The notes under the pieces: generated by a model | Told to the model about the DNA's origin: nothing | Databases searched by the model: none | What the model saw: only the letters and a program-made list of their open reading frames with translations | Sequence record: OR062945.1 | Strand: one strand, 5' to 3' | Length of the DNA: 64,000 nucleotides | From: Escherichia phage 308Ecol101PP | Made by a program: the position numbers and the translations under genes | Shown here: piece after piece, positions 1 to 64,000 of the stretch | Position numbering within the stretch: position 1 is the stretch's first letter | Layout: every line of letters starts with the position of its first letter

Positions 1-427
1 TCGAATAATAACCAGCTTCACCACCTTGGTTTAATACGTTCGTATCACTACCTAAACGTCGCGGATACTGACCTGTCGGATCTGAAAAACCTTCAAGTTT
101 ATTAGGCTTTTCACGTACAATTCCGCCATATGTACCAAGTACAATCCCGTTTGTTTTCCATTTGTCTAAGAAATGACCATATACTCGAGTTCCTTCAACA
201 GGACCTGTAACAGAACCACCAATACCTGACATTGATGCAGACGTAATAGGTTGAATAACAGTCATCCATGGAAGTTTTTCTGTAGGAATACCTTGTACAT
301 CACCTTGTGCTCTCTGTGCCGGATGAAGACCAACGACTCGAACTCGAACTCGCCCTTGTTTTAATGGGTCCATTCTGTCCTCGACAACACCCACGAACCA
401 ATTAAGGCTGCTGCTAATCATTTCCAT
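1..427 (-). CDS. 5: Baseplate hub / tail-associated lysozyme gp5, N-terminal part (gene runs off the left edge)
   Basis: Minus-strand translation from ATG (rc of 425-427) gives MEMISSSLNWFVGVVEDRMDPLKQGRVRVRVVGLH..., the gp5 N-terminal OB-fold region; TAATG overlap with gene 53 stop. Confidence 0.85.
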   Translation of the reverse strand, partial: MEMISSSLNWFVGVVEDRMDPLKQGRVRVRVVGLHPAQRAQGDVQGIPTEKLPWMTVIQPITSASMSGIGGSVTGPVEGTRVYGHFLDKWKTNGIVLGTYGGIVREKPNKLEGFSDPTGQYPRRLGSDTNVLNQGGEAGYYS

Positions 428-1002
428 TATGCGATCTCCATCTCACGAATCAAATCTGTGATAAACGAGTTTATATCTTCTTTTGCAACAATTTTTATTT
501 TACGAAGTTTTTCATTATCTAATACTGCCGCTTCATAAGTATCTACTGCGGCTAAAGGTCCTTTATATTGCGGATACTTACGTGCTTCATCACCTTTATC
601 GTACCACACTAAAGGCTCGTCCGGATATGAAACCAAATTGTAAAATTTCTCACGATTTTCATTAATATGATAAAGAACTTGGTCACCGCCAGCATTAGCA
701 TATTTCTGAATAGAAGCTTGATACGCTGCTTCCTGAGATGTAATCCAACCATAATACGGATCATAGTTGTCATTACACATCAAAAGGACCCAGTATAATT
801 GAGGGTTGCCATAAATTATGTTTGCTAGTTCTTCAGGACGCGGAGAGCCTTTAATATAATAAGAACGTAATCTATAATTGGCAGCAACACGCTTAAAGTA
901 CTCTTTATAGTTACGAAATATGTCTGTCATAGGAATAGTAGGTGCATTCTTATTAACTGTTTTAGCACTATATCCTATTGGGTCGAAGAATGTAAATAAC
1001 AA
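427..1002 (-). CDS. 53: Baseplate wedge protein gp53
   Basis: 191 aa ORF MLFTFFDPIGYSAKTVNKNAPTIPMTDIF... matches T4 gp53 as I recall it; precedes gene 5 on the same strand; apparent TTG start. Confidence 0.85.
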   Translation of the reverse strand: MLFTFFDPIGYSAKTVNKNAPTIPMTDIFRNYKEYFKRVAANYRLRSYYIKGSPRPEELANIIYGNPQLYWVLLMCNDNYDPYYGWITSQEAAYQASIQKYANAGGDQVLYHINENREKFYNLVSYPDEPLVWYDKGDEARKYPQYKGPLAAVDTYEAAVLDNEKLRKIKIVAKEDINSFITDLIREMEIA

Positions 1003-1029
1003 GATAGTCTCCTTCCAATATGAAATTGG

Positions 1030-1037
1030 TATAAATA
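1030..1037 (+). promoter_or_regulatory. T4-type late promoter TATAAATA for gene 4
   Basis: Exact TATAAATA about 27 nt upstream of gene 4 ATG. Confidence 0.55.
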
Positions 1038-1044
1038 ATAATAC

Positions 1045-1052
1045 TATTTATA
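1045..1052 (-). promoter_or_regulatory. T4-type late promoter TATAAATA (minus strand) for genes 53-5
   Basis: TATTTATA on + strand = TATAAATA on - strand, about 43 nt upstream of gene 53 start. Confidence 0.5.
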
Positions 1053-1063
1053 AGGAGGACAAC

Positions 1064-1513
1064 ATGGCCTACTCTGGTAAATGGGTCCCAAAAAATTTAA
1101 AAAAATACCGTGGAGACCATACCAAAATAACGTATCGTTCAAACTGGGAAAAATTCTTTTTCGAATGGTTGGATAAAAATCCAGAAATTATTGCATGGGG
1201 TAGTGAAACGGCAGTAATTCCATATTTTTGTAATGCTGAAGGTAAGAAACGTCGATACTACATGGACATATGGATGAAAGATGCATCAGGTCAAGAGTTC
1301 TTTGTAGAAATAAAACCAAAGAAAGAAACTCAACCACCTATTAAGCCTGCAAATCTTACAACTGCAGCAAAGAAACGTTATATGAATGAAATATATACCT
1401 GGTCTGTGAACTGTGACAAATGGAAAGCCGCCTCAGCTGTTGCTGAAAAGAGAAATATAAAATTTCGAGTTCTAACCGAAGATGGTCTTAGAAAACTCGG
1501 ATACAAGGGGTAA
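1064..1513 (+). CDS. 4: Head completion protein gp4
   Basis: [51 protein letters not shown]...; SD AAGGAGG upstream; ORF-track start at 920 overlaps gene 53 and is rejected. Confidence 0.85.
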
Positions 1514-1515
1514 TT

Positions 1516-2337
1516 ATGAGCATATTCCAAATTATATCTGAAGGCGTACAAGCCCCTAAGATTGCTCAGTCTATGAATGAAAGAAAATGGATTGAGATAG
1601 GATTAGAATACAAGAAAGCTAAAGAGAAAGGAATCACTGCAAAAGCATTTGCAGAATCAAAAGGAATAAAATACTCGTCATTTACATCTGCAATGTCTAG
1701 ATATGCATCATCTATTAAGACTGCACAGAAAATTGAAACGCTTGAATCTAAACCTAAAAATAAACTCAATAAGCAAGAACGTCAACTTCTGATGATAAAC
1801 TCGTTTCGCAGTTCAATACGAGAAAAGATTAGAAATGAAGGCGCAGCAGTAAACAACAAATCATCTAAGTGGTTTGTTGAAACAATTAAGAAAAGTGTAA
1901 AAGGTCATAAAGTAGTCAAGCCTACGCCAGGCAAAATTTATACTTACGTGTATGATGCTAAACATAAAGATACTCTGCCGTATTGGGACCGATATCCTTT
2001 GATTATTTATTTAGGATTAGGTAAACATAATTTGATGTATGGGTTAAACTTGCACTATATCCCACCTAAAGCGCGACAACAGTTTCTTGAAGAATTGCTG
2101 AAGCAATATGCTAGCACAACTACTATTACTAATAACACAAAGTTGAAGATAGACTGGAGCAAGGTGAAAGGATTTCAAGGTGCTGACAAAATGATTAAAG
2201 CATACCTACCAGGCCACATTAGAGGAACAATAACAGAAATCGCTCCTAAAGACTGGGCTAACATAATCATGTTACCTACTCAACAGTTTATGTCAAAAGG
2301 AAAACGTTTCTCTGCGAATACTGTTTGGAAATCTTAA
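1516..2337 (+). CDS. 2: DNA end protector protein gp2
   Basis: 273 aa, same size and position as T4 gp2 (between 4 and 3); ATG 3 nt after gene 4 stop. Confidence 0.75.
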
Positions 2338-2439
2338 TTCTATTCTCTTCCGTTCTTCTGATATTCTGTTGAACCGGATTAATGGAAGAGACCTAAAACC
2401 ATTATACTGCATTTTTATTAAAGCGTTTTTGAGGTGCTT

Positions 2440-3024
2440 ATGACTCGTCCAGCGAGACAGATTTTTAACCAAACAAATATAACAAACTTTGTTGTGGATA
2501 TCCCGGATAGTACACGAACGTCAGGTTTTGTGCTCAATGCCCAAACGGCTCCATTGCCAGGTGTGAGAATTCCTGTTGTTGAAACTGTGACAGGCACAAT
2601 GGGGTTAGGACGTGCAATGCGTGCAGGCACCACATTTGAATACGACCCTTTTGTTGTACGATTTATAGTTGATGAAGACATGACGTCCTGGATGAACATG
2701 TATAAATGGATGCTCAGCACTAATAACTATATAACCGGACATAATACGGCCCACTCCGATGGTCCTGAGTTTGTTACTTTGCACATTTTAAACAACAATA
2801 AGACAGAAGTAGTTTTGACGGCGAATTTCTATAAACCATGGATTTCTGATTTGAGTGAAATCGAATTTAGTTACACCGAAGACTCTGACCCTGCCGTTAC
2901 GTGCGTAGCAACTATTCACTACGCGTATATGACGATAGAAAAGGATGGTGAAGTCATTGTATCTCAACAACCACGTCAAGCGGTCGAATCTAAATCCATT
3001 TCTAGACACCCTTCCTTGCGTTAA
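2440..3024 (+). CDS. 3: Tail completion / sheath stabilizer gp3 (by synteny)
   Basis: Position between gene 2 and gene 1; SD GAGG before ATG 2440; sequence itself not recognised. Confidence 0.5.
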   Translation: MTRPARQIFNQTNITNFVVDIPDSTRTSGFVLNAQTAPLPGVRIPVVETVTGTMGLGRAMRAGTTFEYDPFVVRFIVDEDMTSWMNMYKWMLSTNNYITGHNTAHSDGPEFVTLHILNNNKTEVVLTANFYKPWISDLSEIEFSYTEDSDPAVTCVATIHYAYMTIEKDGEVIVSQQPRQAVESKSISRHPSLR

Positions 3025-3077
3025 TCGCTTCTAGCTCCGTATGTTATAATCACTCATAAATTATATGAGGAAAACCT

Positions 3078-3812
3078 ATGGAGCTAATCTTTTTAAGTGG
3101 CATCAAACGTAGTGGTAAAGACACTACTGCTGATTACATCAATTCAAACTTTAAATCCGTAAAATACCAATTAGCATATCCAATTAAAGACGCTCTAGCA
3201 ATAGCCTGGGGACGTAGGCATGCTGAAAATCCTGATGTATTCACAGAGTTGAAATACGAATACTTTGAAGGCATTGGATACGACCGTGAAACGCCATTAA
3301 ATCTCAATAAGTTGGATGTTATTGAATTATTGGAAGAAGCGCTAATTTATTTACAAAGTCAATATTTACCAATTAATAATGTTAAAGTATTATCATCGTT
3401 AGAAGGTGGATATTCATATCTAGATATTAAACCATACGAAGCCCTGCGTGAAGCTATAAATAATATCAACGACACATGGTCAATCCGCCGTCTTATGCAA
3501 GCCCTCGGTACGGATGTTGTCGTTAATTTATTTGACCGTATGTATTGGGTTAAACTTTTTGCATTAAATTATATGGATTATATTGGAAGTGATTTCGATT
3601 ACTATGTTGTAACCGATACACGCCAAGTCCATGAAATGGAAACCGCTAGAGCGATGGGTGCTACAGTTATTCATGTGGTTCGCTCTGGTACGGAATCCAC
3701 TGATAAACATATTACAGAAGCTGGGTTGCCTATTGAAGAAGGCGATTTAGTTATTACAAACGACGGCTCTTTAGAAGAGCTTTATTCTAAAATTGAAACA
3801 ATCTTAAGGTAA
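3078..3812 (+). CDS. 1: Deoxynucleoside monophosphate kinase gp1
   Basis: MELIFLSGIKRSGKDTTADYI... P-loop; ...RRLMQALGTDVVVNLFDRMYWVKLFAL...ARAMGATVIHVVR...DLVITNDGSLEEL matches T4 gp1. Confidence 0.9.
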   Translation: MELIFLSGIKRSGKDTTADYINSNFKSVKYQLAYPIKDALAIAWGRRHAENPDVFTELKYEYFEGIGYDRETPLNLNKLDVIELLEEALIYLQSQYLPINNVKVLSSLEGGYSYLDIKPYEALREAINNINDTWSIRRLMQALGTDVVVNLFDRMYWVKLFALNYMDYIGSDFDYYVVTDTRQVHEMETARAMGATVIHVVRSGTESTDKHITEAGLPIEEGDLVITNDGSLEELYSKIETILR

Positions 3813-3816
3813 TAAA

Positions 3817-4502
<686 letters not shown>

Positions 4503-4514
4503 TTTAACAAAACA

Positions 4515-4553
4515 GTTTACATAAGGATGATGGCGTGTTACTATCATCCTATC
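4515..4553 (+). promoter_or_regulatory. Early promoter cassette (GTTTAC -35, extended -10 TGTTACTAT) with flanking inverted repeat
   Basis: GTTTAC 4515-4520; IR AGGATGAT / ATCATCCT around the -10. Confidence 0.55.
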
Positions 4554-4578
4554 AAATAAACGACCTCAAGGAAATAAA

Positions 4579-4866
4579 ATGAAAACCTATAAAGAATTTA
4601 TATCACCTGTTGCTAACGTTTCTACTCTGACCGAAGCAACCCTTACTTCCGAAGTTATTAAAGCAAATAAAGGACGTGAGGGTAAACCAATGATTAGTCT
4701 GGTTGACGGCGAAGAAGTAAAAGGTACTGTTTACTTAGGGGATGGATGGTCTGCTAAGAAAGATGGCGCTACTATTGTTATCTCTCCGGCTGAAGAGACT
4801 GCACTGTTTAAAGCTAAGCATATTTCTGTAGCTCAGCTTAAAATTATTGCAAAAACTCTTCTGTAA
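4579..4866 (+). CDS. Internal protein I-like capsid-targeted protein
   Basis: N-terminal MKTYKEFISPV... capsid-targeting leader; 95 aa; position next to 57B as T4 ipI; promoter cassette at 4515. Confidence 0.7.
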   Translation: MKTYKEFISPVANVSTLTEATLTSEVIKANKGREGKPMISLVDGEEVKGTVYLGDGWSAKKDGATIVISPAEETALFKAKHISVAQLKIIAKTLL

Positions 4867-4869
4867 GTA

Positions 4870-4908
4870 GTTTACATGCTGATAGGACTATGTTATAGTA
4901 GTCCTATC
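4870..4908 (+). promoter_or_regulatory. Early promoter stem-loop cassette (PeSL-like)
   Basis: GTTTAC; 10-bp IR GATAGGACTA / TAGTCCTATC flanking TGTTATAG. Confidence 0.6.
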
Positions 4909-4935
4909 AAATCAACAACCAAACGGAAAAAACAA

Positions 4936-5199
4936 ATGAAAACGTATAAAGAATTTATCGCTGAATCTCAATCTTCTACTCTGTCAGAGAACTACGAATC
5001 ATTCTCTTACAACAACGACCATGCAATGTTCTACGACCGAAACATCGGTACTTATGTCCATGTATGGGGTGTTAAAGATGGTAACGTAGTTGTTAAGAAA
5101 AACTCTAAAGAAGGCAATGGTCGTGGCCAGGTAAAAATTACCAGCAAGAAAGCTATCCAAGCTTACGTCGATTATGTTAAACGCGAAGCTGGTATTTAA
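4936..5199 (+). CDS. Capsid-targeted internal-protein-like protein
   Basis: Starts MKTYKEFIAESQ (CTS leader) at internal ATG 4936; promoter cassette at 4870. Confidence 0.65.
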   Translation: MKTYKEFIAESQSSTLSENYESFSYNNDHAMFYDRNIGTYVHVWGVKDGNVVVKKNSKEGNGRGQVKITSKKAIQAYVDYVKREAGI

Positions 5200-5201
5200 T
5201 A

Positions 5202-5241
5202 GTTTACATGATGATAGGACTATGTTATAGTAGTCCTATCA
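5202..5241 (+). promoter_or_regulatory. Early promoter stem-loop cassette (PeSL-like)
   Basis: GTTTAC; identical IR GATAGGACTA / TAGTCCTATC. Confidence 0.6.
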
Positions 5242-5261
5242 AAACATGAGAGGATAATAAA

Positions 5262-5447
5262 ATGAAACGCGCTGAACTGATTCGTAATGTTGCTGTAGTA
5301 ATTGCTTCAATGGCTTTTAGTTTTTCGATGTTTGTAGGATTCATTTGTGGACTACTGACGACAACTGAAAATTCTATCTCATTGGTAGTAGCATTTCTAA
5401 TCGGCTTAATCGCTATCGTTATGGATAAAATTGCAAAAGGTGAGTAA
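5262..5447 (+). CDS. Small membrane protein (61 aa)
   Basis: Hydrophobic 61 aa ORF directly downstream of promoter cassette 5202 with SD GAGAGGA; the overlapping minus-strand ORF is judged a shadow. Confidence 0.55.
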   Translation: MKRAELIRNVAVVIASMAFSFSMFVGFICGLLTTTENSISLVVAFLIGLIAIVMDKIAKGE

Positions 5448-5448
5448 A

Positions 5449-5811
5449 ATGAAATATCACGTATATGCTGATTTTGAAGCAAATCCTTCTAAAGACCCTG
5501 ATTGTCGTTTGATACGCAGACCATTTGATTCAGCAGCTCAAGCATGGGCTTGGATTAAAACTTGTACTCCTTCTTACACTTTCTTTGAAGTGGTAGACGA
5601 TAACGGAGTTCTGCATCCAGAACCTACAGAAACTATTAATTTCCTTCTGTTTGCTGGTTATGACTGTTATCCTCTTGGTGGTATTGACGACCTTGTTGCT
5701 ACAGGAAAAACTGTTGAGGCTCTTCGCGAAATTTATAAAAACGCAGAAGAAAATTTTGACTGGTATCATATTGTTGATGCTCATACCTTTGAAATGGTGG
5801 AACATTCATGA
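5449..5811 (+). CDS. Hypothetical protein
   Basis: SD GGTGAG then ATG 5449 (MKYHVYADFEANPSKDPD...); stop/start overlap with upstream ORF. Confidence 0.6.
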   Translation: MKYHVYADFEANPSKDPDCRLIRRPFDSAAQAWAWIKTCTPSYTFFEVVDDNGVLHPEPTETINFLLFAGYDCYPLGGIDDLVATGKTVEALREIYKNAEENFDWYHIVDAHTFEMVEHS

Positions 5812-6098
5812 TTCTTTATGCTAAAGTATCGTCCATTGAGAATGGATATGAAAGCGATCAACGTGCAGCTAAAGCACTAGTTGATGACTACGGTATTCTG
5901 ACTAACTTTGAGGTTGAAAAGGTTTATATCGACCGTTCATCTTCGCAAGTTAAATTACTCTGTGAAGACGATAAATTTAACACAGTTAACTTTGATTTCT
6001 TTATTGAAACAGAAAAAGGCCCTCTTGAATATGATATTTTCAAGAATCCTTTGAAATTACGTTGCATTGAATATAATTACATTAATATGGTACGGTGA
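5808..6098 (+). CDS. Hypothetical protein
   Basis: ATGA overlap with upstream gene; 96 aa. Confidence 0.6.
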   Translation: MILYAKVSSIENGYESDQRAAKALVDDYGILTNFEVEKVYIDRSSSQVKLLCEDDKFNTVNFDFFIETEKGPLEYDIFKNPLKLRCIEYNYINMVR

Positions 6099-6102
6099 GT
6101 AA

Positions 6103-6618
6103 ATGAATATTTGTTTAGGCAGTACAATTCCTAAGGGTTACGTAATTGATGTCACTACTTGGGAAAATGACGGCGACAACTATAAAACCAAAACATTATT
6201 TGGTGTAGAAGAGCATGAGCTCCAACAGTTTAAATATCTCTTAAAGAAATTTAAGAGCCGTCATTCCAGCACTAAAGCTGAACGTTACTGTGGTAATACA
6301 CTATTCAGTGATTGTTCGCTTTTAATCTATGAATACTTGGTTGAAGGACTGTTCTCAGACCAGCTTTATCCAGAATTCATTAAAAAGGTCTTTGGTATCG
6401 AAGTTGACCTTGGTGACAAATCCGAAGAAGATGAAACACGTGTATTCGACCTATTCTTTGAGAGCGGAGATGAGATATCTCAAGGACTTATTGATATTCT
6501 TGGCTATGCTTCCGAATACTATGATTACGATTTCTTGCGTGTAGTTGAACGTGTTGAATTCGCTTATATTGAAGAAGAAATTGTTTTGCCGACTGTTAAA
6601 ATGATTGATTTGCTTTAA
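6103..6618 (+). CDS. Hypothetical acidic protein
   Basis: SD GGTGAG before ATG; 171 aa. Confidence 0.65.
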   Translation: MNICLGSTIPKGYVIDVTTWENDGDNYKTKTLFGVEEHELQQFKYLLKKFKSRHSSTKAERYCGNTLFSDCSLLIYEYLVEGLFSDQLYPEFIKKVFGIEVDLGDKSEEDETRVFDLFFESGDEISQGLIDILGYASEYYDYDFLRVVERVEFAYIEEEIVLPTVKMIDLL

Positions 6619-6697
6619 GAATTATGTGTTATTATTAATTCATACCCTCTATTACCAAAGGTGCTCTAAAGTGCCTTTCATAATAGAAAGTTATTAA

Positions 6698-6772
6698 GGC
6701 CCTGTAGCTCAATGGGAGAGCTGTCAGCTCATAACTGATAGGTAGCTGGATCGAAACCAGCCAGGGTCACCA
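6698..6772 (+). tRNA. tRNA-Met (anticodon CAT; could be Ile2 if lysidinylated)
   Basis: Hand-folded cloverleaf: acceptor GGCCCTG/CAGGGTC, D stem GCTC/GAGC, anticodon stem GTCAG/CTGAT with loop CTCATAA, T arm GCTGG-ATCGAAA-CCAGC, encoded CCA. Confidence 0.8.
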
Positions 6773-6775
6773 ATT

Positions 6776-6852
<77 letters not shown>

Positions 6853-6870
6853 ACTTCAAGTGAGGAAAAT

Positions 6871-7215
6871 ATGAAAGGCAATATTTATTTGGTAGTTCAT
6901 GATTTAACGTTTTATTTTAACGAACAGGATACAGTTATTTCCGACCGGTTGATTAATTCGTTATATCAACACGCTGATTACGTTTATTTTCAAAATGAAT
7001 TCGGACATTGGAAGTTTCTTAAAAACCGTTCCGGGTTAACTAGTTTTGAATACTTTGACCGTAAAGACCTTTTAAACGAAATTCCATTACAACATCGGTT
7101 CCAGAAACGCGAATCACTATACTATTGTCGCCATATACCAAATGCTGAATGTGTTTATGAAGCGATTAATCTATGGCGTAGACGTAGAGAGCAAATTGAT
7201 GATATGCCAAAATAA
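6871..7215 (+). CDS. Hypothetical protein
   Basis: ATG 6871 after SD GAGGA; the ORF-track start at 6823 would lie inside tRNA-Arg. Confidence 0.55.
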   Translation: MKGNIYLVVHDLTFYFNEQDTVISDRLINSLYQHADYVYFQNEFGHWKFLKNRSGLTSFEYFDRKDLLNEIPLQHRFQKRESLYYCRHIPNAECVYEAINLWRRRREQIDDMPK

Positions 7216-7518
7216 GAAGCCGGGTCGCTACCGGCAAGTCGTCGGACTGATGTTCCCTGAGTAAGGACTGGTCTTAATAAATCTTTATGATTTGTTAATA
7301 TCCCCTTACATCACAGCAGAAACGGCGCAAAGAATTATCGATTCGAGGAAATATCTTTGCCGTAAGCCGAGTAGCGTTTTTGACGGAACGTTCGGATATG
7401 GTCGAGATATGGCCTTTTAAAAATATTGAGTAGCGTCAACTGCTTAATAACCGGGTTCGAATCCCGGCGTTTCGTACAAACACTTGCCTTAGTAGGTGGA
7501 AACCCCGACAAGGTATAT
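7216..7518 (+). ncRNA. Candidate structured stable RNA(s) with tRNA-like 3' T-arm (non-coding gap downstream of tRNAs)
   Basis: 300 nt without ORF, relatively GC-rich; contains CCGGGTTCGAATCCCGG T-arm-like hairpin (7451-7467) and local hairpins; bounded by terminator 7520; T4 has stable RNAs in its tRNA cluster. Confidence 0.3.
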
Positions 7519-7519
7519 A

Positions 7520-7547
7520 GCCCCTTCCGAAAGGTTGGGGCTTTTTT
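7520..7547 (+). terminator. Rho-independent terminator
   Basis: GCCCC-TTCCGAAAGGTT-GGGGC followed by TTTTTT. Confidence 0.7.
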
Positions 7548-7548
7548 G

Positions 7549-7556
7549 TATAAATA
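7549..7556 (+). promoter_or_regulatory. Late promoter motif TATAAATA upstream of CTS-protein gene 7592
   Basis: Exact 8-mer immediately after terminator 7520. Confidence 0.4.
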
Positions 7557-7591
7557 TAGTAAACAATAAACCTACTTTCTAAGGACCATCA

Positions 7592-8218
7592 ATGTATACT
7601 TTTAATGAATTTTTAGCCGAAACGGAAGTAATCACCGAAGCCGGTGTACGTATGACAAAAGAGAAATGGCAAGCTGCTTACGATGCTATTTCTGGTACAA
7701 AAACTAGTACAGAGTTTTTCAAAAACGTTCAAGCCATGTATGGTATCGACACTTCCAGCCAAAAAGAATATTACAGAGCTTCTAAAGCATTCAAAGATAT
7801 TGTTAGTGGCGGTGTTTCTGCTAAATCGGGTTCGCCTAAAGTAAAACCTGCTCCTACCGTTCCTAAACCTGCGACCCCTAAAGCAATAGCAAAACCTGAG
7901 CCTAAGCCGGAAGTAAAAGCAACTCCTAAAGCTCCTGCTCTTAAGTTTGATACTTCTAGCCTGGAAAAAAAATATAAACAACTATCTTCGCTTGTTCGTG
8001 ATATTGAATCCGATACATCTTCACTCGTTCGTGAATTCAACAGTCTTCGTAATGGCCAACATATCAACAACCTTGATACCCCAGACCTTTATCGTCTTTA
8101 TTTGACTATTGAAGGTTTGAAGTACACTCAACCACTTCATGATGAGATTAAAGAAAAACTTCGTCAGGCAGGTCGTTTGGCTGCTGACGCTGCTCAGTAT
8201 GCAAAAACTCGTAAGTAA
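7592..8218 (+). CDS. Capsid-targeted protein with Pro/Lys-rich linker
   Basis: Starts MYTFNEFLAETEV (CTS-like); PKVKPAPTVPKPATPKAIAKPEPKPEVKATPKAP low-complexity linker; TATAAATA late-promoter motif at 7549. Confidence 0.7.
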   Translation: MYTFNEFLAETEVITEAGVRMTKEKWQAAYDAISGTKTSTEFFKNVQAMYGIDTSSQKEYYRASKAFKDIVSGGVSAKSGSPKVKPAPTVPKPATPKAIAKPEPKPEVKATPKAPALKFDTSSLEKKYKQLSSLVRDIESDTSSLVREFNSLRNGQHINNLDTPDLYRLYLTIEGLKYTQPLHDEIKEKLRQAGRLAADAAQYAKTRK

Positions 8219-8223
8219 AGAAT

Positions 8224-8243
8224 GGGGACTTCGGTCCCCTTTA
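8224..8243 (+). terminator. Rho-independent terminator with UUCG tetraloop
   Basis: GGGGAC-TTCG-GTCCCC then TTTA. Confidence 0.6.
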
Positions 8244-8270
8244 GGGGGTCTATAACTTACTGAAAAAGTT

Positions 8271-8299
8271 GTTTACTTCTTCCCTAGATGTGTTACTAT
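8271..8299 (+). promoter_or_regulatory. Early promoter (GTTTAC, 17 nt spacer, TGTTACTAT)
   Basis: -35/-10 spacing as sigma70 consensus; weak IR. Confidence 0.5.
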
Positions 8300-8327
8300 A
8301 GTCCTATTAAAACATGAGGAGAATATT

Positions 8328-8831
8328 ATGAGTCTTTACACTGAACTGAATAAAAAATCTGAAGAATCCGCTGAAACTATTTTTAAAAACGTGCAAAAGC
8401 GTATTTTAGAAAAGATGTATAACACTGCAGCTAAAGGTGAAAAATCTTGCCGGTTTCCGATGAGGTGTTCTTCCGATTTATGCGCAAATACTATTGAATG
8501 GCTGGAAAGTGAAGGTCTTACGGTAGAGAAAAACCCGGCGTCTTCTATTGACAGTGAATCATATATTAGTATTTCTTGGGATAAATCAAGGGTAGAAGAG
8601 AAAGATGGTGATTGGGTTGTAGATGTTAAAACTTCTGATGGCGGACGTTCTGTTGAAGTTTCAGCTGTAGTTAAAGGTACCCACGAACAAAGGACTTGGG
8701 GATGGGGTGGTGAAGAAAAAGAAATTGTTCTTAGTGTGATTGCCAGGTCAACTAGTAATAAAATTGCACAAAGCATCATTGACGCTGCAATTGCTGAAGC
8801 AGAAAAAATTTGCAAAATTAAAAATAAATGA
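8328..8831 (+). CDS. Hypothetical protein
   Basis: Promoter cassette 8271 and SD GAGGAGA upstream; 167 aa. Confidence 0.65.
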   Translation: MSLYTELNKKSEESAETIFKNVQKRILEKMYNTAAKGEKSCRFPMRCSSDLCANTIEWLESEGLTVEKNPASSIDSESYISISWDKSRVEEKDGDWVVDVKTSDGGRSVEVSAVVKGTHEQRTWGWGGEEKEIVLSVIARSTSNKIAQSIIDAAIAEAEKICKIKNK

Positions 8832-8860
8832 TGTACAAACGCCAAGGACGGTGTTACTAT
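8832..8860 (+). promoter_or_regulatory. Early promoter (TGTACA -35, GTGTTACTAT -10)
   Basis: 17 nt spacer. Confidence 0.45.
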
Positions 8861-8889
8861 AGACCTATCAACTACAGAGGAGAAACAAA

Positions 8890-9117
8890 ATGGCTACAGT
8901 TAGTATTGATGTCGTTGATTATGAATACACCGAAGAAGTTATTCGCAGCCGTCACCCTGAAGTTCGTATCGATTCAGTCCAAGATTCCAAGTTTTGGACA
9001 ACCGAGCTTAATCTGAGTGGTCCTTATGAAGCTGTTAAGAAGTTCATGGTTGAAGAATACTGCGAAGGCATGCACCCCGAAGACGCCGAGTTTTATGTCA
9101 ATTTGATTAAAAAATAA
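8890..9117 (+). CDS. Hypothetical acidic protein
   Basis: Promoter 8832, SD GAGGAGA; 75 aa. Confidence 0.6.
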   Translation: MATVSIDVVDYEYTEEVIRSRHPEVRIDSVQDSKFWTTELNLSGPYEAVKKFMVEEYCEGMHPEDAEFYVNLIKK

Positions 9118-9125
9118 TTTACAAA

Positions 9126-9161
9126 CTCTTGAGAGCAGAGTATAATGCTCTCGTTGGATAA
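9126..9161 (+). promoter_or_regulatory. Early promoter cassette with IR GAGAGC / GCTCTC around TATAAT
   Basis: TTTACA -35, TATAAT -10 at 9150-9155; near-identical copy at 39400. Confidence 0.6.
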
Positions 9162-9187
9162 TAAACCACCAATTGAAAGGTAATAAT

Positions 9188-9781
9188 ATGAACACACTGA
9201 AGAAACTTGTTGAATTCATCCGCACTAAACTTGGTACTGCTATGGCTAAAAATCTGACTGTCGAAGAACAGTATAACGCAGCTGCAGATAAGTTGATTAC
9301 CCAAATCAAAGAACTAAAAACGGCTTCTGTTAAATCTATTAATGAAGAAAAACGTATTCGCGAACTTGTTATTGAAAAGAATAAGCAAGCCGCTTCTAAG
9401 GAACGTGAAATTCGTAAGCTCTTGGCTGAAGGACAAGATGTTACCATGCATGCCAAGCTTGGTCTTCTGTATCGTCGAACTGCCGAACAACTTAATACAA
9501 AAGCTGACGGGTACGCTGCTATGCGAATTGAAATTGCTCGTAAGGTGGTTGAACTTGATGATGCTCGTCAGAACCTGGCAATCAAACTCGAATACATTCG
9601 TGAAACTCGAGCAGCCAATGCCCTTGGTATCTCTACGGCTGATGATGTAATTGAAATCGCTGCACTGACTAAGGTTGATATCGAAGACACTCTGACTCGT
9701 GTTGAAACGTTCAATGGCACTCCAGCTGGTGTCGAAACCACTTCTGCTGATGTACAAGAATATATTAACTCTTTGAAATAA
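9188..9781 (+). CDS. Coiled-coil protein (PspA/IM30-like?)
   Basis: Promoter cassette 9126; long heptad-rich helical sequence; terminator hairpin at 9790. Confidence 0.65.
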
Positions 9782-9789
9782 AATAATAC

Positions 9790-9812
9790 GGAGGACTCCG
9801 GTCCTCCTTTTG
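9790..9812 (+). terminator. Rho-independent terminator
   Basis: GGAGGAC-TCCG-GTCCTCC then TTTTGG. Confidence 0.65.
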
Positions 9813-9830
9813 GATAATAAAGGAGTTAAC

Positions 9831-10427
9831 ATGCGAAACCAAAATAATGATATTGACTCAATGTTCGAAGAGTTCCGAGATAAGGTAAATCCACCTACGT
9901 CTTTAGTTGATTCATTACGATATGTTGCAACTGGACGTAAATGGTACTGGTCGTCTTCTTATGAGACAACTGAATATGCAAATAACCGAAAATCTTTATT
10001 AGCCCCAGGTATTATGATTCATGATATCGGAGCTATTGCTAAACTAGTTGCAGACCATGATATTAGATTCACTGATTTCATTGCTCCTACGTGGTCTGTT
10101 TGTTGTTTAAACACTGAATGGGACTACATCAGTGAACGTTCAGATGATTACGTAGGCTTTAGAGATAAGCTCTTAAGGTCTAACATGTTTTATATCGATA
10201 CAGAAGTTCTAGTCGATAATAAAAAATATTACTTTACGTTAATCGTCGATTCTGAAACTATGTATGAAGGCAAGCCTTTGCTTAAAAGAGTTGATGCTTT
10301 AAGTGCTATTGATGCGCTTTATGAAACTATGGTTGTTAGTCCTAATTTCACTAACAATTTAATCCTTGAGCAATTTATTATGGAATGTAGAGAATATGTC
10401 AAAGCCAACCCTATACATGCCAATTAA
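9831..10427 (+). CDS. Hypothetical protein; C-terminus carries QFIMECREY junction motif
   Basis: SD AGGAG then ATG 9831; ends overlapping next gene. Confidence 0.65.
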   Translation: MRNQNNDIDSMFEEFRDKVNPPTSLVDSLRYVATGRKWYWSSSYETTEYANNRKSLLAPGIMIHDIGAIAKLVADHDIRFTDFIAPTWSVCCLNTEWDYISERSDDYVGFRDKLLRSNMFYIDTEVLVDNKKYYFTLIVDSETMYEGKPLLKRVDALSAIDALYETMVVSPNFTNNLILEQFIMECREYVKANPIHAN

Positions 10428-10791
10428 GCCCTGGGCATACGAATACAAACGTAAATTAATTCCTAATGAAGTGTTGTTTGGTCCTATTTTAGCTTTAGCA
10501 TTTTTAATCTTTATGATTATAGGAGCTATTTTAGATTCCAATAAAGTTATATCGTCTGATGCAGCATTTTCATTAATGTTCGTCGCACCACTTATTGTAC
10601 CGTTTTTATTAATGCCTATTAATTGGGTAGGATATTGGCACCAAGGCCGTCATCACAGAGCCCGATTAAGAGAATGGAAAGTTCAGTGCGCAAAAGCCCA
10701 AGCTCAATATGATGAAGCTGTTAAAAAGTATGAATATGAAGAAGCTATGGAATTCGTTAAGGAAATAAGATGCAAAAGCCTCAACTCTTAA
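10396..10791 (+). CDS. Small membrane protein, FIKECR-tail family
   Basis: ATG directly after GAATGTAGAGAAT junction motif; two hydrophobic segments; C-terminal ...MEFVKEIRCK. Confidence 0.55.
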   Translation: MSKPTLYMPIKPWAYEYKRKLIPNEVLFGPILALAFLIFMIIGAILDSNKVISSDAAFSLMFVAPLIVPFLLMPINWVGYWHQGRHHRARLREWKVQCAKAQAQYDEAVKKYEYEEAMEFVKEIRCKSLNS

Positions 10792-11129
10792 CCGTATGGC
10801 CGTCTCTTGGTGAGAACATTCTAATTTTTATTATGAGTATTGGCATGGGATTTGCCTTTGGATTAGTTGGATTTCTTATTGACGGAGTTGTGTTAGGATT
10901 TATAGGGAATACAGGTGGATTCACAGACCAATGGCAGGACCTAAGATACACCCAAGCTTTTGCATCTATCGCATCATTTTGTACTGTAGTCTATTTTTAC
11001 TACGATTTTATAAACCATAACAAGAAAAATAAAAAGGTTTACGCTTCTCAAATGATTAGTTATAATGAACTCCTAGCTAGACGTGAAAATGAAACAATAG
11101 AAAACTTTATTAAGGAATGTAGAAAATGA
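10770..11129 (+). CDS. Small membrane protein, FIKECR-tail family
   Basis: Hydrophobic segments; C-terminal ...ENFIKECRK; ATGA overlap with downstream gene. Confidence 0.65.
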   Translation: MQKPQLLTVWPSLGENILIFIMSIGMGFAFGLVGFLIDGVVLGFIGNTGGFTDQWQDLRYTQAFASIASFCTVVYFYYDFINHNKKNKKVYASQMISYNELLARRENETIENFIKECRK

Positions 11130-11431
11130 GTAAGATTATTGAAATTAAAGTACCAGAGTTTAATGATGCTAAATCCGCTTCAGATGCAATTTATAAACTT
11201 CTGAATCAAGCTGAACGTATCGAAGAAGAAGCAACAAAGATCGCGGACCAATATGCTGTATCATTTTCTGTAGGTGATTATGGTAGCGGTCGTACTTATT
11301 ATCCTAAGGGTGAAATTGTATCCCAGTGGATGAAAGATGAAATTGAAAATAATGGTGGTGATGTTAAACGTGAAGGTAATGGTTACGTTATTACTGAAGG
11401 TGCTTGGGTTTCGTCTTCTGCGATGTGCTAA
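11126..11431 (+). CDS. Small protein, tandem paralog 1 (C-terminal GAWVSSSAMC)
   Basis: First of three adjacent ORFs sharing C-terminal G-W-x-S/A-S-S-x-x-C tail. Confidence 0.65.
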   Translation: MSKIIEIKVPEFNDAKSASDAIYKLLNQAERIEEEATKIADQYAVSFSVGDYGSGRTYYPKGEIVSQWMKDEIENNGGDVKREGNGYVITEGAWVSSSAMC

Positions 11432-11440
11432 GGAATCATT

Positions 11441-11713
11441 ATGTCTAAAGAACAAACCGAACTGGCTGAAGCCGTAGCAAAAATCTATGCAGCTATTGAG
11501 GCTGCCAAAGAAATTGCTGATAAACAAAACACAACATTCAACTTGTATCCAGCTTATGGTATGGGTGGAACCTATCATTCACCCGGACAACTTAAAGCCG
11601 ATCTTGAACGTTGTACAAAAAACGGCTATGCCGAATGGGCTGACGTTTACCAATACGACTACAACCTGAGCCTCGAAACTGGTGGTTGGATTGCATCTTC
11701 TCACACTTGCTAA
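11441..11713 (+). CDS. Small protein, tandem paralog 2 (C-terminal GGWIASSHTC)
   Basis: SD AAGGAA then ATG; shared C-terminal tail. Confidence 0.65.
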   Translation: MSKEQTELAEAVAKIYAAIEAAKEIADKQNTTFNLYPAYGMGGTYHSPGQLKADLERCTKNGYAEWADVYQYDYNLSLETGGWIASSHTC

Positions 11714-11722
11714 GGAAACCAT

Positions 11723-11920
11723 ATGTCTCGTGAATTAGATTGTGCTGTACGTACGGCAGTAGCTGCTCTGGAAAACCTGTTCCAAATTGCAACAGAAGAA
11801 CGCGAAGAAGTTACATTGTGGATTGAAGATAACGCAGGTCTGAATCTCCAGGACGCGATCTCATTATCCAATAATAGCATTACTGTTCAAGGCTGGGTAT
11901 CATCTAGTTATTCTTGCTAA
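11723..11920 (+). CDS. Small protein, tandem paralog 3 (C-terminal QGWVSSSYSC)
   Basis: SD AAGGAA then ATG; shared C-terminal tail. Confidence 0.6.
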   Translation: MSRELDCAVRTAVAALENLFQIATEEREEVTLWIEDNAGLNLQDAISLSNNSITVQGWVSSSYSC

Positions 11921-11924
11921 AACA

Positions 11925-11963
11925 GTTTACAACAAGATAGGGCTATGTTATAGTAGTCCTATC
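11925..11963 (+). promoter_or_regulatory. Early promoter stem-loop cassette (PeSL-like)
   Basis: GTTTAC; IR GATAGGGCTA / TAGTCCTATC. Confidence 0.6.
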
Positions 11964-11982
11964 AAATTAAATGGAGTCCACA

Positions 11983-12222
11983 ATGATTTATTACGAAAGT
12001 ATCGGAACCAAAGTGGTTGGTAAAACCATTACTCGCGAAAAGTTTGCAAAGATATTCGATATGCGTTATAAAAAATCTGAACACAAAGGCATCCGATTCG
12101 AAGATGCGCACTGTACAATTTGTCCTTATAATGAAGACATAAACGGTACAATCGTTCCATTGGTAGAGGCTTCACATGATGACCTCTGGGATGAATATAA
12201 TATCGCATGTCGTGAAATTTAA
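11983..12222 (+). CDS. Hypothetical protein
   Basis: Promoter cassette 11925; SD GGAG before ATG 11983 (alternative start 11971). Confidence 0.6.
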   Translation: MIYYESIGTKVVGKTITREKFAKIFDMRYKKSEHKGIRFEDAHCTICPYNEDINGTIVPLVEASHDDLWDEYNIACREI

Positions 12223-12246
12223 GTTAATTAATCCGAGGAAAATATT

Positions 12247-13203
12247 ATGATGTTAGTTATTGGTTCTCGTGCACTTCACTATCATGGTCTTATTGATTCT
12301 AACGCTATCAAAAATAGTGATTGGGACTTTATTGCAGACCAAGGTTCTTGGAATGCATTCAAAAATCAAATGATGGGTGTATATGTTCATCAAGATAACC
12401 CTGATGTCCAAGTTTTCAAATGCTTCCATAATGGACGCGAAACTCATTTTGAAGCATATATTGTTCCGGCAATCACTAATGTCCGTGAATTAGTCGGTGA
12501 ACTCACTCCTGAAGATTTCACGTCTTCTTATGACCTTTTAAAATACGCCAAGAAAAATTTGACTAAAGACCGTTTGAACGGGTTTTACTGGGCAACTCCT
12601 GAGATATGTCTTGCAATTAAGATGTCTCATCGTTTCAAGAAAAATAATCCATTCTTTTTAAAGACTATGAACCATATTCAGTATCTTCGTGGTAAAGGTG
12701 TTACACTGAACGATGAACTTACTGAAATTATGCTGAAACGCCAGAAAGAAACCTTGAACTATGCTCACCCGATTCTTGACACTTCTAAAAGTGCGTTCTT
12801 TAAAGATGACATCTATACATATGACCATGATACTATTCATGAAGCCATTGCACTAACAGACCGTCCGGCTTATACGTTTTATATGAAAGACGGTTCTGAA
12901 GTAATGACCTCACGCGAGAAGTTTGAATCACTTCCGGAAATGGTCAAATTGGCCGGTGTATATGAAGAAACATGTGTACTAGCGTTAGAACGTTCTCAGA
13001 TTCCTAATGGCTTTGAAATCCATCCTCGTGATAGTTTTATGATGGCATTAGAAAAGGTCTGTACTTCAATCACATCAGGCTGGTTCCGTGAGTATGCCTG
13101 GGAGAACTATGGCAAAGTAGTAAGTATGTATCAAAGCTTAGGACACGACGATTACGTCAAGCGTTTCAAACAAAATTTTCATATGGTAAAACCTTTCAAA
13201 TAA
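12247..13203 (+). CDS. Hypothetical protein (318 aa)
   Basis: Long ORF with SD GAGGAAA; no fold recognised. Confidence 0.7.
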   Translation: MMLVIGSRALHYHGLIDSNAIKNSDWDFIADQGSWNAFKNQMMGVYVHQDNPDVQVFKCFHNGRETHFEAYIVPAITNVRELVGELTPEDFTSSYDLLKYAKKNLTKDRLNGFYWATPEICLAIKMSHRFKKNNPFFLKTMNHIQYLRGKGVTLNDELTEIMLKRQKETLNYAHPILDTSKSAFFKDDIYTYDHDTIHEAIALTDRPAYTFYMKDGSEVMTSREKFESLPEMVKLAGVYEETCVLALERSQIPNGFEIHPRDSFMMALEKVCTSITSGWFREYAWENYGKVVSMYQSLGHDDYVKRFKQNFHMVKPFK

Positions 13204-13215
13204 TTTCACCAAACT

Positions 13216-13253
13216 GTTTACAAGGTCTGTAGTTGTTGATACTATAGACCTAT
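13216..13253 (+). promoter_or_regulatory. Early promoter stem-loop cassette (PeSL-like)
   Basis: GTTTAC; IR GGTCTGTAG / CTATAGACC. Confidence 0.55.
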
Positions 13254-13282
13254 CAAAACAAATGAGTGAATGGAGATACAAA

Positions 13283-13483
13283 ATGACTACTTTGAATAAA
13301 CGTTTCGGTAAAGCTAAACCTGGCTGTGCAGCAGAACGTCGTTACATTTTCGCTCAGTTAGAAGATGTAGAGTATCAGATTAATCAAGTTCACATTACTG
13401 GCATCGAGCCTATGTGTGGCCTTGAAGCTCTTCGTGAAGTTCGTGACGGGTATCGTCGTGATATCGAAGAAATGTCAAAATAA
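13283..13483 (+). CDS. Hypothetical protein
   Basis: Promoter cassette 13216; SD GGAGA before ATG 13283 (alternative start 13262). Confidence 0.55.
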   Translation: MTTLNKRFGKAKPGCAAERRYIFAQLEDVEYQINQVHITGIEPMCGLEALREVRDGYRRDIEEMSK

Positions 13484-13522
13484 GTGTACAAACTGATAGG
13501 GCTATGTTATAGTAGTCCTATT
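13484..13522 (+). promoter_or_regulatory. Early promoter stem-loop cassette (PeSL-like)
   Basis: GTGTAC; IR GATAGGGCTA / TAGTCCTATT. Confidence 0.55.
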
Positions 13523-13541
13523 AAAACATGAGGAGAATAAT

Positions 13542-13847
13542 ATGAAATTAACAGAAACCAACCGAATTGGTCTTTTAACAATACTTGCATCACCTTTTTA
13601 CGCAGCTCTTTCTGTTGCAGTATTACAAAAGGCTTACGATATGGATGGTGTTCCTGGTTTTGTATTCTTATCACCGTTTTTGCTATTCGTTGGAGCATTG
13701 TTATTATACGCCACGACTAGTTTCGACCATAATGTCTGGGTCAATTATAAATGTAAATTGTCTGAAGAAGAACACGCAGAAGCTCGTAAAAAAGCTATTG
13801 AATCTACCAATCTAGAAAATTTCATTAAAGAATGTCGAGGAAAATAA
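13542..13847 (+). CDS. Small membrane protein, FIKECR-tail family
   Basis: Promoter cassette 13484; hydrophobic segments; C-terminal ...ENFIKECRGK. Confidence 0.65.
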   Translation: MKLTETNRIGLLTILASPFYAALSVAVLQKAYDMDGVPGFVFLSPFLLFVGALLLYATTSFDHNVWVNYKCKLSEEEHAEARKKAIESTNLENFIKECRGK

Positions 13848-13848
13848 T

Positions 13849-14535
13849 ATGAATAGTTCTAAAGTGTTTAATAGTCAAGCTCGTGCAGTAGGTGGTTTTG
13901 CTCATGCGATTAAAAACGACCAGATTAAAAACGAGCCTATGTTCTTTAACTGCGATTTGAATTTTGCTTTTGATAATGGCGGCCCGATTACTCGTAGCTT
14001 TATCCAAAATCTTCCTGATGATTGGAAAGACTCGGATGTAGTATTTGATTCACGAGTCCACATGCTGATGCCTGGTTGGTATCCTGCTATTCCTGGATAT
14101 CACCATGATGACGTACCACGCCCAGATATTCCAACAGGACAACATTTTATTACTGCAGGACAACCTGATTATGACAACCCTCGTTACCATTCTGAACATA
14201 TTCTTGGTCTTGTTAACGCTGATGTGTGTCCTACTCATTTTGCAACAGGAACTGCAGAGTTCAGTCAGATTCCTGATGGCGAACTTATCTATCGCCAGTG
14301 GCACAAAGAAGTCCTCGAAAAAATTGAAAAAGGTGAACTAGAGAAATGGGAAGCTCCAGATCGTACTCTTCTTCAGTTTGATTGGCAAACATGGCACACT
14401 GGTTCTCGTGCAATTAGTAATGGATGGCGTTGGTTCGGACGTGTATCTCGTAATACAGACCGAGTTAAAAAGATTACCAATGAAATTCGTGTCAACGCTC
14501 AAGTTTATCTAGAATTCCCTATGGAAGGCTGGTAA
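13849..14535 (+). CDS. Hypothetical protein (228 aa)
   Basis: Starts immediately after FIKECR junction; no fold recognised. Confidence 0.7.
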   Translation: MNSSKVFNSQARAVGGFAHAIKNDQIKNEPMFFNCDLNFAFDNGGPITRSFIQNLPDDWKDSDVVFDSRVHMLMPGWYPAIPGYHHDDVPRPDIPTGQHFITAGQPDYDNPRYHSEHILGLVNADVCPTHFATGTAEFSQIPDGELIYRQWHKEVLEKIEKGELEKWEAPDRTLLQFDWQTWHTGSRAISNGWRWFGRVSRNTDRVKKITNEIRVNAQVYLEFPMEGW

Positions 14536-15026
14536 TGATTAACAAAACATATTGGTCTAATATAGACGATGACAACGAAGGTATTTCATACTATTCAGTA
14601 GATTGGACGGGATGTCCATCCTACTTAGTGAAACATATTTGCCAAGAATTTAAAATCGACCAGCCAGCAGGTATTATTGTGAACAGATACATTAATGGAT
14701 ATCAACCTATCGATGAAGTAATACGAACAACTCAAGCTGATCTTGAAAAGTTTTTCAATAAGTGCCAATGGATAACAGGATGGATTATATTTGTACCGTC
14801 GGTATGGTTTTTTAGTACTAAAGTAAGTGCCTTTGCTGTACTAGATATTATCGCTATCTTATTAGCATCTACTATTGTAAGTATTATTGGTGGTATTATT
14901 GGTGGAGGTACTGTAGGCATCATTATTAATCTTGTTAAAAGTAGTTTACAGGAACGTAAAGACAAGATAAAGGCCAAGAATAATGAAGTTGAACGTTTTA
15001 TTACCGAATGCAGGAATTTGAGATGA
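14535..15026 (+). CDS. Membrane protein, FIKECR-tail family
   Basis: Gly/Ile-rich transmembrane segment; C-terminal ...ERFITECRNLR. Confidence 0.65.
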   Translation: MINKTYWSNIDDDNEGISYYSVDWTGCPSYLVKHICQEFKIDQPAGIIVNRYINGYQPIDEVIRTTQADLEKFFNKCQWITGWIIFVPSVWFFSTKVSAFAVLDIIAILLASTIVSIIGGIIGGGTVGIIINLVKSSLQERKDKIKAKNNEVERFITECRNLR

Positions 15027-15259
15027 GTATAGCAATTTACATTAAATCAGAATCATGTGATAGTTATCTGTACACATACGATAAAGACGTGTCAGAAGAA
15101 AAAATCAAAGACGATCTTAATATGGACCTTGATATGTTCTGTCCTATTGCAGATTACAAACTTGCGGTCTCTAATAGTGAAAGTCCATCTAAAGAAACGC
15201 GCATTGAAGAATTTATGTCCGAATTAATGGCTAAATCATGGGACCGAGATGATGAGTAA
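15023..15259 (+). CDS. Hypothetical acidic protein
   Basis: ATG 15023 after GAATGCAGGAA junction (alternative start 15008). Confidence 0.55.
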   Translation: MSIAIYIKSESCDSYLYTYDKDVSEEKIKDDLNMDLDMFCPIADYKLAVSNSESPSKETRIEEFMSELMAKSWDRDDE

Positions 15260-15707
15260 GAAAAATAAAGTGAAAGAACTATCAGCCGGTATTATTTTCC
15301 TTACCGAAGATAAAGAATTATTCATGGGGCGTGTAACTGGTTCTCGTCCTAAAGGTTCTTTAGCTCATCGGTGGGATATTCCTAAAGGTCGTGTCGAGCC
15401 CGGTGAATCTCCTATCGAAGCCGCTATTCGTGAATGCGAAGAAGAAACTGGGTTTACACAATATGACCCTGCCTTCCTGAAAGACCTAGGTGAACATCAT
15501 TACTCAGACAATAAGAATATTCATCTGTTCCTATATACCATCCCTGTAGAGCACGAGCAATTCAGAAACAGTGTTTGTAATTCCTATCATACGTTCCCAG
15601 ACGGACGACAGATTCCTGAATTTGATGCATTCGCTTTAATTAAACCTTCTCAGTGGGAATATGTAATGGGCAAATCATTATATAAGGTGCTCACTACCAT
15701 CCTATAA
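15249..15707 (+). CDS. nudE: Nudix hydrolase NudE
   Basis: Nudix box GRVEPGESPIEAAIRECEEETG; position immediately upstream of lysozyme as in T4. Confidence 0.85.
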   Translation: MMSKKNKVKELSAGIIFLTEDKELFMGRVTGSRPKGSLAHRWDIPKGRVEPGESPIEAAIRECEEETGFTQYDPAFLKDLGEHHYSDNKNIHLFLYTIPVEHEQFRNSVCNSYHTFPDGRQIPEFDAFALIKPSQWEYVMGKSLYKVLTTIL

Positions 15708-15709
15708 GT

Positions 15710-15739
15710 AATAAATACCTCCTATAAACGTGGGAGGTA
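15710..15739 (+). promoter_or_regulatory. Lysozyme RBS-sequestering hairpin with embedded late-promoter-like AATAAATA
   Basis: TACCTCC (15716-15722) pairs with GGAGGTA (15733-15739), which contains the lysozyme SD GGAGG; 7/8 match to TATAAATA at 15710-15717. Confidence 0.45.
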
Positions 15740-15741
15740 TT

Positions 15742-16230
15742 ATGAATATATTTGAAATGCTTCGTAATGACGAAGGTCTTAGACTGACTTTATACAAAGA
15801 CACTGAAGGCTTTTGGACAATTGGCATAGGTCATTTAGTAACAAAGAACCCGTCTTTAGCTGTAGCTAAAGCTGAACTTGACAGAATGATCGGGCGTAAA
15901 TGCAACGGTACAATTACCCTTGATGAGGCTGAAAAGTTATTTAATGAAGACGTTGATAAAGCTGTTCGCGGAATCTTGGGTAATGTTAAACTTAAACCGG
16001 TATATGATTCTTTAGATGCGGTTCGTCGATGTGCATTGGTCAATATGGTCTTCCAAATGGGTGTAGCAGGCGTCGCTGGTTTTACTAATTCTCTTCGTAT
16101 GCTTCAACAGAAACGTTGGGATGAAGCGGCAGTAAATCTAGCACAATCTAAATGGTATCGTCAGACACCTAATCGCGCGAAACGCGTAATCTCAACATTT
16201 AAAACAGGAACTTGGAAAGCGTATATATGA
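15742..16230 (+). CDS. e: Endolysin (T4 lysozyme e)
   Basis: [32 protein letters not shown]...[27 protein letters not shown]: near-complete match to T4 lysozyme. Confidence 0.95.
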
Positions 16231-16508
16231 AAACATATAGTGAATTTTTATCAGAATCTATTCTTAACGAAGCTACTGACACATTTGCAACTAAGCTAGG
16301 TGCAGCTTTGGTTGAAGCTGAAAGTCTATTAGCACGTATTTCTGAACTTGCTAGTAAGATAGATACTCGCAAATTTGAGCGCACCAGTGATATCGTTAAG
16401 CTTGAAGCCTTGTTGCGTATGTGCGATAAACCGGAAGAAATCGCTAAGAACGGCTCGCTGATGAAACAACGTCTTGAAAAATATATTTCAGGCGCTTCAG
16501 AAAAATAG
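16227..16508 (+). CDS. Capsid-targeted internal-protein-like protein
   Basis: Starts [12 protein letters not shown] (CTS leader); ATGA overlap with lysozyme stop. Confidence 0.65.
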
Positions 16509-16509
16509 T

Positions 16510-16564
16510 GTTTACTTCCTCCAAGGGTTTTGATACTATACATTCATCAACTACTTGGAGGAAA
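16510..16564 (+). promoter_or_regulatory. Early promoter cassette; IR pairs an anti-SD segment with the denV SD
   Basis: GTTTAC; TTCCTCCAAG (16517-16526) complementary to CTTGGAGGAA (16555-16564), which holds the SD; -10 TACTAT inside the loop. Confidence 0.6.
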
Positions 16565-16566
16565 TT

Positions 16567-16980
16567 ATGACTCGTATCAATTTAACACTTGTTTCTGAAC
16601 TGACCGACCAACATCTTATGGCTGAGTATCGTGAATTACCACGCGTATTTGGTGCAGTCCGTAAACATGTTCAAAACGGTAAACGTGTAAAGGATTTTAA
16701 AATCTCTCCAACATTTATCTTAGGCACAGGTCACGTAACATTCTTTTACGACAAACTCGAATTTTTACGTTTACGTCAAATCGAGCTAATCGCCGAATGC
16801 TTGAAACGTGGTTTCAAAATCAAGGACACATCTGTCCAAGATATTTCCGACATCCCTGCCGAATTTCGTAATAATTATGTCCCGTCCGAAGCGTCCATTG
16901 CGATAAGTCAAGCACGCTTAGATGAAAAAATTGCTCAGCGCCCGACTTGGTACAAATACTATGGTAAATCAATTTACTAA
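16567..16980 (+). CDS. denV: Endonuclease V (pyrimidine dimer DNA glycosylase)
   Basis: [35 protein letters not shown]...[10 protein letters not shown] matches T4 DenV. Confidence 0.95.
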
Positions 16981-16986
16981 GGAAAA

Positions 16987-17247
16987 ATGAAAATGTATCA
17001 AGAATTTATCGCTGAAGCAGATGCCAAAGGTCCTAAATTTAAAGTTAAAGCTTTCATTGGTGATGCGGAAGACTTTGGCTCATTAAAACGTAATGGGTAT
17101 TCTTTCTTAGGTGGCGATGGTAAAGAAATCAACACCTATGCAAAACGTAGTGAAATTGCTTATGTTGTAGCAAGCCCTAAAGTAGATGTTGACGATATTG
17201 GATACGATTTTAACAACTTTGGAATTATTTCTGGCGGTAAAGCTTAA
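16987..17247 (+). CDS. Internal protein (ipII/ipIII-like), capsid-targeted
   Basis: Starts MKMYQEFIAEA (CTS leader); adjacent to denV as T4 ipII/ipIII. Confidence 0.65.
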   Translation: MKMYQEFIAEADAKGPKFKVKAFIGDAEDFGSLKRNGYSFLGGDGKEINTYAKRSEIAYVVASPKVDVDDIGYDFNNFGIISGGKA

Positions 17248-17250
17248 ATT

Positions 17251-17280
17251 GTTTACGCTTAAGTATTAATATGGTATAAT
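17251..17280 (+). promoter_or_regulatory. Early promoter (GTTTAC, 18 nt spacer, TATAAT)
   Basis: Consensus hexamers upstream of CTS gene 17311. Confidence 0.55.
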
Positions 17281-17310
17281 TACTCTATCAAAACAAATAA
17301 GGAAACAAAA

Positions 17311-17640
17311 ATGAAAACGTATCAAGAGTTTATCACTGAAGTTACATTATCTGCGGAACAGAAAGCTGCTATCGAAGAAGGTAAAAATCCCAAAGTAACA
17401 TATAAAGTAAATGGTAAAGGCGTTTTTGATGGCTTGGTTCAAGACCCTGAATTGAAAAAAGCTCTTTCTAAAACTAATGCGTACTTTGCTCCTAAATTTA
17501 ACGCAGCCGGTGTACTTATTGGATTGGATGTATTCAACTCTAAAGGTGTTCTATCTAATGCCTTTGGTTATGCCGCTAACAAAATTACCAAAGCCGAATG
17601 GGAATCCAATACCAAACAAGCTCAAAAGCCTAGAGTATAA
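17311..17640 (+). CDS. Internal protein (ipII/ipIII-like), capsid-targeted
   Basis: Starts MKTYQEFITEV (CTS leader); promoter 17251. Confidence 0.65.
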   Translation: MKTYQEFITEVTLSAEQKAAIEEGKNPKVTYKVNGKGVFDGLVQDPELKKALSKTNAYFAPKFNAAGVLIGLDVFNSKGVLSNAFGYAANKITKAEWESNTKQAQKPRV

Positions 17641-17812
17641 TTCTTGCCTAATAAAGGGAAACGCAACCTCTCCTTATGAACGTCGAGTCCTCTAAGTGAT
17701 GTACCTTTTCCAACCTGTAATAAGGTCGAGCGCAATGCGGTAATGGGTTTACATAGCGAGTCGAAGGACCTAACATGTGCCACGGAACGGCCCAAACCTT
17801 AAGAGAAATAAT

Positions 17813-18352
17813 ATGAGAACATTTTTAACTGGACCTTATCTATCCCTGATGAATGCTTTTACACACCATTCTGATGCTAGAGTAGAAGAAATTTGTAAGA
17901 ACGGTTATGTCCCACCATTTGAAGACGTACTCAAGCAGTACTGTACACTTCGTTTAGACGGTGGTAGACAATCAGGTAAATCGACCGCAGTAACTAATTT
18001 TGCTGTTAATTGGCTGTATGACGGTGGAACAGTTATTGTTCTTTCTAATACTTCAGCTTACGCTAAAATTTCTGCTGGCAACATTGAAAAAGAATTTTCT
18101 CGTTATTCTAGCGACGATATTCGATTCCGTTTATTTACTGATTCTGTCCGTAGTTTTATTGGCAATGAAGGTTCTAAATTCCGTGGATTAACGCTTTCTC
18201 GTATTCTGTATATAATTGACGAGCCTATTAAAGCTCCTGATATGGATAAGATTTACAACATACATATTAAAACAGTCCAACACTGTTGCAAAAGCAAATA
18301 TTGCATCAGTGGTATTGCTCGTCCTCAATTTTTTGTGATTGGAATGCAATGA
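17813..18352 (+). CDS. P-loop NTPase-like protein
   Basis: Walker A-like GGRQSGKST; ATG 17813 after SD AGAGAAA. Confidence 0.6.
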   Translation: MRTFLTGPYLSLMNAFTHHSDARVEEICKNGYVPPFEDVLKQYCTLRLDGGRQSGKSTAVTNFAVNWLYDGGTVIVLSNTSAYAKISAGNIEKEFSRYSSDDIRFRLFTDSVRSFIGNEGSKFRGLTLSRILYIIDEPIKAPDMDKIYNIHIKTVQHCCKSKYCISGIARPQFFVIGMQ

Positions 18353-18657
18353 TGACCACTATTGAAGTTTTTGAGTATTGTTATAACAGCCCAGTATGCA
18401 ATAAAAGGGCTCTTGTAGAAAATTACGAGATTTACCATTTTAAACCTAAACGATATCGTTTGACTAAAGGTCCGTTCGCAGGGCAGCAGGTTCTTTGTAC
18501 TGCTCCTAATGCACGGTTGATGACTAGTATTCCGCATTTCAAAATGGAATTTATTGATGGGCCATTTAAGGGATTAATCACTCAAAGTTTAATGGCGTTT
18601 AATTCCGACCCATTTTTGATTAAAGAAAAATCTTGGATAAATTTATTTTCTAATTGA
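18349..18657 (+). CDS. Hypothetical protein
   Basis: ATGATGA overlap with upstream gene; 103 aa. Confidence 0.55.
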   Translation: MMTTIEVFEYCYNSPVCNKRALVENYEIYHFKPKRYRLTKGPFAGQQVLCTAPNARLMTSIPHFKMEFIDGPFKGLITQSLMAFNSDPFLIKEKSWINLFSN

Positions 18658-18663
18658 GGTTAT

Positions 18664-19026
18664 ATGAAAGCATATCAAATTCTTGAAGGCACACACAAAG
18701 GCACTATTTATTTTGAAGACGGTACTCAAGCCCGGATTATTGTCTCTAAGACTTTTAAAGAAGACGCTATTGTAGACCCGGAAATTTTCTACGGTTTGAA
18801 TGCCCGTGAAATTGAAATTGAACATCAACCTAAAGTTAAAATTGAAGGTGGTCAACACCTGAACGTTAACGTTCTGCGTCGTGAAACTCTGGAAGATGCA
18901 GTTAAGCATCCGGAAAAATATCCGCAGCTGACCATCCGTGTATCTGGTTATGCAGTTCGCTTTAACTCTCTTACTCCAGAACAGCAGCGCGACGTTATCG
19001 CTCGTACCTTTACTGAGAGTCTATAA
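18664..19026 (+). CDS. grcA: Autonomous glycyl radical cofactor (GrcA/YfiD; T4 Y06I-like)
   Basis: C-terminal ...[60 protein letters not shown] with RVSGY glycyl-radical motif; matches E. coli GrcA as I recall it. Confidence 0.85.
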
Positions 19027-19229
19027 TGGCTAAATTGATTATAGAAGGGACTGAAGATGTTTTAAAATGTTTTGCCGCCTGGTTTAGTTGCTCAGGCGAG
19101 CAATCATTCATTGAAGCATTTAGAATGGGTGATATTACTGGAAAATATCCGTCAACCGATATCACTGTACGCGGATATGGTATTAATGAGCCTATCCAAT
19201 TGGTCGAATATGACCCTTGCCACCGATGA
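19026..19229 (+). CDS. Hypothetical protein
   Basis: TAATG overlap with grcA-like gene; 67 aa. Confidence 0.5.
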   Translation: MAKLIIEGTEDVLKCFAAWFSCSGEQSFIEAFRMGDITGKYPSTDITVRGYGINEPIQLVEYDPCHR

Positions 19230-19240
19230 GGAAATTCCTT

Positions 19241-19507
19241 ATGTCGATTGAAGACATCAAAGGCTACAAGCCACATACCAATGATAAAATCAGTAAAGTG
19301 AACGCTATTAAAGACGCAGAAGTCCGTCTTGGATTGATGTTTGATGCTCTGATTGAAGAAGCATATATCTTGAAAGAAAATGAATCAGAGCAACAAACCA
19401 AAGAAGATATGGATGCAGTGCAGGCTCTTAAGTATGCTAAGCAACATCTAAAAGAAGCCAGCATGTGGGCATGTCGTGCAGTATTTCGACCTGAGGAAAA
19501 ATACTAA
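19241..19507 (+). CDS. Hypothetical protein
   Basis: SD GAGGAAA then ATG 19241. Confidence 0.55.
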   Translation: MSIEDIKGYKPHTNDKISKVNAIKDAEVRLGLMFDALIEEAYILKENESEQQTKEDMDAVQALKYAKQHLKEASMWACRAVFRPEEKY

Positions 19508-19722
19508 TGGCTTCTACTATTACTGGGTTATTGGACTTTCAAGAAAAGGTCAACAAAATTTGTAGTGAATACTTAAAGTATCTTGAAGAAGACCTTGAAG
19601 ATTGTAAGGAAGAAGGCGAAGAAGACTATGCTGACCAGCGTCGTCGCCAAATCGAAGAGATGAGGCATTTCGCCGATATGGTATCTAAAGAATCTTGGGC
19701 TTTAACTCCATTTTATCAATAA
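19507..19722 (+). CDS. Hypothetical acidic protein
   Basis: TAATG overlap; 71 aa. Confidence 0.55.
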   Translation: MASTITGLLDFQEKVNKICSEYLKYLEEDLEDCKEEGEEDYADQRRRQIEEMRHFADMVSKESWALTPFYQ

Positions 19723-19726
19723 AGTA

Positions 19727-19777
19727 GTTTACTTCTCCTCTAGTTGTGTTACTATAGACCTGTCAACTAGAGGAGAA
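19727..19777 (+). promoter_or_regulatory. Early promoter stem-loop cassette; 14-bp perfect IR pairing anti-SD with SD
   Basis: GTTTAC; TTCTCCTCTAGTTG / CAACTAGAGGAGAA flanking TGTTACTATAGACCTGT. Confidence 0.65.
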
Positions 19778-19783
19778 ATCAAA

Positions 19784-20242
19784 ATGACTATCAATTCAGA
19801 CGTTTTTATCCGCCGCAATAAACTCCGTCGAATCTTTGAAACGGAGTTCCGCAAAATAAATGCCGGTATAAAAGATGCTGCAAAGTCTCTTGGACTACCA
19901 GGCTTTCATATCAAGTATTCTCAACATCTCTTAGATCGTGCCATCCAGAGAGAAATAGATGAGAACTACGTTTTTGAATTATTTCGTAAAGTAAAAAATC
20001 ATGTTAAAGAAGTTGCAGAATTTTTATCAATGCCGGCACGTCCAGATGTTGATGAAGATTTTGTCGAAGGTGTCGAATACCGTCCAGGCCGTTTAGAAAT
20101 AACTGACGGAAATCTTTGGTTAGGACTTACAGTTTGTCGCGAAAATCCAGCATTCAAAATGAAGACTCTTCAATGCAGAATGGCTATTATTAACAGTAAA
20201 CGACTACCAGGAAAAGCTTCTAAAGCAGTGATTAAAATCTAG
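19784..20242 (+). CDS. regB: RegB-like endoribonuclease (tentative)
   Basis: 152 aa (T4 RegB is 153 aa); lies between denV and tk as regB does in T4; promoter cassette 19727; call rests on size, position and partial recall of the sequence. Confidence 0.55.
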   Translation: MTINSDVFIRRNKLRRIFETEFRKINAGIKDAAKSLGLPGFHIKYSQHLLDRAIQREIDENYVFELFRKVKNHVKEVAEFLSMPARPDVDEDFVEGVEYRPGRLEITDGNLWLGLTVCRENPAFKMKTLQCRMAIINSKRLPGKASKAVIKI

Positions 20243-20250
20243 AGGTAAAC

Positions 20251-20793
20251 ATGAGAAAAGCACTACTCGCTGGTCTATTTGCTCTTTCATTATCAGCACA
20301 TAGCTCCGAGCATACTTTTAGTAATGTCCAACTCGATAACTTGAATTATGCTTATCAGTTTGGGGAACAGTTTTCTAAGGACGGAAAATTTAAAACGCAT
20401 GAAAATATGCATAAGAAAGGACTTGGATACATAATGGCCGCAATACTATGGCAGGAATCATCTGCCGGTATTAATCTTAAAGATAAGAAAGGTCACCATG
20501 CGTATGGAATGTTCCAAAATTATCTACCAACAATGAGGGCAAGAATTAACCAGCTTGGTTATAATATGACTGATGCCCAAATTAAGAAAATGCTATCTAA
20601 GCGGTCTAATTCAGCCAGATGGGCTTATATCGAATTTTCTTATTGGTTAAATATACATAATGGGGATATAAGAAAAGCTATATCCTCATATAATGCGGGA
20701 TGGAAGACAAGTGCTGGAAGTAAATATGCTTCTGAAGTCCTAGAAAAGGCTAATTACCTTAAATCAAACAAACTACTGGAAATAAAAGAATGA
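20251..20793 (+). CDS. Secreted lytic-transglycosylase-like (SLT-domain) protein
   Basis: N-terminal signal peptide MRKALLAGLFALSLSAHS; ...AILWQESSAG...AYGMFQ resembles the SLT catalytic E-S ... G-x-x-Q motif. Confidence 0.6.
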   Translation: MRKALLAGLFALSLSAHSSEHTFSNVQLDNLNYAYQFGEQFSKDGKFKTHENMHKKGLGYIMAAILWQESSAGINLKDKKGHHAYGMFQNYLPTMRARINQLGYNMTDAQIKKMLSKRSNSARWAYIEFSYWLNIHNGDIRKAISSYNAGWKTSAGSKYASEVLEKANYLKSNKLLEIKE

Positions 20794-21137
20794 CCAAAAT
20801 GTTGGCTTTAATAGTTGGCTTGGTTTCATTTAACGCTCTTGCTAATACTACATATACTGATGTAACGGAGTATACAAACAGAACAGCGTCTGATTATTGT
20901 GGTAAAAGTCAAGAGTGTAAAGTAGATTTTTCACAAAAATTGTTATATGCGTATAAAGACGGAGAAAAAGATGGGGCGTCTAGTAGGTTCAAGGCGTCTA
21001 CCTTAATTAAAAGATACTATAAAAAATGGCAAATATTAGAATGCTCGGTGGCGGAACCTAAAGATAAGGCAGCATGCAATTCTATGGTGGACCGTCTAGT
21101 TGACTCTTATACTAGAGGACTTGCAGCAAGTGATTAA
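20790..21137 (+). CDS. Secreted small protein
   Basis: Signal peptide MTKMLALIVGLVSFNALA; ATGA overlap. Confidence 0.6.
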   Translation: MTKMLALIVGLVSFNALANTTYTDVTEYTNRTASDYCGKSQECKVDFSQKLLYAYKDGEKDGASSRFKASTLIKRYYKKWQILECSVAEPKDKAACNSMVDRLVDSYTRGLAASD

Positions 21138-21597
21138 AAACTATATCAAGGGCGATATTGTCGCCCTGTTTTCTAAAGGTAATAATATCGCTCATGGGTG
21201 TAATTGTTTTCATACAATGGGCGCCGGCGTGGCAGGACAATTAGCAAAGGCTTATCCAAAAATTCTGGAAGCCGATAAACTTCAAACCGAATTTGGAGAC
21301 GAGTCTAAACTCGGGACTTATTCGGTTTATGAAAAATATTTTAAGACCCATAAAGCTTATTGCTTTAATCTTTATACACAGTTTGAGCCTGGACCTAATT
21401 TTGAGTACTATGCTTTAATGAATTGTATAATAGAATTAAATGAATTCGGAAAGAATAAGATAACAAAGCCTGTACTTTATATGCCAAGAATTGGTGCAGG
21501 TATCGGTGGCGGAAACTGGGATGTCATCGAAGAGATTTTAGATACGTATTCCACTAAACTAGAAATTGTGATTGTTGATTGGGAACCATTATTATGA
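21100..21597 (+). CDS. Macro-domain protein (ADP-ribose binding / hydrolase candidate)
   Basis: GDIVALFSKGNNIAHGCNCFHTMGAGVAGQL and YMPRIGAGIGGGNW resemble macro-domain Gly-rich loops; start uncertain (ATG 21100 overlaps upstream gene; GTG 21130 possible). Confidence 0.6.
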   Translation: MTLILEDLQQVIKNYIKGDIVALFSKGNNIAHGCNCFHTMGAGVAGQLAKAYPKILEADKLQTEFGDESKLGTYSVYEKYFKTHKAYCFNLYTQFEPGPNFEYYALMNCIIELNEFGKNKITKPVLYMPRIGAGIGGGNWDVIEEILDTYSTKLEIVIVDWEPLL

Positions 21598-21806
21598 ATA
21601 TACATTATCCACATCCATATGACCCAAAGAATAAGGCAGTAATTATTCGTCAATGGGAACGCATTTGTCGTACCAAATGTCCAATTAATAGTCCACATGA
21701 TGTAGATAAAGACTACATCGGAACATTCGTTGAATATACCTTTATTGATAAGAAAGGCCGTAAACAACATGTAGAAGAATATTGCTTAAAGGTGTCATGG
21801 CTATGA
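21594..21806 (+). CDS. Hypothetical protein
   Basis: ATGA overlap at 21594. Confidence 0.5.
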   Translation: MNIHYPHPYDPKNKAVIIRQWERICRTKCPINSPHDVDKDYIGTFVEYTFIDKKGRKQHVEEYCLKVSWL

Positions 21807-22009
21807 GTCAAACAAAAATTCTTACAGGTGCTAAATGCGAAAAATGCGAATGGCCTGTAGTTTTTGCTTTATGCAATAACGAAATGGCTTGTGATTTTGA
21901 TTATTGGTGTTACTGTTCGAACAAAGGTTGTAGCAATCATAAAGGTGAAGGGTTTTACTCAGGATTTTACCCTTACCCGGATTTCGTTAAAGAAGGTGAA
22001 CCTAAATGA
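21797..22009 (+). CDS. Cys-rich small protein (possible Zn-binding)
   Basis: CEKCEW...CNNEMACDFDYWCYCSNKGCSNHKG. Confidence 0.5.
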   Translation: MAMSQTKILTGAKCEKCEWPVVFALCNNEMACDFDYWCYCSNKGCSNHKGEGFYSGFYPYPDFVKEGEPK

Positions 22010-22188
22010 AATTAACTAAAGAAGAGAAAGCTAAACTGTTCGAACTTATCCATGACCTATTGGATGAACAAGCAGCCACCAATGCGTATGATGAATATGC
22101 TCCTTTAACAGATGAAGAATATCAAGCATTGTTGGAATCATTTGACAGGAAAGAACAAGAACTTATTGACTACGTGAATTCACTATAA
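22006..22188 (+). CDS. Hypothetical acidic protein
   Basis: ATGA overlap; 60 aa. Confidence 0.5.
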   Translation: MKLTKEEKAKLFELIHDLLDEQAATNAYDEYAPLTDEEYQALLESFDRKEQELIDYVNSL

Positions 22189-22197
22189 GGGACTCTT

Positions 22198-22779
22198 ATG
22201 GCTAGTTTAATTTTTACATATGCCGCTATGAACGCTGGTAAGTCTGCTTCATTACTTACTGCCGCACATAACTATAAAGAACGTGGCATGGGTGTATTAG
22301 TTCTTAAACCGGCTATTGATACTCGCGATTCAAAAGGTGAAATAGTCTCTCGTATTGGTATTCGTCAGGACGCCAATATAATTACAAAAGACATGGATAT
22401 CTTTGAATTCTATAAATGGGCTGCAGCACAAAAGGATATTCATTGTGTATTTGTTGACGAAGCTCAGTTCTTAACTACTGAAAAGGTGTATCAACTTAGT
22501 CGTATTGTTGACGTATACAATGTGCCGGTAATGGCATATGGACTACGAACAGATTTTAAAGGTAATCTATTTGAAGGTTCTCAAGCATTAATGGCTATTG
22601 CCGATAAGCTTGTTGAACTTAAAGGTGTCTGTCATTGTGGTAAAAAGGCCACAATGGTAGCTAGAGTCACGGAAGACGGACTTCCAATTACGGATGGCAG
22701 TCAAATTGAAATTGGTGATACCGATAGATATGTGTCATTATGCCGGAAGCATTGGAATGATTTGACAGGGTTGTTATAA
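22198..22779 (+). CDS. tk: Thymidine kinase
   Basis: MASLIFTYAAMNAGKSASLL P-loop; ...VDEAQFL...CHCGKKATM... typical TK. Confidence 0.95.
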   Translation: MASLIFTYAAMNAGKSASLLTAAHNYKERGMGVLVLKPAIDTRDSKGEIVSRIGIRQDANIITKDMDIFEFYKWAAAQKDIHCVFVDEAQFLTTEKVYQLSRIVDVYNVPVMAYGLRTDFKGNLFEGSQALMAIADKLVELKGVCHCGKKATMVARVTEDGLPITDGSQIEIGDTDRYVSLCRKHWNDLTGLL

Positions 22780-22782
22780 ATA
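22775..22782 (+). promoter_or_regulatory. TATAAATA motif overlapping tk stop (possible late promoter)
   Basis: Exact 8-mer 25 nt upstream of ATG 22807; could be chance in AT-rich DNA. Confidence 0.25.
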
Positions 22783-22806
22783 CTAATATCTAACCAAGAG
22801 GTATAT

Positions 22807-23019
22807 ATGCAGCAATTAAACGAAAGACAACTTCGTAATCTTACTGTAACCCAATTGGATGAAATCCGAAGAGAATTAGGACATTCTATTTCTCATTTAA
22901 ACGAGGATATCCGTCAAACTGGTTCTAAAGCTGATTATACACGCAAGCGCAAGCTGGAAAAATACCTCACAGATGTTAAGGCCGTCCAAAGGCGAAAAAT
23001 AAATACTGGCCAAAATTAA
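22807..23019 (+). CDS. Hypothetical protein
   Basis: SD GAGG; TATAAATA motif at 22775. Confidence 0.55.
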
Positions 23020-23031
23020 CAGGAGGCCTAT

Positions 23032-23334
23032 ATGGCCTTAAGAGCGATAGCTGTCATGGCGATGCTGGGGTTTTTTGCAGCAACAACTCCTATCGTTGGT
23101 ACTGCGTACACTGACCCATATTTTGATAACTTTATGGAATCAGGGATTAAAAACGTATATACTTTGTTTGAAATTCAAAATGTCGAGAATTCTGAAAAAT
23201 TCTATAAGTATATGGCAAAGCATTACAAAAATAGCCCCTGTGATGATGCATTTGAATGTCATGAACAAGGCATAAAAACTGCCAGACAATTTGCCGAGTT
23301 CATGAAAATAAAATTAGAGCCTACATCTATCTAA
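23032..23334 (+). CDS. Secreted/periplasmic small protein
   Basis: Signal-peptide-like MALRAIAVMAMLGFFAATTPIVGTA; followed by terminator 23341. Confidence 0.6.
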   Translation: MALRAIAVMAMLGFFAATTPIVGTAYTDPYFDNFMESGIKNVYTLFEIQNVENSEKFYKYMAKHYKNSPCDDAFECHEQGIKTARQFAEFMKIKLEPTSI

Positions 23335-23340
23335 TTTAAT

Positions 23341-23369
23341 AGCCCCTTCCTTATGGTTGGGGCTTTTTT
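23341..23369 (+). terminator. Rho-independent terminator
   Basis: AGCCCC-TTCCTTATGGTT-GGGGCT then TTTTTG; near-copy of the 7520 terminator. Confidence 0.7.
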
Positions 23370-23379
23370 GCATTTAGCA

Positions 23380-23431
23380 GTTTACTTCTCCTCAGGTTGT
23401 GTTATAGTAGACCTTACTTACTAGAGGAGAA
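23380..23431 (+). promoter_or_regulatory. Early promoter stem-loop cassette
   Basis: GTTTAC; TTCTCCTC / GAGGAGAA IR; -10 TGTTATAGT. Confidence 0.55.
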
Positions 23432-23435
23432 CGTT

Positions 23436-23615
23436 ATGTCACGTAAAGAAAAAATTTCTAAGTTAATGTTTTTGATTGAAGAGTACGCTAATGCGGTATC
23501 TGATTGGGAAAATGCTCATGGTTGCGAAGATGGAGACATCGACATTAACAGAGCTATGAAAAAGATGGCAGATGCCCACACCGAATTGCAAATGTATGTT
23601 AACGAGATTATGTGA
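23436..23615 (+). CDS. Hypothetical protein
   Basis: Promoter cassette 23380, SD GGAGA then ATG 23436. Confidence 0.55.
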   Translation: MSRKEKISKLMFLIEEYANAVSDWENAHGCEDGDIDINRAMKKMADAHTELQMYVNEIM

Positions 23616-23622
23616 GGATATT

Positions 23623-23790
23623 ATGCTTTACGATTATACTGGAAAATCTGAAGACGGTGTACTTGAACTTTTACCTGAAAGCGCTGAAGATGATGATATG
23701 GTGGTGATATATTGTGTTGGTTGTCAATCAATGCATGATGAAATTTTTAAACGTGAACCAAGAAACTGTTGGCACAGGAGCATGAGATGA
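23623..23790 (+). CDS. Small protein, MLYD paralog 1
   Basis: MLYDYTGKSEDGVLELLPE...C..C; SD GAGGA. Confidence 0.5.
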   Translation: MLYDYTGKSEDGVLELLPESAEDDDMVVIYCVGCQSMHDEIFKREPRNCWHRSMR

Positions 23791-23881
23791 TTTATTATCT
23801 TGAACCTTGGGCTTGGTTAACAATGGCTGTAGGACCTGTTTTAATTGGTTTATTCTTTTCATGGTTGGCGAGGAAACTGTA

Positions 23882-24097
23882 ATGTTATATGACCCAAGCG
23901 GTTGTTCTGAAGATGGTGTGATTGTTCTGGAGCCTGAGCATCCAGTTGGTGATGTATATCGCACCGTTGAAGTATGTGAATGTAATTTCGTTGAAGGTAA
24001 TACTGGCGGAATTTCCATTGAGCAAGAAGATGATGTTATTTACCTGGATGCAAGCCAAGTAGAAGCTCTTTATAGCATTTTAAAACATAATCGGTAG
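23882..24097 (+). CDS. Small protein, MLYD paralog 2
   Basis: MLYDPSGCSEDGVIVLEPE...C.C; SD GAGGAAA. Confidence 0.5.
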   Translation: MLYDPSGCSEDGVIVLEPEHPVGDVYRTVEVCECNFVEGNTGGISIEQEDDVIYLDASQVEALYSILKHNR

Positions 24098-24137
24098 TTT
24101 ACGTCTTGGTAGGACTATGTTATAGTAGTCCTACCAA
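24097..24137 (+). promoter_or_regulatory. Early promoter stem-loop cassette (PeSL-like)
   Basis: GTTTAC; IR TTGGTAGGACTA / TAGTCCTACCAA. Confidence 0.6.
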
Positions 24138-24154
24138 AACAAATGGAGAACAAA

Positions 24155-24265
24155 ATGAAACTTTTGCTTATCGCTTATGTTGTAGTACAATACAATTATC
24201 CGATGTTTACTTATAACATGGTAAACGGCATAGTGAATCTTATTGAAACGAGTATGGTAAAATGA
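24155..24265 (+). CDS. Very small hydrophobic ORF (36 aa)
   Basis: Directly downstream of promoter cassette 24097 with SD GGAGAA; ATGA coupling to next ORF; below ORF-track threshold. Confidence 0.3.
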   Translation: MKLLLIAYVVVQYNYPMFTYNMVNGIVNLIETSMVK

Positions 24266-24441
24266 CCCGTGAACAAGCTAATAAATTGATGGACCTTATT
24301 CGTGACTTGCGCGAAGCTGATTCAGATTTGAATGATGTAGCTTATCATGCGGTAAATGATAATGTAGACTTTTATGAAAATCAGGTTGATGCTTGTCAGA
24401 ATGCTTTGGTGAATTTTGTTGAAACTTTAATTGGTGAATAA
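24262..24441 (+). CDS. Small acidic ORF (59 aa)
   Basis: MTREQANKLMDLIRDLREADSDL...; fills the gap between 24265 and 24443; below ORF-track threshold. Confidence 0.4.
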   Translation: MTREQANKLMDLIRDLREADSDLNDVAYHAVNDNVDFYENQVDACQNALVNFVETLIGE

Positions 24442-24442
24442 T

Positions 24443-24973
24443 ATGAAAACTGTAATTGAAACAACCGAGTTGTTTGGTGATTTATGTATCGAAAAACGTG
24501 GTTATGTGTATGTTCTGACACAAGAAGATGATGCTGCTACTATTCTTCCTATGGAACTGGACAAGATTTTGAAACTCAATCCACCGGGTCATGCATCTGT
24601 AATTAACATTAATGAAGACCTTCAAGTTCGTTTTTATCATGGACTTTATAGTGGGGTTAATATCGAAACTGAAGACGAATGTTTTTCTATTAATAATTGG
24701 AAAACATTCGTCACTAAGGTGAAAGAATTCGTGGAATCTGAAACAGCCAAAAAGGCCAAACTTCAATGGGCTAAATGCCGTAATGCTTTTATTACAAATC
24801 AGGACCGCCCTGACTATACAACAGTCCTAGGCGTTAATCCTTCTTATGAAGATGGTGATGTCGTAGTTATTCGTCAAATTGATGACCTTCGACAACATAT
24901 CATTACATTAGACAAAGATGAAGCAGTTGCTCTTAAAGCTTATCTTGATTCTATTATCCCGACTTTGAAATAA
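24443..24973 (+). CDS. Hypothetical protein
   Basis: ATG 24443 two nt after upstream stop; 176 aa. Confidence 0.65.
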   Translation: MKTVIETTELFGDLCIEKRGYVYVLTQEDDAATILPMELDKILKLNPPGHASVININEDLQVRFYHGLYSGVNIETEDECFSINNWKTFVTKVKEFVESETAKKAKLQWAKCRNAFITNQDRPDYTTVLGVNPSYEDGDVVVIRQIDDLRQHIITLDKDEAVALKAYLDSIIPTLK

Positions 24974-24982
24974 GGAATTATT

Positions 24983-25456
24983 ATGATTATCAATGAAAAC
25001 TCTTGGCACTTTAAAATTTATGCCGCGTTCAATAGTACATGGAATCGCCCGAAAACATTATGTGCTTATTTTTGGAAAACGTTAATCCCGGTATTGTCTG
25101 TTTCAATTATTGGATTTGCGATTTTAGCAGCAGTCGTAATCATTGGCCAGGAAATTTTAACTAAATTCTTTGTTTTTAGCAGTCTATGGACATTAGTTCC
25201 AGCCTCAATTGGTGTAGGCATTTTAATTGTAGCAGTCATGGCTTTTATTGCTACCGGGTTGGTAATTGGTCCGTCTTGGTTGTTAGACAAATATAACGAC
25301 AGAAAATATTATAAAGAAATTGAGCTCATTGCACAAAACCAAGAACGAATTAAAAATGGACTTGCGCCTATTGAACGTAAGAAATCATTAATAGGCGAAT
25401 ACCTTAAAGCTCGTAAAGAAAAAGTCTGTCCTACTCTTGAATATAAGGCTAAATGA
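24983..25456 (+). CDS. Membrane protein
   Basis: Multiple hydrophobic segments followed by a basic C-terminal helix. Confidence 0.65.
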   Translation: MIINENSWHFKIYAAFNSTWNRPKTLCAYFWKTLIPVLSVSIIGFAILAAVVIIGQEILTKFFVFSSLWTLVPASIGVGILIVAVMAFIATGLVIGPSWLLDKYNDRKYYKEIELIAQNQERIKNGLAPIERKKSLIGEYLKARKEKVCPTLEYKAK

Positions 25457-26442
25457 TGAAAACAATTATGAAAGGCTACTTTGGTAGTCACCTTTATGGA
25501 ACGTCTACTCCTGAATCTGACGTCGATTTTAAAGAAATTTATGTCCCTCATGCTCGTGATATCTTGACCGGTAACGTTAAAGAACACATGAGCAAGAACA
25601 CGAATAACACATCTTCTAAGAACACAAAAGACGACGTGGACCATGAGTTGTATAGTCTCAAATATTTCTTTAAACTAGCTGCGGACGGTGAAACTGTCGC
25701 ATTAGATATGCTTCACACTCCACAAAGTTTAGTAGTTAAATCTGATTTGCCTGATGTATGGAAGTATATTCAAGATAACAGGTCTCGTTTCTATACCACT
25801 AACATGAAATCTTATTTAGGGTACGTCCGTAAGCAAGCTTCTAAATATGGTGTCAAGGGTTCTCGACTGGCTGTTCTTCGTCAAGCCCTTAAACGTTCTA
25901 ATGAATGGGGACAATACTTTGATAATGGTGCAGTAATTCGTTTATCACATATGAAGAATGTTCTGCCTGTAGGTGAATTTGCTTCATGGGTTGAAACCGA
26001 AAACGAGAAAACAGGTAAGCAAACATTCTATAATCTGTTAGACCGTAAATTCCAAGACACGTTAACCAATAAAGAGTTCAATGCCATCCTTGTTAAACTA
26101 GAAGAGAACTATGGCGAACGTGCTCGTAAAGCAGAAGCTAACGAAGGTATTGACTGGAAAGCATTGAGTCATGCATGCCGTGGTGGACTTCAATTATTGG
26201 AAATTTACAAAACAGGCGACCTGGTTTACCCACTTCAGGATGCTCCATTTATTCTCGATGTTAAGCTTGGTAAACATACTTTTAAAACTGTACAAGAATT
26301 CCTAGAAGATATCGTTGACCAAGTTGAACATGCGTCAGAACAAGCTGCCAAGAACGGTATGCAACAAAAAGTAGATATGAGTTTCTGGGATGACTTCCTT
26401 GAACAGGTCTATCTCGAAAATCATAATTCTTACTATAAATAA
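25453..26442 (+). CDS. Pol-beta-superfamily nucleotidyltransferase-fold protein (candidate)
   Basis: N-terminal GSHLYGTSTPESDVDF fits the G-S-x(9-13)-D-x-D NTase signature; 329 aa. Confidence 0.6.
   Translation: MMKTIMKGYFGSHLYGTSTPESDVDFKEIYVPHARDILTGNVKEHMSKNTNNTSSKNTKDDVDHELYSLKYFFKLAADGETVALDMLHTPQSLVVKSDLPDVWKYIQDNRSRFYTTNMKSYLGYVRKQASKYGVKGSRLAVLRQALKRSNEWGQYFDNGAVIRLSHMKNVLPVGEFASWVETENEKTGKQTFYNLLDRKFQDTLTNKEFNAILVKLEENYGERARKAEANEGIDWKALSHACRGGLQLLEIYKTGDLVYPLQDAPFILDVKLGKHTFKTVQEFLEDIVDQVEHASEQAAKNGMQQKVDMSFWDDFLEQVYLENHNSYYK
26434..26441 (+). promoter_or_regulatory. TATAAATA motif (possible late promoter)
   Basis: Exact 8-mer 33 nt upstream of ATG 26474; could be chance. Confidence 0.25.
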
Positions 26443-26473
26443 GTAGATAAATAACCATTAACTTGAGGTAAAT

Positions 26474-26737
26474 ATGAAAAAATTGGTAATTGGTTTATTC
26501 GCAGTAATGATGGCATTCTCTGTTGGTGCTACCACGGGTGCAGCCGGCGGTAACCAGTCTTCTGGGCCTTCTAATGGTTCGGTAAATGCATCACATTCTC
26601 AGGGTATTGAGAACATTAAATCAAGCTATATTAATAGCACGGCCGGACAAGCAACTGAAGCATGGTCAAAGGGACGAGTAGTTACTCGCTCCGTATTCTG
26701 TGATATGCCTAATTATGTTGCTAAGTGCGATAAGTAA
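26474..26737 (+). CDS. Secreted small protein
   Basis: Signal peptide MKKLVIGLFAVMMAFSVGA; terminator at 26742. Confidence 0.6.
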   Translation: MKKLVIGLFAVMMAFSVGATTGAAGGNQSSGPSNGSVNASHSQGIENIKSSYINSTAGQATEAWSKGRVVTRSVFCDMPNYVAKCDK

Positions 26738-26741
26738 ATGT

Positions 26742-26762
26742 GGGGACCTTCGGGTCCCTTTA
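26742..26762 (+). terminator. Rho-independent terminator with UUCG tetraloop
   Basis: GGGGACC-TTCG-GGTCCC then TTTA; near-copy of the 8224 terminator. Confidence 0.6.
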
Positions 26763-26789
26763 GGGGGTTAAAATATTTTTAAAAAAGTA

Positions 26790-26818
26790 GTGTACATGCT
26801 TTTAGGATATGTTATTAT
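26790..26818 (+). promoter_or_regulatory. Early promoter (GTGTAC, 17 nt spacer, TATTAT)
   Basis: Follows terminator 26742. Confidence 0.5.
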
Positions 26819-26856
26819 AGACCTATCAAAACGAAATGAGTAAATTGGAGAATAAA

Positions 26857-27837
26857 ATGTTCAACGTTCAAATCAAAAAAGGTATCTATCGTAATAACGA
26901 AATCTCTGGTTCTTATGTTGCCACAAAGACCTGGTTCCCAGCAAAGCTTAATCCTGAATGTTCCCACTTAGGTGATGGTAAAATTTTCGTTATGATTGAT
27001 GGTTCTGAACGCGGAGTATGGGTCTTCAAATCAGACATCGTAATGGAAGGAGTTGAGACGTCACCAGTTGCAGTTGTTGAAAGCACTGAAGATATGAAAA
27101 CTCGTATCAACAAACGCTTTAAAGTAATGAACATGATGACGAATGGCATTATCGATGGCAAAATTCGTTCACTCATTATTTCAGGTGCAGCTGGTATTGG
27201 TAAGACGTATTCTCTGGATAAAGCACTTAATAATGCTAATGATAACGGTTTCATCAAATACAAAAGCATTAATGGTAAAATCTCTGGTATTGGCCTTTAC
27301 GAACAACTTTGGCTCAACCGTGATGCGGACAGCGTTCTCTTAATCGACGACGTTGACGTATTCTCAGATATGGACATCTTGAACCTTCTTAAAGCAGCAT
27401 TAGATACTGGAGATAAACGCAAAGTTTGCTGGAGCACTGCGTCATCTTATCTCGATGATAAGGGTATTGATAAAGAATTTGAGTTTGAAGGTACTATCGT
27501 TTTCATTACAAACGTTGATATCGATAAAGAGTTAGAACGCGGTTCGAAACTTGCCCCACACCTTCAAGCTTTAGTATCTCGTTCAGTGTATCTCGACCTT
27601 GGAGTACACTCTAATGAAGAGATTATGGTTCGAGTTGAAGATGTAATATTATCTACTGACATGATGCAGAAACGTGGTCTGACAGATGCAGAAACGTATA
27701 AAGCATTGTCCTGGATGAAGGCTAACGTATCTCGTCTTCGCAATGTATCATTACGTACGGCTCTTTACGTAGCAGATTTTATTTCAACTGATAAAGATGG
27801 TTGGGAAGAAATCTCGGAAGTTACTTTACTGAAATAA
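26857..27837 (+). CDS. AAA+/P-loop ATPase
   Basis: Walker A ISGAAGIGKTY and Walker B VLLIDDVD; promoter 26790 (alternative start 26836). Confidence 0.75.
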   Translation: MFNVQIKKGIYRNNEISGSYVATKTWFPAKLNPECSHLGDGKIFVMIDGSERGVWVFKSDIVMEGVETSPVAVVESTEDMKTRINKRFKVMNMMTNGIIDGKIRSLIISGAAGIGKTYSLDKALNNANDNGFIKYKSINGKISGIGLYEQLWLNRDADSVLLIDDVDVFSDMDILNLLKAALDTGDKRKVCWSTASSYLDDKGIDKEFEFEGTIVFITNVDIDKELERGSKLAPHLQALVSRSVYLDLGVHSNEEIMVRVEDVILSTDMMQKRGLTDAETYKALSWMKANVSRLRNVSLRTALYVADFISTDKDGWEEISEVTLLK

Positions 27838-27975
27838 GCTTATAGGAAGTTCTGAGGTAACAAAAGCCATAAAGATGAATAATCATATGGCTTACCTCAA
27901 AGAAGGACACCAGGAACCTACTGAGGGCATAGAAATATTTAAAAATAATGATGTACAAATCAAAGAGGATATGTT

Positions 27976-28263
27976 ATGGATTTTATGCAAAAAATTAAAG
28001 CCGCAGTAGAACTCTATGCTCATCGTATGGTTAGTTCTACAATGCAATATAGCGAGGAGGTTCGCCAGGACTCTTCCTTGAAAGGAAAAACTAAAGCCTT
28101 AATTACCTTAGATCGTTTGCAAAAGAATGCCATAGAGATGCTCCAGTACGACAAGGCTGTATATAAGAAAGAACAGGAAGAGAAACTTAAATCTGAAAAA
28201 TTACAGAAAATTCCGAAATCGGTTTGGTTCAGTGGAAAAAATACCGAAAAAAGTTTCTTTTAG
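27976..28263 (+). CDS. Hypothetical protein
   Basis: SD AAGAGGA; 95 aa. Confidence 0.55.
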   Translation: MDFMQKIKAAVELYAHRMVSSTMQYSEEVRQDSSLKGKTKALITLDRLQKNAIEMLQYDKAVYKKEQEEKLKSEKLQKIPKSVWFSGKNTEKSFF

Positions 28264-28265
28264 TT

Positions 28266-28300
28266 GTTTACAAGGTCTATAGTTATGTTATTATAGACCT
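28266..28300 (+). promoter_or_regulatory. Early promoter stem-loop cassette
   Basis: GTTTAC; IR AGGTCTATA / TATAGACCT. Confidence 0.6.
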
Positions 28301-28321
28301 ATCAACTACTGGAGGTAAAAC

Positions 28322-28849
28322 ATGAACGCTAAAGATATTTTCAACCTGGTAAATTATAACGACGGTAAATTTAAATCTGAAGCACAAAGCAAGTTCTTTA
28401 ATGACGTTGCTTATGGTAACGAGATTACCGTGGACGGAGGTCAGATTTTCAAATCTCGCTGGAATTGGATTGCTATCATCGATTCAGTTGGAATTGTGGA
28501 AGTCTACAAAAACACTAACAAAAAACGTACATTATTCTGGTCTCGTGAAACTAACGAGCAGTACAAAAAGGATAAAGCATCTCGTTTATCCAAAGTAACC
28601 CAGGAAGATATCGAGTTTATCAAGAAAGATATCGAGATGTACGAAAATTTAATCGCTGAAGACCAGGCAGTACTCGATAAGTTTGATGAAATTAAAGCTT
28701 CTCGTGAAATCCCTGACTTCATGAAAGAAACAGTAAACGAACGATACGCTCTCACTTCAGAACGTATTGCAAACTATACAAAACAGAAAGCAGAACGTAT
28801 TAGTACTCTTCGGAAATTTGAAGAACGTTTAAAGACGGTTCACGCATAA
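28322..28849 (+). CDS. Coiled-coil protein
   Basis: Promoter cassette 28266, SD GGAGG; 175 aa. Confidence 0.65.
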   Translation: MNAKDIFNLVNYNDGKFKSEAQSKFFNDVAYGNEITVDGGQIFKSRWNWIAIIDSVGIVEVYKNTNKKRTLFWSRETNEQYKKDKASRLSKVTQEDIEFIKKDIEMYENLIAEDQAVLDKFDEIKASREIPDFMKETVNERYALTSERIANYTKQKAERISTLRKFEERLKTVHA

Positions 28850-28911
28850 ACGCTTTACCCAAGGACGGGTTATAATGGTTTTGAGTTCCAATTCAATCTG
28901 AGGAAATAGAT

Positions 28912-29907
28912 ATGAGCATTACATCTGATGCGGTAAAACATGAAATTAACGGTTTATGTGCTTCACAGATTAAAGTGTGGTTTAAAGACCATAATGATCG
29001 CAGAGCACTTAATTATGAGCAAATTGCTATCCAAGTTCATCAATTACTGACTAGTAAATTTGATTTTCATATGCCGTCTGAAATTTATACTAATCTACCG
29101 CGAGCGCTTATTAAAGCGTGTAAAGGTTACGGAAAATCAATGGCTGATGGAATCTTCAGCGCGCTGAATAAACTTAACGTTCTGTCGATGATTAACTCTA
29201 ACAACATTCTGCGTAATCTAGGACGTACTGATTTGTTCGGTCGTGAACAGTGTAAAATGCCTTTGAAATGGATTGTTGCTCATCTTAACGAGAACCAAAC
29301 ACGTTTTATGGCCGTATCAGCACGCTTACAAATGGGCCTAGATCGTCAGATGAACTTTAAAACTCATCCACGGTATTCAGGTTCAACAGACTTTTATAAA
29401 TGTGAGCTTCAAAAGGTTGCAGGTAAAACTGTCTTAGTAGTTCGTGTAACGTTTGAAGGACGACGTCAAGGATATTTTGACCTAATCGGCTCTGGTCTTA
29501 AACATTGTGGATTTATTGACGAAGTTGATATTAAGCGAGACGGCATTGGATACCGTATTGGATATGTTTGTACTCTTAAAGAAGAGATTTCAGGACCAGC
29601 ACCAGGACTAAAAGACGTTAGATATAAAGACGAGCTTGTTGAAGAAATAAAAGAAGTTGAATATGATATCAACCAAGAAGATGCTCTTAAAGACCTTATT
29701 GATGAACTAAACCAAGACATTATTCCGGTTCAGAAATTTGAATCAAAACATGCTGAGCAAATCAAATACTTTGAAGCTTTGATTAACGAACTTAATGTAA
29801 CTATTCAACAGACTGATGATGAAATCTCACGATTAGCAGGCTTAAATGGTAAAAATAAAACGGAACGAGCTAATCTTATTCAAGTAGTAAAACTTCTTAA
29901 GGAATGA
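28912..29907 (+). CDS. Hypothetical protein with C-terminal coiled coil (331 aa)
   Basis: SD GAGGAAA; first of three similarly sized genes. Confidence 0.7.
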   Translation: MSITSDAVKHEINGLCASQIKVWFKDHNDRRALNYEQIAIQVHQLLTSKFDFHMPSEIYTNLPRALIKACKGYGKSMADGIFSALNKLNVLSMINSNNILRNLGRTDLFGREQCKMPLKWIVAHLNENQTRFMAVSARLQMGLDRQMNFKTHPRYSGSTDFYKCELQKVAGKTVLVVRVTFEGRRQGYFDLIGSGLKHCGFIDEVDIKRDGIGYRIGYVCTLKEEISGPAPGLKDVRYKDELVEEIKEVEYDINQEDALKDLIDELNQDIIPVQKFESKHAEQIKYFEALINELNVTIQQTDDEISRLAGLNGKNKTERANLIQVVKLLKE

Positions 29908-29936
29908 TGTACAACCAGGGATGGTTGGAGTATAAT
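29908..29936 (+). promoter_or_regulatory. Early promoter (TGTACA, 17 nt spacer with CAACCA/TGGTTG hairpin, TATAAT)
   Basis: Near-identical to promoter at 30903. Confidence 0.55.
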
Positions 29937-29962
29937 AAATTTTTCAACATGAGGAATATAAA

Positions 29963-30898
29963 ATGGCTTCTATTACACGTAGAGAACTTATCAAAGAATT
30001 TACCTCGAACGCATATACCCCAGGTCCTAATCCTATCCGTATGCCTGTAAAGACTCCTGAAGAGATTGAGGAAATCTGTTCATATTATGGGATTACTTCT
30101 CGTAAGTTTACTCAATTTGAATGCGTTACTAACACACCAGTTAAAGAGTTCATTAAAAATGGCGAGTTCAGTCGTTTATTAGCCAAACAGAAACTTCGTA
30201 ATTTTTGTATTGGCGGTGAAGGACAATATTTTGCTAAACAGTTCAGAAATAACCTTAACAATCTGATGGCCATTGCTTCTCGTATTCGTCCTCAAGCAAT
30301 TAACATGAAACATTTGAAATATACTTACGATAAGTTAGAAATCATGGTTATCAGTGAGAACGAGTTCACTCTTACGTATAAACCTAAGAATGATAACGTT
30401 GCTCGTGTATTCCACCAAGCGTTGGAAGTGTTAGGTGATAATATTTACCAGATTAAAGCAATTTATTCTCGTGAGCTTAATATTATCAACCCTATCAAGA
30501 ATAAGGGCCATATCGCTATCCAGGCTCGTGTATCTATTGGTAAAAAGGTTCCTGCGCCATGGTGGCACAAAGACTCTGAATACTATCAAAATCTTAAAAA
30601 GGAAAATGCAACGTTCGAAGCGTCAATTACTGCAACCCCAATTGGCAACGCTGAAGTTCTAGGTGCATATTCTACTGCTCCATCTATATACACTTCACCG
30701 TCGACTAAACTGGAAATCTCTAACGGTCTTCTTCCTGCCGAAGATTACTATTATAATCAAATCAAAGCCACTGTGGACCAACTGTCTGTTGAACTTGACA
30801 AAGCACAAGCTAAGCTTCGTGATGCTCAACAAGTAGTTACCAAGCTCCAGTTGCAGTACTCTAAACTTTTTAACGCAATGAATGCATTAAAATCATAA
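29963..30898 (+). CDS. Hypothetical protein with C-terminal coiled coil (311 aa)
   Basis: Promoter 29908; SD GAGGAA. Confidence 0.7.
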   Translation: MASITRRELIKEFTSNAYTPGPNPIRMPVKTPEEIEEICSYYGITSRKFTQFECVTNTPVKEFIKNGEFSRLLAKQKLRNFCIGGEGQYFAKQFRNNLNNLMAIASRIRPQAINMKHLKYTYDKLEIMVISENEFTLTYKPKNDNVARVFHQALEVLGDNIYQIKAIYSRELNIINPIKNKGHIAIQARVSIGKKVPAPWWHKDSEYYQNLKKENATFEASITATPIGNAEVLGAYSTAPSIYTSPSTKLEISNGLLPAEDYYYNQIKATVDQLSVELDKAQAKLRDAQQVVTKLQLQYSKLFNAMNALKS

Positions 30899-30902
30899 AT
30901 CA

Positions 30903-30932
30903 GTTTACAACCAAGGATGGTTGGAGTATAAT
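30903..30932 (+). promoter_or_regulatory. Early promoter (GTTTAC, spacer hairpin, TATAAT)
   Basis: Near-identical to promoter at 29908. Confidence 0.55.
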
Positions 30933-30960
30933 CTTTCTATCTTAACGAGAGGAAAATATT

Positions 30961-31905
30961 ATGACACGTTCACATTACATTGATTATTTTGCAGGTCTTA
31001 TCGCTAACGTTCATGCCCAACGTGCTTCTGGTTCATTAGGATTTGATGTTCCACACCGAGTTGTAGTAAGTGGTATTCTTCGCGATTTTGGTACATACAC
31101 AGGCCAAGAAAATCATATCTGTAAAGATACTCAGAATGCATATTCTCATTCATTAGGGACACTGCTTCAATGGTTCAAACGTTCTCGTTTATTATCTTCT
31201 ACTGTAGCTCGCGATAACATTAAAAACTTTATGAAGCCGAGCTTTATTAAATCTGTGACATCTAAAACCGATTTGGTTGAATTCACTATTGTTAATGATG
31301 TTAAAAAGACTCATTTGGCTGATTGGTTATCTACCATTCCTGAAACTAAATTTGCTGATAAATTTGCTTGTGAATTCAATAACCAAGTGAATATGCTTTT
31401 TAAACATTCACGTAAATTATTCACAGGTGGCGATGATCGTACAAATACAGTTCATGCTAAAGATTGGGTTACTGCAGTGTTCAAACCAACAGGTAATGGT
31501 ACCGCATCATTATCAATTGATATCCAGGTTCCTTATTACTACTCACGTAATCTCGGTACCATGAAAGCCGAAGAAATTAATAAGCACAACAAAACCATTC
31601 GTTCGCTGTCTTATAAACTTCGCATGATGTTAAGAATCATGGACGTGGTAGAAATGTATGATGAAACCGAAGATAATGGTTCAATGTTATACAGTTCTCG
31701 CATTCAAATTAAGTTGAAGAACCCTAACGAGTATAAGCCTATTAAAGAGCCTAAAGCAGAAAAAGTTGATAACTTAAGAGAAGAACGCGAATATCTCAAA
31801 TCTCGCCTGAAAGAAGTCGAAGCCCAGATTGCAGAACAAACTAAATCATTAAAAGCTCTGAATGCAAAAGCTGATGGTTTACGAAATGCCATTGAGGTTT
31901 TATAA
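30961..31905 (+). CDS. Hypothetical protein with C-terminal coiled coil (314 aa)
   Basis: Promoter 30903; SD GAGAGGAAA. Confidence 0.7.
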   Translation: MTRSHYIDYFAGLIANVHAQRASGSLGFDVPHRVVVSGILRDFGTYTGQENHICKDTQNAYSHSLGTLLQWFKRSRLLSSTVARDNIKNFMKPSFIKSVTSKTDLVEFTIVNDVKKTHLADWLSTIPETKFADKFACEFNNQVNMLFKHSRKLFTGGDDRTNTVHAKDWVTAVFKPTGNGTASLSIDIQVPYYYSRNLGTMKAEEINKHNKTIRSLSYKLRMMLRIMDVVEMYDETEDNGSMLYSSRIQIKLKNPNEYKPIKEPKAEKVDNLREEREYLKSRLKEVEAQIAEQTKSLKALNAKADGLRNAIEVL

Positions 31906-32210
31906 TGAAACTACGTCTTTTAGAGGATATTGATATGAGCACTAATCACGGCTTGGTTAAGTTTATTGACGATAGTTCAAAGATTGAATTTGTTCAGCGA
32001 GATAAAATCCACGGTGAAGAAGAGTTCGTTCCTCCGGCATGGAACGAAATAATGAAAATGGTTGAACGACGTGAAAATGCTGCCAAATCGGCAGCAAAAC
32101 ATCCGTGCCCGGAATGTGGAACTATCCAAGTCCAACTGGTTAACTGGACCACTAATAACTTGAAATTGAAATGCCGTAAATGCTTCCACAAATTTGAGAG
32201 AACATTATAA
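31905..32210 (+). CDS. Small Zn-ribbon-like protein
   Basis: CPECG...CRKC pair of CxxC motifs; TAATG overlap. Confidence 0.55.
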   Translation: MKLRLLEDIDMSTNHGLVKFIDDSSKIEFVQRDKIHGEEEFVPPAWNEIMKMVERRENAAKSAAKHPCPECGTIQVQLVNWTTNNLKLKCRKCFHKFERTL

Positions 32211-32623
32211 TGAGATATAGCCTTCGTTGTTTTATCGCAGCTTTAGTTTTTGCTATTATTCCATTCATTTGGAACAGCCAGAATACTTACATGGAAACTA
32301 AAGTAATTCCTGTGGAGGTAGTGGAATTAATCTCAGGCCAATCTACAGGAAAATATTCTAAATTAGAATTTATTGCAGTCTATAAAGATGAGCAAGGACG
32401 AGTTTTTGACAGGCGTGTATCGCCATCGTTTTATACGCTTCTGAATAAAGGTGATACGATAGCTATAGAAATTCGTGAGATGGATATCAAACAAACTACT
32501 AAAGATAACTTGATTTGGTTCTTTGGTACAGTGTTGTTGGTTTCTATCTGTATCACAGGTTTTATTACATGTATTGTATTTGGCATTGCATATTTAATCG
32601 ATGAAAGGAAAAATAATGTTTAA
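32210..32623 (+). CDS. Membrane protein
   Basis: N- and C-terminal hydrophobic segments. Confidence 0.6.
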   Translation: MRYSLRCFIAALVFAIIPFIWNSQNTYMETKVIPVEVVELISGQSTGKYSKLEFIAVYKDEQGRVFDRRVSPSFYTLLNKGDTIAIEIREMDIKQTTKDNLIWFFGTVLLVSICITGFITCIVFGIAYLIDERKNNV

Positions 32624-32879
32624 AGTGTACGGGTATGACTCTACTATTCATAAATGCATTTATTGCGATAATGCGAAACGATTGCTGACTGTTAAGAAAC
32701 AACCATTCGAATTCATTAATGTTATGCCAGAAAAAGGTGTGTTCGATGATGAGAAAATTGCTGAGCTTCTGGTTAAGCTTGGTCGTGAATCACAAGTTGG
32801 ATTGACTATGCCTCAAGTGTTTGCTCCTGATGGAACTTCGATCGGTGGCTTTGACCAACTACGAGAATATTTTAAATGA
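32616..32879 (+). CDS. nrdC: Glutaredoxin (T4 thioredoxin NrdC)
   Basis: MFKVYGYDSTIHKCIYCDNAKRLLTVKKQPFEFINVMPEKGVFDDEKIAELL...GGFDQLREYFK with CxYC active site. Confidence 0.9.
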   Translation: MFKVYGYDSTIHKCIYCDNAKRLLTVKKQPFEFINVMPEKGVFDDEKIAELLVKLGRESQVGLTMPQVFAPDGTSIGGFDQLREYFK

Positions 32880-33232
32880 CATATTCATTAAATCTTAAAG
32901 ATTTCCAAGATGTATACGAAGTTTGTGCCAATGAACTTGGTCCTGATGCTCCAACTATTATTGAAGTTTTAAATGTGCTCCCTTCATCATTAGCTTACGA
33001 AGCCAAATCATGTGGTTGGAACGACACTGTCGTTCGTGATGACCTTTACGTCCTGATGAACGATATGATGGTTAAAAAGGCAGAACCGGTTGCACCAATG
33101 GTTACCATTACCGTTGAAGAATATAATCGCCTGCAAGCCATTGAAGAGCTTCTGTGGAACATTGAATGTGACCTGCCATCCGGACTAGAATCCTGGATTG
33201 ATTATGAAGAGCTCAATAAACTCCGGGGTTAA
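32876..33232 (+). CDS. Hypothetical protein
   Basis: ATGA overlap with nrdC. Confidence 0.6.
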   Translation: MTYSLNLKDFQDVYEVCANELGPDAPTIIEVLNVLPSSLAYEAKSCGWNDTVVRDDLYVLMNDMMVKKAEPVAPMVTITVEEYNRLQAIEELLWNIECDLPSGLESWIDYEELNKLRG

Positions 33233-33281
33233 ACCGTGGTATTCGGCTCGATGGGAGACAGTCGAGCCAGACGTCGAAACA

Positions 33282-33312
33282 GTTTACAATGACGAAGAAA
33301 CGTGTTATGATG
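33282..33312 (+). promoter_or_regulatory. Possible early promoter (GTTTAC ... GTTATGAT)
   Basis: -35 consensus only; weak -10. Confidence 0.3.
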
Positions 33313-33360
33313 AACCTTCAATAAATGAATTAATTGATATGGAAATGGGAAGAGATTATT

Positions 33361-33531
33361 ATGCAAGTTAAATTATTGTACCGTTTATTAAAAAATGGCA
33401 AGCATGATTGGTATTTGCTTATTAAAACCGATCCGAATTTTTTCTCTGGACAACCATTTACAGTTCGTCCTACTAAACGTCAGCTTCGCAAAGCTAAACG
33501 TTCCCATCGTAACTTTTATAGAGAATATTGA
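33361..33531 (+). CDS. Small basic protein, VRPTKRQ-tail family
   Basis: C-terminal ...FTVRPTKRQLRKAKRSHRNFYREY. Confidence 0.5.
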   Translation: MQVKLLYRLLKNGKHDWYLLIKTDPNFFSGQPFTVRPTKRQLRKAKRSHRNFYREY

Positions 33532-33532
33532 T

Positions 33533-33946
33533 ATGAATATTTCTGAAACTCGCGGTAAATGGTTCAAGATTGTTAAAGAAGACGAAGAACTCCAAGATAA
33601 GTTTCCTGAATTAAAGAAAGATACGATCATCAAGGTAATTGGTACTACTACCGAAGATGGTTATGGCGACCATGGCATTATCGAAGTGATGTTGAACACA
33701 GGTGAGAAACTTTGCATCTATGACCGTGATACTTCTCTTTGGTGCTTCTGGGAATCCCATTCAATAGATGAACTCGAAGAAATTGACCAAGTAGTTTGTG
33801 ATGGTGGACTTGGCGAATTCGAAGGTGAACGTATTTCTTATGCTTTAGCTAAATTAGCCGCCCAAGAAAATAATGACGGTTATGAAGGTAATCTGATGCA
33901 AGCCGCAGCGGAATACATTGAATATTTAGAAAGACGTTTAAGTTAA
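33533..33946 (+). CDS. Hypothetical acidic protein
   Basis: ATG 33533 right after upstream stop; flanked by two VRPTKRQ-family ORFs. Confidence 0.65.
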   Translation: MNISETRGKWFKIVKEDEELQDKFPELKKDTIIKVIGTTTEDGYGDHGIIEVMLNTGEKLCIYDRDTSLWCFWESHSIDELEEIDQVVCDGGLGEFEGERISYALAKLAAQENNDGYEGNLMQAAAEYIEYLERRLS

Positions 33947-33955
33947 GGGCTTATT

Positions 33956-34135
33956 ATGAAAACTGCATTATTTTTTGGCGAAAGAACAAACGGTCAAAAA
34001 TCTTGGAAATTTGTTATAATTGGTGCTCCAAACAATCCGAACATGAGGACTTCAATCATTTCGGTAACACGTCCTACTAAAAGAATGATTCGCCAATACA
34101 AACGTTTCCATCGTGACTTTTATAACATTTATTAA
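33956..34135 (+). CDS. Small basic protein, VRPTKRQ-tail family (59 aa)
   Basis: MKTALFFGERTNGQKSWKFVIIG...SVTRPTKRMIRQYKRFHRDFYNIY; paralog of 33361 ORF; below ORF-track threshold. Confidence 0.45.
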   Translation: MKTALFFGERTNGQKSWKFVIIGAPNNPNMRTSIISVTRPTKRMIRQYKRFHRDFYNIY

Positions 34136-34137
34136 AT

Positions 34138-34168
34138 TATAAATACCCTTATCTAATATGGTAAGGGT
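34138..34168 (+). promoter_or_regulatory. Gene 49 late promoter TATAAATA plus hairpin sequestering the gene 49 ribosome-binding site
   Basis: TATAAATA 34138-34145; inverted repeat ACCCTTA (34145-34151) / TAAGGGT (34162-34168) whose 3' half contains the SD AAGGG. Confidence 0.5.
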
Positions 34169-34173
34169 TTATT

Positions 34174-34647
34174 ATGTTATTATCTGGCAAATTATACAAA
34201 GAAGAAAAACAAAAATTTTATGATGCACAGAATGGTAAGTGTCCTATTTGCCACCGTGAATTAGACCCTGATGTTCAAGGTAACCATCTTGACCACGACC
34301 ACGAATTAAACGGGCCAAAAGCAGGTAGAGTTCGTGGGTTACTCTGTAATCTGTGCAACGCAGCAGAAGGCCAAATGAAGCATAAGTTCAACCGTTCCGG
34401 TCTTAAAGGACGTGATGTCGACTACCTCGAATGGCTTGAAGCTCTTCTTGCTTATTTGAAACAAGATTATTCTGATAATAATATCCATCCTAATTTTGTT
34501 CCAGACAAAACTAAAGAGTTCTCAAGACTAGGTAAAGAGGAAATGATGGCTGAGATGCTTCAAAGAGGATTTGAATATAATGAATCTGATACCAAAACAC
34601 AATTAATAGCTTCATTCAAAAAGCAGCTTAGAAAGAGTTTAAAATGA
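34174..34647 (+). CDS. 49: Endonuclease VII (Holliday junction resolvase) gp49
   Basis: MLLSGKLYKEEKQKFYDAQNGKCPICHRELDPDVQGNHLDHDHELNGPKAG...; near-identical to T4 gp49. Confidence 0.95.
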   Translation: MLLSGKLYKEEKQKFYDAQNGKCPICHRELDPDVQGNHLDHDHELNGPKAGRVRGLLCNLCNAAEGQMKHKFNRSGLKGRDVDYLEWLEALLAYLKQDYSDNNIHPNFVPDKTKEFSRLGKEEMMAEMLQRGFEYNESDTKTQLIASFKKQLRKSLK

Positions 34648-36461
34648 AAATTGAAAAAGAAATTGAAGGATTAATTCATAAAACTAATAAAGATCTTTTG
34701 AACGAGAATGCTAATAAAGATTCTCGTGTTTTTCCAACTCAACGGGACCTTATGGCTGGTATTGTGTCTAAGCACATTGCCAAAAATATGGTCCCGTCTT
34801 TTATTATGAAAGCACATGAAAGCGGAATTATCCATTTCCATGATATTGATTATTCCCCTGCTCTTCCATTTACTAATTGCTGTTTAGTAGATTTAAAAGG
34901 AATGCTTGAAAACGGGTTTAAGCTAGGTAATGCTCAAATTGAAACGCCTAAATCGATTGGTGTTGCTACTGCAATTATGGCACAAATTACCGCACAGGTT
35001 GCTTCACATCAGTACGGCGGAACGACTTTTGCTAATGTAGATAAAGTACTTTCTCCTTATGTTAAACGCACCTATGCAAAACATATTGAGGATGCAGAAA
35101 AATGGCAAATCGCTGATGCGTTGAATTATGCCCAATCTAAAACAGAAAAAGACGTATACGATGCATTTCAAGCTTATGAGTATGAAGTAAATACTCTTTT
35201 TAGCTCAAACGGTCAAACGCCTTTTGTAACAATTACATTTGGTACTGGAACTGACTGGACTGAACGAATTATTCAGAAAGCAATTCTTAAAAACCGCATT
35301 AAAGGCCTTGGTCGTGATGGAATAACTCCTATTTTCCCTAAACTTGTTATGTTCATTGAAGAGGGTGTCAATCTTTATAAAGACGACCCGAACTATGATA
35401 TTAAGCAGCTTGCTCTAGAGTGTGCAAGCAAAAGAATGTATCCTGATATTATTTCAGTTAAGAACAATAAAGCTATCACTGGTTCATCTATTCCTGTTTC
35501 TCCAATGGGTTGTCGTAGTTTCTTGAGTGTATGGAAAGATTCGACTGGAAATGAAATTCTTGATGGACGTAATAATCTTGGTGTTGTAACACTGAATCTT
35601 CCTCGTATTGCGTTAGATTCTTATATTGGAACACAATTCAATGAACAGAAATTTGTTGAGCTATTTAATGAACGAATGGATCTGTGTTTTGAAGCCTTGA
35701 TGTGTAGAATTAGTTCTTTAAAGGGTGTTAAAGCAACTGTTGCTCCTATTCTTTACCAAGAAGGTGCATTCGGGGTTCGTCTTAAACCTGATGACGATAT
35801 AATTGAGTTATTTAAAAACGGTAGAAGTTCAGTGTCCTTAGGATACATTGGTATTCACGAATTGAATATTCTTGTCGGTCGTGATATTGGACAAGAAATT
35901 TTAACTAAAATGAATGCTCGTCTTAAGCAGTGGACTGAAAGAACCGGTTTTGCTTTTAGCTTGTATTCTACTCCTGCTGAAAACCTGTGCTATCGCTTCT
36001 GTAAACTTGATACCGAGAAATATGGAAGTGTAAAAGATGTTACTGATAAAGGCTGGTACACTAATAGTTTCCATGTTTCAGTAGAAGAAAATATCACTCC
36101 GTTTGAAAAGATTTCTCGCGAAGCCCCATATCATTTCATTGCGACTGGCGGACATATTTCTTATGTTGAACTTCCTGATATGAAAAATAACCTAAAAGGT
36201 CTTGAGGCTGTATGGGATTATGCTGCACAACATTTAGATTATTTTGGTGTTAATATGCCAGTAGATAAATGTTTTACATGTGGAAGTACTCATGAAATGA
36301 CTCCTACTGAAACCGGATTTGTTTGTTCTATTTGTGGAGAAACTGACCCTAAAAAGATGAACACCATAAGAAGAACATGCGGTTATCTTGGAAATCCTAA
36401 CGAACGCGGATTTAATCTCGGCAAAAATAAAGAAATCATGCATAGGGTTAAACACCAATGA
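34644..36461 (+). CDS. nrdD: Anaerobic ribonucleoside-triphosphate reductase NrdD (no intron)
   Basis: 605 aa continuous ORF; C-terminal Zn ribbon CFTCG...CSICG and glycyl radical motif RRTCGYLG. Confidence 0.95.
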   Translation: MKIEKEIEGLIHKTNKDLLNENANKDSRVFPTQRDLMAGIVSKHIAKNMVPSFIMKAHESGIIHFHDIDYSPALPFTNCCLVDLKGMLENGFKLGNAQIETPKSIGVATAIMAQITAQVASHQYGGTTFANVDKVLSPYVKRTYAKHIEDAEKWQIADALNYAQSKTEKDVYDAFQAYEYEVNTLFSSNGQTPFVTITFGTGTDWTERIIQKAILKNRIKGLGRDGITPIFPKLVMFIEEGVNLYKDDPNYDIKQLALECASKRMYPDIISVKNNKAITGSSIPVSPMGCRSFLSVWKDSTGNEILDGRNNLGVVTLNLPRIALDSYIGTQFNEQKFVELFNERMDLCFEALMCRISSLKGVKATVAPILYQEGAFGVRLKPDDDIIELFKNGRSSVSLGYIGIHELNILVGRDIGQEILTKMNARLKQWTERTGFAFSLYSTPAENLCYRFCKLDTEKYGSVKDVTDKGWYTNSFHVSVEENITPFEKISREAPYHFIATGGHISYVELPDMKNNLKGLEAVWDYAAQHLDYFGVNMPVDKCFTCGSTHEMTPTETGFVCSICGETDPKKMNTIRRTCGYLGNPNERGFNLGKNKEIMHRVKHQ

Positions 36462-36928
36462 ATTATGATAGATTTTATCCTTGCGATTTTGTGAATGGCC
36501 CTGGTTGCAGGGTCGTTCTTTTCGTTACAGGTTGTTTGCATAAATGCGAAGGGTGTTATAATAAATCAACATGGAACGCTAGAAATGGTATTCCATTCAC
36601 GGGTGAAACACTAGAGCAATTAATTGAATGTTTGAATAATGATTATATAGAAGGATTAACTATAACTGGAGGAGACCCTCTCTATCCCGATAACAGAGAT
36701 GTTGTTCATTGCATTGCTCAAACAGTAAAAAATCTTTATCCCAATAAAAGCATTTGGTTGTGGACAGGATATAAGTTTGAAGATATTAAACAACTAGAAA
36801 TGCTTAAATATGTTGATGTTATTATTGATGGGAAGTATGAGAAAAATCTTCCGACTAAAAAGATGTGGCGAGGATCAGATAATCAGCGACTTTGGTCAAA
36901 TACCGATGGGGTGTGGAAACATGATTAA
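36458..36928 (+). CDS. nrdG: Anaerobic RNR activating enzyme NrdG (radical SAM)
   Basis: CLHKCEGCYN Cys cluster near N-terminus; ATGA overlap with nrdD. Confidence 0.9.
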   Translation: MNYDRFYPCDFVNGPGCRVVLFVTGCLHKCEGCYNKSTWNARNGIPFTGETLEQLIECLNNDYIEGLTITGGDPLYPDNRDVVHCIAQTVKNLYPNKSIWLWTGYKFEDIKQLEMLKYVDVIIDGKYEKNLPTKKMWRGSDNQRLWSNTDGVWKHD

Positions 36929-37038
36929 ATTGAATTACATTATGGATACTATAAATGATATGATTTTTCGTTTTGGTCCAGAATTTTATTCGCAGTATAG
37001 TTTGGTGTTTATCAATGCTTAGTTAATTAAGGGTAAAT

Positions 37039-37254
37039 ATGTACAAATTTCGTAAAGGTTTAGCTGATTTTCTTACAACTGTAACGTTCTTTTTGTTTAT
37101 GGCAGTTGGAGCTATTTTTCTTATTCCTTTTACTGTTGTATTTTTCTTGATTAGTTTAATTTCTCCGGAAAAGGGTTTATCCTCCAGCGAATTCAATGAA
37201 CGTTTGGACAAAATTACTAATAAACTGAATTCTGTTCTTGATAAAAAGGCTTAA
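37039..37254 (+). CDS. Small membrane protein
   Basis: Two hydrophobic segments; 71 aa. Confidence 0.55.
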   Translation: MYKFRKGLADFLTTVTFFLFMAVGAIFLIPFTVVFFLISLISPEKGLSSSEFNERLDKITNKLNSVLDKKA

Positions 37255-37256
37255 TT

Positions 37257-37574
37257 ATGATTAGTTTTGAGCGGTATGTGGTAGAGAGTTGGAAAGGTTT
37301 TGATATGTTCGGTAATGACTATTATTTTTACGAATGTAATCTAAATCCTAGTTTTTGGGCTGGACGTGAACGAGATCTCGAAGAAATTAATGCTCGTGCC
37401 GAATTGTTAGGTGAACTGCCTACGGTTTATTTTACCTTTGATGAATCTGGATTTGTTATCCAGGTTTATTTTCCTGAAGAAAACTCTGGTGAGGATTCTG
37501 TTAATCCTCCTTATTGGGCTTACCAAGGAATTATTTCTCGTGGAACAAAACTCGAACTTAAAGAACAAGATTGA
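37257..37574 (+). CDS. Hypothetical acidic protein
   Basis: 105 aa; ATG 2 nt after upstream stop. Confidence 0.6.
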   Translation: MISFERYVVESWKGFDMFGNDYYFYECNLNPSFWAGRERDLEEINARAELLGELPTVYFTFDESGFVIQVYFPEENSGEDSVNPPYWAYQGIISRGTKLELKEQD

Positions 37575-37863
37575 AATTTATGGCATCCCTGAAGAAGTAG
37601 GACGTTGTCCAGGATGTTATACTGTTACAAAACTTTTAAAGGAGCTCAATGCTCCTTATACATTTTATAAAGTCCTCACTAATAATGGTAAGATTGAATA
37701 CGACCGTCCTTTAATCGTATCTCTTGCTAAACGTGCAGGATTCACTTCACTTAATATTCGTTATCCTGTCATATTTTTAAATGATAAGAAACAAAAGAAT
37801 ATTGCAGAGTTTAAAAAGTCCTTGATTTCATTAGGATACGACTCTGATATCATAGAAGATTGA
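37540..37863 (+). CDS. Glutaredoxin-like protein (NrdH-like, CPGC motif); start codon uncertain
   Basis: ...IEIYGIPEEVGRCPGCYTVTKLL...; no ATG in frame near the domain start, GTG 37540 proposed; terminator hairpin at 37862. Confidence 0.5.
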   Translation: MEQNSNLKNKIEIYGIPEEVGRCPGCYTVTKLLKELNAPYTFYKVLTNNGKIEYDRPLIVSLAKRAGFTSLNIRYPVIFLNDKKQKNIAEFKKSLISLGYDSDIIED

Positions 37864-37888
37864 CCAGGTGCCGCCTGGTCTTCTTTAT
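37862..37888 (+). terminator. Rho-independent terminator
   Basis: GACCAGG-TGCCG-CCTGGTC then TTCTTTAT. Confidence 0.6.
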
Positions 37889-37971
37889 CTCATTTCTAAT
37901 ATAATCCATTGGAATCTTCACTTCACTATCTCCTTGTGCCCCTCTCAAATCGAAAATATTTTCATAAAACA

Positions 37972-38012
37972 GTTTACATCCTCAATAGATGTGTTAAGAT
38001 TAAACCATCTAC
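37972..38012 (+). promoter_or_regulatory. Early promoter cassette with IR TAGATG / CATCTA
   Basis: GTTTAC; -10 GTTAAGAT. Confidence 0.5.
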
Positions 38013-38028
38013 TATAGAGGAAAATAAA

Positions 38029-38211
38029 ATGACAATTGAAGATAAAGAAATTAAGGTCGACCAGTACTATTCTGTCAATGGTAATGCAGTACAGATAACC
38101 AGAGTTTCAAGCCTGGATGTTTGGTACCGTTCAATCAAATATCCAGAAATTGGTGAAATGCTTTGTGACCGTGGTATCTTCTGTTCAATTGCAAAGGAAA
38201 TTAAGCCATGA
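38029..38211 (+). CDS. Hypothetical protein
   Basis: Promoter cassette 37972; SD AGAGGAAA then ATG 38029. Confidence 0.5.
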   Translation: MTIEDKEIKVDQYYSVNGNAVQITRVSSLDVWYRSIKYPEIGEMLCDRGIFCSIAKEIKP

Positions 38212-38456
38212 TTAGTTTAGATTCAAAGAAAGTTGTTCTAACTCTTAATGTAAACAACGAACGTCTGGTGTTCATTACCATTTCTGATTTGAACGTTGAA
38301 ATTGCTAATGGCGTCCGTACTTATCAAACGTATAAAACACATTGGGACTATATCCCAATGTTGACGCTTACTCAGCGTTTAGAATCAATTGGTCTTAAAG
38401 ACCTTTCAGTAAGTGAAGTGAATTTTATCAAACGCATTGTATCAATCAACCTCTGA
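38208..38456 (+). CDS. Hypothetical protein
   Basis: ATGA overlap; 82 aa. Confidence 0.55.
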   Translation: MISLDSKKVVLTLNVNNERLVFITISDLNVEIANGVRTYQTYKTHWDYIPMLTLTQRLESIGLKDLSVSEVNFIKRIVSINL

Positions 38457-38463
38457 GGTACTT

Positions 38464-38757
38464 ATGGGTAAAACGTATCGTCGTAAAGATTTGAAAGTTC
38501 GCGATTACGACTATTTTGGTAAGCGTAAAGCTCCTGACGGTGTTAGTCACAAAGACATGGTTGAAAACATTTTCCGCTCAGATAAATGGAAACGTATGAA
38601 AGGCGTTGATTCCGAAGTCAAGAACGAAATGAATCGACAACTCCGCAAAGAAGTTCGTAAGTTGAAAAAAGATGTTTACAGTAAAGAAGATTATGATTAT
38701 AATACTTCTCATACTGAAGCCAAACGTAAAGCTAACGAATGTTATCGTTACAGTTGA
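38464..38757 (+). CDS. Hypothetical basic protein
   Basis: SD GAGGT then ATG 38464. Confidence 0.55.
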   Translation: MGKTYRRKDLKVRDYDYFGKRKAPDGVSHKDMVENIFRSDKWKRMKGVDSEVKNEMNRQLRKEVRKLKKDVYSKEDYDYNTSHTEAKRKANECYRYS

Positions 38758-38764
38758 GGAAATT

Positions 38765-38899
38765 ATGAATATCAAACGAATGCTTTTTAAGCAGGGATTA
38801 TATACTTTAAATGTTAATCCAAAGGGTGATACAACTAAATGGTCCGTAAATGACTGGATTAAGTTCATCGATGAAAATGGGGCGTGGAACACAAAATGA
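38765..38899 (+). CDS. Small ORF (44 aa)
   Basis: SD GAGGAAA then ATG 38765; ATGA overlap with next gene. Confidence 0.4.
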   Translation: MNIKRMLFKQGLYTLNVNPKGDTTKWSVNDWIKFIDENGAWNTK

Positions 38900-39096
38900 A
38901 TCCTGAAAATATTGTGTCATGGCAACTTCGTGAAGAACGTGCCGAATTCTTTGCCAATATGAAACTCAACGGCGTTGAGGACGAAGACTTTTTACGTTGG
39001 TTCTGGATTTACAAATACAAAGAATGCCAGCACGCTGTACTACTGACTTGTGCAGCTATGTATGAAGGCTGGAAAGGCGCTAAAAAGTTCGGTTAA
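38896..39096 (+). CDS. Hypothetical protein
   Basis: 66 aa, ATGA-coupled. Confidence 0.5.
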   Translation: MNPENIVSWQLREERAEFFANMKLNGVEDEDFLRWFWIYKYKECQHAVLLTCAAMYEGWKGAKKFG

Positions 39097-39099
39097 TAA

Positions 39100-39138
39100 T
39101 GTACAACGATAGGAAGACGTGTTATTATCTTCCTATCG
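39100..39138 (+). promoter_or_regulatory. Early promoter stem-loop cassette
   Basis: TGTACA; IR CGATAGGAAGA / TCTTCCTATCG flanking GTGTTATTAT. Confidence 0.6.
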
Positions 39139-39159
39139 TCTTAAAATGAGGAAAATATC

Positions 39160-39399
39160 ATGGAACAAGAATTAGACGTTATTACATCGAAAAAACGTCT
39201 TGAAGTCGTAGTGAATGGCTCAACTATTAAGTTTGTATATGACACTTTAACTGATGCTATTACCGTTAGTTGTGGTGGAAAGGCTTTTAGTCTAGATTCT
39301 ACTGAAAACAAATACCCGTTCTATAAAGGTATCTTTGATATGGGTGTTGATATCAGTGTTCGTCAAGCAAACTATTTACATTATCTTATCACGGAATAA
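39160..39399 (+). CDS. Hypothetical protein
   Basis: Promoter cassette 39100; SD GAGGAAAA. Confidence 0.55.
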   Translation: MEQELDVITSKKRLEVVVNGSTIKFVYDTLTDAITVSCGGKAFSLDSTENKYPFYKGIFDMGVDISVRQANYLHYLITE

Positions 39400-39434
39400 T
39401 GCACAAACTCTTGAGAGCAGAGTATAATGCTCTC
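39400..39434 (+). promoter_or_regulatory. Early promoter cassette, duplicate of the 9126 cassette
   Basis: AATGCACAAACTCTTGAGAGCAGAGTATAATGCTCTC, nearly identical over about 40 nt to 9124-9161. Confidence 0.6.
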
Positions 39435-39467
39435 TCATTGGATAATAAAATAACCGAGGAAAATAAT

Positions 39468-39800
39468 ATGTCTACTAAAATCAAAAACGTAGTTAATTCT
39501 TTCGCTTTCGATAAAGTTGTTGCTCTTCTGGAATCCGGCAATATTGTTACTCCTCAAGTCCTTGACGCGTGGGAATTCCGTCTTTATGAAATCATGCAAA
39601 AACACGACCAGAAAATTGGACGTAATTCTATTCGTGAAATTCTAGTACAATATATTCTTTCTGAATTTGACGTTGCTGCATTTGGTGTTGAATCTAAAGC
39701 TTATCAGAAACATGAAATCTCTGAAAAGACTATCCGTCGTATGAAAAATCAACGTAAGAAAAAATTCGTTGACCTGAAAATTGTTAAGGCGGTAAAATGA
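39468..39800 (+). CDS. Hypothetical protein
   Basis: Promoter cassette 39400; SD GAGGAAAA then ATG 39468. Confidence 0.6.
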   Translation: MSTKIKNVVNSFAFDKVVALLESGNIVTPQVLDAWEFRLYEIMQKHDQKIGRNSIREILVQYILSEFDVAAFGVESKAYQKHEISEKTIRRMKNQRKKKFVDLKIVKAVK

Positions 39801-40024
39801 GCGTATTAACAGAATCTTTGATTAATGACCTGCGTCTAGCTGGTTACGAAGTTGGTACAAATAGCCTAGGTCTTTCTCAGATTGAAGGGCTTGGATTTAT
39901 CCTAGAATATGAATTCAAACAATGGTGGCTATATGCTACGGCTGACGATGCGTTGAATATCGATTTCGTTGACCAATTTGATTCGTTGGATGATGCTCTT
40001 GAAGCAGCAAAGGAACTAGAATGA
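39797..40024 (+). CDS. Hypothetical acidic protein
   Basis: ATGA overlap. Confidence 0.55.
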   Translation: MSVLTESLINDLRLAGYEVGTNSLGLSQIEGLGFILEYEFKQWWLYATADDALNIDFVDQFDSLDDALEAAKELE

Positions 40025-40290
40025 AATTAACTCGAATCAGTATAACTGAAGAAAAGCTGGGCGAATTTTATGTTGACGAATATATGAAAGTCACGTATTT
40101 TCCATTCGTTAAAGGTGTTGGTTTTTGGGAAACTCATGTATCTCAATTAAACGAAGGCGACTATAACGAAACACATGAGAACTTTTTAGATTTTCTTTAT
40201 AATGCCGGTCTTACTGAGCTTTATATCGATATCCATGAGTTCAAACGTTTAATGGAAAAAGTGTTTCAGGCTTATTGTTTGCTCCGATAG
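40021..40290 (+). CDS. Hypothetical protein
   Basis: ATGA overlap. Confidence 0.55.
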   Translation: MKLTRISITEEKLGEFYVDEYMKVTYFPFVKGVGFWETHVSQLNEGDYNETHENFLDFLYNAGLTELYIDIHEFKRLMEKVFQAYCLLR

Positions 40291-40296
40291 TATCTC

Positions 40297-40345
40297 GTGC
40301 TTTAAGATAGGTCTCTAAATATTATGATATAATAGACCTATGAAT
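40297..40345 (+). promoter_or_regulatory. Possible MotA-type middle promoter (TGCTTTA box) with IR, upstream of gene 55
   Basis: GTGCTTTA box, TAAATA/TATAAT-like -10 candidates, IR ATAGGTCT / AGACCTAT. Confidence 0.3.
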
Positions 40346-40362
40346 TGAGCTAAGAGGTACTT

Positions 40363-40920
40363 ATGACTGAACAAAAACCTAAAAATAACTATGTGAATAA
40401 TAAAGAGCTTCTCGCCGCTATAATCGAGTGGAAAAAGGAGCTCTTAAATAATAAAGACCCAAACAAAATTATTCGTCAGAATGATACCATCGGTTTAGCA
40501 ATTATGCTTATCGCCGAAGGCCTGTCCAAACGTTTCAACTTTTCAGGATATACCCAGTCTTGGAAGCAGGAGATGATTGCAGATGGGATTGAAGCCTCTA
40601 TTAAGGGACTTCATAATTTCGACGAAACTAAGTACAATAACCCACATGCATACATAACTCGAGCTTGTTTTAATGCTTTTGTCCAACGTATCAAAAAAGA
40701 ACGTAAGGAAGTTGCAAAGAAATATAGTTACTTCGTTCATAATGTCTACGACAGTCATGACGATGATATGGTAGCGTTGGTAGATGAAACGTTTATTCAA
40801 GACATCTACGATAAAATGACGCATTATGAAGAATCCGCTTATAAAGCTCCTGGGGCTGAAAAGAAGGAAGTTGTTAGCGATTCGCCTAGTTTGGATTTTT
40901 TATATGAGGATGACAATTGA
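40363..40920 (+). CDS. 55: Late-transcription sigma factor gp55
   Basis: [117 protein letters not shown]...: near-identical to T4 gp55. Confidence 0.95.
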
Positions 40921-41119
40921 CATCTCTAACTACTTAGAAGAACCTTTTGACGAAGCAATCCCTTATTTGGTAAAACTGTTGGGTCGTGAATTTAAGATTA
41001 ATTTTGACATCGACCCTTTGAACCCACATGACGTGTCATTTTCGATAAATGGGACTCCGGTTGAGTATGAGTTCTGTATTGAAGAGGATGGACGTTTTTA
41101 TTTTAATTTAATGAGATAA
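40910..41119 (+). CDS. Hypothetical protein
   Basis: Start overlaps gp55 stop (ATG 40904 or 40910). Confidence 0.5.
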
Positions 41120-41120
41120 T

Positions 41121-41444
41121 ATGACTACCGAGATTATTGAAAATAAAGAAGCAGAAGATGCAGTAGCTAAAATGCTACAAGAAATCCAAAAGAAAAATGA
41201 AGCTGAAGCACGTAAAAAATCCGAAAAGATTCTTAAAAAGAATCGTTTTGAACTAAACCGTCTTTATGCTCATGCTCAAGAAGCAGCAATTCAAAACAAC
41301 TTCGAAGCTTACGAATATGCTATTAAGAAATCTCGGGATATTCTACGACAACCATATAATGACAAGTTAATTAAAATCCAGTGGGTTACTACTCGTCAGG
41401 CTATTGAGGACATCATTAACGGCGCTAGTTCAAACAAAGTTTAA
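41121..41444 (+). CDS. Hypothetical coiled-coil protein
   Basis: ATG 41121 right after upstream stop. Confidence 0.6.
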   Translation: MTTEIIENKEAEDAVAKMLQEIQKKNEAEARKKSEKILKKNRFELNRLYAHAQEAAIQNNFEAYEYAIKKSRDILRQPYNDKLIKIQWVTTRQAIEDIINGASSNKV

Positions 41445-41664
41445 ACGTCTGAAGCTGAACGCAGGGTTCACTCTTAAATTGGGAGGTCCTCTTTGTGTTA
41501 AAATCTCTGAAAAGGAATATCACGACGGTTCTATTACAGAAATTTGTCCGCCTATTGTAAAGGCAGACCCAAAACAACTCGTGTGGGTCGATTCATTTCA
41601 AGTTAAGAAATGGTGGAAACGATGAGAGAAATCGATTTAGGTATTTTCTGAGAGGTGATTATGC

Positions 41665-41838
41665 ATGACGAACGACCTGACCTCTGAAAATTTCGATAAA
41701 ATCCGTAAAGGCAAAGCAGAAAGAATGAGACGTTTTAAAGAGTCTTATGATAAAGCTAAAGCCGAAGGAACTATTACATACAAGCCCATTCGATTTAAAA
41801 GTTCAAATGAGCCTCTGTACGGTGTACTATGTGGATAG
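41665..41838 (+). CDS. Small basic ORF (57 aa)
   Basis: SD AGAGGTGA then ATG; ends exactly at terminator hairpin 41838; below ORF-track threshold. Confidence 0.4.
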   Translation: MTNDLTSENFDKIRKGKAERMRRFKESYDKAKAEGTITYKPIRFKSSNEPLYGVLCG

Positions 41839-41861
41839 GAACTCTTCGGAGTTCCTTTTTT
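41838..41861 (+). terminator. Rho-independent terminator with UUCG tetraloop
   Basis: GGAACTC-TTCG-GAGTTCC then TTTTTT. Confidence 0.7.
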
Positions 41862-41907
41862 GCTTTATAAACGGATGATAGAATGAATTAACTAATGAGG
41901 AAATAAT

Positions 41908-42927
41908 ATGAAAATTTTGCACTTAGGCGACTTCCATATCGGAGTCAAACAAGATGACCCATGGGTTCAAGATATTCAACGTGATGGTATTCGTCAAGCA
42001 ATTGAATACTCTAAGAAACACGGGATTAAAACTTGGATTCAGTACGGTGATTGGTTTGACGTCCGTAAAGCAATAACACATCGTACAATGGAATTCAATC
42101 GTGAAATCGTTGATATGATTTCTAAAGCAGGCATTCACGTTCATGTCACGATAGGAAACCACGACATGGCGTTTAAGAATACAATAACACCTAACACTGT
42201 TTCTGAATTGTTAACTCAATTTGAAAACTTTACTATTTATGAGCATCCAACTACTGTAGATTTTGACGGATGTCTGATTGATATCGTTCCATGGATGTGT
42301 GAAGAAAATACGGGTGAAATCTTAGAGCACATCAAGACTTCTTCTGCTGCGTATTGTGTTGGGCACTGGGAACTGAATGGCTTTTATTTCTATAAAGGAA
42401 TGAAGTCTCATGGGCTTGAACCTGATTTCTTAAAGACCTATAAACAAGTCTGGTCCGGCCACTTCCACACAATCTCTGAAGCTGCTAACGTCAAATATAT
42501 TGGGACACCATGGACCCTTACTGCAGGTGATGAGAACGACCCGCGCGGATTCTGGGTATTTGACACTGATGTTGAACGTATGGAATTTATTCCTAATGAA
42601 ACAACATGGCATCGACGAATCACTTATCCATTTAAAGGCAAAATCAATTATTCTGATTATACTAATCTAGCCGTACGTGTTATAGTATCAGAAATTGATT
42701 CAGAGTTGACTAAGTTTGAATCTGAACTTGAAAAAGTAGTTCACTCTCTTCGTATGGTTTCTAAAGTTGATAACAGTGTTGAATCTGATGACGACCAGGA
42801 AATCGAGATTAAATCACTTCAAGATATCATTAAAGAATATATTGACGCGATTCCAGATATCTCAGACGAAGACAGAGAAGCGCTGGTCAAATATTCCAAC
42901 GAACTTTATATTGAGGCAACACAATGA
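41908..42927 (+). CDS. 47: Recombination nuclease gp47 (Mre11-like)
   Basis: MKILHLGDFHIGV... calcineurin-like phosphoesterase motifs (GDxHxG, GNHD); precedes gp46 as in T4. Confidence 0.9.
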   Translation: MKILHLGDFHIGVKQDDPWVQDIQRDGIRQAIEYSKKHGIKTWIQYGDWFDVRKAITHRTMEFNREIVDMISKAGIHVHVTIGNHDMAFKNTITPNTVSELLTQFENFTIYEHPTTVDFDGCLIDIVPWMCEENTGEILEHIKTSSAAYCVGHWELNGFYFYKGMKSHGLEPDFLKTYKQVWSGHFHTISEAANVKYIGTPWTLTAGDENDPRGFWVFDTDVERMEFIPNETTWHRRITYPFKGKINYSDYTNLAVRVIVSEIDSELTKFESELEKVVHSLRMVSKVDNSVESDDDQEIEIKSLQDIIKEYIDAIPDISDEDREALVKYSNELYIEATQ

Positions 42928-43181
42928 CTTTAGATGAATTTAACAATGCTGGACTCGGGCTTGAAGTTGAAATAGACGTTAAAGATGATGATGGATTCGA
43001 GAACACTATCAAGTATTGGATTGAGCCATTACGCGTTGAAGGCAATGAAGTTAAAGCAGTTCATGTCTGCACAGACTGGGCTATTGAATTTAGCTTTAAT
43101 ATAATGGACAACGATACTCCTGGCTCTATTCTTAAAATGGCTGAAGCGTGTATTGAGGACGCGTATAATGACGAAGACTGA
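42924..43181 (+). CDS. Hypothetical acidic protein
   Basis: ATGA overlap with gene 47. Confidence 0.55.
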   Translation: MTLDEFNNAGLGLEVEIDVKDDDGFENTIKYWIEPLRVEGNEVKAVHVCTDWAIEFSFNIMDNDTPGSILKMAEACIEDAYNDED

Positions 43182-43407
43182 TTATGAAATCCATCGTCAT
43201 GAATTTAGTATTGGTGACGGTTATATTGGTGTCGTTGAATGGACTGAGAATTACGAGGAATCAACTCCTCGTTTCTTTGGAACAATGTATGTTACCTGTG
43301 AGTACGCGCCAGGTGTTGTTATTTATGCAGAACTAGATGAATATTTTGCTGATAGAGATGACATGTTAAAATATGTAGAGGACTTCATTCGAAGAGAATA
43401 CATATGA
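43168..43407 (+). CDS. Hypothetical protein
   Basis: ATG 43168 overlaps upstream gene end. Confidence 0.5.
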   Translation: MTKTDYEIHRHEFSIGDGYIGVVEWTENYEESTPRFFGTMYVTCEYAPGVVIYAELDEYFADRDDMLKYVEDFIRREYI

Positions 43408-45092
43408 AATCATTTAAATTAAATCGTGTTCGTTATCAAAACATCATGTCGGTAGGTGGGAATCCTATTGACATCCAATTAGATAAAGTCCAAAAGACAT
43501 TAATCACTGGTAAAAATGGCGGTGGTAAATCTACGATGTTAGAAGCCATTACTTTCGGACTTTTCGGTAAACCATTTCGTGATGTTAAGAAAGGGCAAAT
43601 CATTAATAGCACGAACAAGAAAGAGCTCTTAGTTGAGCTTTGGATGGAATTCGATGGTAAAAAATACTTCATTAAACGTGGCCAAAAGCCCAATATTTTC
43701 GAAATCTCCGTTGACGGTGTTCGTCTCGATGAATCTGCCAGCAGTCGTGACTTCCAAGAAGAATTTGAACGTAGCATCGGAATGTCATACGCGTCTTTTA
43801 AACAAATCGTTGTGCTTGGGACGGCAGGGTATACCCCTTTCATGGCTCTTAGCACCCCTGCTCGTAGAAAACTTGTCGAAGACCTTTTAGAAGTCGGCAC
43901 ACTCGCCGAAATGGATAAAATCAATAAGTCTCAAGTTCGAGAACTTAATTCTCAGGGACAAGTTCTTGATGCCAAGAAAGATGGTATTATCCAACAAATT
44001 AAGATTTATAATGAGAATATCGAACGTCAAAAGAAATTATCTGGTGATAATGTAGCGCGTCTACAGAATATGTATGACGACCTAGCCAAAGAAGCTCGTT
44101 CATTAAAAGCAGAAATCGAAGAAGCTAATGAGCGACTACTTAATATCGTTCTTGATGAAGACCCTACTGAGGCATTCAACAAGATCGGACAAGAAGCATT
44201 CTTGATTAAATCTAAAATCGACTCATATAACAAAGTTATTAAGATGTATCATGACGGTGGTACATGTCCTACTTGTGCATCGCAGTTGCACCAGGGTGAT
44301 CCTATTGTCTCTAAGATTACCGATAAGCTTCACGAATGTAATCACTCATTCGAGCAACTTACATGTCACAGAGATAATCTGAGTGTCCTAGTGGACGAAT
44401 ATAGAGCTAATGTTAAGACTAAACAGGACCTTGCATCTGATATTCGTACCAAGAAACAAGCAATGATTGCCACTATTGATAAAGCTAAGAAAGTTAAAGC
44501 TGCAATAGAGCAAGCCTCAGCAGAATTTATCGACCATGCCGATGAGATAGCTTTGCTTCAAAAAGAACTTGATAAAATCATTAAAACAAAATCAGATATC
44601 GTTCTTGAAAAATACCATCGTGGTATTATCACAGATATGTTAAAAGATTCTGGTATTAAAGGTGCTATCATTAAAAAATATGTGCCTCTGTTCAACAAGC
44701 AGATTAACCATTATCTTAAAATCATGGAAGCTGATTACGTGTTTTCTATTGATGAAGAATTCAATGAATCTATAAAATCACGTGGCCGTGAAGAGTTCAG
44801 TTATGCTTCATTTAGTCAAGGCGAAAAAGCGCGTATCGATATCGCATTGTTGTTTACATGGCGAGATATTGCTGAAAAGGTCTCTGGTGTTAGAATCAAT
44901 ACATTAATTATGGACGAAGTCATGGATTCCGCGACTGATTCTGAAGGTATTAAAGCTATTTCAACAATTCTTAACTCTCTAACCGATGCAAACGTGTTTA
45001 TAATTAGTCACAGAGACCATGACCCACAAGCTTATGGACAACATCTTCAAATGAGCAAAGTTGGACGATTTACTGTAATGACTGTTTCATAA
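43404..45092 (+). CDS. 46: Recombination ATPase gp46 (Rad50/SbcC-like)
   Basis: Walker A GKNGGGKST at N-terminus, long coiled coil with central CPTC zinc hook, C-terminal signature/Walker B LIMDEV. Confidence 0.9.
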   Translation: MKSFKLNRVRYQNIMSVGGNPIDIQLDKVQKTLITGKNGGGKSTMLEAITFGLFGKPFRDVKKGQIINSTNKKELLVELWMEFDGKKYFIKRGQKPNIFEISVDGVRLDESASSRDFQEEFERSIGMSYASFKQIVVLGTAGYTPFMALSTPARRKLVEDLLEVGTLAEMDKINKSQVRELNSQGQVLDAKKDGIIQQIKIYNENIERQKKLSGDNVARLQNMYDDLAKEARSLKAEIEEANERLLNIVLDEDPTEAFNKIGQEAFLIKSKIDSYNKVIKMYHDGGTCPTCASQLHQGDPIVSKITDKLHECNHSFEQLTCHRDNLSVLVDEYRANVKTKQDLASDIRTKKQAMIATIDKAKKVKAAIEQASAEFIDHADEIALLQKELDKIIKTKSDIVLEKYHRGIITDMLKDSGIKGAIIKKYVPLFNKQINHYLKIMEADYVFSIDEEFNESIKSRGREEFSYASFSQGEKARIDIALLFTWRDIAEKVSGVRINTLIMDEVMDSATDSEGIKAISTILNSLTDANVFIISHRDHDPQAYGQHLQMSKVGRFTVMTVS

Positions 45093-45146
45093 ACGCTTTA
45101 ACACGATGTGGTTATAATGACCACATCAAATTAAATGGAGAACAAC

Positions 45147-45335
45147 ATGGAGTATTCAACTGGCCAACATCTTCTCGTTGTCCCTGAAATTAAAAAATAT
45201 GTTTTGACCAATACGTTTTCAGGTGAAGAACATATTGTTACTGAACAAATGCTCAAATCTGCTTTTAAAGATGAGTATAATAAAATAATGTCTAATCGCA
45301 ATTCCGCATGGACAGTTACCGACTTCTACGAATAA
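45147..45335 (+). CDS. Hypothetical protein (45.2-position)
   Basis: SD GGAGAA then ATG 45147. Confidence 0.5.
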   Translation: MEYSTGQHLLVVPEIKKYVLTNTFSGEEHIVTEQMLKSAFKDEYNKIMSNRNSAWTVTDFYE

Positions 45336-45347
45336 GAGAGAAATAAT

Positions 45348-45764
45348 ATGTTTACTACTGCTAAAGGTTTCACTGCTGCTGATCTGAAAGTTACTTCTAT
45401 CCGTACTGACGCTAACCCACATAACCATAATCGTGTTCGTAAAGCATGGGTCCTGCATTGTGATGACGCAAGTGCTAAAAAACTCCAATCTTTGCCACAA
45501 GAAACTCGTTTTATGATTTATGGTTTTATTGATAACGATGTATCTGATATGTGGATTCATCTGATGCGTAAGCACTATAAAGATTCTATTGAAGCCGGCG
45601 GAAAAATCGTTCTTGATAAAGATGGTTCTGAGCGTCTGGAAGATCTCTACTGTGTTGATGCCGACGAACAACTAATTGCAGCTGGTGAAATTGTTGCTTC
45701 TAAAATTCCAGAATATATTGAATCACTGCCTGAAGCTATTAAAAAGCAGATGGTTGCTGCATAA
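45348..45764 (+). CDS. RNA polymerase-binding protein RpbA-like (by position)
   Basis: 138 aa ORF between genes 46 and 45, where T4 has rpbA. Confidence 0.5.
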   Translation: MFTTAKGFTAADLKVTSIRTDANPHNHNRVRKAWVLHCDDASAKKLQSLPQETRFMIYGFIDNDVSDMWIHLMRKHYKDSIEAGGKIVLDKDGSERLEDLYCVDADEQLIAAGEIVASKIPEYIESLPEAIKKQMVAA

Positions 45765-45806
45765 TAAATTTGTTATAAACTTTGAATTGTCTTGAAAGGA
45801 AATAAA

Positions 45807-46493
45807 ATGAAACTGTCTAAAGATACTATCGCTATTCTGAAAAACTTTGCCTCTATTAACTCCGGCATTCTGCTGAGTCAAGGTAAATTTATTATGACTC
45901 GTGCAGTTAATGGCACCACTTATGCGGAAGCAAATATCTCTGATGAAATTGATTTTGACGTAGCACTTTATGATTTGAATAGCTTCTTAAGCATTTTGAG
46001 TCTAGTGTCTGATGATGCTGAAATTTCGATGCACACCGATGGCAATATTAAAATTGCAGATACACGTTCCACGGTTTATTGGCCTGCCGCTGACAAGAGC
46101 ACCATTGTTTTTCCTAATAAGCCAATTCAATTCCCAGTGGCTTCTGTGATTACTGAAATTAAAGCCGAAGACCTTCAACAATTGCTTCGAGTTTCACGTG
46201 GTCTTCAGATTGATACAATTGCTATTACAAATAAAGATGGTAAAATTGTTATCAACGGCTATAATAAAGTTGAAGATTCTGGACTAACTCGTCCTAAGTA
46301 TTCTTTGACTCTTACCGATTATGATGGTTCTAACAATTTTAACTTCGTAATCAATATGGCTAATATGAAAATCCAGCCAGGTAACTATAAAGTAATGTTG
46401 TGGGGAGCTGGTGATAAAGTTGCAGCCAAGTTTGAAAGCTCTCAAGTAAGTTATGTTATTGCGATGGAAGCCGATTCTACTCACGACTTCTAA
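45807..46493 (+). CDS. 45: Sliding clamp gp45
   Basis: MKLSKDTIAILKNFASINSGILLSQGKFIMTRAVNGTTYAEANISDEIDFDVALYDLNSFL... matches T4 gp45. Confidence 0.95.
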   Translation: MKLSKDTIAILKNFASINSGILLSQGKFIMTRAVNGTTYAEANISDEIDFDVALYDLNSFLSILSLVSDDAEISMHTDGNIKIADTRSTVYWPAADKSTIVFPNKPIQFPVASVITEIKAEDLQQLLRVSRGLQIDTIAITNKDGKIVINGYNKVEDSGLTRPKYSLTLTDYDGSNNFNFVINMANMKIQPGNYKVMLWGAGDKVAAKFESSQVSYVIAMEADSTHDF

Positions 46494-46568
46494 GTCAAAG
46501 CTTTACGTTTATTGTGATACGATTATGGAGGAGAAATCCTCCGGTTTAATGATAATGAGGAAAATTAC

Positions 46569-47531
46569 ATGATTACTATCAATTCCAAAGAACACATTCT
46601 AGAACAGAAATATCGTCCTTCTTCCATTGACGAATGTATTCTGCCTGCGTATGACCATGAAACATTCAAGTCTTTAGTATCTAAAGGAAAACTTCCTCAT
46701 ATTATTTTGCACTCTCCTTCTCCTGGTACAGGTAAAACAACCGTAGCAAAAGCATTATGTAATGATATCAATGCCGAAATGATGTTCGTCAACGGTTCTG
46801 ATTGTAAGATTGATTTTGTACGGGGACCGTTAACCGCATTCGCTCGTTCAGTCTCAATGGAAGGCAAGCCTAAAGTTATTGTTATTGATGAATTTGACCG
46901 TAGTGGCCTCGCCGAATCACAACGTCACCTTCGTACGTTTATGGAAGAATTCTCTAGTAACTGCTCTATTATTATTACTGCTAACAACATCGATGGAATT
47001 ATTGAACCATTACGTAGTCGTTGTCGAGTTATCGAATTCGGACGTCCAACCGAAGAAGATAAAATCTCGATGATGAAGAAAATGATTCATCGTATGGTTG
47101 AAATCTGTAAGAACGAAAATATCGAAATCGCTGATATGAAAGTTGTTGCAGCTCTGGTTAAAAAGAACTTCCCAGACTTTCGTCGAACAATTGGCCAATT
47201 AGACCAGTACTCGTCTAAAGGTGTTCTTGATGCGGGTATTTTGTCTATCGTAACTAATGACCGTGGCACAGTCTCTGATGTTATCGAAGCAATGAAGAAC
47301 AAAGATATCAAACAGCTTCGTGCATTAGCTCCAAAATATGCCGCAGATTATTCATGGTTCATCGATAAATTAGTTTCAGAATGTTATGACCAAGTTGCAC
47401 CTGGTAAAAGTATTATTTCGCTTTATGAAATTGCAGGCGAAAACAATAAGTTTCATGGATTAGCAAGTAATATTGAATTACATGTTATGTATATGCTTCT
47501 TCAACTGACCTGCGAACTGACTTGGAAATAA
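46569..47531 (+). CDS. 44: Clamp loader large subunit gp44
   Basis: [27 protein letters not shown]...[15 protein letters not shown]...VIVIDEFD... AAA+ motifs; matches T4 gp44. Confidence 0.95.
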
Positions 47532-47532
47532 T

Positions 47533-48096
47533 ATGAACTTATTCGATGATGACGTCCAGCTTAACGAGCACCAAATTGCATGGAAGTCTAATGACGCTGA
47601 TGCGATTCAAAAATGTGCTGATATGTTTAAAGAAAAACCTGAGAATGAATTCTTTAAAATCATTAATGCTATTAATGAAAAGAAATCTATGTCAATTGCT
47701 CAGGTCGACTACTCAAAATTTATGGTTGAGAACTCATTATCCCAGTTCCCAGAATGTATGCCAGCTGTTTACATGATGAACTTAGTCGGTTCTGAATTAA
47801 GTGATGAAGCGCACTTCAACTATATGATGGCGGCAATTCCGCGTGGTCGTCGATTCTCTAAATGGGCTAAACTAGTCGAAGACACTTCAGAGTTACTAGT
47901 TATCAAACTGTTGATGAAACATTACACAATCAACATGAATGATGCTACTGAGTATAAGCGGCTCCTTGAAAAAAATAACAAGTTGCCAATAGTCCTTAAA
48001 GAACTGAAGGCCATGGTCACTGATGAGTTTCTCAAAGAAGTTACAAAAAATGTGAAAGAACAAAAACAATTTAAAAAATTAGCATTGGAATGGTAA
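47533..48096 (+). CDS. 62: Clamp loader small subunit gp62
   Basis: 187 aa ORF immediately after gene 44 (stop/start 1 nt apart), as in T4. Confidence 0.9.
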
Positions 48097-48098
48097 AA

Positions 48099-48467
48099 AT
48101 GATTGAAATTAAATTGAAGAACCCTGAAGATTTTCTGAAAGTCAAAGAGACTTTGACCCGTATGGGCATCGCTAATAACAAGGATAAAGTCCTTTACCAG
48201 TCTTGTCATATCCTCCAAAAGCAAGGTAAGTACTATATCGTCCACTTTAAAGAAATGCTGCGTATGGACGGACGTCAGGTTGATATTGACGGTGAAGACT
48301 ATCAGCGACGTGATTCGATTGCTCAGTTGCTTGAAGACTGGGGATTGATTGTTATTGAAGACTCTGCTCGTGAAGATCTGTTTGGCCTGACTAATAACTT
48401 CCGTGTTATCTCTTTTAAACAGAAAGATGACTGGACTTTGAAAGCAAAATATACAATTGGTAATTAA
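48099..48467 (+). CDS. regA: Translational repressor RegA
   Basis: MIEIKLKNPEDFLKVKETLTRMGIANNKDKVLYQSCHILQKQGKYYIVHFKEMLRMDGRQV...NFRVISFKQK matches T4 RegA. Confidence 0.9.
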   Translation: MIEIKLKNPEDFLKVKETLTRMGIANNKDKVLYQSCHILQKQGKYYIVHFKEMLRMDGRQVDIDGEDYQRRDSIAQLLEDWGLIVIEDSAREDLFGLTNNFRVISFKQKDDWTLKAKYTIGN

Positions 48468-48474
48468 AGCAATG

Positions 48475-48494
48475 GGACTTCGGTCCCATTTGGA
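48475..48494 (+). terminator. Terminator-like hairpin after regA
   Basis: GGGAC-TTCG-GTCCC then ATTTGG. Confidence 0.5.
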
Positions 48495-48548
48495 GTATAA
48501 TAAGTTCATCAACAAACAAAAGACAATAACTCGTCTAAAGGAAATTAA

Positions 48549-51260
48549 ATGAAAGAATTTTACTTAACGGTTGAACAGATTGGTGATTCAATTTTTGAAC
48601 GTTACATCGATTCTAACGGCCGTGAACGTACTCGTGAAGTAGAATATAAACCATCACTGTTTGCTCATTGTCCAGAAAGTCAGGCTACGAAATATTTCGA
48701 TATCTACGGTAAGCCGTGTACTCGTAAGTTGTTCGCCAATATGCGTGATGCCTCCCAATGGATTAAACGCATGGAAGATATCGGACTTGAAGCACTTGGC
48801 ATGGATGATTTCAAATTGGCGTATTTGTCTGACACTTATAACTATGAAATCAAATACGACCATACAAAAATTCGTGTGGCTAACTTCGACATCGAAGTAA
48901 CATCTCCGGACGGGTTCCCTGAGCCGTCACAAGCAAAACATCCGATTGATGCTATCACTCATTATGACTCAATTGATGACAGGTTTTATGTATTTGACCT
49001 TTTGAATTCTCCATATGGTAATGTAGAAGAATGGTCTATTGAAATCGCTGCTAAGCTTCAAGAACAAGGCGGTGATGAAGTTCCATCTGAAATTATCGAT
49101 AAAATCATTTATATGCCGTTCGATAACGAAAAAGAATTGTTGATGGAATATCTCAACTTCTGGCAACAGAAAACTCCTGTCATTTTGACTGGATGGAACG
49201 TTGAGTCATTTGATATTCCATATGTGTATAACCGAATCAAGAATATTTTTGGCGAATCTACTGCGAAACGTTTATCACCACATCGTAAAACTCGTGTTAA
49301 AGTTATCGAAAACATGTATGGTTCTCGTGAAATCATTACATTGTTCGGTATCTCTGTTCTTGATTACATTGACCTTTACAAAAAATTCTCTTTTACCAAT
49401 CAACCATCATATTCTCTGGATTACATTTCAGAATTTGAATTGAACGTTGGTAAACTGAAATATGACGGCCCTATTTCTAAGCTTCGTGAAAGCAATCACC
49501 AACGATATATTTCTTATAACATTATCGACGTGTATCGTGTATTGCAAATTGATGCTAAACGTCAGTTCATCAACTTGAGTTTGGACATGGGTTATTATGC
49601 TAAGATACAGATTCAATCTGTGTTTAGCCCAATTAAAACATGGGATGCTATTATTTTTAATAGCCTTAAAGAGCAGAACAAGGTGATTCCACAAGGTCGT
49701 TCTCACCCGGTTCAACCTTATCCCGGCGCTTTTGTTAAGGAACCTATTCCAAATCGATACAAATATGTAATGAGTTTCGACCTTACATCTCTGTATCCAA
49801 GTATTATTCGCCAAGTGAATATTAGCCCAGAAACAATAGCAGGAACGTTTAAAGTAGCTCCACTACATGATTATATTAACGCAATCGCTGAACGTCCTTC
49901 TGATGTGTACAGTTGTTCTCCTAACGGCATGATGTATTATAAAGACCGTGACGGTGTTGTTCCAACTGAAATCACTAAAGTCTTTAATCAACGTAAAGAA
50001 CATAAAGGTTACATGCTTGCAGCTCAACGTAATGGCGAAATAATTAAAGAGGCATTGCATAATCCTAATCTTTCTGTTGACGAACCATTAGATGTTGATT
50101 ATCGTTTCGACTTCAGTGATGAGATTAAAGAAAAGATTAAAAAGTTGTCTGCTAAATCTCTTAATGAAATGTTGTTTAGAGCTCAACGTACTGAAGTTGC
50201 AGGTATGACTGCCCAAATTAACCGTAAATTGCTTATCAACTCACTTTATGGTGCACTTGGCAACGTTTGGTTCCGTTATTATGATTTGCGTAATGCTACT
50301 GCAATCACAACATTCGGGCAAATGGCTTTACAGTGGATTGAACGTAAAGTTAATGAATATCTGAATGAAGTTTGTGGCACAGAAGGTGAAGCTTTCGTTC
50401 TTTATGGTGATACAGACTCTATTTACGTATCTGCTGATAAAATTATCGATAAGGTTGGTGAATCTAAATTCCGTGATACCAACCATTGGGTAGACTTCTT
50501 AGATAAGTTTGCACGTGAACGTATGGAACCAGCTATTGATAGAGGTTTCCGTGAAATGTGTGAATACATGAACAATAAACAACACTTAATGTTCATGGAC
50601 CGAGAAGCTATCGCTGGGCCTCCACTCGGTTCTAAAGGTATTGGTGGATTCTGGACTGGTAAGAAACGTTATGCATTAAACGTGTGGGATATGGAAGGAA
50701 CCAGATACGCTGAGCCTAAACTCAAAATCATGGGTCTAGAGACTCAGAAATCTTCGACTCCTAAAGCAGTACAGAAAGCTCTTAAAGAATGTATTCGTCG
50801 TATGCTTCAAGAAGGTGAAGAATCATTACAAGAATATTTTAAAGAGTTTGAAAAAGAATTCCGTCAATTGAATTATATTAGCATCGCGTCGGTATCTTCT
50901 GCGAATAACATTGCTAAATATGATGTAGGTGGATTCCCTGGTCCTAAATGCCCGTTCCATATTCGTGGAATTCTGACGTATAACCGGGCTATCAAAGGTA
51001 ATATCGATGCACCGCAAGTTGTAGAAGGTGAAAAAGTATATGTTCTGCCTTTACGTGAAGGAAACCCATTCGGTGATAAATGTATCGCATGGCCTTCTGG
51101 TACTGAAATCACAGATTTAATTAAAGACGATGTACTTCATTGGATGGACTACACTGTTCTCCTTGAGAAGACATTTATTAAACCACTTGAAGGATTCACA
51201 TCAGCAGCGAAACTCGATTACGAGAAGAAAGCATCTCTGTTCGATATGTTCGATTTTTGA
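48549..51260 (+). CDS. 43: DNA polymerase gp43 (family B), uninterrupted
   Basis: 903 aa; exo motifs FDIE and YNIIDV, pol motifs DLTSLYPSII, KILINSLYGALG, YGDTDS; sequence matches my recollection of RB69 gp43. Confidence 0.97.
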   Translation: MKEFYLTVEQIGDSIFERYIDSNGRERTREVEYKPSLFAHCPESQATKYFDIYGKPCTRKLFANMRDASQWIKRMEDIGLEALGMDDFKLAYLSDTYNYEIKYDHTKIRVANFDIEVTSPDGFPEPSQAKHPIDAITHYDSIDDRFYVFDLLNSPYGNVEEWSIEIAAKLQEQGGDEVPSEIIDKIIYMPFDNEKELLMEYLNFWQQKTPVILTGWNVESFDIPYVYNRIKNIFGESTAKRLSPHRKTRVKVIENMYGSREIITLFGISVLDYIDLYKKFSFTNQPSYSLDYISEFELNVGKLKYDGPISKLRESNHQRYISYNIIDVYRVLQIDAKRQFINLSLDMGYYAKIQIQSVFSPIKTWDAIIFNSLKEQNKVIPQGRSHPVQPYPGAFVKEPIPNRYKYVMSFDLTSLYPSIIRQVNISPETIAGTFKVAPLHDYINAIAERPSDVYSCSPNGMMYYKDRDGVVPTEITKVFNQRKEHKGYMLAAQRNGEIIKEALHNPNLSVDEPLDVDYRFDFSDEIKEKIKKLSAKSLNEMLFRAQRTEVAGMTAQINRKLLINSLYGALGNVWFRYYDLRNATAITTFGQMALQWIERKVNEYLNEVCGTEGEAFVLYGDTDSIYVSADKIIDKVGESKFRDTNHWVDFLDKFARERMEPAIDRGFREMCEYMNNKQHLMFMDREAIAGPPLGSKGIGGFWTGKKRYALNVWDMEGTRYAEPKLKIMGLETQKSSTPKAVQKALKECIRRMLQEGEESLQEYFKEFEKEFRQLNYISIASVSSANNIAKYDVGGFPGPKCPFHIRGILTYNRAIKGNIDAPQVVEGEKVYVLPLREGNPFGDKCIAWPSGTEITDLIKDDVLHWMDYTVLLEKTFIKPLEGFTSAAKLDYEKKASLFDMFDF

Positions 51261-51300
51261 TATAATGACATGGACGGTAAACTAATTAAATGAGAGAAAT

Positions 51301-51936
51301 ATGAAAACTACTCCTATTACTATCGCTATTGACGCAATCATAAAACAAGCTTCTTCTTTGGCCGCTATGGCCAAAGTAATTAGTCAAAACCCTGCTCGTT
51401 ATAATGCTATTCTAGAAACTCTTCGACGCCCAGGACTTAGTAATTATGAAAGCCGAGTAATTATTACAGGTGTTGGTAAGAATGCTAATATTGCAACTAA
51501 AGCTTCTGAGACATTTGCTTCACTTGGTATCCCGAGTATGTACTTGAACACTGGGCATTATTCTCACGGTGATGCAGGATTCATTGCGCCTAATGATGTG
51601 TTGATTCATATTAGTCGTTCTGGTAAAACTGAAGAAATGATAGGCGTGGCTAAGCATCTTAAAATGATTCGTCCGAACGTCAAACAGATTCTGTTGCATT
51701 GTAACCCGGACATTCCACAAGAATACGAAGCTCTTTTTGATTATACGTTCTGTACAGGCATCGCAGTAGAGGTTGATGAGAATTCTCTGGCTCCGACCAT
51801 GTCCACTACATTGTTGTTAGCGCTTATCGATACGTTTGCTATCAACCTTTCGTCTGAACGTGGATTTACCTCTAATGACTTCCTTAAGTTCCACCCTGGT
51901 GGTGCACTAGGTGCCATGTTACGAGGCGAACAATGA
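51301..51936 (+). CDS. SIS-domain sugar-phosphate isomerase (KdsD/GmhA-like)
   Basis: VIITGVGKNANIATKASETFASLGIP...VLIHISRSGKTEEM: SIS-domain Gly-rich loop plus S-x-S-G-x-T-E motif. Confidence 0.7.
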   Translation: MKTTPITIAIDAIIKQASSLAAMAKVISQNPARYNAILETLRRPGLSNYESRVIITGVGKNANIATKASETFASLGIPSMYLNTGHYSHGDAGFIAPNDVLIHISRSGKTEEMIGVAKHLKMIRPNVKQILLHCNPDIPQEYEALFDYTFCTGIAVEVDENSLAPTMSTTLLLALIDTFAINLSSERGFTSNDFLKFHPGGALGAMLRGEQ

Positions 51937-52076
51937 AAGCAATAACAATAGGACTTTTACTATTGATGCTTGTCATGACTATCTACTGGAGCTTAACGGC
52001 TCCAGTAATGATTCCGACTCTTATAATCGGATGGATTATGATTGGACTACAAGCAAAGTATGAATGCTTTAACTAG
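51933..52076 (+). CDS. Small membrane ORF (47 aa)
   Basis: MKAITIGLLLLMLVMTIYWSL...; ATGA-coupled to SIS gene; below ORF-track threshold. Confidence 0.4.
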   Translation: MKAITIGLLLLMLVMTIYWSLTAPVMIPTLIIGWIMIGLQAKYECFN

Positions 52077-52117
52077 AATAGTGTACAATACTCCTACTTA
52101 CCAATGAGGACCACAAC

Positions 52118-53803
52118 ATGAAAAAAGCTGTTATTCTTGGTGCTGGACTGGCAACTCGTTTGTATCCAATAACGCATCATATTCCTAAGGTGCTTGTTAA
52201 CTATAAACAAGACACTATTCTGAGCAATTTGTATACAATTTATTCTGACCTTGGCGCAGATGAAATTATTGTAGTAGTTCATTCAAAATTTGCTGAAACT
52301 GTTCGAGCTTATTGTGAGCAAGAAGGGTTCAATGTGACTATTCGTACAGTTGATGAAGCGTATGGTTCTGCTTATGCTCTTGCTAAATTGCACAAAGATT
52401 TAGACGGCCATAATGTAATTGTTAACTGGTGTGATATTATTCCTGATTTTGGTTCGTGGTCTTGGAATGTTAACGCAATCTATGTTAAGGGTGACGAATG
52501 TCGATATAATTTCGACGGTGAAAATATCACTAATGTAGGTTCAACAGGTGGTAATGTTGTAGGAATTTATCAGTTCAAAGACTGGGAATTCTATATGGGT
52601 TCTACTGATGAGGAAATTCATGAATACTGCAAAGGACGTGATTTCGTAGAATTCCTTTACGGCAGCGCATTCAATAAATCAGAGCTTATGAATCTAATTG
52701 ATTTAGGTGATATGCCTAAACTTGAAAAAGCTCATGAAGTTCGTGAACTTAATCGTAGTTTTAATGCAGTTGAAATTGGTGAAGAAACTGTAACTAAATT
52801 CGCATTAACCGAACAGGGCCGAGCTCTTCAGAAAGATGAGATTTCATGGTATCTTAAAGTGAAATCAGATTCAGTTCCTCAGTTAGTTTCTGTTAATGAA
52901 AATAACTTTGAAATGGAACGCATTAAAGGTAAGCCGGCATTTGAATATATTAAATCCAAATCAAGTCTTGCTCGTCCACAAATTGTTGATGCAATTTTAG
53001 ATGCACTGAAATTCAGCACAGACACTTATTTTGTAAGTCCTGAAACTGTTCGTCGTGATTTCACTAAAGAATTCTATACTAAAGTTATTGATCGTTGTGA
53101 AAGTATTCAACCATTGATTGATTCATTTGGTAAAATCACACATGTGAACTACACTAAGATTGGGCGTCTGAAGCCAATGTTGAAACAAGCTTTAGAACAC
53201 CTTATTCGTTATCATAACCGTTCTCAGGGACAGTACTCTGTTATTCATGGTGACCCGAACTTCAGTAATACTATGATTACTGATAATGGTGAAGTCAAGT
53301 TTATCGACCCTCGTGGATATTTTGGTGAAACCAAGATTTATGGGCCAAAATTGTATGATGAAGCTAAAGTGCTTTACGCTGTTTCAGGTTATGATGAATT
53401 CAACGCTAATCCGACTTGGGGACAGTTTACTATTGATGAAACAACTTGTAATGTGACTATTAACATCAATCCGTTAGTTTACAAATATGGAAAGATGAGT
53501 TCGTTTAACGAGTATCATCATTTGGCAGTGGCAATTATCTGGATTGCATTAGGTGGTTATTTCAAGAATAATCCACTTAAAGCGGTAGCCGCATATTATA
53601 AAGGTATGGAACTTCTGACTAAGCAATTACGTAATATGGGCCGTGTACTTCAGGACGGCACTATTAGTTATGATGTAGCAGAACCTGTAACGGCTACTCT
53701 GATTACAAAAAATCCTGGTAAATGGGTACTAACTGATAAAGAAACTGGTGTTTCTTATCGTCCAATCGGTGGCGATATCACTCATCAATGGGAACGAATC
53801 TAA
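52118..53803 (+). CDS. Bifunctional sugar-1-phosphate nucleotidyltransferase (N-terminal) / kinase-like (C-terminal) protein
   Basis: N-terminal MKKAVILGAGLATRLYPIT resembles RmlA/LicC G-x-G-x-R-L motif; C-terminal ...VIHGDPNFSNTMITDNGEVKFIDPRGYFG... resembles choline/aminoglycoside kinase-fold catalytic loop. Confidence 0.7.
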   Translation: MKKAVILGAGLATRLYPITHHIPKVLVNYKQDTILSNLYTIYSDLGADEIIVVVHSKFAETVRAYCEQEGFNVTIRTVDEAYGSAYALAKLHKDLDGHNVIVNWCDIIPDFGSWSWNVNAIYVKGDECRYNFDGENITNVGSTGGNVVGIYQFKDWEFYMGSTDEEIHEYCKGRDFVEFLYGSAFNKSELMNLIDLGDMPKLEKAHEVRELNRSFNAVEIGEETVTKFALTEQGRALQKDEISWYLKVKSDSVPQLVSVNENNFEMERIKGKPAFEYIKSKSSLARPQIVDAILDALKFSTDTYFVSPETVRRDFTKEFYTKVIDRCESIQPLIDSFGKITHVNYTKIGRLKPMLKQALEHLIRYHNRSQGQYSVIHGDPNFSNTMITDNGEVKFIDPRGYFGETKIYGPKLYDEAKVLYAVSGYDEFNANPTWGQFTIDETTCNVTININPLVYKYGKMSSFNEYHHLAVAIIWIALGGYFKNNPLKAVAAYYKGMELLTKQLRNMGRVLQDGTISYDVAEPVTATLITKNPGKWVLTDKETGVSYRPIGGDITHQWERI

Positions 53804-54189
53804 TGCACCGTGTAAAAAACATGCTTAATCTTTGTTTTGATGTCGATGATTGTATAACAGAGTGGAATAACAATCGTGATTACGTGAACTTCAAACCAGA
53901 CGTCGAAATGGTGTCTGCCATTAATGCCCTGTATGATGCAGGGCATACCATAACGCTTTACACTGCTCGCGGTATGAAGTCAGTAGGTCCTGGTCGTATA
54001 GCAATTGACATTCTCCCAAGTCTGATTCAGAACTTGGCAAACATTGGATTGAAGTACCATAATTTGCTAACACATAAACCAGTATATGATTGGATTATCG
54101 ACGACAAAGCTATGCGTCCTGACGAATTCAAAGCTCTTATGAATAAAGGCGAATTCGAAACATTTAAATCATATAAACCGAATCTATAA
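53803..54189 (+). CDS. HAD-superfamily phosphatase-like protein (tentative)
   Basis: N-terminal LNLCFDVDDCIT resembles HAD motif I (D-x-D); TAATG overlap with upstream gene. Confidence 0.5.
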   Translation: MHRVKNMLNLCFDVDDCITEWNNNRDYVNFKPDVEMVSAINALYDAGHTITLYTARGMKSVGPGRIAIDILPSLIQNLANIGLKYHNLLTHKPVYDWIIDDKAMRPDEFKALMNKGEFETFKSYKPNL

Positions 54190-54235
54190 TAATTTAAGTA
54201 AGACCTGCAAAAACCATCGCATCAATTAACGTGGG

Positions 54236-55411
54236 ATGCAAAAAAAAAAAATGAATACTTTTAAAATCGGAACGAATTTTGATTTAGCTCTTCTTGATAA
54301 AATCGTAGAGCTCAATAAAACTTATCCTAATAGCTTGATAAACGAAGTATACGGCTCTACAAGAGAAATGGCTTTTGTAGCAGCCAGACCTGATTTTAGG
54401 CTTCCTGACGTTGACAAAAAGATGTTAGAAGATTACGTTAAACGTTGTAACGAATTAGGTATTTGCTTTAACTATACACTCAACACGATAAATCCTGGTT
54501 CAAAAAGAGAACTAGTTGAGTGGAAGAAGAAAGCTATTCAGGATTATGTTCAGTATCTTTGGTCAATAGGCGTATGGCGTATTACTATCGCTAACCCTGT
54601 TGTTATGGAAATTGTTCGTGAAGTCAATAAAGACATTGAGATTGAAGTTTCAACAATTCTACATGTCGATGCTGTAACTCAAATCAAATACTTGCATGAC
54701 CAATATAATATCAAAAAGGTCTGCTGTGGAATTCATAAGAACCGTTCAGTTTCTTTCCTGAAACGTGCAGCAGAGTTTTGTAATAAGAACAATATAATAT
54801 TTGAAGTTCTTGTAAATGAGTTCTGTTCTAATGCTGGTAAAGGGTACACAACACATTGTAGCTATCGTGACTCTTGCTATATTTTCCATAGCACCGATGT
54901 TACAGTAGATGATGCCAAATCCTTAAATGGATATCCAATGCAACACTGTATTAAAGCTCGTGATACAGATCCATTTAACTGGTTGAGAACTCGTTTTGTT
55001 CGTCCTCAAGATTTGAAACTTTATAATGATATTGGTATCACTCAATTTAAAGTTTCAGGACGTACAGGTAGCACCGACTACATTTTAAAAGTTCTTGAAG
55101 CTTACGCTTCTGAAAAGTTTGAAGGTAATTTGTTGGAATTGTGGAAGCCTTTAGAGACCATTTTCACTCTTGAAAATGAGACTGAGTTTTCACATACGGT
55201 AAATATTGAAACCTCTTTGTTAGACGGCTTTTTAGAAAAAAGGTGGTTCAAACATCCAGATTTCGATTGTGCTAATGAAATCTGCGGGACGACGTGTACA
55301 TATTGTGAAAGATATTATAAACGTCAGTTATCTAAAAATGGGTTATCAGAAAACTCTATATCTATTATTGATATAACTAACTCTGATGACGCTTTGAGGT
55401 ACCCAGAATGA
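54236..55411 (+). CDS. Hypothetical protein with Cys-rich C-terminus (candidate modification enzyme; fold not recognised)
   Basis: 391 aa; C-terminal CANEICGTTCTYCERYY; A12 homopolymer at 54240-54251 between two candidate start codons (54236 and 54251). Confidence 0.65.
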   Translation: MQKKKMNTFKIGTNFDLALLDKIVELNKTYPNSLINEVYGSTREMAFVAARPDFRLPDVDKKMLEDYVKRCNELGICFNYTLNTINPGSKRELVEWKKKAIQDYVQYLWSIGVWRITIANPVVMEIVREVNKDIEIEVSTILHVDAVTQIKYLHDQYNIKKVCCGIHKNRSVSFLKRAAEFCNKNNIIFEVLVNEFCSNAGKGYTTHCSYRDSCYIFHSTDVTVDDAKSLNGYPMQHCIKARDTDPFNWLRTRFVRPQDLKLYNDIGITQFKVSGRTGSTDYILKVLEAYASEKFEGNLLELWKPLETIFTLENETEFSHTVNIETSLLDGFLEKRWFKHPDFDCANEICGTTCTYCERYYKRQLSKNGLSENSISIIDITNSDDALRYPE

Positions 55412-55569
55412 TTTCTAGAAAAACTTTTAACCACCAACTTAACGAAGAGATTTTGACTATTAAAATTAACAGCAACGAACAAATTCTTAAAAAGGCCCTT
55501 ATGGGCCTGTTTGAAACTAAAGCGGCTAAAGTGATTAAAGAAACCTGTTCAACTAGAATACTACGCTGA
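55408..55569 (+). CDS. Small ORF (53 aa), doubtful
   Basis: ATGA overlap with upstream gene, but contains a GGCCC-TTAT-GGGCC hairpin that may instead be a terminator. Confidence 0.25.
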   Translation: MISRKTFNHQLNEEILTIKINSNEQILKKALMGLFETKAAKVIKETCSTRILR

Positions 55570-55689
55570 TGCATTTCTTCATAGTGTTCTTGGAAATATC
55601 GATGCTGAAGCTTTACGTTATATCAACATCGCTAAGAAATTCAAATAAGCTTTATGAATTGAGTATATAATAACTGTATTGAGGTAAAC

Positions 55690-56406
55690 ATGGGAAAACA
55701 TAACACAATGAAATATATTAAAGCCGCAGATTTTCAATCCGCATTTAAAGCTGTCAATCGTGAAATTTTAGAAAATCCACAGTTCGTTACTGATTCTCGT
55801 ATTGGACGTTGTAATGAAATTGGGTCTATGACAGTAGTTGTTGATACCCCTTCATCATTCAAAATGACCGACCCACGTATTAATCGCATCTCTTATGAAT
55901 ATGCTGAAGATTTCTGGAAATTTATGATTTCTGGTGGTACTGATGCAAAAGAAGCATTTAAGGCATATCCTAACGTTGCTAAATTTATTTCTAAACCTAA
56001 ATCAGACGCTTTGCCTGCAAACTTCAACACTTTCTATGGTCCACGAATTGCGGCCCAGTTACCAGCTCTTCTCAAAGAACTTAAAGAGAAACCTAATTCA
56101 CGAAGAGTTGTGTTTCAAATTCTTGAAAGTTCAGATCAGGCTTTGCTTGATTCGGATGAAACGCTTGAATATCCATGTACTGACTCAGTGACTTATTATA
56201 TTCGTGATGGTAAGCTTTATACCCACTGTCATATGCGTTCTCAGAACTGTGCTGTTGTTATGCAGTTGGATTTTTATCTCCAAGGAAAATTACTTCATTA
56301 TATCGCTAACGAATGTGGTGTAGAAGTTGGTGATTATACTCATACCATGGTAAGTGCCCATGTGTTTGAACGTGATTTTGATTATGTTAAAGGATTCCTT
56401 GACTAA
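55690..56406 (+). CDS. 42: Thymidylate-synthase-fold pyrimidine hydroxymethylase (gene 42-like, divergent)
   Basis: ...KPNSRRVVF...YPCTDSVTYYIRDGKLYTHCHMRSQNCAV...SAHVFERDF parallels T4 gp42 NPDSRRG...CTNTVQYLIRDKKINAVVNMRSNDVV...SLHVYSRHF; N-terminal half diverges. Confidence 0.7.
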   Translation: MGKHNTMKYIKAADFQSAFKAVNREILENPQFVTDSRIGRCNEIGSMTVVVDTPSSFKMTDPRINRISYEYAEDFWKFMISGGTDAKEAFKAYPNVAKFISKPKSDALPANFNTFYGPRIAAQLPALLKELKEKPNSRRVVFQILESSDQALLDSDETLEYPCTDSVTYYIRDGKLYTHCHMRSQNCAVVMQLDFYLQGKLLHYIANECGVEVGDYTHTMVSAHVFERDFDYVKGFLD

Positions 56407-57305
56407 TGGCTATTTTCCGCGTACCTATCTTGAGTATGCGGTCTTATGAAACTGGACAGTATGCTATCCTTAAGGATGGCAACTTCCAACTTCATTTGCA
56501 CCGTGCTAATCCGGGTGATGTGATTACATATCCACGTAATGCATCTGATATTAAAGAATGCGAACGTCTTTTTCCAGAATTTAAGTTTGTTCCATTATGG
56601 TATAAAGATAACGCGTATAACACTCGTAAATATTTCTGGTCTGAAAATGAATTTGTGGTTGATTCATTAATTGCTTATTATGATTGTGATTTTCTAATCA
56701 CAGATATCACTGGATATGACGGCGCTTTTGATGTGGAATTCAATTTCAATATCACTGCAGACCCTAATAAACCACGTTTTTATATTGACGAATTCTTAAA
56801 AACCGACATGTTGTCGGTTAATCGTTCACTTCAAACTACTGTGTTGAATGAACGTCAAAAAGAAGTGCTGGTTAACGCAGGTGCAGATGGTAATAAGATT
56901 ATCGTAACCCAGAAAGTTATACGTCCTTCCATCATGCAGCGTCTTGTAGGTGATTTGGCTCCTATTCATCTAGATGGTATTTTTCATCCATTTCGAATTA
57001 GTGACCCGTGCTATCGTTTTGAACAAGTGGTTGAATGTGCAATTCAATTAGGTCAACCGCTTTATATAACTGATCCAAATAATAGTTTCGACAGAAATAA
57101 GTATCCTGAAGAAGCGCTGATTCGAATTTTTAATCCAACTAAAACTGAGTACTATCAAATTCTTAAAGGACGTCCGAAGATTCAATATTTCGAAAATCCT
57201 GAAGAAGTATTCCATCCAGGTCTTGGTGAGTTCATCTACTTTAATGCTTTAATTTCTTCGCCGTATAATATACCTAAATACGAAGATGTCGTAATCGAGG
57301 AATAA
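56406..57305 (+). CDS. Hypothetical protein at the beta-gt position (candidate glycosyltransferase; fold not recognised)
   Basis: 299 aa; TAATG overlap with gene 42-like; occupies the slot where T4 has beta-glucosyltransferase. Confidence 0.6.
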   Translation: MAIFRVPILSMRSYETGQYAILKDGNFQLHLHRANPGDVITYPRNASDIKECERLFPEFKFVPLWYKDNAYNTRKYFWSENEFVVDSLIAYYDCDFLITDITGYDGAFDVEFNFNITADPNKPRFYIDEFLKTDMLSVNRSLQTTVLNERQKEVLVNAGADGNKIIVTQKVIRPSIMQRLVGDLAPIHLDGIFHPFRISDPCYRFEQVVECAIQLGQPLYITDPNNSFDRNKYPEEALIRIFNPTKTEYYQILKGRPKIQYFENPEEVFHPGLGEFIYFNALISSPYNIPKYEDVVIEE

Positions 57306-57306
57306 A

Positions 57307-57855
57307 ATGGTTAAAATTATTTTAGTAGATGGCCCGGATAATGCCGGTAAAACAACTTTCATTAATGACATAATGGAAATTAGTGAAAGATATGTAAAGA
57401 TTGATTTCCCTAAACGAACAGTTGATGGACGTTTCGATGTTAAGTCTCGAAATGAAGTTGGCTGTTTCGAAACGATGTTGAATTATTTAGACCCTACTAA
57501 GATTTATCTGTTAGACCGTGGATATATTAGTAACTGGGTTTATGGACGTATTCGACAAGATGCGGACTCGGTTCTTGACGTTTATGAACAGGATTATGTT
57601 CGTCTTTGCCAAAACCATGATGTGTTCACAATTATTTTAACACGTAACGAAATGACTGAAAGTTTTGAAGACGACCTTATTACTTTGTCTTCATTCGGTT
57701 TTAATACAGTCATTTCATATTTTGAAGAGTTTGCAATTCATAACAAAATCCAAACGTATCAATTACTTAATCATGACGGTGCTAACAAAGTTATAGGATT
57801 TAATGCAAGCGAACGTAATTATTTGATTACAGAAATTATCAAATGGGCTCGTTAA
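57307..57855 (+). CDS. P-loop nucleoside/nucleotide kinase-like protein
   Basis: MVKIILVDGPDNAGKTTF Walker A; LLDRGYISNWVYG resembles the thymidylate-kinase DR(Y/H) region. Confidence 0.65.
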   Translation: MVKIILVDGPDNAGKTTFINDIMEISERYVKIDFPKRTVDGRFDVKSRNEVGCFETMLNYLDPTKIYLLDRGYISNWVYGRIRQDADSVLDVYEQDYVRLCQNHDVFTIILTRNEMTESFEDDLITLSSFGFNTVISYFEEFAIHNKIQTYQLLNHDGANKVIGFNASERNYLITEIIKWAR

Positions 57856-57954
57856 GAGCCTGTTTAAAGTTTTAAATGCTGTATAACCCTTAGTATATAA
57901 TCGTCTTATCTTTTAAACATGAGTAAAATATAATGATGCCTATGGAAAAATACA

Positions 57955-59127
57955 ATGTCTGATTTAAAATCTCGTCTGATTAAAGCTTCTACTTCTAAAA
58001 TGACTGCAGACTTGACTAAGTCTAAGCTGTTTAATAATCGTGATGAAGTCCCTACTCGTATTCCGATGTTGAATATTGCATTAGGTGGTGCACTGAATGC
58101 CGGGTTGCAATCAGGCTTAACTATTTTTGCTGCTCCTTCTAAACACTTTAAAACGTTGTTTGGGCTGACCATGGTTGCAGCATATATGAAGAAATATAAA
58201 GATGCAATTTGTTTGTTCTATGATTCAGAATTTGGTGCTTCAGAATCTTATTTTCGTTCAATGGGTGTTGATTTAGACCGTGTAGTTCATACTCCTATTC
58301 AATCTGTCGAACAACTTAAAGTTGATATGACTAATCAGCTTGACGCGATTGAACGTGGTGATAAAGTTATTATCTTTATCGATTCAATCGGTAATACTGC
58401 ATCTAAGAAAGAAACCGAAGATGCGTTGAACGAGAAAGTCGTAGGTGATATGTCTCGTGCTAAGGCACTTAAATCTCTTTTCCGTATTGTGACCCCGTAT
58501 CTGACTATTAAAGATATTCCGTGTGTTGCAATTAACCATACAGCAATGGAAATCGGCGGATTGTATCCTAAAGAGATTATGGGCGGTGGTACAGGTATTC
58601 TTTATTCTGCCAACACGGTATTTTTTATCTCTAAACGTCAGGTTAAAGAAGGCACAGAATTGACCGGTTATGACTTCACGTTGAAAGCAGAAAAATCTCG
58701 AACCGTTAAAGAAAAATCTACTTTCCCAATCACGGTTAATTTTGATGGTGGTATCGACCCATTCAGTGGCTTGTTAGAAATGGCAACTGAAATTGGTTTT
58801 GTAGTTAAGCCTAAAGCCGGGTGGTATGCTCGAGAATTCCTTGACGAAGAAACAGGCGAAATGATTCGTGAAGAAAAATCATGGCGTGCTAAAGCTACTG
58901 ATTGTGTAGAATTCTGGGGACCGTTGTTTAAACACAAACCTTTCCGAGACGCAATTGAAACTAAATATAAACTAGGTGCTATCTCTTCTATTAAAGAAGT
59001 TGATGACGCTGTTAATGACCTTATTAATTGCAAAGCAACAACTAAAGTTCCGGTTAAAACTTCTGATGCACCGTCTGCAGCAGATATAGAAAACGACCTT
59101 GACGAAATGGAAGATTTCGATGAATAA
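57955..59127 (+). CDS. uvsX: Recombinase UvsX (RecA-like)
   Basis: MSDLKSRLIKASTSKMTADLT...; matches T4 UvsX throughout. Confidence 0.95.
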   Translation: MSDLKSRLIKASTSKMTADLTKSKLFNNRDEVPTRIPMLNIALGGALNAGLQSGLTIFAAPSKHFKTLFGLTMVAAYMKKYKDAICLFYDSEFGASESYFRSMGVDLDRVVHTPIQSVEQLKVDMTNQLDAIERGDKVIIFIDSIGNTASKKETEDALNEKVVGDMSRAKALKSLFRIVTPYLTIKDIPCVAINHTAMEIGGLYPKEIMGGGTGILYSANTVFFISKRQVKEGTELTGYDFTLKAEKSRTVKEKSTFPITVNFDGGIDPFSGLLEMATEIGFVVKPKAGWYAREFLDEETGEMIREEKSWRAKATDCVEFWGPLFKHKPFRDAIETKYKLGAISSIKEVDDAVNDLINCKATTKVPVKTSDAPSAADIENDLDEMEDFDE

Positions 59128-59461
59128 TCTCGATGATTTAAATCTAGAAATCGTTGATGAATCCCCTTCTTCGGAAGGGGAAGACATTCGCAAAGAACGA
59201 GTGTTTAATGAATCTCTTAAAATTATCCGTTCAGCAATGGAAAATGTCATTCAAGAGATTCTGATTACACTTGAAGACGGTTCTCATCATATAGTCTATA
59301 TTACAAAACTAGACTGGGTTGATGGTAAAATCGTAATGGACTTTGCAGTTCTTGACCAGGATAGAAAAGCAGAACTTGCACCACATGTTGAAAAATGTGT
59401 TACAATGCAAGTACAACAAGCTTTTAATGAACGGACCAAGAAAAAATTTAAATTCTTTTAA
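59120..59461 (+). CDS. 40: gp40-position protein (head vertex assembly chaperone in T4)
   Basis: 113 aa ORF overlapping uvsX stop, upstream of gene 41, as T4 gene 40. Confidence 0.6.
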   Translation: MNNLDDLNLEIVDESPSSEGEDIRKERVFNESLKIIRSAMENVIQEILITLEDGSHHIVYITKLDWVDGKIVMDFAVLDQDRKAELAPHVEKCVTMQVQQAFNERTKKKFKFF

Positions 59462-59470
59462 GGAGTTATC

Positions 59471-60913
59471 GTGGTAGAAATTATTTTGTCTCATCTAGTA
59501 TATGACCAGGCTTATTTTTCTAAGGTCTGGCCTTATATGGATTCTGAGTATTTTGAGCGTGGACCGGCAAAAAATGTCTTTAAAATTATAAAGAGCCACG
59601 TTAACGAATATAATGCAATGCCATCTATCAATGCGTTAAAGGTGGCTTTAGATAACAGTTCTTTAACTGAAGCCGAATATAAAGGAACTTCAGACCTAAT
59701 TGAAAAATTGGCTGATACTCCTGAAGACCATGAATGGTTGGTTAAAGAAACTGAGAAATATGTCCAGCAAAAAGCGATGTATAATGCTACGTCCAAAATC
59801 ATTGAGATTCAGTCTAATGCTGAATTACCTCCAGAACAACGTAACAAGAAAATGCCTGATGTAGGAGCTATTCCTGATATTATGCGTCAAGCACTTTCAA
59901 TTTCGTTTGATAGTTATGTTGGGCATGACTGGATGGAAGACTATGAAGCACGCTGGCTTTCTTATCTAAACAAAGCACGTAAGGTCCCGTTCAAATTAAA
60001 CATTCTGAATAAAATCACTAAAGGTGGTGCTGAAACCGGTACACTGAATGTTTTAATGGCTGGTGTTAACGTTGGTAAATCTTTAGGCCTTTGTTCACTT
60101 GCTGCAGATTATCTTCAAACAGGTCATAACGTTCTTTATATTTCTATGGAAATGGCTGAAGAAGTTTGCGCTAAGCGTATAGATGCAAACATGCTTGACG
60201 TATCACTTGATGATATTGATGATGGTAACGTATCTTATGCTGAATATAAAGCCAAGATGGAAAAATGGCGTTCAAAATCCACATTAGGACGTTTAGTAGT
60301 TAAACAGTATCCTACTGGCGGAGCTAATGCTAATACATTCCGTGCATTGCTTAATGAATTGAAACTCAAGAAGAACTTTGTGCCATCTGTAATCATGGTT
60401 GATTACTTAGGTATTTGTGGGTCTTGTCGTATCAGAGTTTACACTGAAAATAGTTACACATTAGTTAAAGCTATCGCAGAAGAACTTCGTGCATTAGCAG
60501 TAGAATCTGAAACAGTTCTATGGACTGCAGCTCAAGTAGGACGTGCAGCATGGGATGCTTCGGATATGAACATGAGCGATATTGCAGAATCAGCAGGTTT
60601 ACCAGCAACGGCAGATTTCATGTTGGCCGTAATTGAAACCGAAGAACTTGCACAAGCCGAACAACAACTTATCAAACAAATCAAATCACGATACGGCGAT
60701 AAGAATAAGTGGAATAAATTCCTGATGGGTGTACGTAAAGGCAACCAGAAATGGATTGAGATTGAGCAAGAAGGCATGAACACATCTAACACAGTAAATG
60801 AAAACGCAGGTGCTCAGATGCGTCAGGCAGAGGTGAATCGTACGGAACGCGTAGGTAAAGCCAAAGCAACACGTGCTGACCTAGATAGCTTAGCCAATGA
60901 GTTAAAATTTTAA
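59471..60913 (+). CDS. 41: Replicative DNA helicase gp41 (DnaB-like)
   Basis: GTG start; MVEIILSHLVYDQAYFSKVWPYMDSEYFERGPAKN...; Walker A AGVNVGKS; matches T4 gp41. Confidence 0.95.
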   Translation: MVEIILSHLVYDQAYFSKVWPYMDSEYFERGPAKNVFKIIKSHVNEYNAMPSINALKVALDNSSLTEAEYKGTSDLIEKLADTPEDHEWLVKETEKYVQQKAMYNATSKIIEIQSNAELPPEQRNKKMPDVGAIPDIMRQALSISFDSYVGHDWMEDYEARWLSYLNKARKVPFKLNILNKITKGGAETGTLNVLMAGVNVGKSLGLCSLAADYLQTGHNVLYISMEMAEEVCAKRIDANMLDVSLDDIDDGNVSYAEYKAKMEKWRSKSTLGRLVVKQYPTGGANANTFRALLNELKLKKNFVPSVIMVDYLGICGSCRIRVYTENSYTLVKAIAEELRALAVESETVLWTAAQVGRAAWDASDMNMSDIAESAGLPATADFMLAVIETEELAQAEQQLIKQIKSRYGDKNKWNKFLMGVRKGNQKWIEIEQEGMNTSNTVNENAGAQMRQAEVNRTERVGKAKATRADLDSLANELKF

Positions 60914-60918
60914 TAAAA

Positions 60919-60938
60919 AGGAGACTTCGGTCTCCTTT
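60919..60938 (+). terminator. Terminator-like hairpin after gene 41
   Basis: GGAGAC-TTCG-GTCTCC then TTTCGGGG. Confidence 0.55.
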
Positions 60939-60942
60939 CGGG

Positions 60943-60996
60943 GTTTACATCTTCCTCTAGGCATGATACGATGTACTTACACCAACCAAGAGGAAA
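60943..60996 (+). promoter_or_regulatory. Early promoter cassette with anti-SD/SD inverted repeat
   Basis: GTTTAC; TTCCTCT ... AGAGGAA. Confidence 0.5.
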
Positions 60997-61001
60997 ACAT
61001 T

Positions 61002-61376
61002 ATGAATATGTCTCAAGCAATTTTTACTGCAATCACCGAAAACACAACTGTTGAAGTAGTTTCTCCACTGGCAACCTACGTTATTCTTGCTCCTAAAACT
61101 ATTGTATCTCGTATGGAAAACATGGGCAAACGTATCGTACAAATTGTTGGAGCCGGAAATCAAAAACTTGATTATCTGCGAACCATCAAAGCTTATGAAC
61201 ATTTCCAACTCGAAAAAGGTTCTCCTATCCAGGTAGAACTCGTAAATGGTGATATCGTTCGAGCAATGTTCCATCATTTCTATGCATTGAATGACCCATC
61301 TAAAGCAGTTCGTTTAATTGCATACGACGCAAACCAAACCGAAATCAACGCAGATGTATCTAAATTACGTTTTTAA
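61002..61376 (+). CDS. Hypothetical protein
   Basis: Promoter cassette 60943; SD AGAGGAAAA then ATG 61002. Confidence 0.6.
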   Translation: MNMSQAIFTAITENTTVEVVSPLATYVILAPKTIVSRMENMGKRIVQIVGAGNQKLDYLRTIKAYEHFQLEKGSPIQVELVNGDIVRAMFHHFYALNDPSKAVRLIAYDANQTEINADVSKLRF

Positions 61377-61427
61377 GTTTACTTCTCCAGTAGTTGTGTT
61401 ATTATAGACCTATCAACTACTGGAGAA
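61377..61427 (+). promoter_or_regulatory. Early promoter stem-loop cassette; 14-bp perfect IR
   Basis: GTTTAC; TTCTCCAGTAGTTG / CAACTACTGGAGAA; differs from the 19727 copy by compensatory changes. Confidence 0.65.
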
Positions 61428-61431
61428 CAAA

Positions 61432-61749
61432 ATGAAAACCATCGATTGTAAAGCAGAATTTAAGATTTTTTATCACGGTTCAAGTAGTTCAGCTAACATC
61501 GAAAACATGCTTTGTCCTCCTGAGGAAACAGGAGTTCTGTCTGAAACCGGACGTAAGAAAAACTTGGATCGTGTATTCTTTACTGAAGATATCGGTTTAG
61601 CAAAGATTTATGCAGGACGAGCAGCACGCTCTTATGGAGGTGAACCACGTCTCTATCGAGTAATTTCTCCGGTAGACGTAGTTCAAATGAATGATACTAA
61701 AGGTGCTACAGTTTATCACGCTGAATGGGCATTTTGTGAGGAAATATGA
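61432..61749 (+). CDS. Hypothetical protein
   Basis: Promoter cassette 61377; SD GGAGAA. Confidence 0.6.
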   Translation: MKTIDCKAEFKIFYHGSSSSANIENMLCPPEETGVLSETGRKKNLDRVFFTEDIGLAKIYAGRAARSYGGEPRLYRVISPVDVVQMNDTKGATVYHAEWAFCEEI

Positions 61750-61937
61750 GCAAATTAACTAAAGTTACTTTTATAGGTTGGTTTAAAAGCGGTGAGATGT
61801 TCACTAAAGATATCATGTTATCAGGTGATCGCGAAGAAATCGAGTGGGTTACGGTACAACTTGCTGAAGTGAACAACGCATTAGTTAAAGCATTTGTTAA
61901 TGACGAGAAAGTTTTTGAAGCTGATTTCAGAGGATAA
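61746..61937 (+). CDS. Hypothetical protein
   Basis: ATGA overlap; 63 aa. Confidence 0.5.
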   Translation: MSKLTKVTFIGWFKSGEMFTKDIMLSGDREEIEWVTVQLAEVNNALVKAFVNDEKVFEADFRG

Positions 61938-61938
61938 T

Positions 61939-62151
61939 ATGTATTCAACTGTGTTTAAACCATCAACATACGAATTTGCATCAACTACACAATGGAAAGC
62001 TCTTATTCTGGAAGGATGGGAACTAATGATGGACTGTGAAGCATCTGAAAAGTTTCCGCACGGCAAAGTGGACTTCGTTAAATTTGCTGTACGTCCGACT
62101 AAACGACAGATTCGTCAAGAAAAACGCAAATTTCGCAAAAGTTTAAAATAA
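61939..62151 (+). CDS. Small basic protein, VRPTKRQ-tail family
   Basis: C-terminal ...FAVRPTKRQIRQEKRKFRKSLK; SD GAGGATAA then ATG 61939. Confidence 0.5.
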   Translation: MYSTVFKPSTYEFASTTQWKALILEGWELMMDCEASEKFPHGKVDFVKFAVRPTKRQIRQEKRKFRKSLK

Positions 62152-62153
62152 CT

Positions 62154-62183
62154 GTTTACAAGCACCACATACTGTGTTACTAT
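62154..62183 (+). promoter_or_regulatory. Early promoter (GTTTAC ... TGTTACTAT)
   Basis: Consensus hexamers upstream of lipoprotein gene. Confidence 0.5.
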
Positions 62184-62211
62184 CTTTTTATCAACTACAG
62201 AGGAAATTAAA

Positions 62212-62580
62212 ATGAAAAAATTAATCGCTTTAGCAATGGTATTTGGATTAACCGGATGTGGTGCCCATGGCTTTATCCCTAATAACGTTGGCCAATTGAT
62301 TTACAATCCGAATGTTAAACAATATGAACAACCTAAAGTTGAAGTGGAAGACCCGGTTACTGTAGGTAATCGAATGATTCAAGCTGATGCCCATGCTCAA
62401 CGTTATCGTGACTCTGATACTGTAGCTGTGTCAAAGGAACAGCGCGTTAAAGAACATTGCTTACAGGCTACTGAAATCGCATTCATTCGCTATGTTGAAA
62501 CAACCGGTAAAGAGCCTACCCAGAAACAAATCGCGAATAACTACGTCCAGTGTATTGAACGTTTAAACAAATTTAATTAA
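62212..62580 (+). CDS. Lipoprotein
   Basis: MKKLIALAMVFGLTGC signal peptide with lipobox; promoter 62154. Confidence 0.6.
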   Translation: MKKLIALAMVFGLTGCGAHGFIPNNVGQLIYNPNVKQYEQPKVEVEDPVTVGNRMIQADAHAQRYRDSDTVAVSKEQRVKEHCLQATEIAFIRYVETTGKEPTQKQIANNYVQCIERLNKFN

Positions 62581-62641
62581 TTGGTTTACGCCAAAGTTAA
62601 AACAAGATGCTATAAACATAACAAATCAAGAGGAAATTAAC

Positions 62642-62890
62642 ATGGAATTATTCGTGGCTAGTTCAGTAGCAGTTTTAATCGCAGGTATTGGTTCAATCAT
62701 CATTTACATGTTGCCTTGGGTAATCGCACTTATTCGTGGCACAAAAAGCACAACAGCAATCTTCTTTGTATCTTTACTCTTTAACTGGACGATGATTGGT
62801 TGGATTGGAACTTTAATTTGGTCTATTGTTGCCGAAAAGAAATCTGCTCAGCAGCCTCAACAAGTAATTATTATTCGCGAAAAAGAATAA
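62642..62890 (+). CDS. Small membrane protein
   Basis: Two hydrophobic segments; 82 aa. Confidence 0.55.
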   Translation: MELFVASSVAVLIAGIGSIIIYMLPWVIALIRGTKSTTAIFFVSLLFNWTMIGWIGTLIWSIVAEKKSAQQPQQVIIIREKE

Positions 62891-62894
62891 ACTT

Positions 62895-62933
62895 GTTTAC
62901 ATTATAGATGGACTATAGTATAGTAGTCCTATC
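62895..62933 (+). promoter_or_regulatory. Early promoter stem-loop cassette (PeSL-like)
   Basis: GTTTAC; IR GATGGACTA / TAGTCCTATC. Confidence 0.55.
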
Positions 62934-62953
62934 AAATCAACTAAGGAGTTAAA

Positions 62954-63247
62954 ATGAAAAAGTTATCATTGGCAGCAATCTTACTCGCAGTATCATGTGC
63001 ACCAGCTCCAGTTACGGCAGGTTATGATAAAGACCTCTGTGAGTGGTCAATGACTGCAAATCAAGAAGATGTTGAACAACAAATCTTCTCTGATATCATG
63101 AACATCACTAAACGAGACCGTCCTAATATGGTTAATAAAGTTGTTGAACAACTTAAGTCCGGTGGTATCATGCAGTACAATTATGTTTTGTATTGTGACC
63201 CTAATTTCGATAACAAAGATATCGTAACCGAAATCACAGGTGAATAA
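62954..63247 (+). CDS. Lipoprotein
   Basis: MKKLSLAAILLAVSC signal peptide with lipobox; promoter cassette 62895. Confidence 0.6.
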   Translation: MKKLSLAAILLAVSCAPAPVTAGYDKDLCEWSMTANQEDVEQQIFSDIMNITKRDRPNMVNKVVEQLKSGGIMQYNYVLYCDPNFDNKDIVTEITGE

Positions 63248-63248
63248 T

Positions 63249-63899
63249 ATGATTTATTACATGCACAAAAACGCGCCATTTAAATATGGTAAATTTCCTA
63301 ATGCACAATGTTATAATATAACGCCGAATGAAAATAATAACGGTTATCATATTGGTGTAATTTTTGTAATTGTTAAAGATAACGAAATCGTTGCCTGGGC
63401 TGATTTTAAAGGTACAACGTATGATGTTAATCCGGTGCCTTTCACATATTACAATATAATGGATTTGGCATATGATTATAATTGGTTTAATCATGACGCG
63501 TTGGCTCATATTGAAGGTGTAGGATTTGACATCTCTTATTCTAGCTATTCATTATGTCCTATGAGCCGAGCTCACGGTAAAGATGCATCATATCTTTCAT
63601 TTCGGAAACGTGTAAACTTCAAACGTAGTACAGAGTATGTCGGTGGACTCTTTGTTAAAGATAATAAAATAACCCGTATTAGTTATCCTTTAAGTGTAGG
63701 TCAAAAAGATGTTGATGTTGATTTAGACTTAACTGAAAATAACATTAATCATATTGCTTCTGTATATTTTGATATCGATGAAAAAATTGTAGTGTGTGGA
63801 TACGAATTACCACCTGAAGAAAAGGCTGAAGCAATTGAAGTCGAATTAGAAATTTCTGTTGATGACCAAATATTTAATGCATTTATGAATCGAGGTTAA
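63249..63899 (+). CDS. Hypothetical protein (216 aa)
   Basis: ATG 63249 two nt after upstream stop. Confidence 0.65.
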   Translation: MIYYMHKNAPFKYGKFPNAQCYNITPNENNNGYHIGVIFVIVKDNEIVAWADFKGTTYDVNPVPFTYYNIMDLAYDYNWFNHDALAHIEGVGFDISYSSYSLCPMSRAHGKDASYLSFRKRVNFKRSTEYVGGLFVKDNKITRISYPLSVGQKDVDVDLDLTENNINHIASVYFDIDEKIVVCGYELPPEEKAEAIEVELEISVDDQIFNAFMNRG

Positions 63900-63900
63900 A

Positions 63901-64000
63901 ATGACTACTGCAATTTGCACTGGTTCTAAAATTAGTGTTTTTACAAGTTTTGAAGATTATGAAGTTGTTTCAAAACACCAATACCATATTAGCGTAAAAG
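63901..64000 (+). CDS. Hypothetical protein, 5' part only (runs off right edge)
   Basis: ATG 63901 two nt after upstream stop; open to window end. Confidence 0.4.
   Translation, partial: MTTAICTGSKISVFTSFEDYEVVSKHQYHISVK

Follow-up and report, generated by a model that had tools for sequence, protein, structure and literature searches.

The window analyzed here, a 64,000-nucleotide stretch of Escherichia phage 308Ecol101PP (OR062945.1), carries gene 49 at positions 34174-34647; this and the features mapped around it lie on the + strand. The open reading frame encodes a recombination endonuclease VII of 157 aa, as indicated by matches to PF02945, PF09124 and phrog_423, and the same product is annotated for gene 49 in PNJ-6, RB69 and other phages. 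The window gp49 is ~90% identical to gp49 of T4-type phages. The ATG at 34174-34176, the start given in the ORF list, is the true gene 49 start, as the product is endonuclease VII and its N-terminus, MLLSGKLYKEEKQKFY, matches that of T4 gp49. Upstream, the gene order is a second DUF7279 ORF, pin and a 59-aa DUF7279 ORF (33956-34135; PF23945, E = 1.8e-14), which according to the RB69 annotation is the orthologue of RB69ORF087c. Downstream follows an uninterrupted nrdD of 605 aa (34644-36461; PF13597 and PF01228), whose ATG overlaps the gene 49 stop codon in the sequence ATGA. Flanking of gene 49 by pin and nrdD is common to the window and T4. Over 1.4 kb around the site, the window matches Escherichia phages PNJ-6, PNJ-9 and JQD51 at 100% identity and RB69 at 95.6%. 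Judged by this sequence identity, the window derives from an RB69-like phage of the genus Mosigvirus, a relative of T4 and not T4 itself.

Two promoter-like sites lie upstream of and inside the gene. An early-promoter-like site at 33282-33311 consists of GTTTACA, a spacer of 17 nt and TG-n-TATGAT, which scored 10/12 with an extended TG in a consensus scan, and the orthologous site in phage SA79RD is labelled 'similar to T4 early promoter'. Long early transcripts that run through DUF7279, pin and DUF7279 into gene 49 probably originate here. Between this site and gene 49, a simple scan detected no terminator-like site other than the hairpin described below. Inside gene 49, a MotA-box middle-promoter-like site at 34556-34581 follows the pattern TGCTTNA-N11-13-TANNNT, which has 13 matches in the window compared with 3.3 expected; SA79RD labels this site 'similar to T4 middle promoter'. 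It could serve nrdD independently of read-through. With such a site in gene 49, nrdD would not need read-through, so the gene layout does not make read-through obligatory in this phage.

The junction between the 59-aa DUF7279 ORF and gene 49 is compact. Only 2 nt downstream of the DUF7279 stop codon TAA (34133-34135), a T4-type late-promoter motif of the kind used with gp55, TATAAATA, occupies 34138-34145. Its last A (34145) is at the same time the first base of a stem in which the 5' arm ACCCTTATC (34145-34153) pairs with the 3' arm GGTAAGGGT (34160-34168) across the loop TAATAT (34154-34159). The loop varies among relatives. Reading the sequence over 33700-34900 placed motif, arms and start codon exactly where the original prediction had put them, including ACCCTTA at 34145-34151, its partner TAAGGGT at 34162-34168 and the overlap of motif and 5' arm. 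The prediction was right about the pairing and too short in its extent, as folding gives a stem of 9 bp and not 7 bp, with a centroid energy of -12.7 kcal/mol in an 81-nt context and -12.3 kcal/mol for the minimal segment. The 3' arm holds the Shine-Dalgarno (SD) sequence, which we called by comparison with the E. coli anti-SD as known in general. The predicted distance of 6 nt between SD and ATG holds for GGG (gap 34168-34173); for the best anti-SD match, UAAGG at 34162-34166, the distance is 7 nt. UAAGG falls completely within the 3' arm. The observation of a late-promoter motif coupled to a hairpin that masks the ribosome-binding site is thus confirmed.

We asked how much of this arrangement is expected by chance within the window. 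Taken singly, neither motif nor hairpin beats chance. In this AT-rich window TATAAATA occurs 7 times compared with 7.4 expected, which is no enrichment. The hairpin gives a modest signal by itself, with z = -2.2 and 8 of 200 shuffles folding equally well; in a 53-nt context z is -2.5 and 4 of 200 shuffles are as good. The combination of the elements does exceed chance. Defining it as a TAAATA whose last A opens a helix of 9 bp or more, with the helix ending no more than 5 nt from where an ORF of 50 aa or more starts, we found it at 2 of the 50 TAAATA sites in the window, namely at gene 49 and at the lysozyme gene e. Both are T4 genes with published control of this type. A TATAAATA-hairpin candidate at 22775 was considered as a further instance and rejected as too weak (6 bp, -2.4 kcal/mol). 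An Rfam scan of 33800-34500 returned only two chance-level matches far below gathering scores, and no family covers the element.

To predict how transcripts of different length would behave, we placed the late start and folded the corresponding RNAs. Late motifs of the TATAAATA type occupy positions -13 to -6 (Nolan et al., PMC1524935). With the motif in this position, the predicted late transcription start (+1) is an A at 34151 ± 1 nt, which lies inside the 5' arm. A late RNA starting at 34151 retains AUC, three of the nine arm bases, and the other six are lost. In long RNAs of 350 nt and 980 nt, the latter modelled from the early-promoter-like site at 33282-33311, hairpin pairs have probabilities of 0.86-1.0 and the probability of being unpaired is 0.0 for positions 34160-34167, thus also for UAAGG. 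RNAs with 5' ends at 34151-34153 have hairpin pair probabilities of at most 0.27. Across 36 leaders, opening the region from -13 to +3 costs ~14 kcal/mol in the long RNA with any 3' context and ~4-6 kcal/mol in the late RNA. For the window the values are 13.9-14.6 kcal/mol compared with 3.9-9.1 kcal/mol, depending on the extent of 3' sequence included. The late RNA of the window is accordingly not fully open in the predictions. It forms a weak alternative hairpin of AU and GU pairs only (-6 kcal/mol) and, at equilibrium, 34164-34176 may pair over a long range with 34255-34269; these two structures account for the higher late values. The T4 late RNA does not reproduce a long-range pairing of this kind, so we dropped it as a feature of the element and retain it as a thermodynamic caveat. 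Ribosome loading during transcription would probably pre-empt it.

The evidence that the helix matters comes from comparing leaders. We collected gene 49 leaders from T4-like phages in two IMG/VR scans, using the protein in the first and a gp49 alignment in the second, and added GenBank sequences from T4, RB69, a Krischvirus, an Acinetobacter phage, the Aeromonas phages 44RR2.8t and 25, and KP15, resulting in 54 distinct sequences. The TAAATA core was found in all T4-like gene 49 leaders examined. In 52 of the 54, NNTAAATA with this core is accompanied by a helix whose first base lies 0-3 nt from its last A, in most leaders exactly on it, and whose far end is the SD or the AUG. Leader L102 forms no more than a weak helix of 4 bp. 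TAAATA is absent upstream of the endonuclease VII homologs in phages other than T4-like ones.

The stems differ greatly in sequence while pairing is kept. The 54 leaders contain at least 25 different basal stem variants, and since these maintain pairing through compensatory changes, the structure appears to be under selection. Among the first 32 distinct leaders there are 19 stem variants, each of which pairs 5/5 with its own partner arm; when arms are exchanged between variants, a mean of 2.58/5 positions pair and only 4.4% of the swaps are fully paired. Shuffled leaders yield such a helix in 11% of cases, compared with 32/32 of the observed ones. In a stem-only alignment 97.8% of cells are standard pairs, compared with 60.9% after shuffling, a value that 0 of 500 shuffles reach, and the covariation score is 1.03 compared with 0.235 in shuffles. 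Five of the six stem pairs show changes on both sides, and sliding the partner by 1-3 columns lowers pairing to 35-46%. Note that this alignment was anchored on the last A of the promoter and on the fold of each sequence itself, which biases it towards structure, a bias that the swap and slide controls answer only in part. A MAFFT alignment of the whole leaders (A1) was unusable for pair counts, as the 3' arms of different clades were out of register. Overall, the covariation supports a selected RNA structure.

Three observations argue specifically for a promoter combined with a mask. Aeh1-type leaders carry (G/A)CTAAATA, the late-promoter consensus of their own lineage as derived by Nolan et al. 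for Aeh1 late genes (PMC1524935). In 44RR and 25, both Aeromonas phages, AUGCUCU is the partner of the 5' arm, so that the start codon itself serves as 3' arm and the masked target would have shifted from SD to AUG under an unchanged logic. Finally, lineage L111 has TATAAATA within a hairpin of 20 bp, and its late RNA is predicted to be unstructured.

These comparisons also bear on whether the inverted repeat might act as DNA, either as a protein operator or as a cruciform, or whether octamer and hairpin merely co-occur by chance and have no function. The chance frequency of TATAAATA and the modest z of the hairpin in the window would be in keeping with such explanations, and autorepression at a late promoter does exist in T4 for I-TevI (PMC2988022). 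An operator or cruciform is nevertheless ruled against by the arms themselves, which change freely and keep their complementarity, G-U pairs included, a pattern that points to RNA. It is also established that repeats as short as 9 bp with a 6-nt spacer do not readily extrude as cruciforms. Distant genera keep the arrangement, which contradicts a chance co-occurrence. Neither an operator nor chance accounts for the coupling of one arm to the promoter and of the other to the SD or AUG. We regard these explanations as extremely improbable.

Existing annotations of the site disagree, as SA79RD carries a T4-late promoter at the orthologous position and the NBG1 and WFL6982-type records carry a terminator at the same place. 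Both elements have also been predicted in RB69, where Nolan et al. (2006) list a late promoter, Pl:47792, covering 47750-47792, and a TransTermHP terminator on the same hairpin at 47738-47760 with a 9-bp stem and confidence 98 (PMC1524935). The hairpin could thus be mainly a rho-independent terminator of the DUF7279-pin-DUF7279 unit, with the late promoter restarting transcription for gene 49 and the masking of the SD being incidental. This would agree not only with these terminator calls, but also with the form of the element, a 9-bp stem with 4 GC pairs followed by TTTATTATGTT that a simple terminator scan picks up, and with a nrdD that has a middle-promoter-like site of its own. However, UUUAUUAU is a short U tract with interruptions. 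Leaders beyond the T-even/RB69/JS98 clade have tails such as UAUGUUAU, UACAGCAU and UAAUGCUC behind the helix, and all but one of these leaders contain no U run longer than 2, yet the helix is still conserved with compensation. Termination as the conserved function is contradicted, as most other lineages with the helix lack the U tract. In addition, the position of the 3' arm invariably follows the SD or AUG and that of the 5' arm the last A of the promoter, neither of which termination requires, and in T4, with the same hairpin, gene 49 RNA is classed as early. We therefore consider a mainly terminating hairpin unlikely, while it may have a partial, additional terminator effect in the T-even/RB69 clade. 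A stem-loop with a T-rich stretch behind it is common to the element and to the rho-independent terminators known from T4-like phages, but the element differs from them in that the weak U tract is not kept in other lineages, whereas the stem and its links to the promoter and to SD or AUG are.

A stable local hairpin at an intergenic junction could also affect mRNA processing or stability, for example as a site for RNase III or another endonuclease, or as a 3'-protective hairpin for the upstream message, and T4 early mRNAs are known to be extensively processed (reviewed in PMC3014915). A 9-bp stem is, however, short for RNase III. Processing or protection would also leave unexplained why 5' arm and promoter, and 3' arm and SD or AUG, are coupled in 52 of the 54 leaders and why some variants pair with the AUG instead of the SD. 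This makes a processing or stability element very unlikely.

The masking hairpin with a late-promoter motif on its 5' arm closely resembles the leader of gene 49 in T4. Both lie at the orthologous place, with the pin-region ORF on one side and gene 49 on the other. The T4 leader agrees with the window in all of the 9-bp stem ACCCUUAUC/GGUAAGGGU, in the SD and in the spacer UUAUU, 5 nt long, before the AUG, and in both phages the late-promoter motif ends on the first stem base; the T4 orthologous site reads AATAAATACCCTTATCTATTTAAGGTAAGGGTTTATTATG. The window has a perfect TATAAATA, whereas the first octamer base differs in the AATAAATA of T4, and the loop is TAATAT in the window compared with TATTTAA in T4. 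Upstream, the window has the separate 59-aa DUF7279 ORF, whereas in T4 only its last ~18 codons remain, fused to pin.

A further difference concerns a second translation start within T4 gene 49. The 1988 title by Barth and colleagues reportedly also names a nested protein made from an internal start. The T4 record shows AGGAAAGGTG with GTG at codon 53, but the window has GGTAGAGTT with GTT at 34330-34332, and a T4-style internal start for two nested proteins was thus not found in the window. GTG at codon 53 of gp49 is present in only 4 of 49 loci. With GTT instead of GTG, the shorter nested protein is probably not made in this phage.

For T4 itself, Barth, Powell, Trupin and Mosig (1988, Genetics 120:329) are said to have mapped early and late transcripts of gene 49. 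Uzan and Miller list gene 49 together with e, soc and I-TevI among the T4 genes whose SD and/or AUG is sequestered in a helix; they detail the escape by a late promoter for e and I-TevI, while gene 49 is merely listed (PMC3014915). Edgell et al. cite Barth et al. 1988 for the same class (PMC2988022). In a T4 time course, gene 49 RNA was classed as early and no protein class was assigned (PMC9697503 supplement), although a middle promoter inside the gene could add reads to this RNA class. An early RNA without a protein class fits, if weakly, an early read-through transcript that is poorly translated. A supplement on NAD-capped T4 RNA has no mapped T4 late 5' end near 46879, and our literature search yielded no genome-wide map of T4 transcription starts.

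The second instance of the combination in the window is the leader of lysozyme gene e, with AATAAATA at 15710-15717, a helix of 15717-15725 with 15730-15738 and the ATG at 15742. As described for T4 (McPheeters et al. 1986, via PMC3014915), gene e belongs to the same class of mechanism, its SD being masked by a hairpin whose 5' strand carries a late promoter, but it is another gene and its stem sequence is unrelated. The structure of gene e is reported to be absent in Aeh1, 44RR, 25 and 31 (PMC3014915). Leaders of Aeh1-type phages, 44RR and 25 do have the gene 49 structure, which thus appears to be more deeply conserved than that of gene e.

Similar control is known from I-TevI, I-TevII, I-TevIII, segB, Aeh1 mobE and soc. 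These are also late genes within early or middle units, with ribosome-binding sites that are sequestered in long transcripts and freed in those from late promoters (PMC2988022). The homing endonuclease leaders and soc have no sequence relationship to the gene 49 element. I-TevI differs in addition by DNA-binding autorepression of its own late promoter (PMC2988022), of which there is no indication at gene 49.

The original prediction had proposed that the two-transcript control of T4 gene 49 is conserved in this DNA, and both the orthology with T4 and the covariation support this. Given the anatomy, the predicted structures, the T4 orthology and the family-wide selection for pairing documented here, the gene 49 leader is probably the RB69-type orthologue of the T4 temporal translational switch with two transcript classes. 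For this phage we infer promoter activity, the exact 5' end, read-through transcripts and the size of the translational effect. Early and middle transcripts would begin far upstream, for example at 33282-33311, and cross DUF7279, pin and DUF7279. Carrying both arms, these long transcripts would form the 9-bp hairpin of about -12 kcal/mol that buries UAAGG. The buried SD would bind the 30S subunit poorly, and little endonuclease VII would be made during the period in which the DNA replicates and carries branches. At late times, gp55-RNA polymerase would use TATAAATA at 34138-34145 and start at about A34151. The resulting RNA, without six of the nine 5'-arm bases, would not form the hairpin and would be translated. 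As the late-promoter motif sits on the very hairpin arm that hides the ribosome-binding site, only the short late transcripts should be translated well.

The mechanism of control is already known from T4, and the copy in the window is real but ordinary. What is possibly new is solely the breadth and depth of its conservation. The module ranges over T-even, RB69-type, Klebsiella, Acinetobacter, Aeromonas (44RR, 25) and Aeh1-type phages, and in the literature we searched we found no comparative description of how the gene 49 switch is conserved. Tentatively, and with slightly more doubt than confidence, the gene 49 promoter-in-hairpin might be the most deeply conserved cis-regulatory RNA switch of T4-like phages (Straboviridae), with the hairpin of the T-even/RB69 clade acting also as a partial terminator as a second possibility.

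Endonuclease VII cuts branched DNA. The switch may plausibly exist to delay its synthesis until late, when packaging requires that concatemers be debranched. For the window, the analysis mostly bears out the existing annotation. Gene 49 should be treated as a late-translated gene within an early region, and a plain terminator annotation of its hairpin, of the kind seen in some database records, should be avoided. Its family-wide conservation with many compensatory changes provides a clean, textbook-style example and leaves the understanding of the mechanism unchanged. If it is indeed undescribed, the element would be a good, covariation-supported model of how strongly selection acts against early endonuclease VII synthesis.

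The leader of the lysozyme gene e (15710-15744, + strand) has the same architecture as that of gene 49. The late-promoter motif AATAAATA (15710-15717, +) is followed by a 9-bp helix formed by ACCTCCTAT and GTGGGAGGT (15717-15725 with 15730-15738, +; -12.7 kcal/mol), and in the predicted fold this helix masks the Shine-Dalgarno sequence (SD) of the gene, whose ATG at 15742 (+) opens a 162-aa product with a Phage_lysozyme match. It represents the classic switch known from gene e of T4. Elsewhere in the window, a perfect TATAAATA precedes a weak 6-bp hairpin (-2.4 kcal/mol) within 22775-22809 (+). The hairpin overlaps GAGGT, and ATG 22807 of a 70-aa ORF (phrog_1826) comes next. This site may be a weak form of the gene 49-like promoter and hairpin arrangement, or a product of chance.

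In the predicted late RNA of gene 49, the SD-AUG region (34164-34176, +) can also pair with codons 28-32 of the gene (34255-34269, +) through 13 pairs, G-U included. The pairing is predicted once the RNA includes 100 nt or more of the gene's coding region, and with it the predicted opening energy rises to 8-9 kcal/mol. As the same pairing is not seen for T4, the modeled interaction is probably fortuitous. Further into the gene, T4 has an annotated internal start for a shorter, nested gp49 at codon 53, a GTG after AGGAAAG, whereas the same codon is GTT in the window (34330-34332, +). Only 4 of 49 related loci have GTG at this codon, and most relatives probably do not make the nested protein.

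Upstream of gene 49, two paralogous small ORFs (DUF7279, phrog_3272; 33334-33531 and 33956-34135, both +) lie one on either side of pin, and both end in RPTKR..R.YKR.HR.FY. The tail of this family is matched by the C-terminal ~18 residues of the 161-aa Pin protein of T4, so the T4 gene appears to have arisen by a deletion that fused pin to a DUF7279 gene. At one IMG/VR locus (L006), the tail of the other paralogue directly precedes the gene 49 promoter, an arrangement that suggests recombination between DUF7279 repeats. On the downstream side, nrdD is a single uninterrupted 605-aa ORF (34644-36461, +), unlike T4 nrdD, where a group I intron carrying I-TevII divides the gene. Because the nrdD start codon in the window shares bases with the stop codon of gene 49 (ATGA), the two genes may be translationally coupled. 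A middle-promoter-like site with a MotA box, TGCTTCAAAGAGGATTTGAATATAAT (34556-34581, +), lies within gene 49, ~65 nt upstream of nrdD; matches to the MotA-type pattern are enriched across the window (13 versus 3.3 expected), 10 of the 13 being on the + strand.

Two variant leader geometries were found in relatives. In IMGVR_UViG_2974770551_000001 (L111), the variant lies ~60 nt upstream of the gene 49 start, where a 20-bp hairpin (-16.3 kcal/mol, z = -3.9) contains TATAAATA in its 5' arm and loop and has UAUUGGAGGAA as its 3' arm; the predicted late RNA has a folding energy of 0 kcal/mol. In Aeromonas phages 44RR2.8t and 25 (L051 and L052), the variant sits 30 nt before the start. Here the 5' arm AAGAGCAUA, which follows TTAAATA, pairs with UAUGCUCUU, comprising the start codon and first codons, while the loop holds a GGAGG SD. 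In the modeled fold of these two phages, the masked target is shifted from the SD to the AUG.

Follow-up and report, generated by a model that had tools for sequence, protein, structure and literature searches.

A probable arabinosyl-5-hydroxycytosine cluster in Escherichia phage 308Ecol101PP and its U32-family protein, a possible anaerobic hydroxylase

Genes between gene 43 and uvsX

We analyzed positions 51301-57855 of a 64,000-nucleotide stretch (the window) of Escherichia phage 308Ecol101PP (OR062945.1). The window belongs to Mosigvirus, and the whole 6.5 kb segment is 98.7% identical in nucleotides to phage F2 and 97.9% to HY126. Each of the seven genes that a preliminary description had placed between gene 43 and uvsX was recovered as an ORF at its position, all on the plus strand and densely packed (gaps of -4 to +120 nt). 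In T4, the order at the same slot is 43 - imm.1 - imm - 42 - b-gt - segA - uvsX. Two small ORFs, of 47 and 53 aa, were missing from that description and are included here:

51301..51936, + strand: predicted D-arabinose-5-phosphate isomerase, single SIS domain (RB69 gp55 homolog; Pfam SIS E 1.7e-10)
51933..52076, + strand: conserved, very hydrophobic small ORF of 47 aa with no assigned role; 4-nt overlap with the SIS gene stop
52118..53803, + strand: bifunctional AfhE-type kinase/UDP-arabinose pyrophosphorylase, 561 aa (RB69 gp52:53; from domains and HY126 homology)
53803..54189, + strand: AfhF-type HAD-like phosphatase (RB69 gp51; PDB 9iqw, E 6e-87)
54236..55411, + strand: Peptidase_U32-family Fe-S-type protein, 391 aa (RB69 gp50 homolog; Pfam U32 E 6.6e-11)
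54240..54251, + strand: A12 homopolymer at the start of the U32 gene (leader or N-terminus); length varies among relatives
55408..55569, + strand: 53-aa ORF at the site of the chorismate mutase gene in related genera
55690..56406, + strand: TS-fold 5-hydroxy-dCMP synthase, flavin/O2-dependent (RB69 gp48 homolog; Pfam Thymidylat_synt E 2.4e-15)
56406..57305, + strand: candidate GT-B-fold DNA arabinosyltransferase 1, 299 aa (RB69 gp46:47 homolog; predicted structure)
57307..57855, + strand: P-loop thymidylate-kinase-like nucleotide kinase (RB69 gp45 homolog; weak P-loop/dTMP-kinase matches)

The 47-aa ORF is identical in HY126 and ~70% identical in Winklervirus Virsaitis27, whose copy gave no match in a Pfam search. 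The 53-aa ORF is probably not conserved; its counterpart has 40 aa in HY126 and 79 aa in L014, and it showed no similarity to chorismate mutase (tblastn; HMM of phage chorismate mutases) and no Pfam match. We place the start of the HAD gene at 53803 because the 9iqw match spans residues 1-128. The U32 gene probably starts at 54251 rather than 54236: the homopolymer at its start is A7 in L014 and A5 in HY126, and in HY126 the upstream ATG runs into TAA. As described before, the interval from the 185-aa (gene 55-like) to the 339-aa (gene 47-like) ORF of the window contains no ORF of alpha-gt size.

Synthesis of the sugar donor and of the modified base

The SIS protein is 100% identical to its HY126 counterpart and matches the NCBIfam models KpsF/GutQ (113 bits) and KdsD (107 bits), which cover its SIS part only. 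The 561-aa protein (97% identical to its HY126 counterpart) has an N-terminal NTP_transferase domain (residues 3-99, Pfam E 8.5e-10; PDB match LicC, 1jyk) and a weak APH/choline-kinase-like region towards the C-terminus (residues 308-409, E about 1e-3). It is a C-terminal arabinose-5-P 1-kinase joined to an N-terminal UDP-arabinose pyrophosphorylase. The HAD protein is near-identical to 9iqw and matches the NCBIfam 'capsule biosynthesis phosphatase' EcbF-BcbF (E 3.7e-13), while a Pfam search returned nothing. The SIS isomerase, the RmlA/LicC-like and kinase-like fusion and the candidate HAD phosphatase of the preliminary description all held up.

In the resulting scheme, the isomerase is predicted to convert ribulose-5-P to arabinose-5-P, the kinase domain would produce arabinose-1,5-bisphosphate, the phosphatase would remove the 5-phosphate to leave arabinose-1-P, and the nucleotidyltransferase domain would form UDP-arabinofuranose. 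The logic of isomerase, kinase, phosphatase and nucleotidyltransferase, recognized earlier from the genes, is that of the published UDP-arabinofuranose route (PMC13326640). According to the summary in that paper, the kinase, phosphatase and nucleotidyltransferase steps were shown for HY126 AfhE/AfhF; for the SIS protein (as arabinose-5-phosphate isomerase), the TMK-like kinase and the first transferase it gives predicted roles.

The TS-fold protein is identical at 238 of 238 residues to PDB 9iqc/9ir2 and matches the HY126 protein at 100% identity. He et al. reportedly crystallised the homologous enzyme of HY126. C146 is kept, and the protein carries L143E, N177D and D169N, the last absent from T4 gp42; together these three substitutions mark flavin/O2-dependent 5-hydroxy-dCMP synthases. 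With O2 and flavin, the 98.7% identical ortholog of RB69 forms 5-hydroxy-dCMP, as seen by LC-MS and 18O2 labelling (5hodC of 243 Da, and 245 Da with 18O2; PMC13326640). Of the TS-fold hydroxymethylase described earlier, the fold therefore stands and the hydroxymethylase activity does not. As shown for its orthologs, the enzyme would hydroxylate C5 of dCMP with flavin and O2. Kinases would then raise 5hodCMP to the triphosphate, and the phage polymerase would incorporate the triphosphate instead of dCTP. The gene of the P-loop kinase is present in 15/15 Straboviridae-like loci, and RB69 gp45 is TMK-like by structure (PMC13326640 Table 1). The earlier assignment as a P-loop NMP-kinase-like protein stands for the P-loop, with a weak dTMP-kinase-like signal.

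The 299-aa protein has no sequence match in Pfam, NCBIfam or PDB. Its AF2 model (pLDDT 94.6) matches, in Foldseek, MshA (3c4q), sucrose-phosphate synthase (6kih), UDP-GlcNAc 2-epimerases and the HY126 GT (9ir0), making it a candidate GT-B glycosyltransferase for the base-proximal arabinose and bearing out the suggestion of a glycosyltransferase at the beta-gt position. It is predicted to place the first arabinose on the 5-OH; the second would come from a second transferase encoded outside the window.

Stepwise enzyme assignments for such a pathway, of which the preliminary description was unaware, do exist, reportedly in Mahler et al. (Cell Host Microbe 2025) and He et al. (Nat Chem Biol 2026). 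The pathway of RB69 (gp45-gp55, gp3) and HY126 (Afh) is also laid out by Lee et al. (NAR 2026; PMC13326640). We conclude that 51301-57855 very probably encodes the arabinosyl-5-hydroxycytosine (ara-5hoC) DNA hypermodification system of Mosigvirus, known from RB69 as gp55-gp45 and from HY126 as the Afh proteins, because of its nucleotide and protein identity (97-100% to HY126, protein by protein), the 9iqc/9ir2 and 9iqw matches, the D169N/N177D/L143E substitutions, the GT-B fold and the published chemistry. The expected non-glucose hypermodification module in place of the T4 glucosyltransferases is thereby supported and corresponds to an already published cluster, which replaces cytosine with arabinosyl-5-hydroxycytosine, not hydroxymethylcytosine, in RB69-like phages. 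For 308Ecol101PP DNA itself, ara-5hoC is predicted from the genes.

It is very improbable that the cluster instead encodes a gp42-like dCMP hydroxymethylase producing hmC, with a self-made NDP-sugar added to the hydroxymethyl group and the 391-aa and 299-aa proteins both acting as glycosyltransferases. The TS fold and the cytosine-specificity change N177D are indeed common to T4 gp42, dCMP hydroxymethylase is a frequent annotation of the gene in GenBank, and mass and HPAEC data led Thomas et al. 2018 to report ara-hmC. However, the identity to 9iqc/9ir2 and the HY126 protein, D169N and the 5hodC product of the RB69 ortholog all oppose it, NMR places the sugar of RB69 in an ether link to C5 (PMC13326640), and the 391-aa protein is a U32 TIM barrel with no GT fold. 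A study that confirmed arabinosyl-5-hydroxycytosine in another Mosigvirus calls the older ara-hmC assignment erroneous (PMC13390438). Arabinosyl-hmC, the modification named in the preliminary description, has already been refuted by the LC-MS and NMR published for RB69 and phage NP.

The U32 protein and its gene neighbourhoods

The 391-aa protein scores 42.4 bits against Pfam U32 (cutoff 22.4), and its AF2 model (pLDDT 91) has the U32 structure 5d88 as best PDB match. It is thus a U32-family TIM-barrel protein instead of the glycosyltransferase candidate it was taken for, although it is Cys-rich as described (13 Cys). Against E. coli TrhP, RlhA, UbiU and UbiV it reaches an hhalign probability of 96-97%, and the similarity is not significant in pairwise comparison. 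Its invariant C208/C214 pair aligns in hhalign with the TrhP Fe-S ligands C170/C177; no more than two of the four canonical Fe-S cysteines have an aligned counterpart. Nine Cys are invariant among 123 homologs, which suggests metal clusters, and the phage subfamily has an extra C-terminal CX4CX3CX2C motif. No other protein of the cluster is as conserved (80-89% identity, versus 60-83% for DNA polymerase).

The published account of the cluster leaves the role of the U32 protein unexplained, calling the RB69 ortholog a 'sugar or heterocycle reductase' (PMC13326640 Table 1); He et al. 2026 and Mahler et al. 2025 may treat it. RlhA, TrhP and UbiU/V are U32 members tied to prephenate-dependent, O2-independent hydroxylation. 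Pyrimidine C5 hydroxylation, the chemistry that 5hoC also calls for, requires RlhA and TrhP, and direct in vitro hydroxylase activity has not been reported in the literature even for these two.

All 221 cultured-phage records with U32 are Straboviridae infecting Enterobacterales or Shewanella. Within cultured phages, U32 is confined to those of facultative anaerobes, a correlation with few independent phage clades behind it. Among phage records with a TS-homolog match, U32 was found in 0/64 from Acinetobacter and 0/22 from Rhizobium. The U32 gene was part of the 5hoC cluster wherever a locus was inspected, as it was in 15/15 Straboviridae-like IMG/VR loci. E. coli Dhakavirus QL01 lacks U32 although it has the pathway; the protein is thus dispensable, at least under some conditions.

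Genes of prephenate formation recur beside U32. In Winklervirus the U32 gene and a CM_2 chorismate mutase gene overlap at the U32 stop codon, and in Shewanella phage Thanatos the two move together. All 54 phage records with a chorismate mutase of this type carry it within the ara-5hoC cluster. ORF labelling found one in 12 of the 15 Straboviridae-like loci, and tblastn one in Pectobacterium phage PM2; the 308Ecol101PP window has none. We also examined 26 divergent, uncultivated viral lineages (U32 40-58% identical). DAHP synthase or a DAHPS-CM fusion adjoins U32 in five of them, and no TS-type hydroxylase occurs within +/-10 kb of U32 in any of the 26. Thymidylate_kin is the commonest flanking Pfam family, accompanied by GT299-like (14 lineages), AfhE-like (11), SIS (8), dCMP deaminase (4) and DCD/dUTPase (3) genes. 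Some of the divergent U32 genes have dCMP deaminase and Pol III alpha, but no sugar genes, beside them. Two uncultivated contigs (L013, L036) read kinase - GT299-like - U32 - TAGT ... UDP-galactopyranose mutase, with U32 where the TS-type hydroxylase would be by comparison with RL38J1.

Proposed function of U32 and comparison with known systems

Because of its family, the CM/DAHPS linkage, the neighbourhoods without a TS-type hydroxylase, the host range and the conservation, we propose that the U32 protein (54251-55411) may be a pyrimidine C5 hydroxylase that depends on prephenate and not on O2, making the hydroxylated base accessible under anaerobic conditions; we give this about an even chance of being right. 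It would supply the same 5-hydroxy base while the host grows without oxygen.

It is unlikely that U32 tailors a sugar or heterocycle, such as a pentose phosphate or NDP-pentose, instead of hydroxylating the base. Such a role would fit the published reductase label, the position of the gene between the phosphatase and the base-modifying genes, the frequent AfhE-like, SIS and GT neighbours in divergent viruses and the weak structural similarity of the TIM barrel to many carbohydrate enzymes. However, Acinetobacter phage DLP3 has no U32 gene and yet makes mono-, di- and tri-arabinosyl-5hoC (PMC13326640), the repeatedly linked chorismate mutase and DAHP synthase have no role in pentose chemistry, U32 also occurs beside dCMP deaminase and Pol III alpha where sugar genes are absent, and the characterised members all have links to aromatic or heteroaromatic ring hydroxylation. 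Less probable still is hydroxylation of RNA (host or phage tRNA U34, or rRNA C2501) in a takeover of translation unrelated to DNA modification. Every known nucleic-acid substrate of the family is RNA, but the E. coli host already encodes TrhP, TrhO and RlhA, the gene keeps, among cultured phages, to Straboviridae and their 5hoC clusters, and the neighbours of the divergent homologs include DNA glycosyltransferases, dCMP deaminase, dUTPase/DCD, TMK-like kinases and a replicative polymerase. A collagenase-like peptidase, as the old name of the family and numerous GenBank annotations ('peptidase', 'putative protease') have it, is scarcely credible given that the surrounding genes are of nucleotide and sugar metabolism and offer no setting for a peptidase, and given the nine invariant cysteines suggestive of metal clusters and the hydroxylation pathways of characterised relatives.

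The cluster shares genes, gene order and 97-100% protein identity with the RB69/HY126 ara-5hoC system and has no substantive difference from it. ORFs 46/47 and 52/53, split in the RB69 GenBank record, are intact here, and the gp3-type second arabinosyltransferase, dCTPase and gp1-type dNMP kinase lie outside the window, elsewhere in the genome. The T4 hmC system occupies the same slot, also adds sugar post-replicatively from a UDP-sugar and also uses a TS-fold enzyme on dCMP, which shares N177D and an acidic residue at position 143. In contrast, gp42 performs folate-dependent hydroxymethylation whereas the D169N phage enzyme performs flavin/O2 hydroxylation, the sugar of ara-5hoC is ether-linked directly to C5-O, its UDP-arabinofuranose donor is phage-made, alpha-gt is absent, and the 299-aa protein has no sequence similarity to T4 beta-gt (E 3.6). 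Rhizobium phage RL38J1 has a glycosylated 5hoC system in which UDP-galactopyranose mutase supplies the furanose donor (PMC13326640). There too a TS-fold 5hodCMP synthase adjoins a TMK-like kinase and a GT, but the sugars are hexoses and U32 is absent.

The sugar branch resembles the ADP-heptose pathway (GmhA, HldE, GmhB) in its sequence of SIS-type ketose-P isomerase, anomeric kinase (giving a bisphosphate), HAD-type distal-phosphate phosphatase and nucleotidyl transfer, with kinase and transferase fused. It differs in using a pentose (arabinofuranose) and UDP rather than a heptose and ADP, in an APH/choline-kinase-like rather than ribokinase-like kinase domain, and in a product destined for DNA rather than LPS.

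The phage U32 protein is a homolog of the prephenate-dependent enzymes in the E. coli systems TrhO/TrhP (tRNA ho5U34), UbiI-H-F/UbiU-V (ubiquinone) and RlhA (rRNA ho5C2501). The phage subfamily is distinct in its length (about 360-390 aa), a CX5C rather than CX6C spacing, other invariant Cys positions and a presumed deoxynucleotide or DNA substrate instead of RNA or quinone. As in the E. coli dual systems, it is linked to prephenate-forming enzymes and shares an operon with an O2-dependent enzyme that, in our proposal, makes the same product. As an anoxic hydroxylase, it would thus stand to the TS-fold enzyme as TrhP does to TrhO and UbiU/V to UbiI/H/F.

Gene content, kinship and published chemistry

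The preliminary description had listed seven consecutive genes at 51301-57855, and all seven ORFs were found where it placed them, on the + strand and closely spaced, with -4 to +120 nt between neighbors; two small ORFs and an A12 tract were missing from that list. By gene order the cluster sits between gene 43 and uvsX, the slot that holds imm.1, imm, 42, b-gt and segA in T4. The boundaries and the added features, two of which touch the gene of the 391-aa Cys-rich product (54236-55411, the U32 protein), are:

48549-51260: 903-aa DNA polymerase, upstream boundary of the cluster
51933-52076, + strand: conserved, very hydrophobic 47-aa ORF that overlaps the SIS isomerase gene at its stop
54240-54251, + strand: A12 homopolymer with an in-frame ATG of the U32 gene on either side
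55408-55569, + strand: 53-aa ORF overlapping the U32 stop, at the position of the chorismate mutase (CM) gene in most related genera
57955-59127: UvsX homolog, 390 aa, downstream boundary of the cluster

The 47-aa ORF is identical in phage HY126, shows ~70% identity in Winklervirus Virsaitis27 and is absent from Acinetobacter phage DLP3; its product may be a small membrane protein. A promoter and terminator scan of the cluster returned sites no more numerous than in shuffled sequence.

The 6.5-kb segment shares 98.7% nucleotide identity with Escherichia phage F2 and 97.9% with HY126, and at least 80% of it is covered in 151 phage records. Each cluster protein is 97-100% identical to its HY126 counterpart, and the thymidylate synthase (TS)-fold protein (55690-56406) is 98.7% identical to RB69 ORF048c. 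Because of these matches we assign the window to Mosigvirus (RB69-like). Glucosylation of hydroxymethylcytosine (hmC) of the T4 type requires alpha-gt and beta-gt homologs, whereas this cluster lacks them; between its gene 55-like and gene 47-like ORFs the window also holds nothing the size of alpha-gt, as described earlier.

Arabinose was reported in RB69 DNA under the name ara-hmC, with ORF055c and ORF53_52c proposed as UDP-arabinose candidates (Thomas et al. 2018, PMC6024577). By LC-MS/MS and NMR, RB69 DNA was later found to contain mono- and di-arabinosyl-5-hydroxycytosine, with the sugar in a direct ether link to C5 (Lee et al. 2026, PMC13326640). LC-MS/NMR confirmed the same chemistry in another Mosigvirus, phage NP, and the ara-hmC assignment was called erroneous (PMC13390438). 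The base is thus not hmC, as had been supposed, but 5-hydroxycytosine (5hoC), per the RB69 and phage NP chemistry (PMC13326640, PMC13390438). Given 98% nucleotide identity to relatives, we infer that the virion DNA would carry mono- and di-arabinosyl-5-hydroxycytosine in place of cytosine.

Step-by-step enzyme assignments, of which the preliminary description was unaware, were published in 2025-2026. In RB69 the TS homolog gp48 binds flavin and makes 5-hydroxy-dCMP with oxygen from 18O2; gp55, gp52:53 and gp51 are the counterparts of the arabinose-5-P isomerase, HY126 AfhE and HY126 AfhF, and gp46:47 is the predicted first arabinosyltransferase (PMC13326640). As He et al. 2026 is summarised there (PMC13326640), AfhE is an arabinose-5-P 1-kinase and UDP-arabinose pyrophosphorylase and AfhF an Mg-dependent phosphatase. 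The arabinosyl-5hoC cluster is therefore a system already known, published between 2018 and 2026, and the finding as submitted holds no new biology. Its pathway logic was sound, as the match to the published system shows.

The TS-fold protein is not a hydroxymethylase, as first proposed; it is a hydroxylase, identical at 238 of 238 positions to PDB 9iqc/9ir2. In an alignment with E. coli ThyA and T4 gp42 it keeps the catalytic Cys146, shares L143E and N177D with gp42 and carries D169N, where both gp42 and ThyA have D. D169N is a predictor of 5hodCMP synthases (Lee et al. 2026, PMC13326640); T4-type dCMP hydroxymethylases, with folate-dependent chemistry, retain D169.

The proposed pathway, in which an isomerase, a kinase, a phosphatase and a nucleotidyltransferase act together as in ADP-heptose synthesis, is borne out by the domain matches together with HY126 AfhE and AfhF. 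For the SIS protein the match (Pfam, NCBIfam) is to the SIS domain found in arabinose-5-P isomerases of the KdsD/GutQ type. The 561-aa AfhE counterpart (52118-53803) combines an N-terminal sugar-1-P nucleotidyltransferase domain with a weak APH/choline-kinase-like C-terminal domain (Pfam, NCBIfam, PDB). The 128-aa protein falls among the HAD phosphatases of capsule biosynthesis (NCBIfam) and is essentially the same sequence as PDB 9iqw, a match that sets the start of its gene at 53803. The suggestion that the phage makes its own activated sugar donor likewise holds, by a UDP-arabinofuranose route published for relatives. The deposited PDB set related to the cluster (9iqc, 9ir2, 9iqu, 9iqw, 9ir0) matches the window's TS-fold hydroxylase and HAD phosphatase; the molecule names given by the depositors, 'Thymidylate synthase' and 'Capsule biosynthesis protein', do not fit the functions.

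The 299-aa product at the beta-gt position (56406-57305) had no sequence-family match in Pfam, NCBIfam or PDB sequences and no similarity to T4 beta-gt by BLASTP (E 3.6). Its AF2 model (pLDDT 94.6) matches, by Foldseek, the GT-B UDP-sugar enzymes MshA and sucrose-phosphate synthase and a solved 'phage HY126 glycosyltransferase with UDP'. The modelled GT-B fold, directly downstream of the hydroxylase gene, agrees with the glycosyltransferase predicted at this position. The solved HY126 protein, of 367 aa, is probably the second arabinosyltransferase, for which this window has no gene. The 182-aa protein has a P-loop and a weak dTMP-kinase signal (Pfam, NCBIfam), and the PDB sequence search gave it chance-level matches (E of at least 0.058); its RB69 counterpart is TMK-like by structure (Lee et al., PMC13326640).

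The U32 protein and its gene

The 391-aa Cys-rich protein, put forward as a glycosyltransferase candidate, is not one: it has a Peptidase_U32 domain (PF01136, 42.4 bits against a Pfam cutoff of 22.4), and the best solved fold for its model (pLDDT 91) is the U32 structure 5d88. The PDB sequence search gave no matches. Neither BLASTP nor phmmer was significant against E. coli RlhA, TrhP, UbiU or UbiV, so homology to these enzymes is visible only by profile-profile comparison: a profile of 123 homologs matches all four with hhalign probabilities of 96-97% and E about 1e-9. The invariant C208-X5-C214 pair of the subfamily aligns with the TrhP Fe-S ligands C170/C177. The third and fourth ligands of the canonical [4Fe-4S] motif, CX6CX15CX3-4C, are unaligned, so that half of the motif aligns. 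Nine Cys are invariant in the 123 homologs, including C163, C197, C238 and a C-terminal CX4CX3CX2C.

The four E. coli enzymes take part in hydroxylations. RlhA is needed for 5-hydroxycytidine in rRNA; TrhP is needed for tRNA 5-hydroxyuridine, depends on prephenate and backs up the O2-dependent TrhO; UbiU and UbiV perform anaerobic ubiquinone hydroxylation with prephenate as oxygen donor (PMC5727448, PMC6599085, PMC10990095). The RB69 ortholog, gp50, has the table entry 'sugar or heterocycle reductase' without discussion in Lee et al. 2026, who raise the RlhA/TrhP hydroxylation pathways without tying gp50 to the family (PMC13326640). No paper linking a phage U32 protein to hydroxylation was found in a full-text search whose coverage did not extend to He et al. 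2026 and Mahler et al. 2025.

The A-tract at the 5' end of the gene varies in length among near-identical phages: A12 in the window, A7 in an IMG/VR locus (L014) and A5 in HY126, in which a stop comes after the upstream ATG. The true start is probably 54251, and the variable leader could tune U32 translation in the manner of a contingency tract.

Distribution and gene neighborhoods of U32

All cultured-phage records with U32 (221 of 221) are from phages of Enterobacterales or Shewanella, which are facultative anaerobes, a host correlation that covers few independent clades. Among records with a TS-homolog match, U32 occurs in 0 of 64 from Acinetobacter phages and 0 of 22 from Rhizobium phages; it is absent from the cluster of DLP3, which makes the same arabinosyl-5hoC. 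Across genera U32 is the most conserved cluster protein, with 80-89% identity compared with 60-83% for the DNA polymerase and 69-82% for the TS-fold enzyme. It is not universal in enteric 5hoC phages: the E. coli phage Dhakavirus QL01 (L063, 4878-9589) has a reduced cluster of AfhE-like, HAD, TMK-like, TS-fold and glycosyltransferase (GT) genes and keeps imm beside the polymerase. Because this phage lacks U32, the SIS gene and CM, we regard U32 as an accessory gene.

In related phages a CM gene lies beside U32. In Winklervirus (Virsaitis27, CHI14, LC53) a genuine CM_2 gene overlaps U32 at its stop codon and the TS-fold gene at its start codon; Shewanella phage Thanatos has U32 and CM at another position in the cluster, to which the two have moved as a pair. 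This CM occurs in 54 phage records, every one of them from Straboviridae and with the gene inside this cluster; ORF labelling places it in 12 of 15 Straboviridae-like IMG/VR loci, and tblastn adds PM2. The E. coli CM residues R11, R28, K39, E52, S84 and Q88 are conserved in the phage enzymes. The window has no CM, the whole-window tblastn giving one chance-level match (E 0.04). Its U32-to-TS-fold spacer (55408-55690, + strand) is 278 nt long and contains the 53-aa ORF. A CM remnant in this spacer was rejected, as neither tblastn searches using two phage CMs nor an HMM built from 13 CMs found anything in the three frames. Mosigviruses have ORFs of unequal length at the site (40, 53 and 79 aa), a sign that the gene may have been lost or replaced.

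The U32 subfamily also occurs in 36 uncultivated viral loci, at 40-58% identity and many on contigs of 130-470 kb, which reduce to 26 lineages at 80% identity. DAHP synthase or a DAHP synthase-CM fusion adjoins U32 in five of the 26, so that CM or DAHP synthase (-CM) genes stand next to U32 in two unrelated viral lineages, the related phages and the uncultivated viruses. One such neighbor, in locus L011, was considered as a KDO8P synthase, an arabinose-5-P user, and rejected (237 bits for DAHP synthase against 63 for KDO8P synthase). An unbiased Pfam census of 131 U32-flanking genes was headed by Thymidylate_kin (9), DAHP_synth_1 (6), Pol III alpha (4), CM_2 (4) and SIS (4), with RecA, dNK, dUTPase, dCMP deaminase and UDG ranking lower.

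Within five genes on either side of U32, the 26 lineages contain transferases like the 299-aa GT in 14 cases, AfhE-like genes in 11, SIS isomerases in 8, dCMP deaminases in 4 and DCD/dUTPase in 3, and a TS-type hydroxylase in none. A ThyA-like gene near a divergent U32 in a single locus (L030) was rejected as a hidden 5hoC synthase, since it keeps L143, D169 and N177. Because U32 often adjoins sugar-activation genes, the protein may, judged by context, have a sugar-tailoring role.

Two viral contigs (L013, 6474-14179; L036, 9025-16299) share the order 299-aa-GT-like, U32, TAGT, DCD/dUTPase, a 594-596 aa protein, a second TAGT-like protein and UDP-galactopyranose mutase. A TMK-like kinase heads this order in L013 only, and neither locus has a TS-type enzyme. 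The arrangement mirrors the kinase, GT and TS-hydroxylase plus mutase of Rhizobium phage RL38J1, with U32 in the place of the hydroxylase, and has the look of a DNA modification system, so far undescribed, that yields glycosyl-5-hydroxypyrimidines. In two phage-like contigs (L008, 7447-9086, of 466 kb; L012, 7504-9083, of 60 kb) a dCMP deaminase gene precedes the U32 homolog, overlapping it in L008, and Pol III alpha, UDG, thymidylate kinase and SSB genes adjoin; this neighborhood hints that the substrate of some U32 proteins may be dUMP and not dCMP.

Two metagenome contigs with dockerin/GH43 genes (L009, 8001-15428, and L010) encode a U32 homolog of ~49% identity beside an NT5C deoxyribonucleotidase, a PnuC-like transporter, a deoxynucleoside kinase, a radical SAM/SPASM protein, a second U32-like protein and a nucleoside deoxyribosyltransferase-like protein. 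The genes may form an island for deoxynucleoside modification in an anaerobe, either cellular or carried by a prophage.

A proposed oxygen-independent hydroxylase

We consider it an evenly balanced proposition that U32 proteins of the RB69 gp50 family hydroxylate C5 of cytosine (or uracil), in deoxynucleotides or in DNA, with prephenate and without oxygen. The proposition draws on the profile homology, on the conservation of U32 and on what appears to be non-orthologous displacement of the TS-type enzyme; the adjacent CM and DAHP synthase genes bear indirectly on prephenate, and the facultatively anaerobic hosts and the viral clusters free of a TS-type hydroxylase bear indirectly on O2 independence. 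With O2, the TS-fold flavoenzyme would convert dCMP to 5hodCMP, as shown for orthologs. In the sugar branch, the SIS isomerase is predicted in the literature to supply arabinose-5-P, which AfhE and AfhF would take through arabinose-1,5-bisphosphate and arabinose-1-P to UDP-Araf, again as shown for orthologs; the GT-B protein is predicted to add the first arabinose and the TMK-like kinase to act on a nucleotide. Under anoxia the U32 protein, as an Fe-S enzyme, would hydroxylate C5 of a cytosine nucleotide or of DNA cytosine with prephenate, which would come from host PheA/TyrA in Mosigvirus and from the phage CM in other genera.

In RB69-like phages U32 would thus be the anaerobic twin of the flavin- and O2-dependent hydroxylase, keeping hypermodification going without oxygen in the gut. 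In many uncultivated phages that lack a TS-type enzyme it would be the sole hydroxylase feeding DNA glycosylation, and some phages would provide for the oxygen donor with a CM or DAHP synthase of their own.

If true, a U32 hydroxylase would be placed in DNA metabolism for the first time, and no virus had before been seen to use prephenate as oxygen donor. It would explain why dCTP-destroying enteric phages are still able to replicate in a gut without oxygen, where an O2-dependent hydroxylase fails, and would account for odd shikimate-pathway genes in phages. The poorly understood U32 hydroxylase family would be extended to DNA substrates, with the phage protein as a small, highly expressed model enzyme. 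U32 beside GT, AfhE-like and TMK-like genes would also become a marker for new 5-hydroxypyrimidine DNA modifications, to be sought in uncultivated viruses of anaerobes.

The proposed TS-fold/U32 pairing would run parallel to the TrhO/TrhP and UbiIHF/UbiUV pairs of E. coli, and the role proposed for U32 to that of the anaerobic ribonucleotide reductase of these phages, a landmark of their genomes (PMC13390438).

Follow-up and report, generated by a model that had tools for sequence, protein, structure and literature searches.

Gene content of the region between gene 43 and uvsX

The DNA analysed is a stretch of 64,000 nucleotides from Escherichia phage 308Ecol101PP (sequence record OR062945.1), referred to as the window. 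At positions 55690-56406 on the plus strand it carries an intact open reading frame (ORF) with a predicted product of 238 amino acids. The region around this ORF matches Mosigvirus, the RB69-like T-even phages, and the DNA identity across the ORF itself is 99.3% to 348Ecol098PP, 98.2% to HY126, and 95.7% to RB69. An earlier reading made from the sequence only had placed a base-modifying gene within a sugar module, and the gene order agrees with that description, the module lying between gene 43 and uvsX. The products encoded from gene 43 to uvsX are an isomerase, a nucleotidyltransferase/kinase, a HAD phosphatase, a U32 protein, the product of a small ORF, a thymidylate synthase homolog (ORF 55690-56406), a glycosyltransferase, and a P-loop kinase. 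In T4, the same slot is occupied by imm.1, imm, gene 42, the beta-glucosyltransferase gene, and segA.

All genes of the module lie on the plus strand. The gene at 51301-51936 is assigned to an arabinose-5-phosphate isomerase (RB69 gp55) according to the counterparts annotated in RB69, 348Ecol098PP, and HY126. At 52118-53803 lies a gene for a bifunctional sugar kinase/NDP-sugar pyrophosphorylase (AfhE), which corresponds to RB69 gp52:53 as a single ORF. In its product, the N-terminal domain fits the Pfam model NTP_transferase, and the matches of the C-terminal portion are kinase-like; PMC13326640 is the source for its role. The role of the HAD-type sugar phosphatase gene (AfhF, RB69 gp51) at 53788-54189 has the same source, and its product matches the NCBIfam capsule-biosynthesis phosphatase model TIGR01689 (E 4e-13). 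The gene at 54236-55411 encodes a U32-family, putative Fe-S protein (RB69 gp50; Pfam Peptidase_U32, PF01136, E 6.6e-11), whose best fold match in the PDB is the U32 protein 5D88 (E 1.8e-7). The stop codon of this gene is overlapped by a small candidate ORF of 53 amino acids at 55408-55569, which is annotated with 79 amino acids in RB69, 53 in 348Ecol098PP, and 40 in HY126; a Pfam search of its product returned no family match. Downstream, the start of a gene at 56406-57305 overlaps the stop of ORF 55690-56406. Its product, 99% identical to the RB69 46/47 pieces, is assigned to DNA arabinosyltransferase 1 (RB69 gp46:47 as a single ORF) following Table 1 of PMC13326640. The last gene, at 57307-57855, encodes a P-loop, thymidylate-kinase-like nucleotide kinase that is 98% identical to RB69 gp45, a protein labelled "nucleotide kinase" in PMC13326640. 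A kinase of the gp45 type was also found in the modules of DLP3, Thanatos-1, and Marfa, in the first two of them beside the glycosyltransferase gene. As a whole, ORF 55690-56406 is flanked by a complete set of genes for arabinosylation, with a glycosyltransferase gene and genes for NDP-sugar synthesis.

Directly upstream of the ORF, the segment 55645-55685 on the plus strand was read from the sequence as a putative T4-type middle promoter with a ribosome-binding site. It begins with a MotA-box-like element, ATAAGCTTTA, at 55645-55654, which is followed by a spacer of 11 nt, TATAAT at 55666-55671, and GAGG at 55681-55684. The segment resembles what we take to be the T4 middle-promoter consensus, and it is possible that the gene is transcribed and translated from it. 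A scan of 51200-58000 for sigma-70 promoters and terminators gave nothing above the shuffled expectation, and Rfam and tRNA scans returned only two tRNAs, both distant from this locus. A tblastn search of the window with T4 gp42 gave ORF 55690-56406 as its single match, so that no second, true gene 42 was detected there.

Fold, signature residues, and distance from T4 gp42

The Pfam model Thymidylat_synt (PF00303) matches only residues 122-235 of the product of ORF 55690-56406 (E 2.4e-15). The motifs that had been named for this region are present: NSRR at 136-139, YPCTDSV at 161-167, and HVFER at 224-228. The N-terminal half had been described as unrelated to gp42, a view that is rejected on the alignments and the structural comparison. 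BLAST aligns residues 27-230 with residues 19-222 of T4 gp42, and the N- and C-terminal halves are 20% and 29% identical, respectively. The NCBIfam archaeal thymidylate synthase model TIGR03283 aligns to residues 9-233, and the sequence of the MilA structure to residues 14-237, which is nearly the full length in both cases. The AlphaFold model of the protein (pLDDT 87.5) superposes with PDB 9IQC at a TM-score of 0.94 and with MilA at 0.80 over 238 columns. By the profile alignments and the model, the thymidylate synthase fold spans the whole protein. Outside the family, the nearest solved structure is that of MilA, a CMP hydroxymethylase (PDB 5B6D, 5JNH), but MilA is only 23-24% identical, depends on folate, has the ribonucleotide CMP as its substrate, and belongs to antibiotic biosynthesis.

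In order to place the protein relative to T4, every window ORF of at least 60 amino acids was compared with 71 kb of T4. The identity of the ORF 55690-56406 product to T4 gp42 is 24.8% over 218 amino acids (E about 1e-12), the lowest value among the 126 window ORFs with a T4 counterpart, the median of which is 66%. The observation that this gene is the most divergent from T4 is therefore upheld, and the alignment proposed as its check, against gp42 itself, likewise gives an identity that is not comparable to that of the core genes. The accompanying statement that the neighbouring genes are 80-95% identical to T4 is true of gp55 (91%), gp49 (90%), gp41 (85%), and lysozyme (82%), but not of gp43 (62%), uvsX (68%), and gp44/45/62 (74-79%).

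The same reading had attributed the distance from gp42 to accelerated divergence. This explanation was rejected after the enzyme was compared with gp43, gp41, and gp44 across Acinetobacter phage DLP3, Shewanella phage Thanatos-1, and Klebsiella phage Marfa, three phages that carry the system. The enzyme is 69%, 72%, and 80% identical to its relatives in these phages, respectively, while the values for the DNA polymerase gp43 are 62%, 65%, and 70%. The family was found in 342 phage records. Among the phage records sampled across the ranking, identity drops from at least 68% straight to 38% or less, and the T4-type gp42 proteins are found at 24-26%. BLAST scores are 52 bits between the ORF 55690-56406 product and T4 gp42, 57 bits between the product and E. 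coli ThyA, and 49 bits between gp42 and ThyA. Because the enzyme is conserved at 69-80%, is separated from the other proteins by a gap between 68% and 38% identity, and is no closer to gp42 than to ThyA, these sequence comparisons indicate that it forms a deep branch of its own within the thymidylate synthase superfamily, occupying the gene-42 position, and is not a fast-evolving gp42.

The residues that distinguish this branch were examined in an alignment of the ORF product, RB69 gp48, and 120 database homologs (122 family sequences in all) together with T4 gp42 and E. coli ThyA. The catalytic Cys163 (C146 in ThyA), Glu160 (L143E), Asp194 (N177D), and the phosphate-binding Arg138/Arg139 are each invariant in 122/122 family sequences. 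T4 gp42 shares the fold, its Cys148 and Asp179 align with Cys163 and Asp194, and it also has an acidic residue at the L143 position. The two groups differ at ThyA positions W80, D169, and G173, which we take to be folate contacts. At these positions T4 gp42 retains W82, D171, and G175, while the ORF product has Ala97, Asn186, and Val190. The W80 position is Ala or Ser and the G173 position is Val in all 122 family members, and Asn186 (D169N) is invariant in all of them, with Asp in both T4 gp42 and ThyA. An Asn at the position of ThyA Asp169 has been given as diagnostic of the hydroxylase family (PMC13326640). Judged from the alignment, the replacement of all three residues agrees with the published change of cofactor, in which flavin takes the place of folate.

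Assignment as a dCMP 5-hydroxylase

The ORF product shares 238/238 residues with AfhB of phage HY126 (XAN60475.1) and 238/238 residues with chain A of PDB entries 9IQC, 9IR2, and 9IQU. With RB69 gp48 it shares 235/238 residues (98.7%), leaving three differences. These AfhB entries bear the titles "Monooxygenase dependent on riboflavin with dCMP and FAD" or "phage HY126 dCMP hydroxylase-AfhB with substrate dCMP", with 2025-07-16 as the release date of both 9IQC and 9IQU. According to PMC13326640, the HY126 crystal structure and in vitro reconstitution originate from He et al. (Nat Chem Biol 2026). For the RB69 enzyme, it has been reported that purified gp48 carries an FMN-like flavin; that gp48 together with a dNMP kinase generates 5-hydroxy-dC in E. 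coli DNA; that this 5-hydroxy-dC takes 18O from 18O2; and that the product, with a mass of 243 Da (245 Da under 18O2), differs from that of T4 (PMC13326640). In RB69 DNA, an oxygen-linked arabinose is attached directly to cytosine C5, the oxygen being that of 5-hydroxycytosine (Lee et al., NAR 2026, PMC13326640). The flavin is named differently in the two sources, as FAD or riboflavin in the PDB titles and as FMN in PMC13326640.

Given a product that is identical to the crystallised AfhB and 98.7% identical to RB69 gp48, for which assays have been published, and given its signature residues and the surrounding genes, ORF 55690-56406 very probably encodes the Mosigvirus dCMP 5-hydroxylase, or 5-hydroxy-dCMP synthase (RB69 gp48, HY126 AfhB), in which flavin and O2 replace methylene-tetrahydrofolate on a thymidylate synthase fold. 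In sequence (complete identity or 235/238 residues), neighbourhood, and signature residues, no difference of substance from HY126 AfhB and RB69 gp48 was found. The other 5-hydroxy-dCMP synthases of Straboviridae, including gp80 of DLP3 (Acinetobacter) and TH1_062 of Thanatos (Shewanella), belong to the same subfamily with 69-80% identity and all signature residues. Their genes adjoin an Aat1-type glycosyltransferase gene and a P-loop kinase gene, as here, but the surrounding modules differ. The DLP3 locus has no U32 gene and carries extra glycosyltransferase-like genes, three of which are listed as arabinosyltransferases in PMC13326640.

The reaction can be proposed from two sources: the literature gives the bound flavin, the origin of the oxygen in O2, and the 5-hydroxy-dC product, and the sequence gives identity, signature residues, and gene context. 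Since the protein is 100% identical to AfhB and 98.7% identical to RB69 gp48, we infer that it binds flavin and uses O2 to convert dCMP to 5-hydroxy-dCMP. The presence of both Cys163 and Asp194 implies the customary first step at C6 of dCMP: Cys163 would add to C6, as its counterparts do in all relatives of thymidylate synthase, and Asp194 would select cytosine. The activated C5 would then attack a flavin-derived oxygen species, presumably and most likely the C4a-hydroperoxide, instead of a folate methylene, and elimination of the cysteine would free 5-hydroxy-dCMP. This nucleotide would be phosphorylated and incorporated in place of dC. On the DNA, the 5-OH would be arabinosylated by the glycosyltransferase encoded immediately downstream, with NDP-arabinose, probably UDP-arabinofuranose, supplied as donor by the products of the upstream isomerase, kinase/pyrophosphorylase, and phosphatase genes.

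Several other readings of the ORF were considered. The sequence-only reading took the enzyme for a hydroxymethylase, that is, an orthologous gp42 which diverged rapidly alongside the sugar machinery and still produces 5-hydroxymethyl-dCMP. The gene does occupy the gene-42 position beside a DNA glycosyltransferase gene, as in T4, and uvsX; the catalytic Cys and the cytosine-selecting Asp are kept; RB69 DNA was described as carrying arabosyl-hmC (Thomas et al. 2018, PMC6024577); and dCMP hydroxymethylase is the label in many GenBank records. However, an identical protein has been deposited and crystallised with flavin as a dCMP hydroxylase, the product of the RB69 enzyme is 5-hydroxy-dC with a mass unlike that of the T4 product, the presumed folate contacts are replaced in 122/122 family members, and the enzyme is not evolving fast while gp42 is as distant from it as ThyA is. 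For RB69 and HY126 the hydroxymethylase reading has already been refuted by the published assays, and for the present protein it is very unlikely. Even less credible, and almost certainly wrong, is an ordinary thymidylate synthase producing dTMP, as entered in many database records. The only models matched in Pfam and NCBIfam are those of thymidylate synthases, and GenBank gives the name "thymidylate synthase", but all NCBIfam scores (17-70 bits) are far under the curated cut-offs of 108-427 bits, for example 69.6 against 174.6. The uracil-selecting Asn177 is replaced by Asp and the water-excluding Leu143 by Glu, the folate-binding Asp169 and Trp80 are replaced as well, and the protein has no counterpart of the last ~45 residues of ThyA.

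It could also be supposed that the enzyme is a hydroxylase in air with a second physiologically relevant activity or substrate, such as dCTP, DNA, or a folate-dependent reaction without oxygen. The enzyme needs O2, yet the phage carries genes of an anaerobic ribonucleotide reductase, and from this it would follow that the modified base must also be supplied without oxygen. Against this stand the dCMP in the crystal structures, the replacement of the presumed folate contacts, and a separate anaerobic candidate, the U32 protein, encoded two genes upstream, and such a dual role is highly improbable. As a dCMP 5-hydroxylase, the enzyme is unlike the product of T4 gene 42 because it belongs to a distinct branch of the thymidylate synthase family, one that uses flavin. 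The suggestion of altered substrate handling connected with glycosylation is thereby correct in part. The function differs from that of gp42 and is tied to the adjacent glycosylation genes, but the substrate is still dCMP and the cytosine-selecting Asp is kept. It is the cofactor and the chemistry that changed, not the substrate: T4 gp42 takes a one-carbon unit from methylene-tetrahydrofolate, and the enzyme of ORF 55690-56406 takes oxygen from O2 by way of flavin.

The U32 protein and the significance of the module

The protein encoded two ORFs upstream, at 54236-55411, may be a partner of the hydroxylase. In ubiquinone synthesis, the U32 proteins UbiU/V replace flavin- and O2-dependent hydroxylases under anoxia; UbiU/V, RlhA, and TrhP are all U32 proteins linked to O2-independent hydroxylation, and the family has been proposed to consist of Fe-S enzymes that hydroxylate without O2, with prephenate as the oxygen donor (PMC10990095). 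By analogy, we tentatively consider, at somewhat less than even chances, that the phage U32 protein (RB69 gp50) hydroxylates C5 of deoxycytidine nucleotides, or of cytosine in DNA, without O2 and probably with prephenate. For RlhA and TrhP, the target is C5 of pyrimidines in RNA. On this reading, gp50 may supply 5-hydroxycytosine when AfhB/gp48 is without O2, for example in the anoxic gut. The pairing of a flavin/O2 hydroxylase with a U32 protein would be like that of UbiI/H/F (flavin, O2) with UbiU/V (U32, prephenate), or of TrhO with TrhP, except that the flavin-using partner in the phage is built on a thymidylate synthase fold; the comparison is one of analogy and does not place the phage proteins in those systems. 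Homologs of the thymidylate synthase-like enzyme are absent from the known RNA pyrimidine hydroxylation pathways (PMC13326640).

Several features of the protein and its distribution are consistent with such a role. The phage U32 subfamily has 10 invariant cysteines. Of the four canonical 4Fe-4S positions, the alignment pairs three with C197, C208, and C214 and has a residue other than Cys at the second; the seven other invariant cysteines include a C-terminal Cx4Cx3Cx2C. Conservation within the module is highest for the U32 protein (80-89% identity), which was found in 221 phage records, all at least 81% identical, including phages of Enterobacterales and Shewanella. The hydroxylase is carried by 57 Acinetobacter phage records; Acinetobacter lies outside the ten most frequent host genera of U32, so that at most two such records can carry it. 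Acinetobacter is a strict aerobe. Beside the U32 gene, the window also encodes the anaerobic ribonucleotide reductase proteins nrdD and nrdG.

Ten unrelated metagenomic loci, each with a U32 homolog 47-56% identical, were also examined. Nine of the ten look like phage replication or nucleotide-metabolism regions, and the remaining one (L014), with a dockerin-bearing glycoside hydrolase, looks bacterial. In all 10, no gene of the thymidylate synthase fold was found within 10 kb of U32. A homolog of the window's arabinosyltransferase (Aat1-like) lies immediately upstream of U32 in 6/10 loci, and in one of these six an AfhE-like sugar activator gene is directly upstream and a DAHP synthase gene directly downstream. 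The latter scores 237 bits as DAHP synthase versus 63 bits as KDO8P synthase, and it is with DAHP synthase that the pathway to prephenate begins.

Other results count against the U32 reading or add little to it. In Dhakavirus Bp7, a phage of E. coli, the module is present and U32 is absent from the locus examined, which also weakens a strict rule that U32 occurs only in phages of anaerobe-capable hosts. The similarity to TrhP, RlhA, and UbiU is remote: pairwise BLAST of the phage protein against UbiU, UbiV, TrhP, and RlhA was not significant, and hhalign gave only weak alignments to the E. coli proteins TrhP and UbiU, at probabilities below 10%. Single-sequence and profile searches of the PDB returned no meaningful match, and a search of a viral fold library made no addition. 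RB69 gp50 is labelled only "sugar or heterocycle reductase" in PMC13326640, whose text mentions neither U32 nor prephenate. In the literature searched, nothing linking U32 to phage DNA modification was found; He et al. 2026 and Mahler et al. 2025, which lay outside that search, may cover the gene. This side lead may be new.

The enzyme of ORF 55690-56406 is already published, including the crystal structure of an identical protein, and the turning of a folate-dependent fold to flavin chemistry, striking as it is, is published as well. The value of the present finding is corrective, as the gene is widely annotated as a thymidylate synthase or dCMP hydroxymethylase. If the enzyme is a flavin/O2 dCMP hydroxylase, as it very probably is here, the phages would carry O-linked arabinosyl-5-hydroxycytosine and not hydroxymethylcytosine. 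The identity of the base affects the predicted escape from restriction, CRISPR, and type IV systems, and is relevant to the choice of therapeutic phages. The U32 reading, if true, would explain how cytosine can be fully replaced without oxygen in such phages, and would imply a DNA-modification role for a large uncharacterised U32 subfamily of gut phages.

Apparent mosaic structure of the window relative to RB69, and comparisons with T4

Compared with RB69, the region 45800-60900 of the window looks mosaic. The gp43, gp62, regA and uvsX proteins are 100% identical to those of RB69, as is gp44 where the RB69 sequence is available, and gp41 reaches 99% identity; only 79% identity is seen for gp40. 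For the dCMP hydroxylase gene (55690-56406, + strand), DNA identity is higher to 348Ecol098PP (99.3%) than to RB69 (95.7%). In the RB69 reference record, 2 module genes are in two pieces each, the kinase/pyrophosphorylase as ORF052/053 and the arabinosyltransferase as ORF046/047. Both are single intact ORFs in the window, of 561 aa (52118-53803) and 299 aa (56406-57305), respectively, consistent with the published interpretation of the RB69 splits as sequencing errors.

Outside this region, 34644-36928 (+ strand) holds nrdD and nrdG, the genes of the anaerobic ribonucleotide reductase. In its aligned part NrdD is 98% identical to the T4 protein, well in excess of the 66% median for the window, suggesting very strong constraint or else recent exchange with a T4-like phage. 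Additionally, neighbouring genes for tRNA-Met (CAT) and tRNA-Arg (TCT) at 6698-6852 (+ strand) lie where T4 has its tRNA cluster.

The hydroxylase gene and its upstream region

Proteins matching that encoded at 55690-56406 are named thymidylate synthase, dCMP hydroxymethylase, deoxycytidylate 5-hydroxymethyltransferase or hypothetical protein in GenBank and UniRef, and the demonstrated hydroxylase activity is reflected in none of the names seen among these records. Immediately upstream, in the region 55408-55689, a small ORF overlaps the stop codon of the U32 gene; its annotated length in close relatives is 79, 53 or 40 aa. The 120-nt gap that follows it contains the MotA-box-like ATAAGCTTTA, an 11-nt spacer and TATAAT, an arrangement that could be a T4-type middle promoter of the hydroxylase gene.

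Distribution of module genes and the U32-family protein

The thymidylate-kinase-like P-loop kinase gene of the module (57307-57855, + strand) is present in all module versions examined (DLP3, Thanatos-1, Marfa and Bp7), and several metagenomic loci likewise have a Tmk-like gene close to the U32 gene. The locus of Escherichia phage Bp7 (L012 5497-10586), a Dhakavirus resembling T4 in retaining imm beside gene 43, contains the hydroxylase, glycosyltransferase, kinase, phosphatase and sugar-activating genes; neither the U32 gene nor the isomerase gene was found in it.

In 6 loci from unrelated metagenomic phages, a U32 gene is abutted or overlapped by an Aat1-like glycosyltransferase gene resembling the window arabinosyltransferase (L017 6939-12804, L019 9016-11101, L021 9028-11101, L022 9022-11086, L023 9085-11089 and L024 2735-4820). 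No TS-fold gene was found within 10 kb of any of these pairs, and PolIII-alpha lies within 5 of the 6 loci. In L017 the pair is also preceded by an AfhE-like sugar activator and followed by a DAHP synthase and an epimerase; L021 additionally carries a UDP-galactopyranose mutase gene.

In the window, the U32 gene (54236-55411, + strand) is the second ORF upstream of the gene for the O2-dependent dCMP hydroxylase. Its product, with 80-89% identity between genera, is better conserved than any other protein of the module and has 10 invariant cysteines. A hydroxylase role for it is absent from the discussion in the pathway paper (Lee et al., NAR 2026; PMC13326640). The U32-family protein of the window may provide an O2-independent path to 5-hydroxycytosine.
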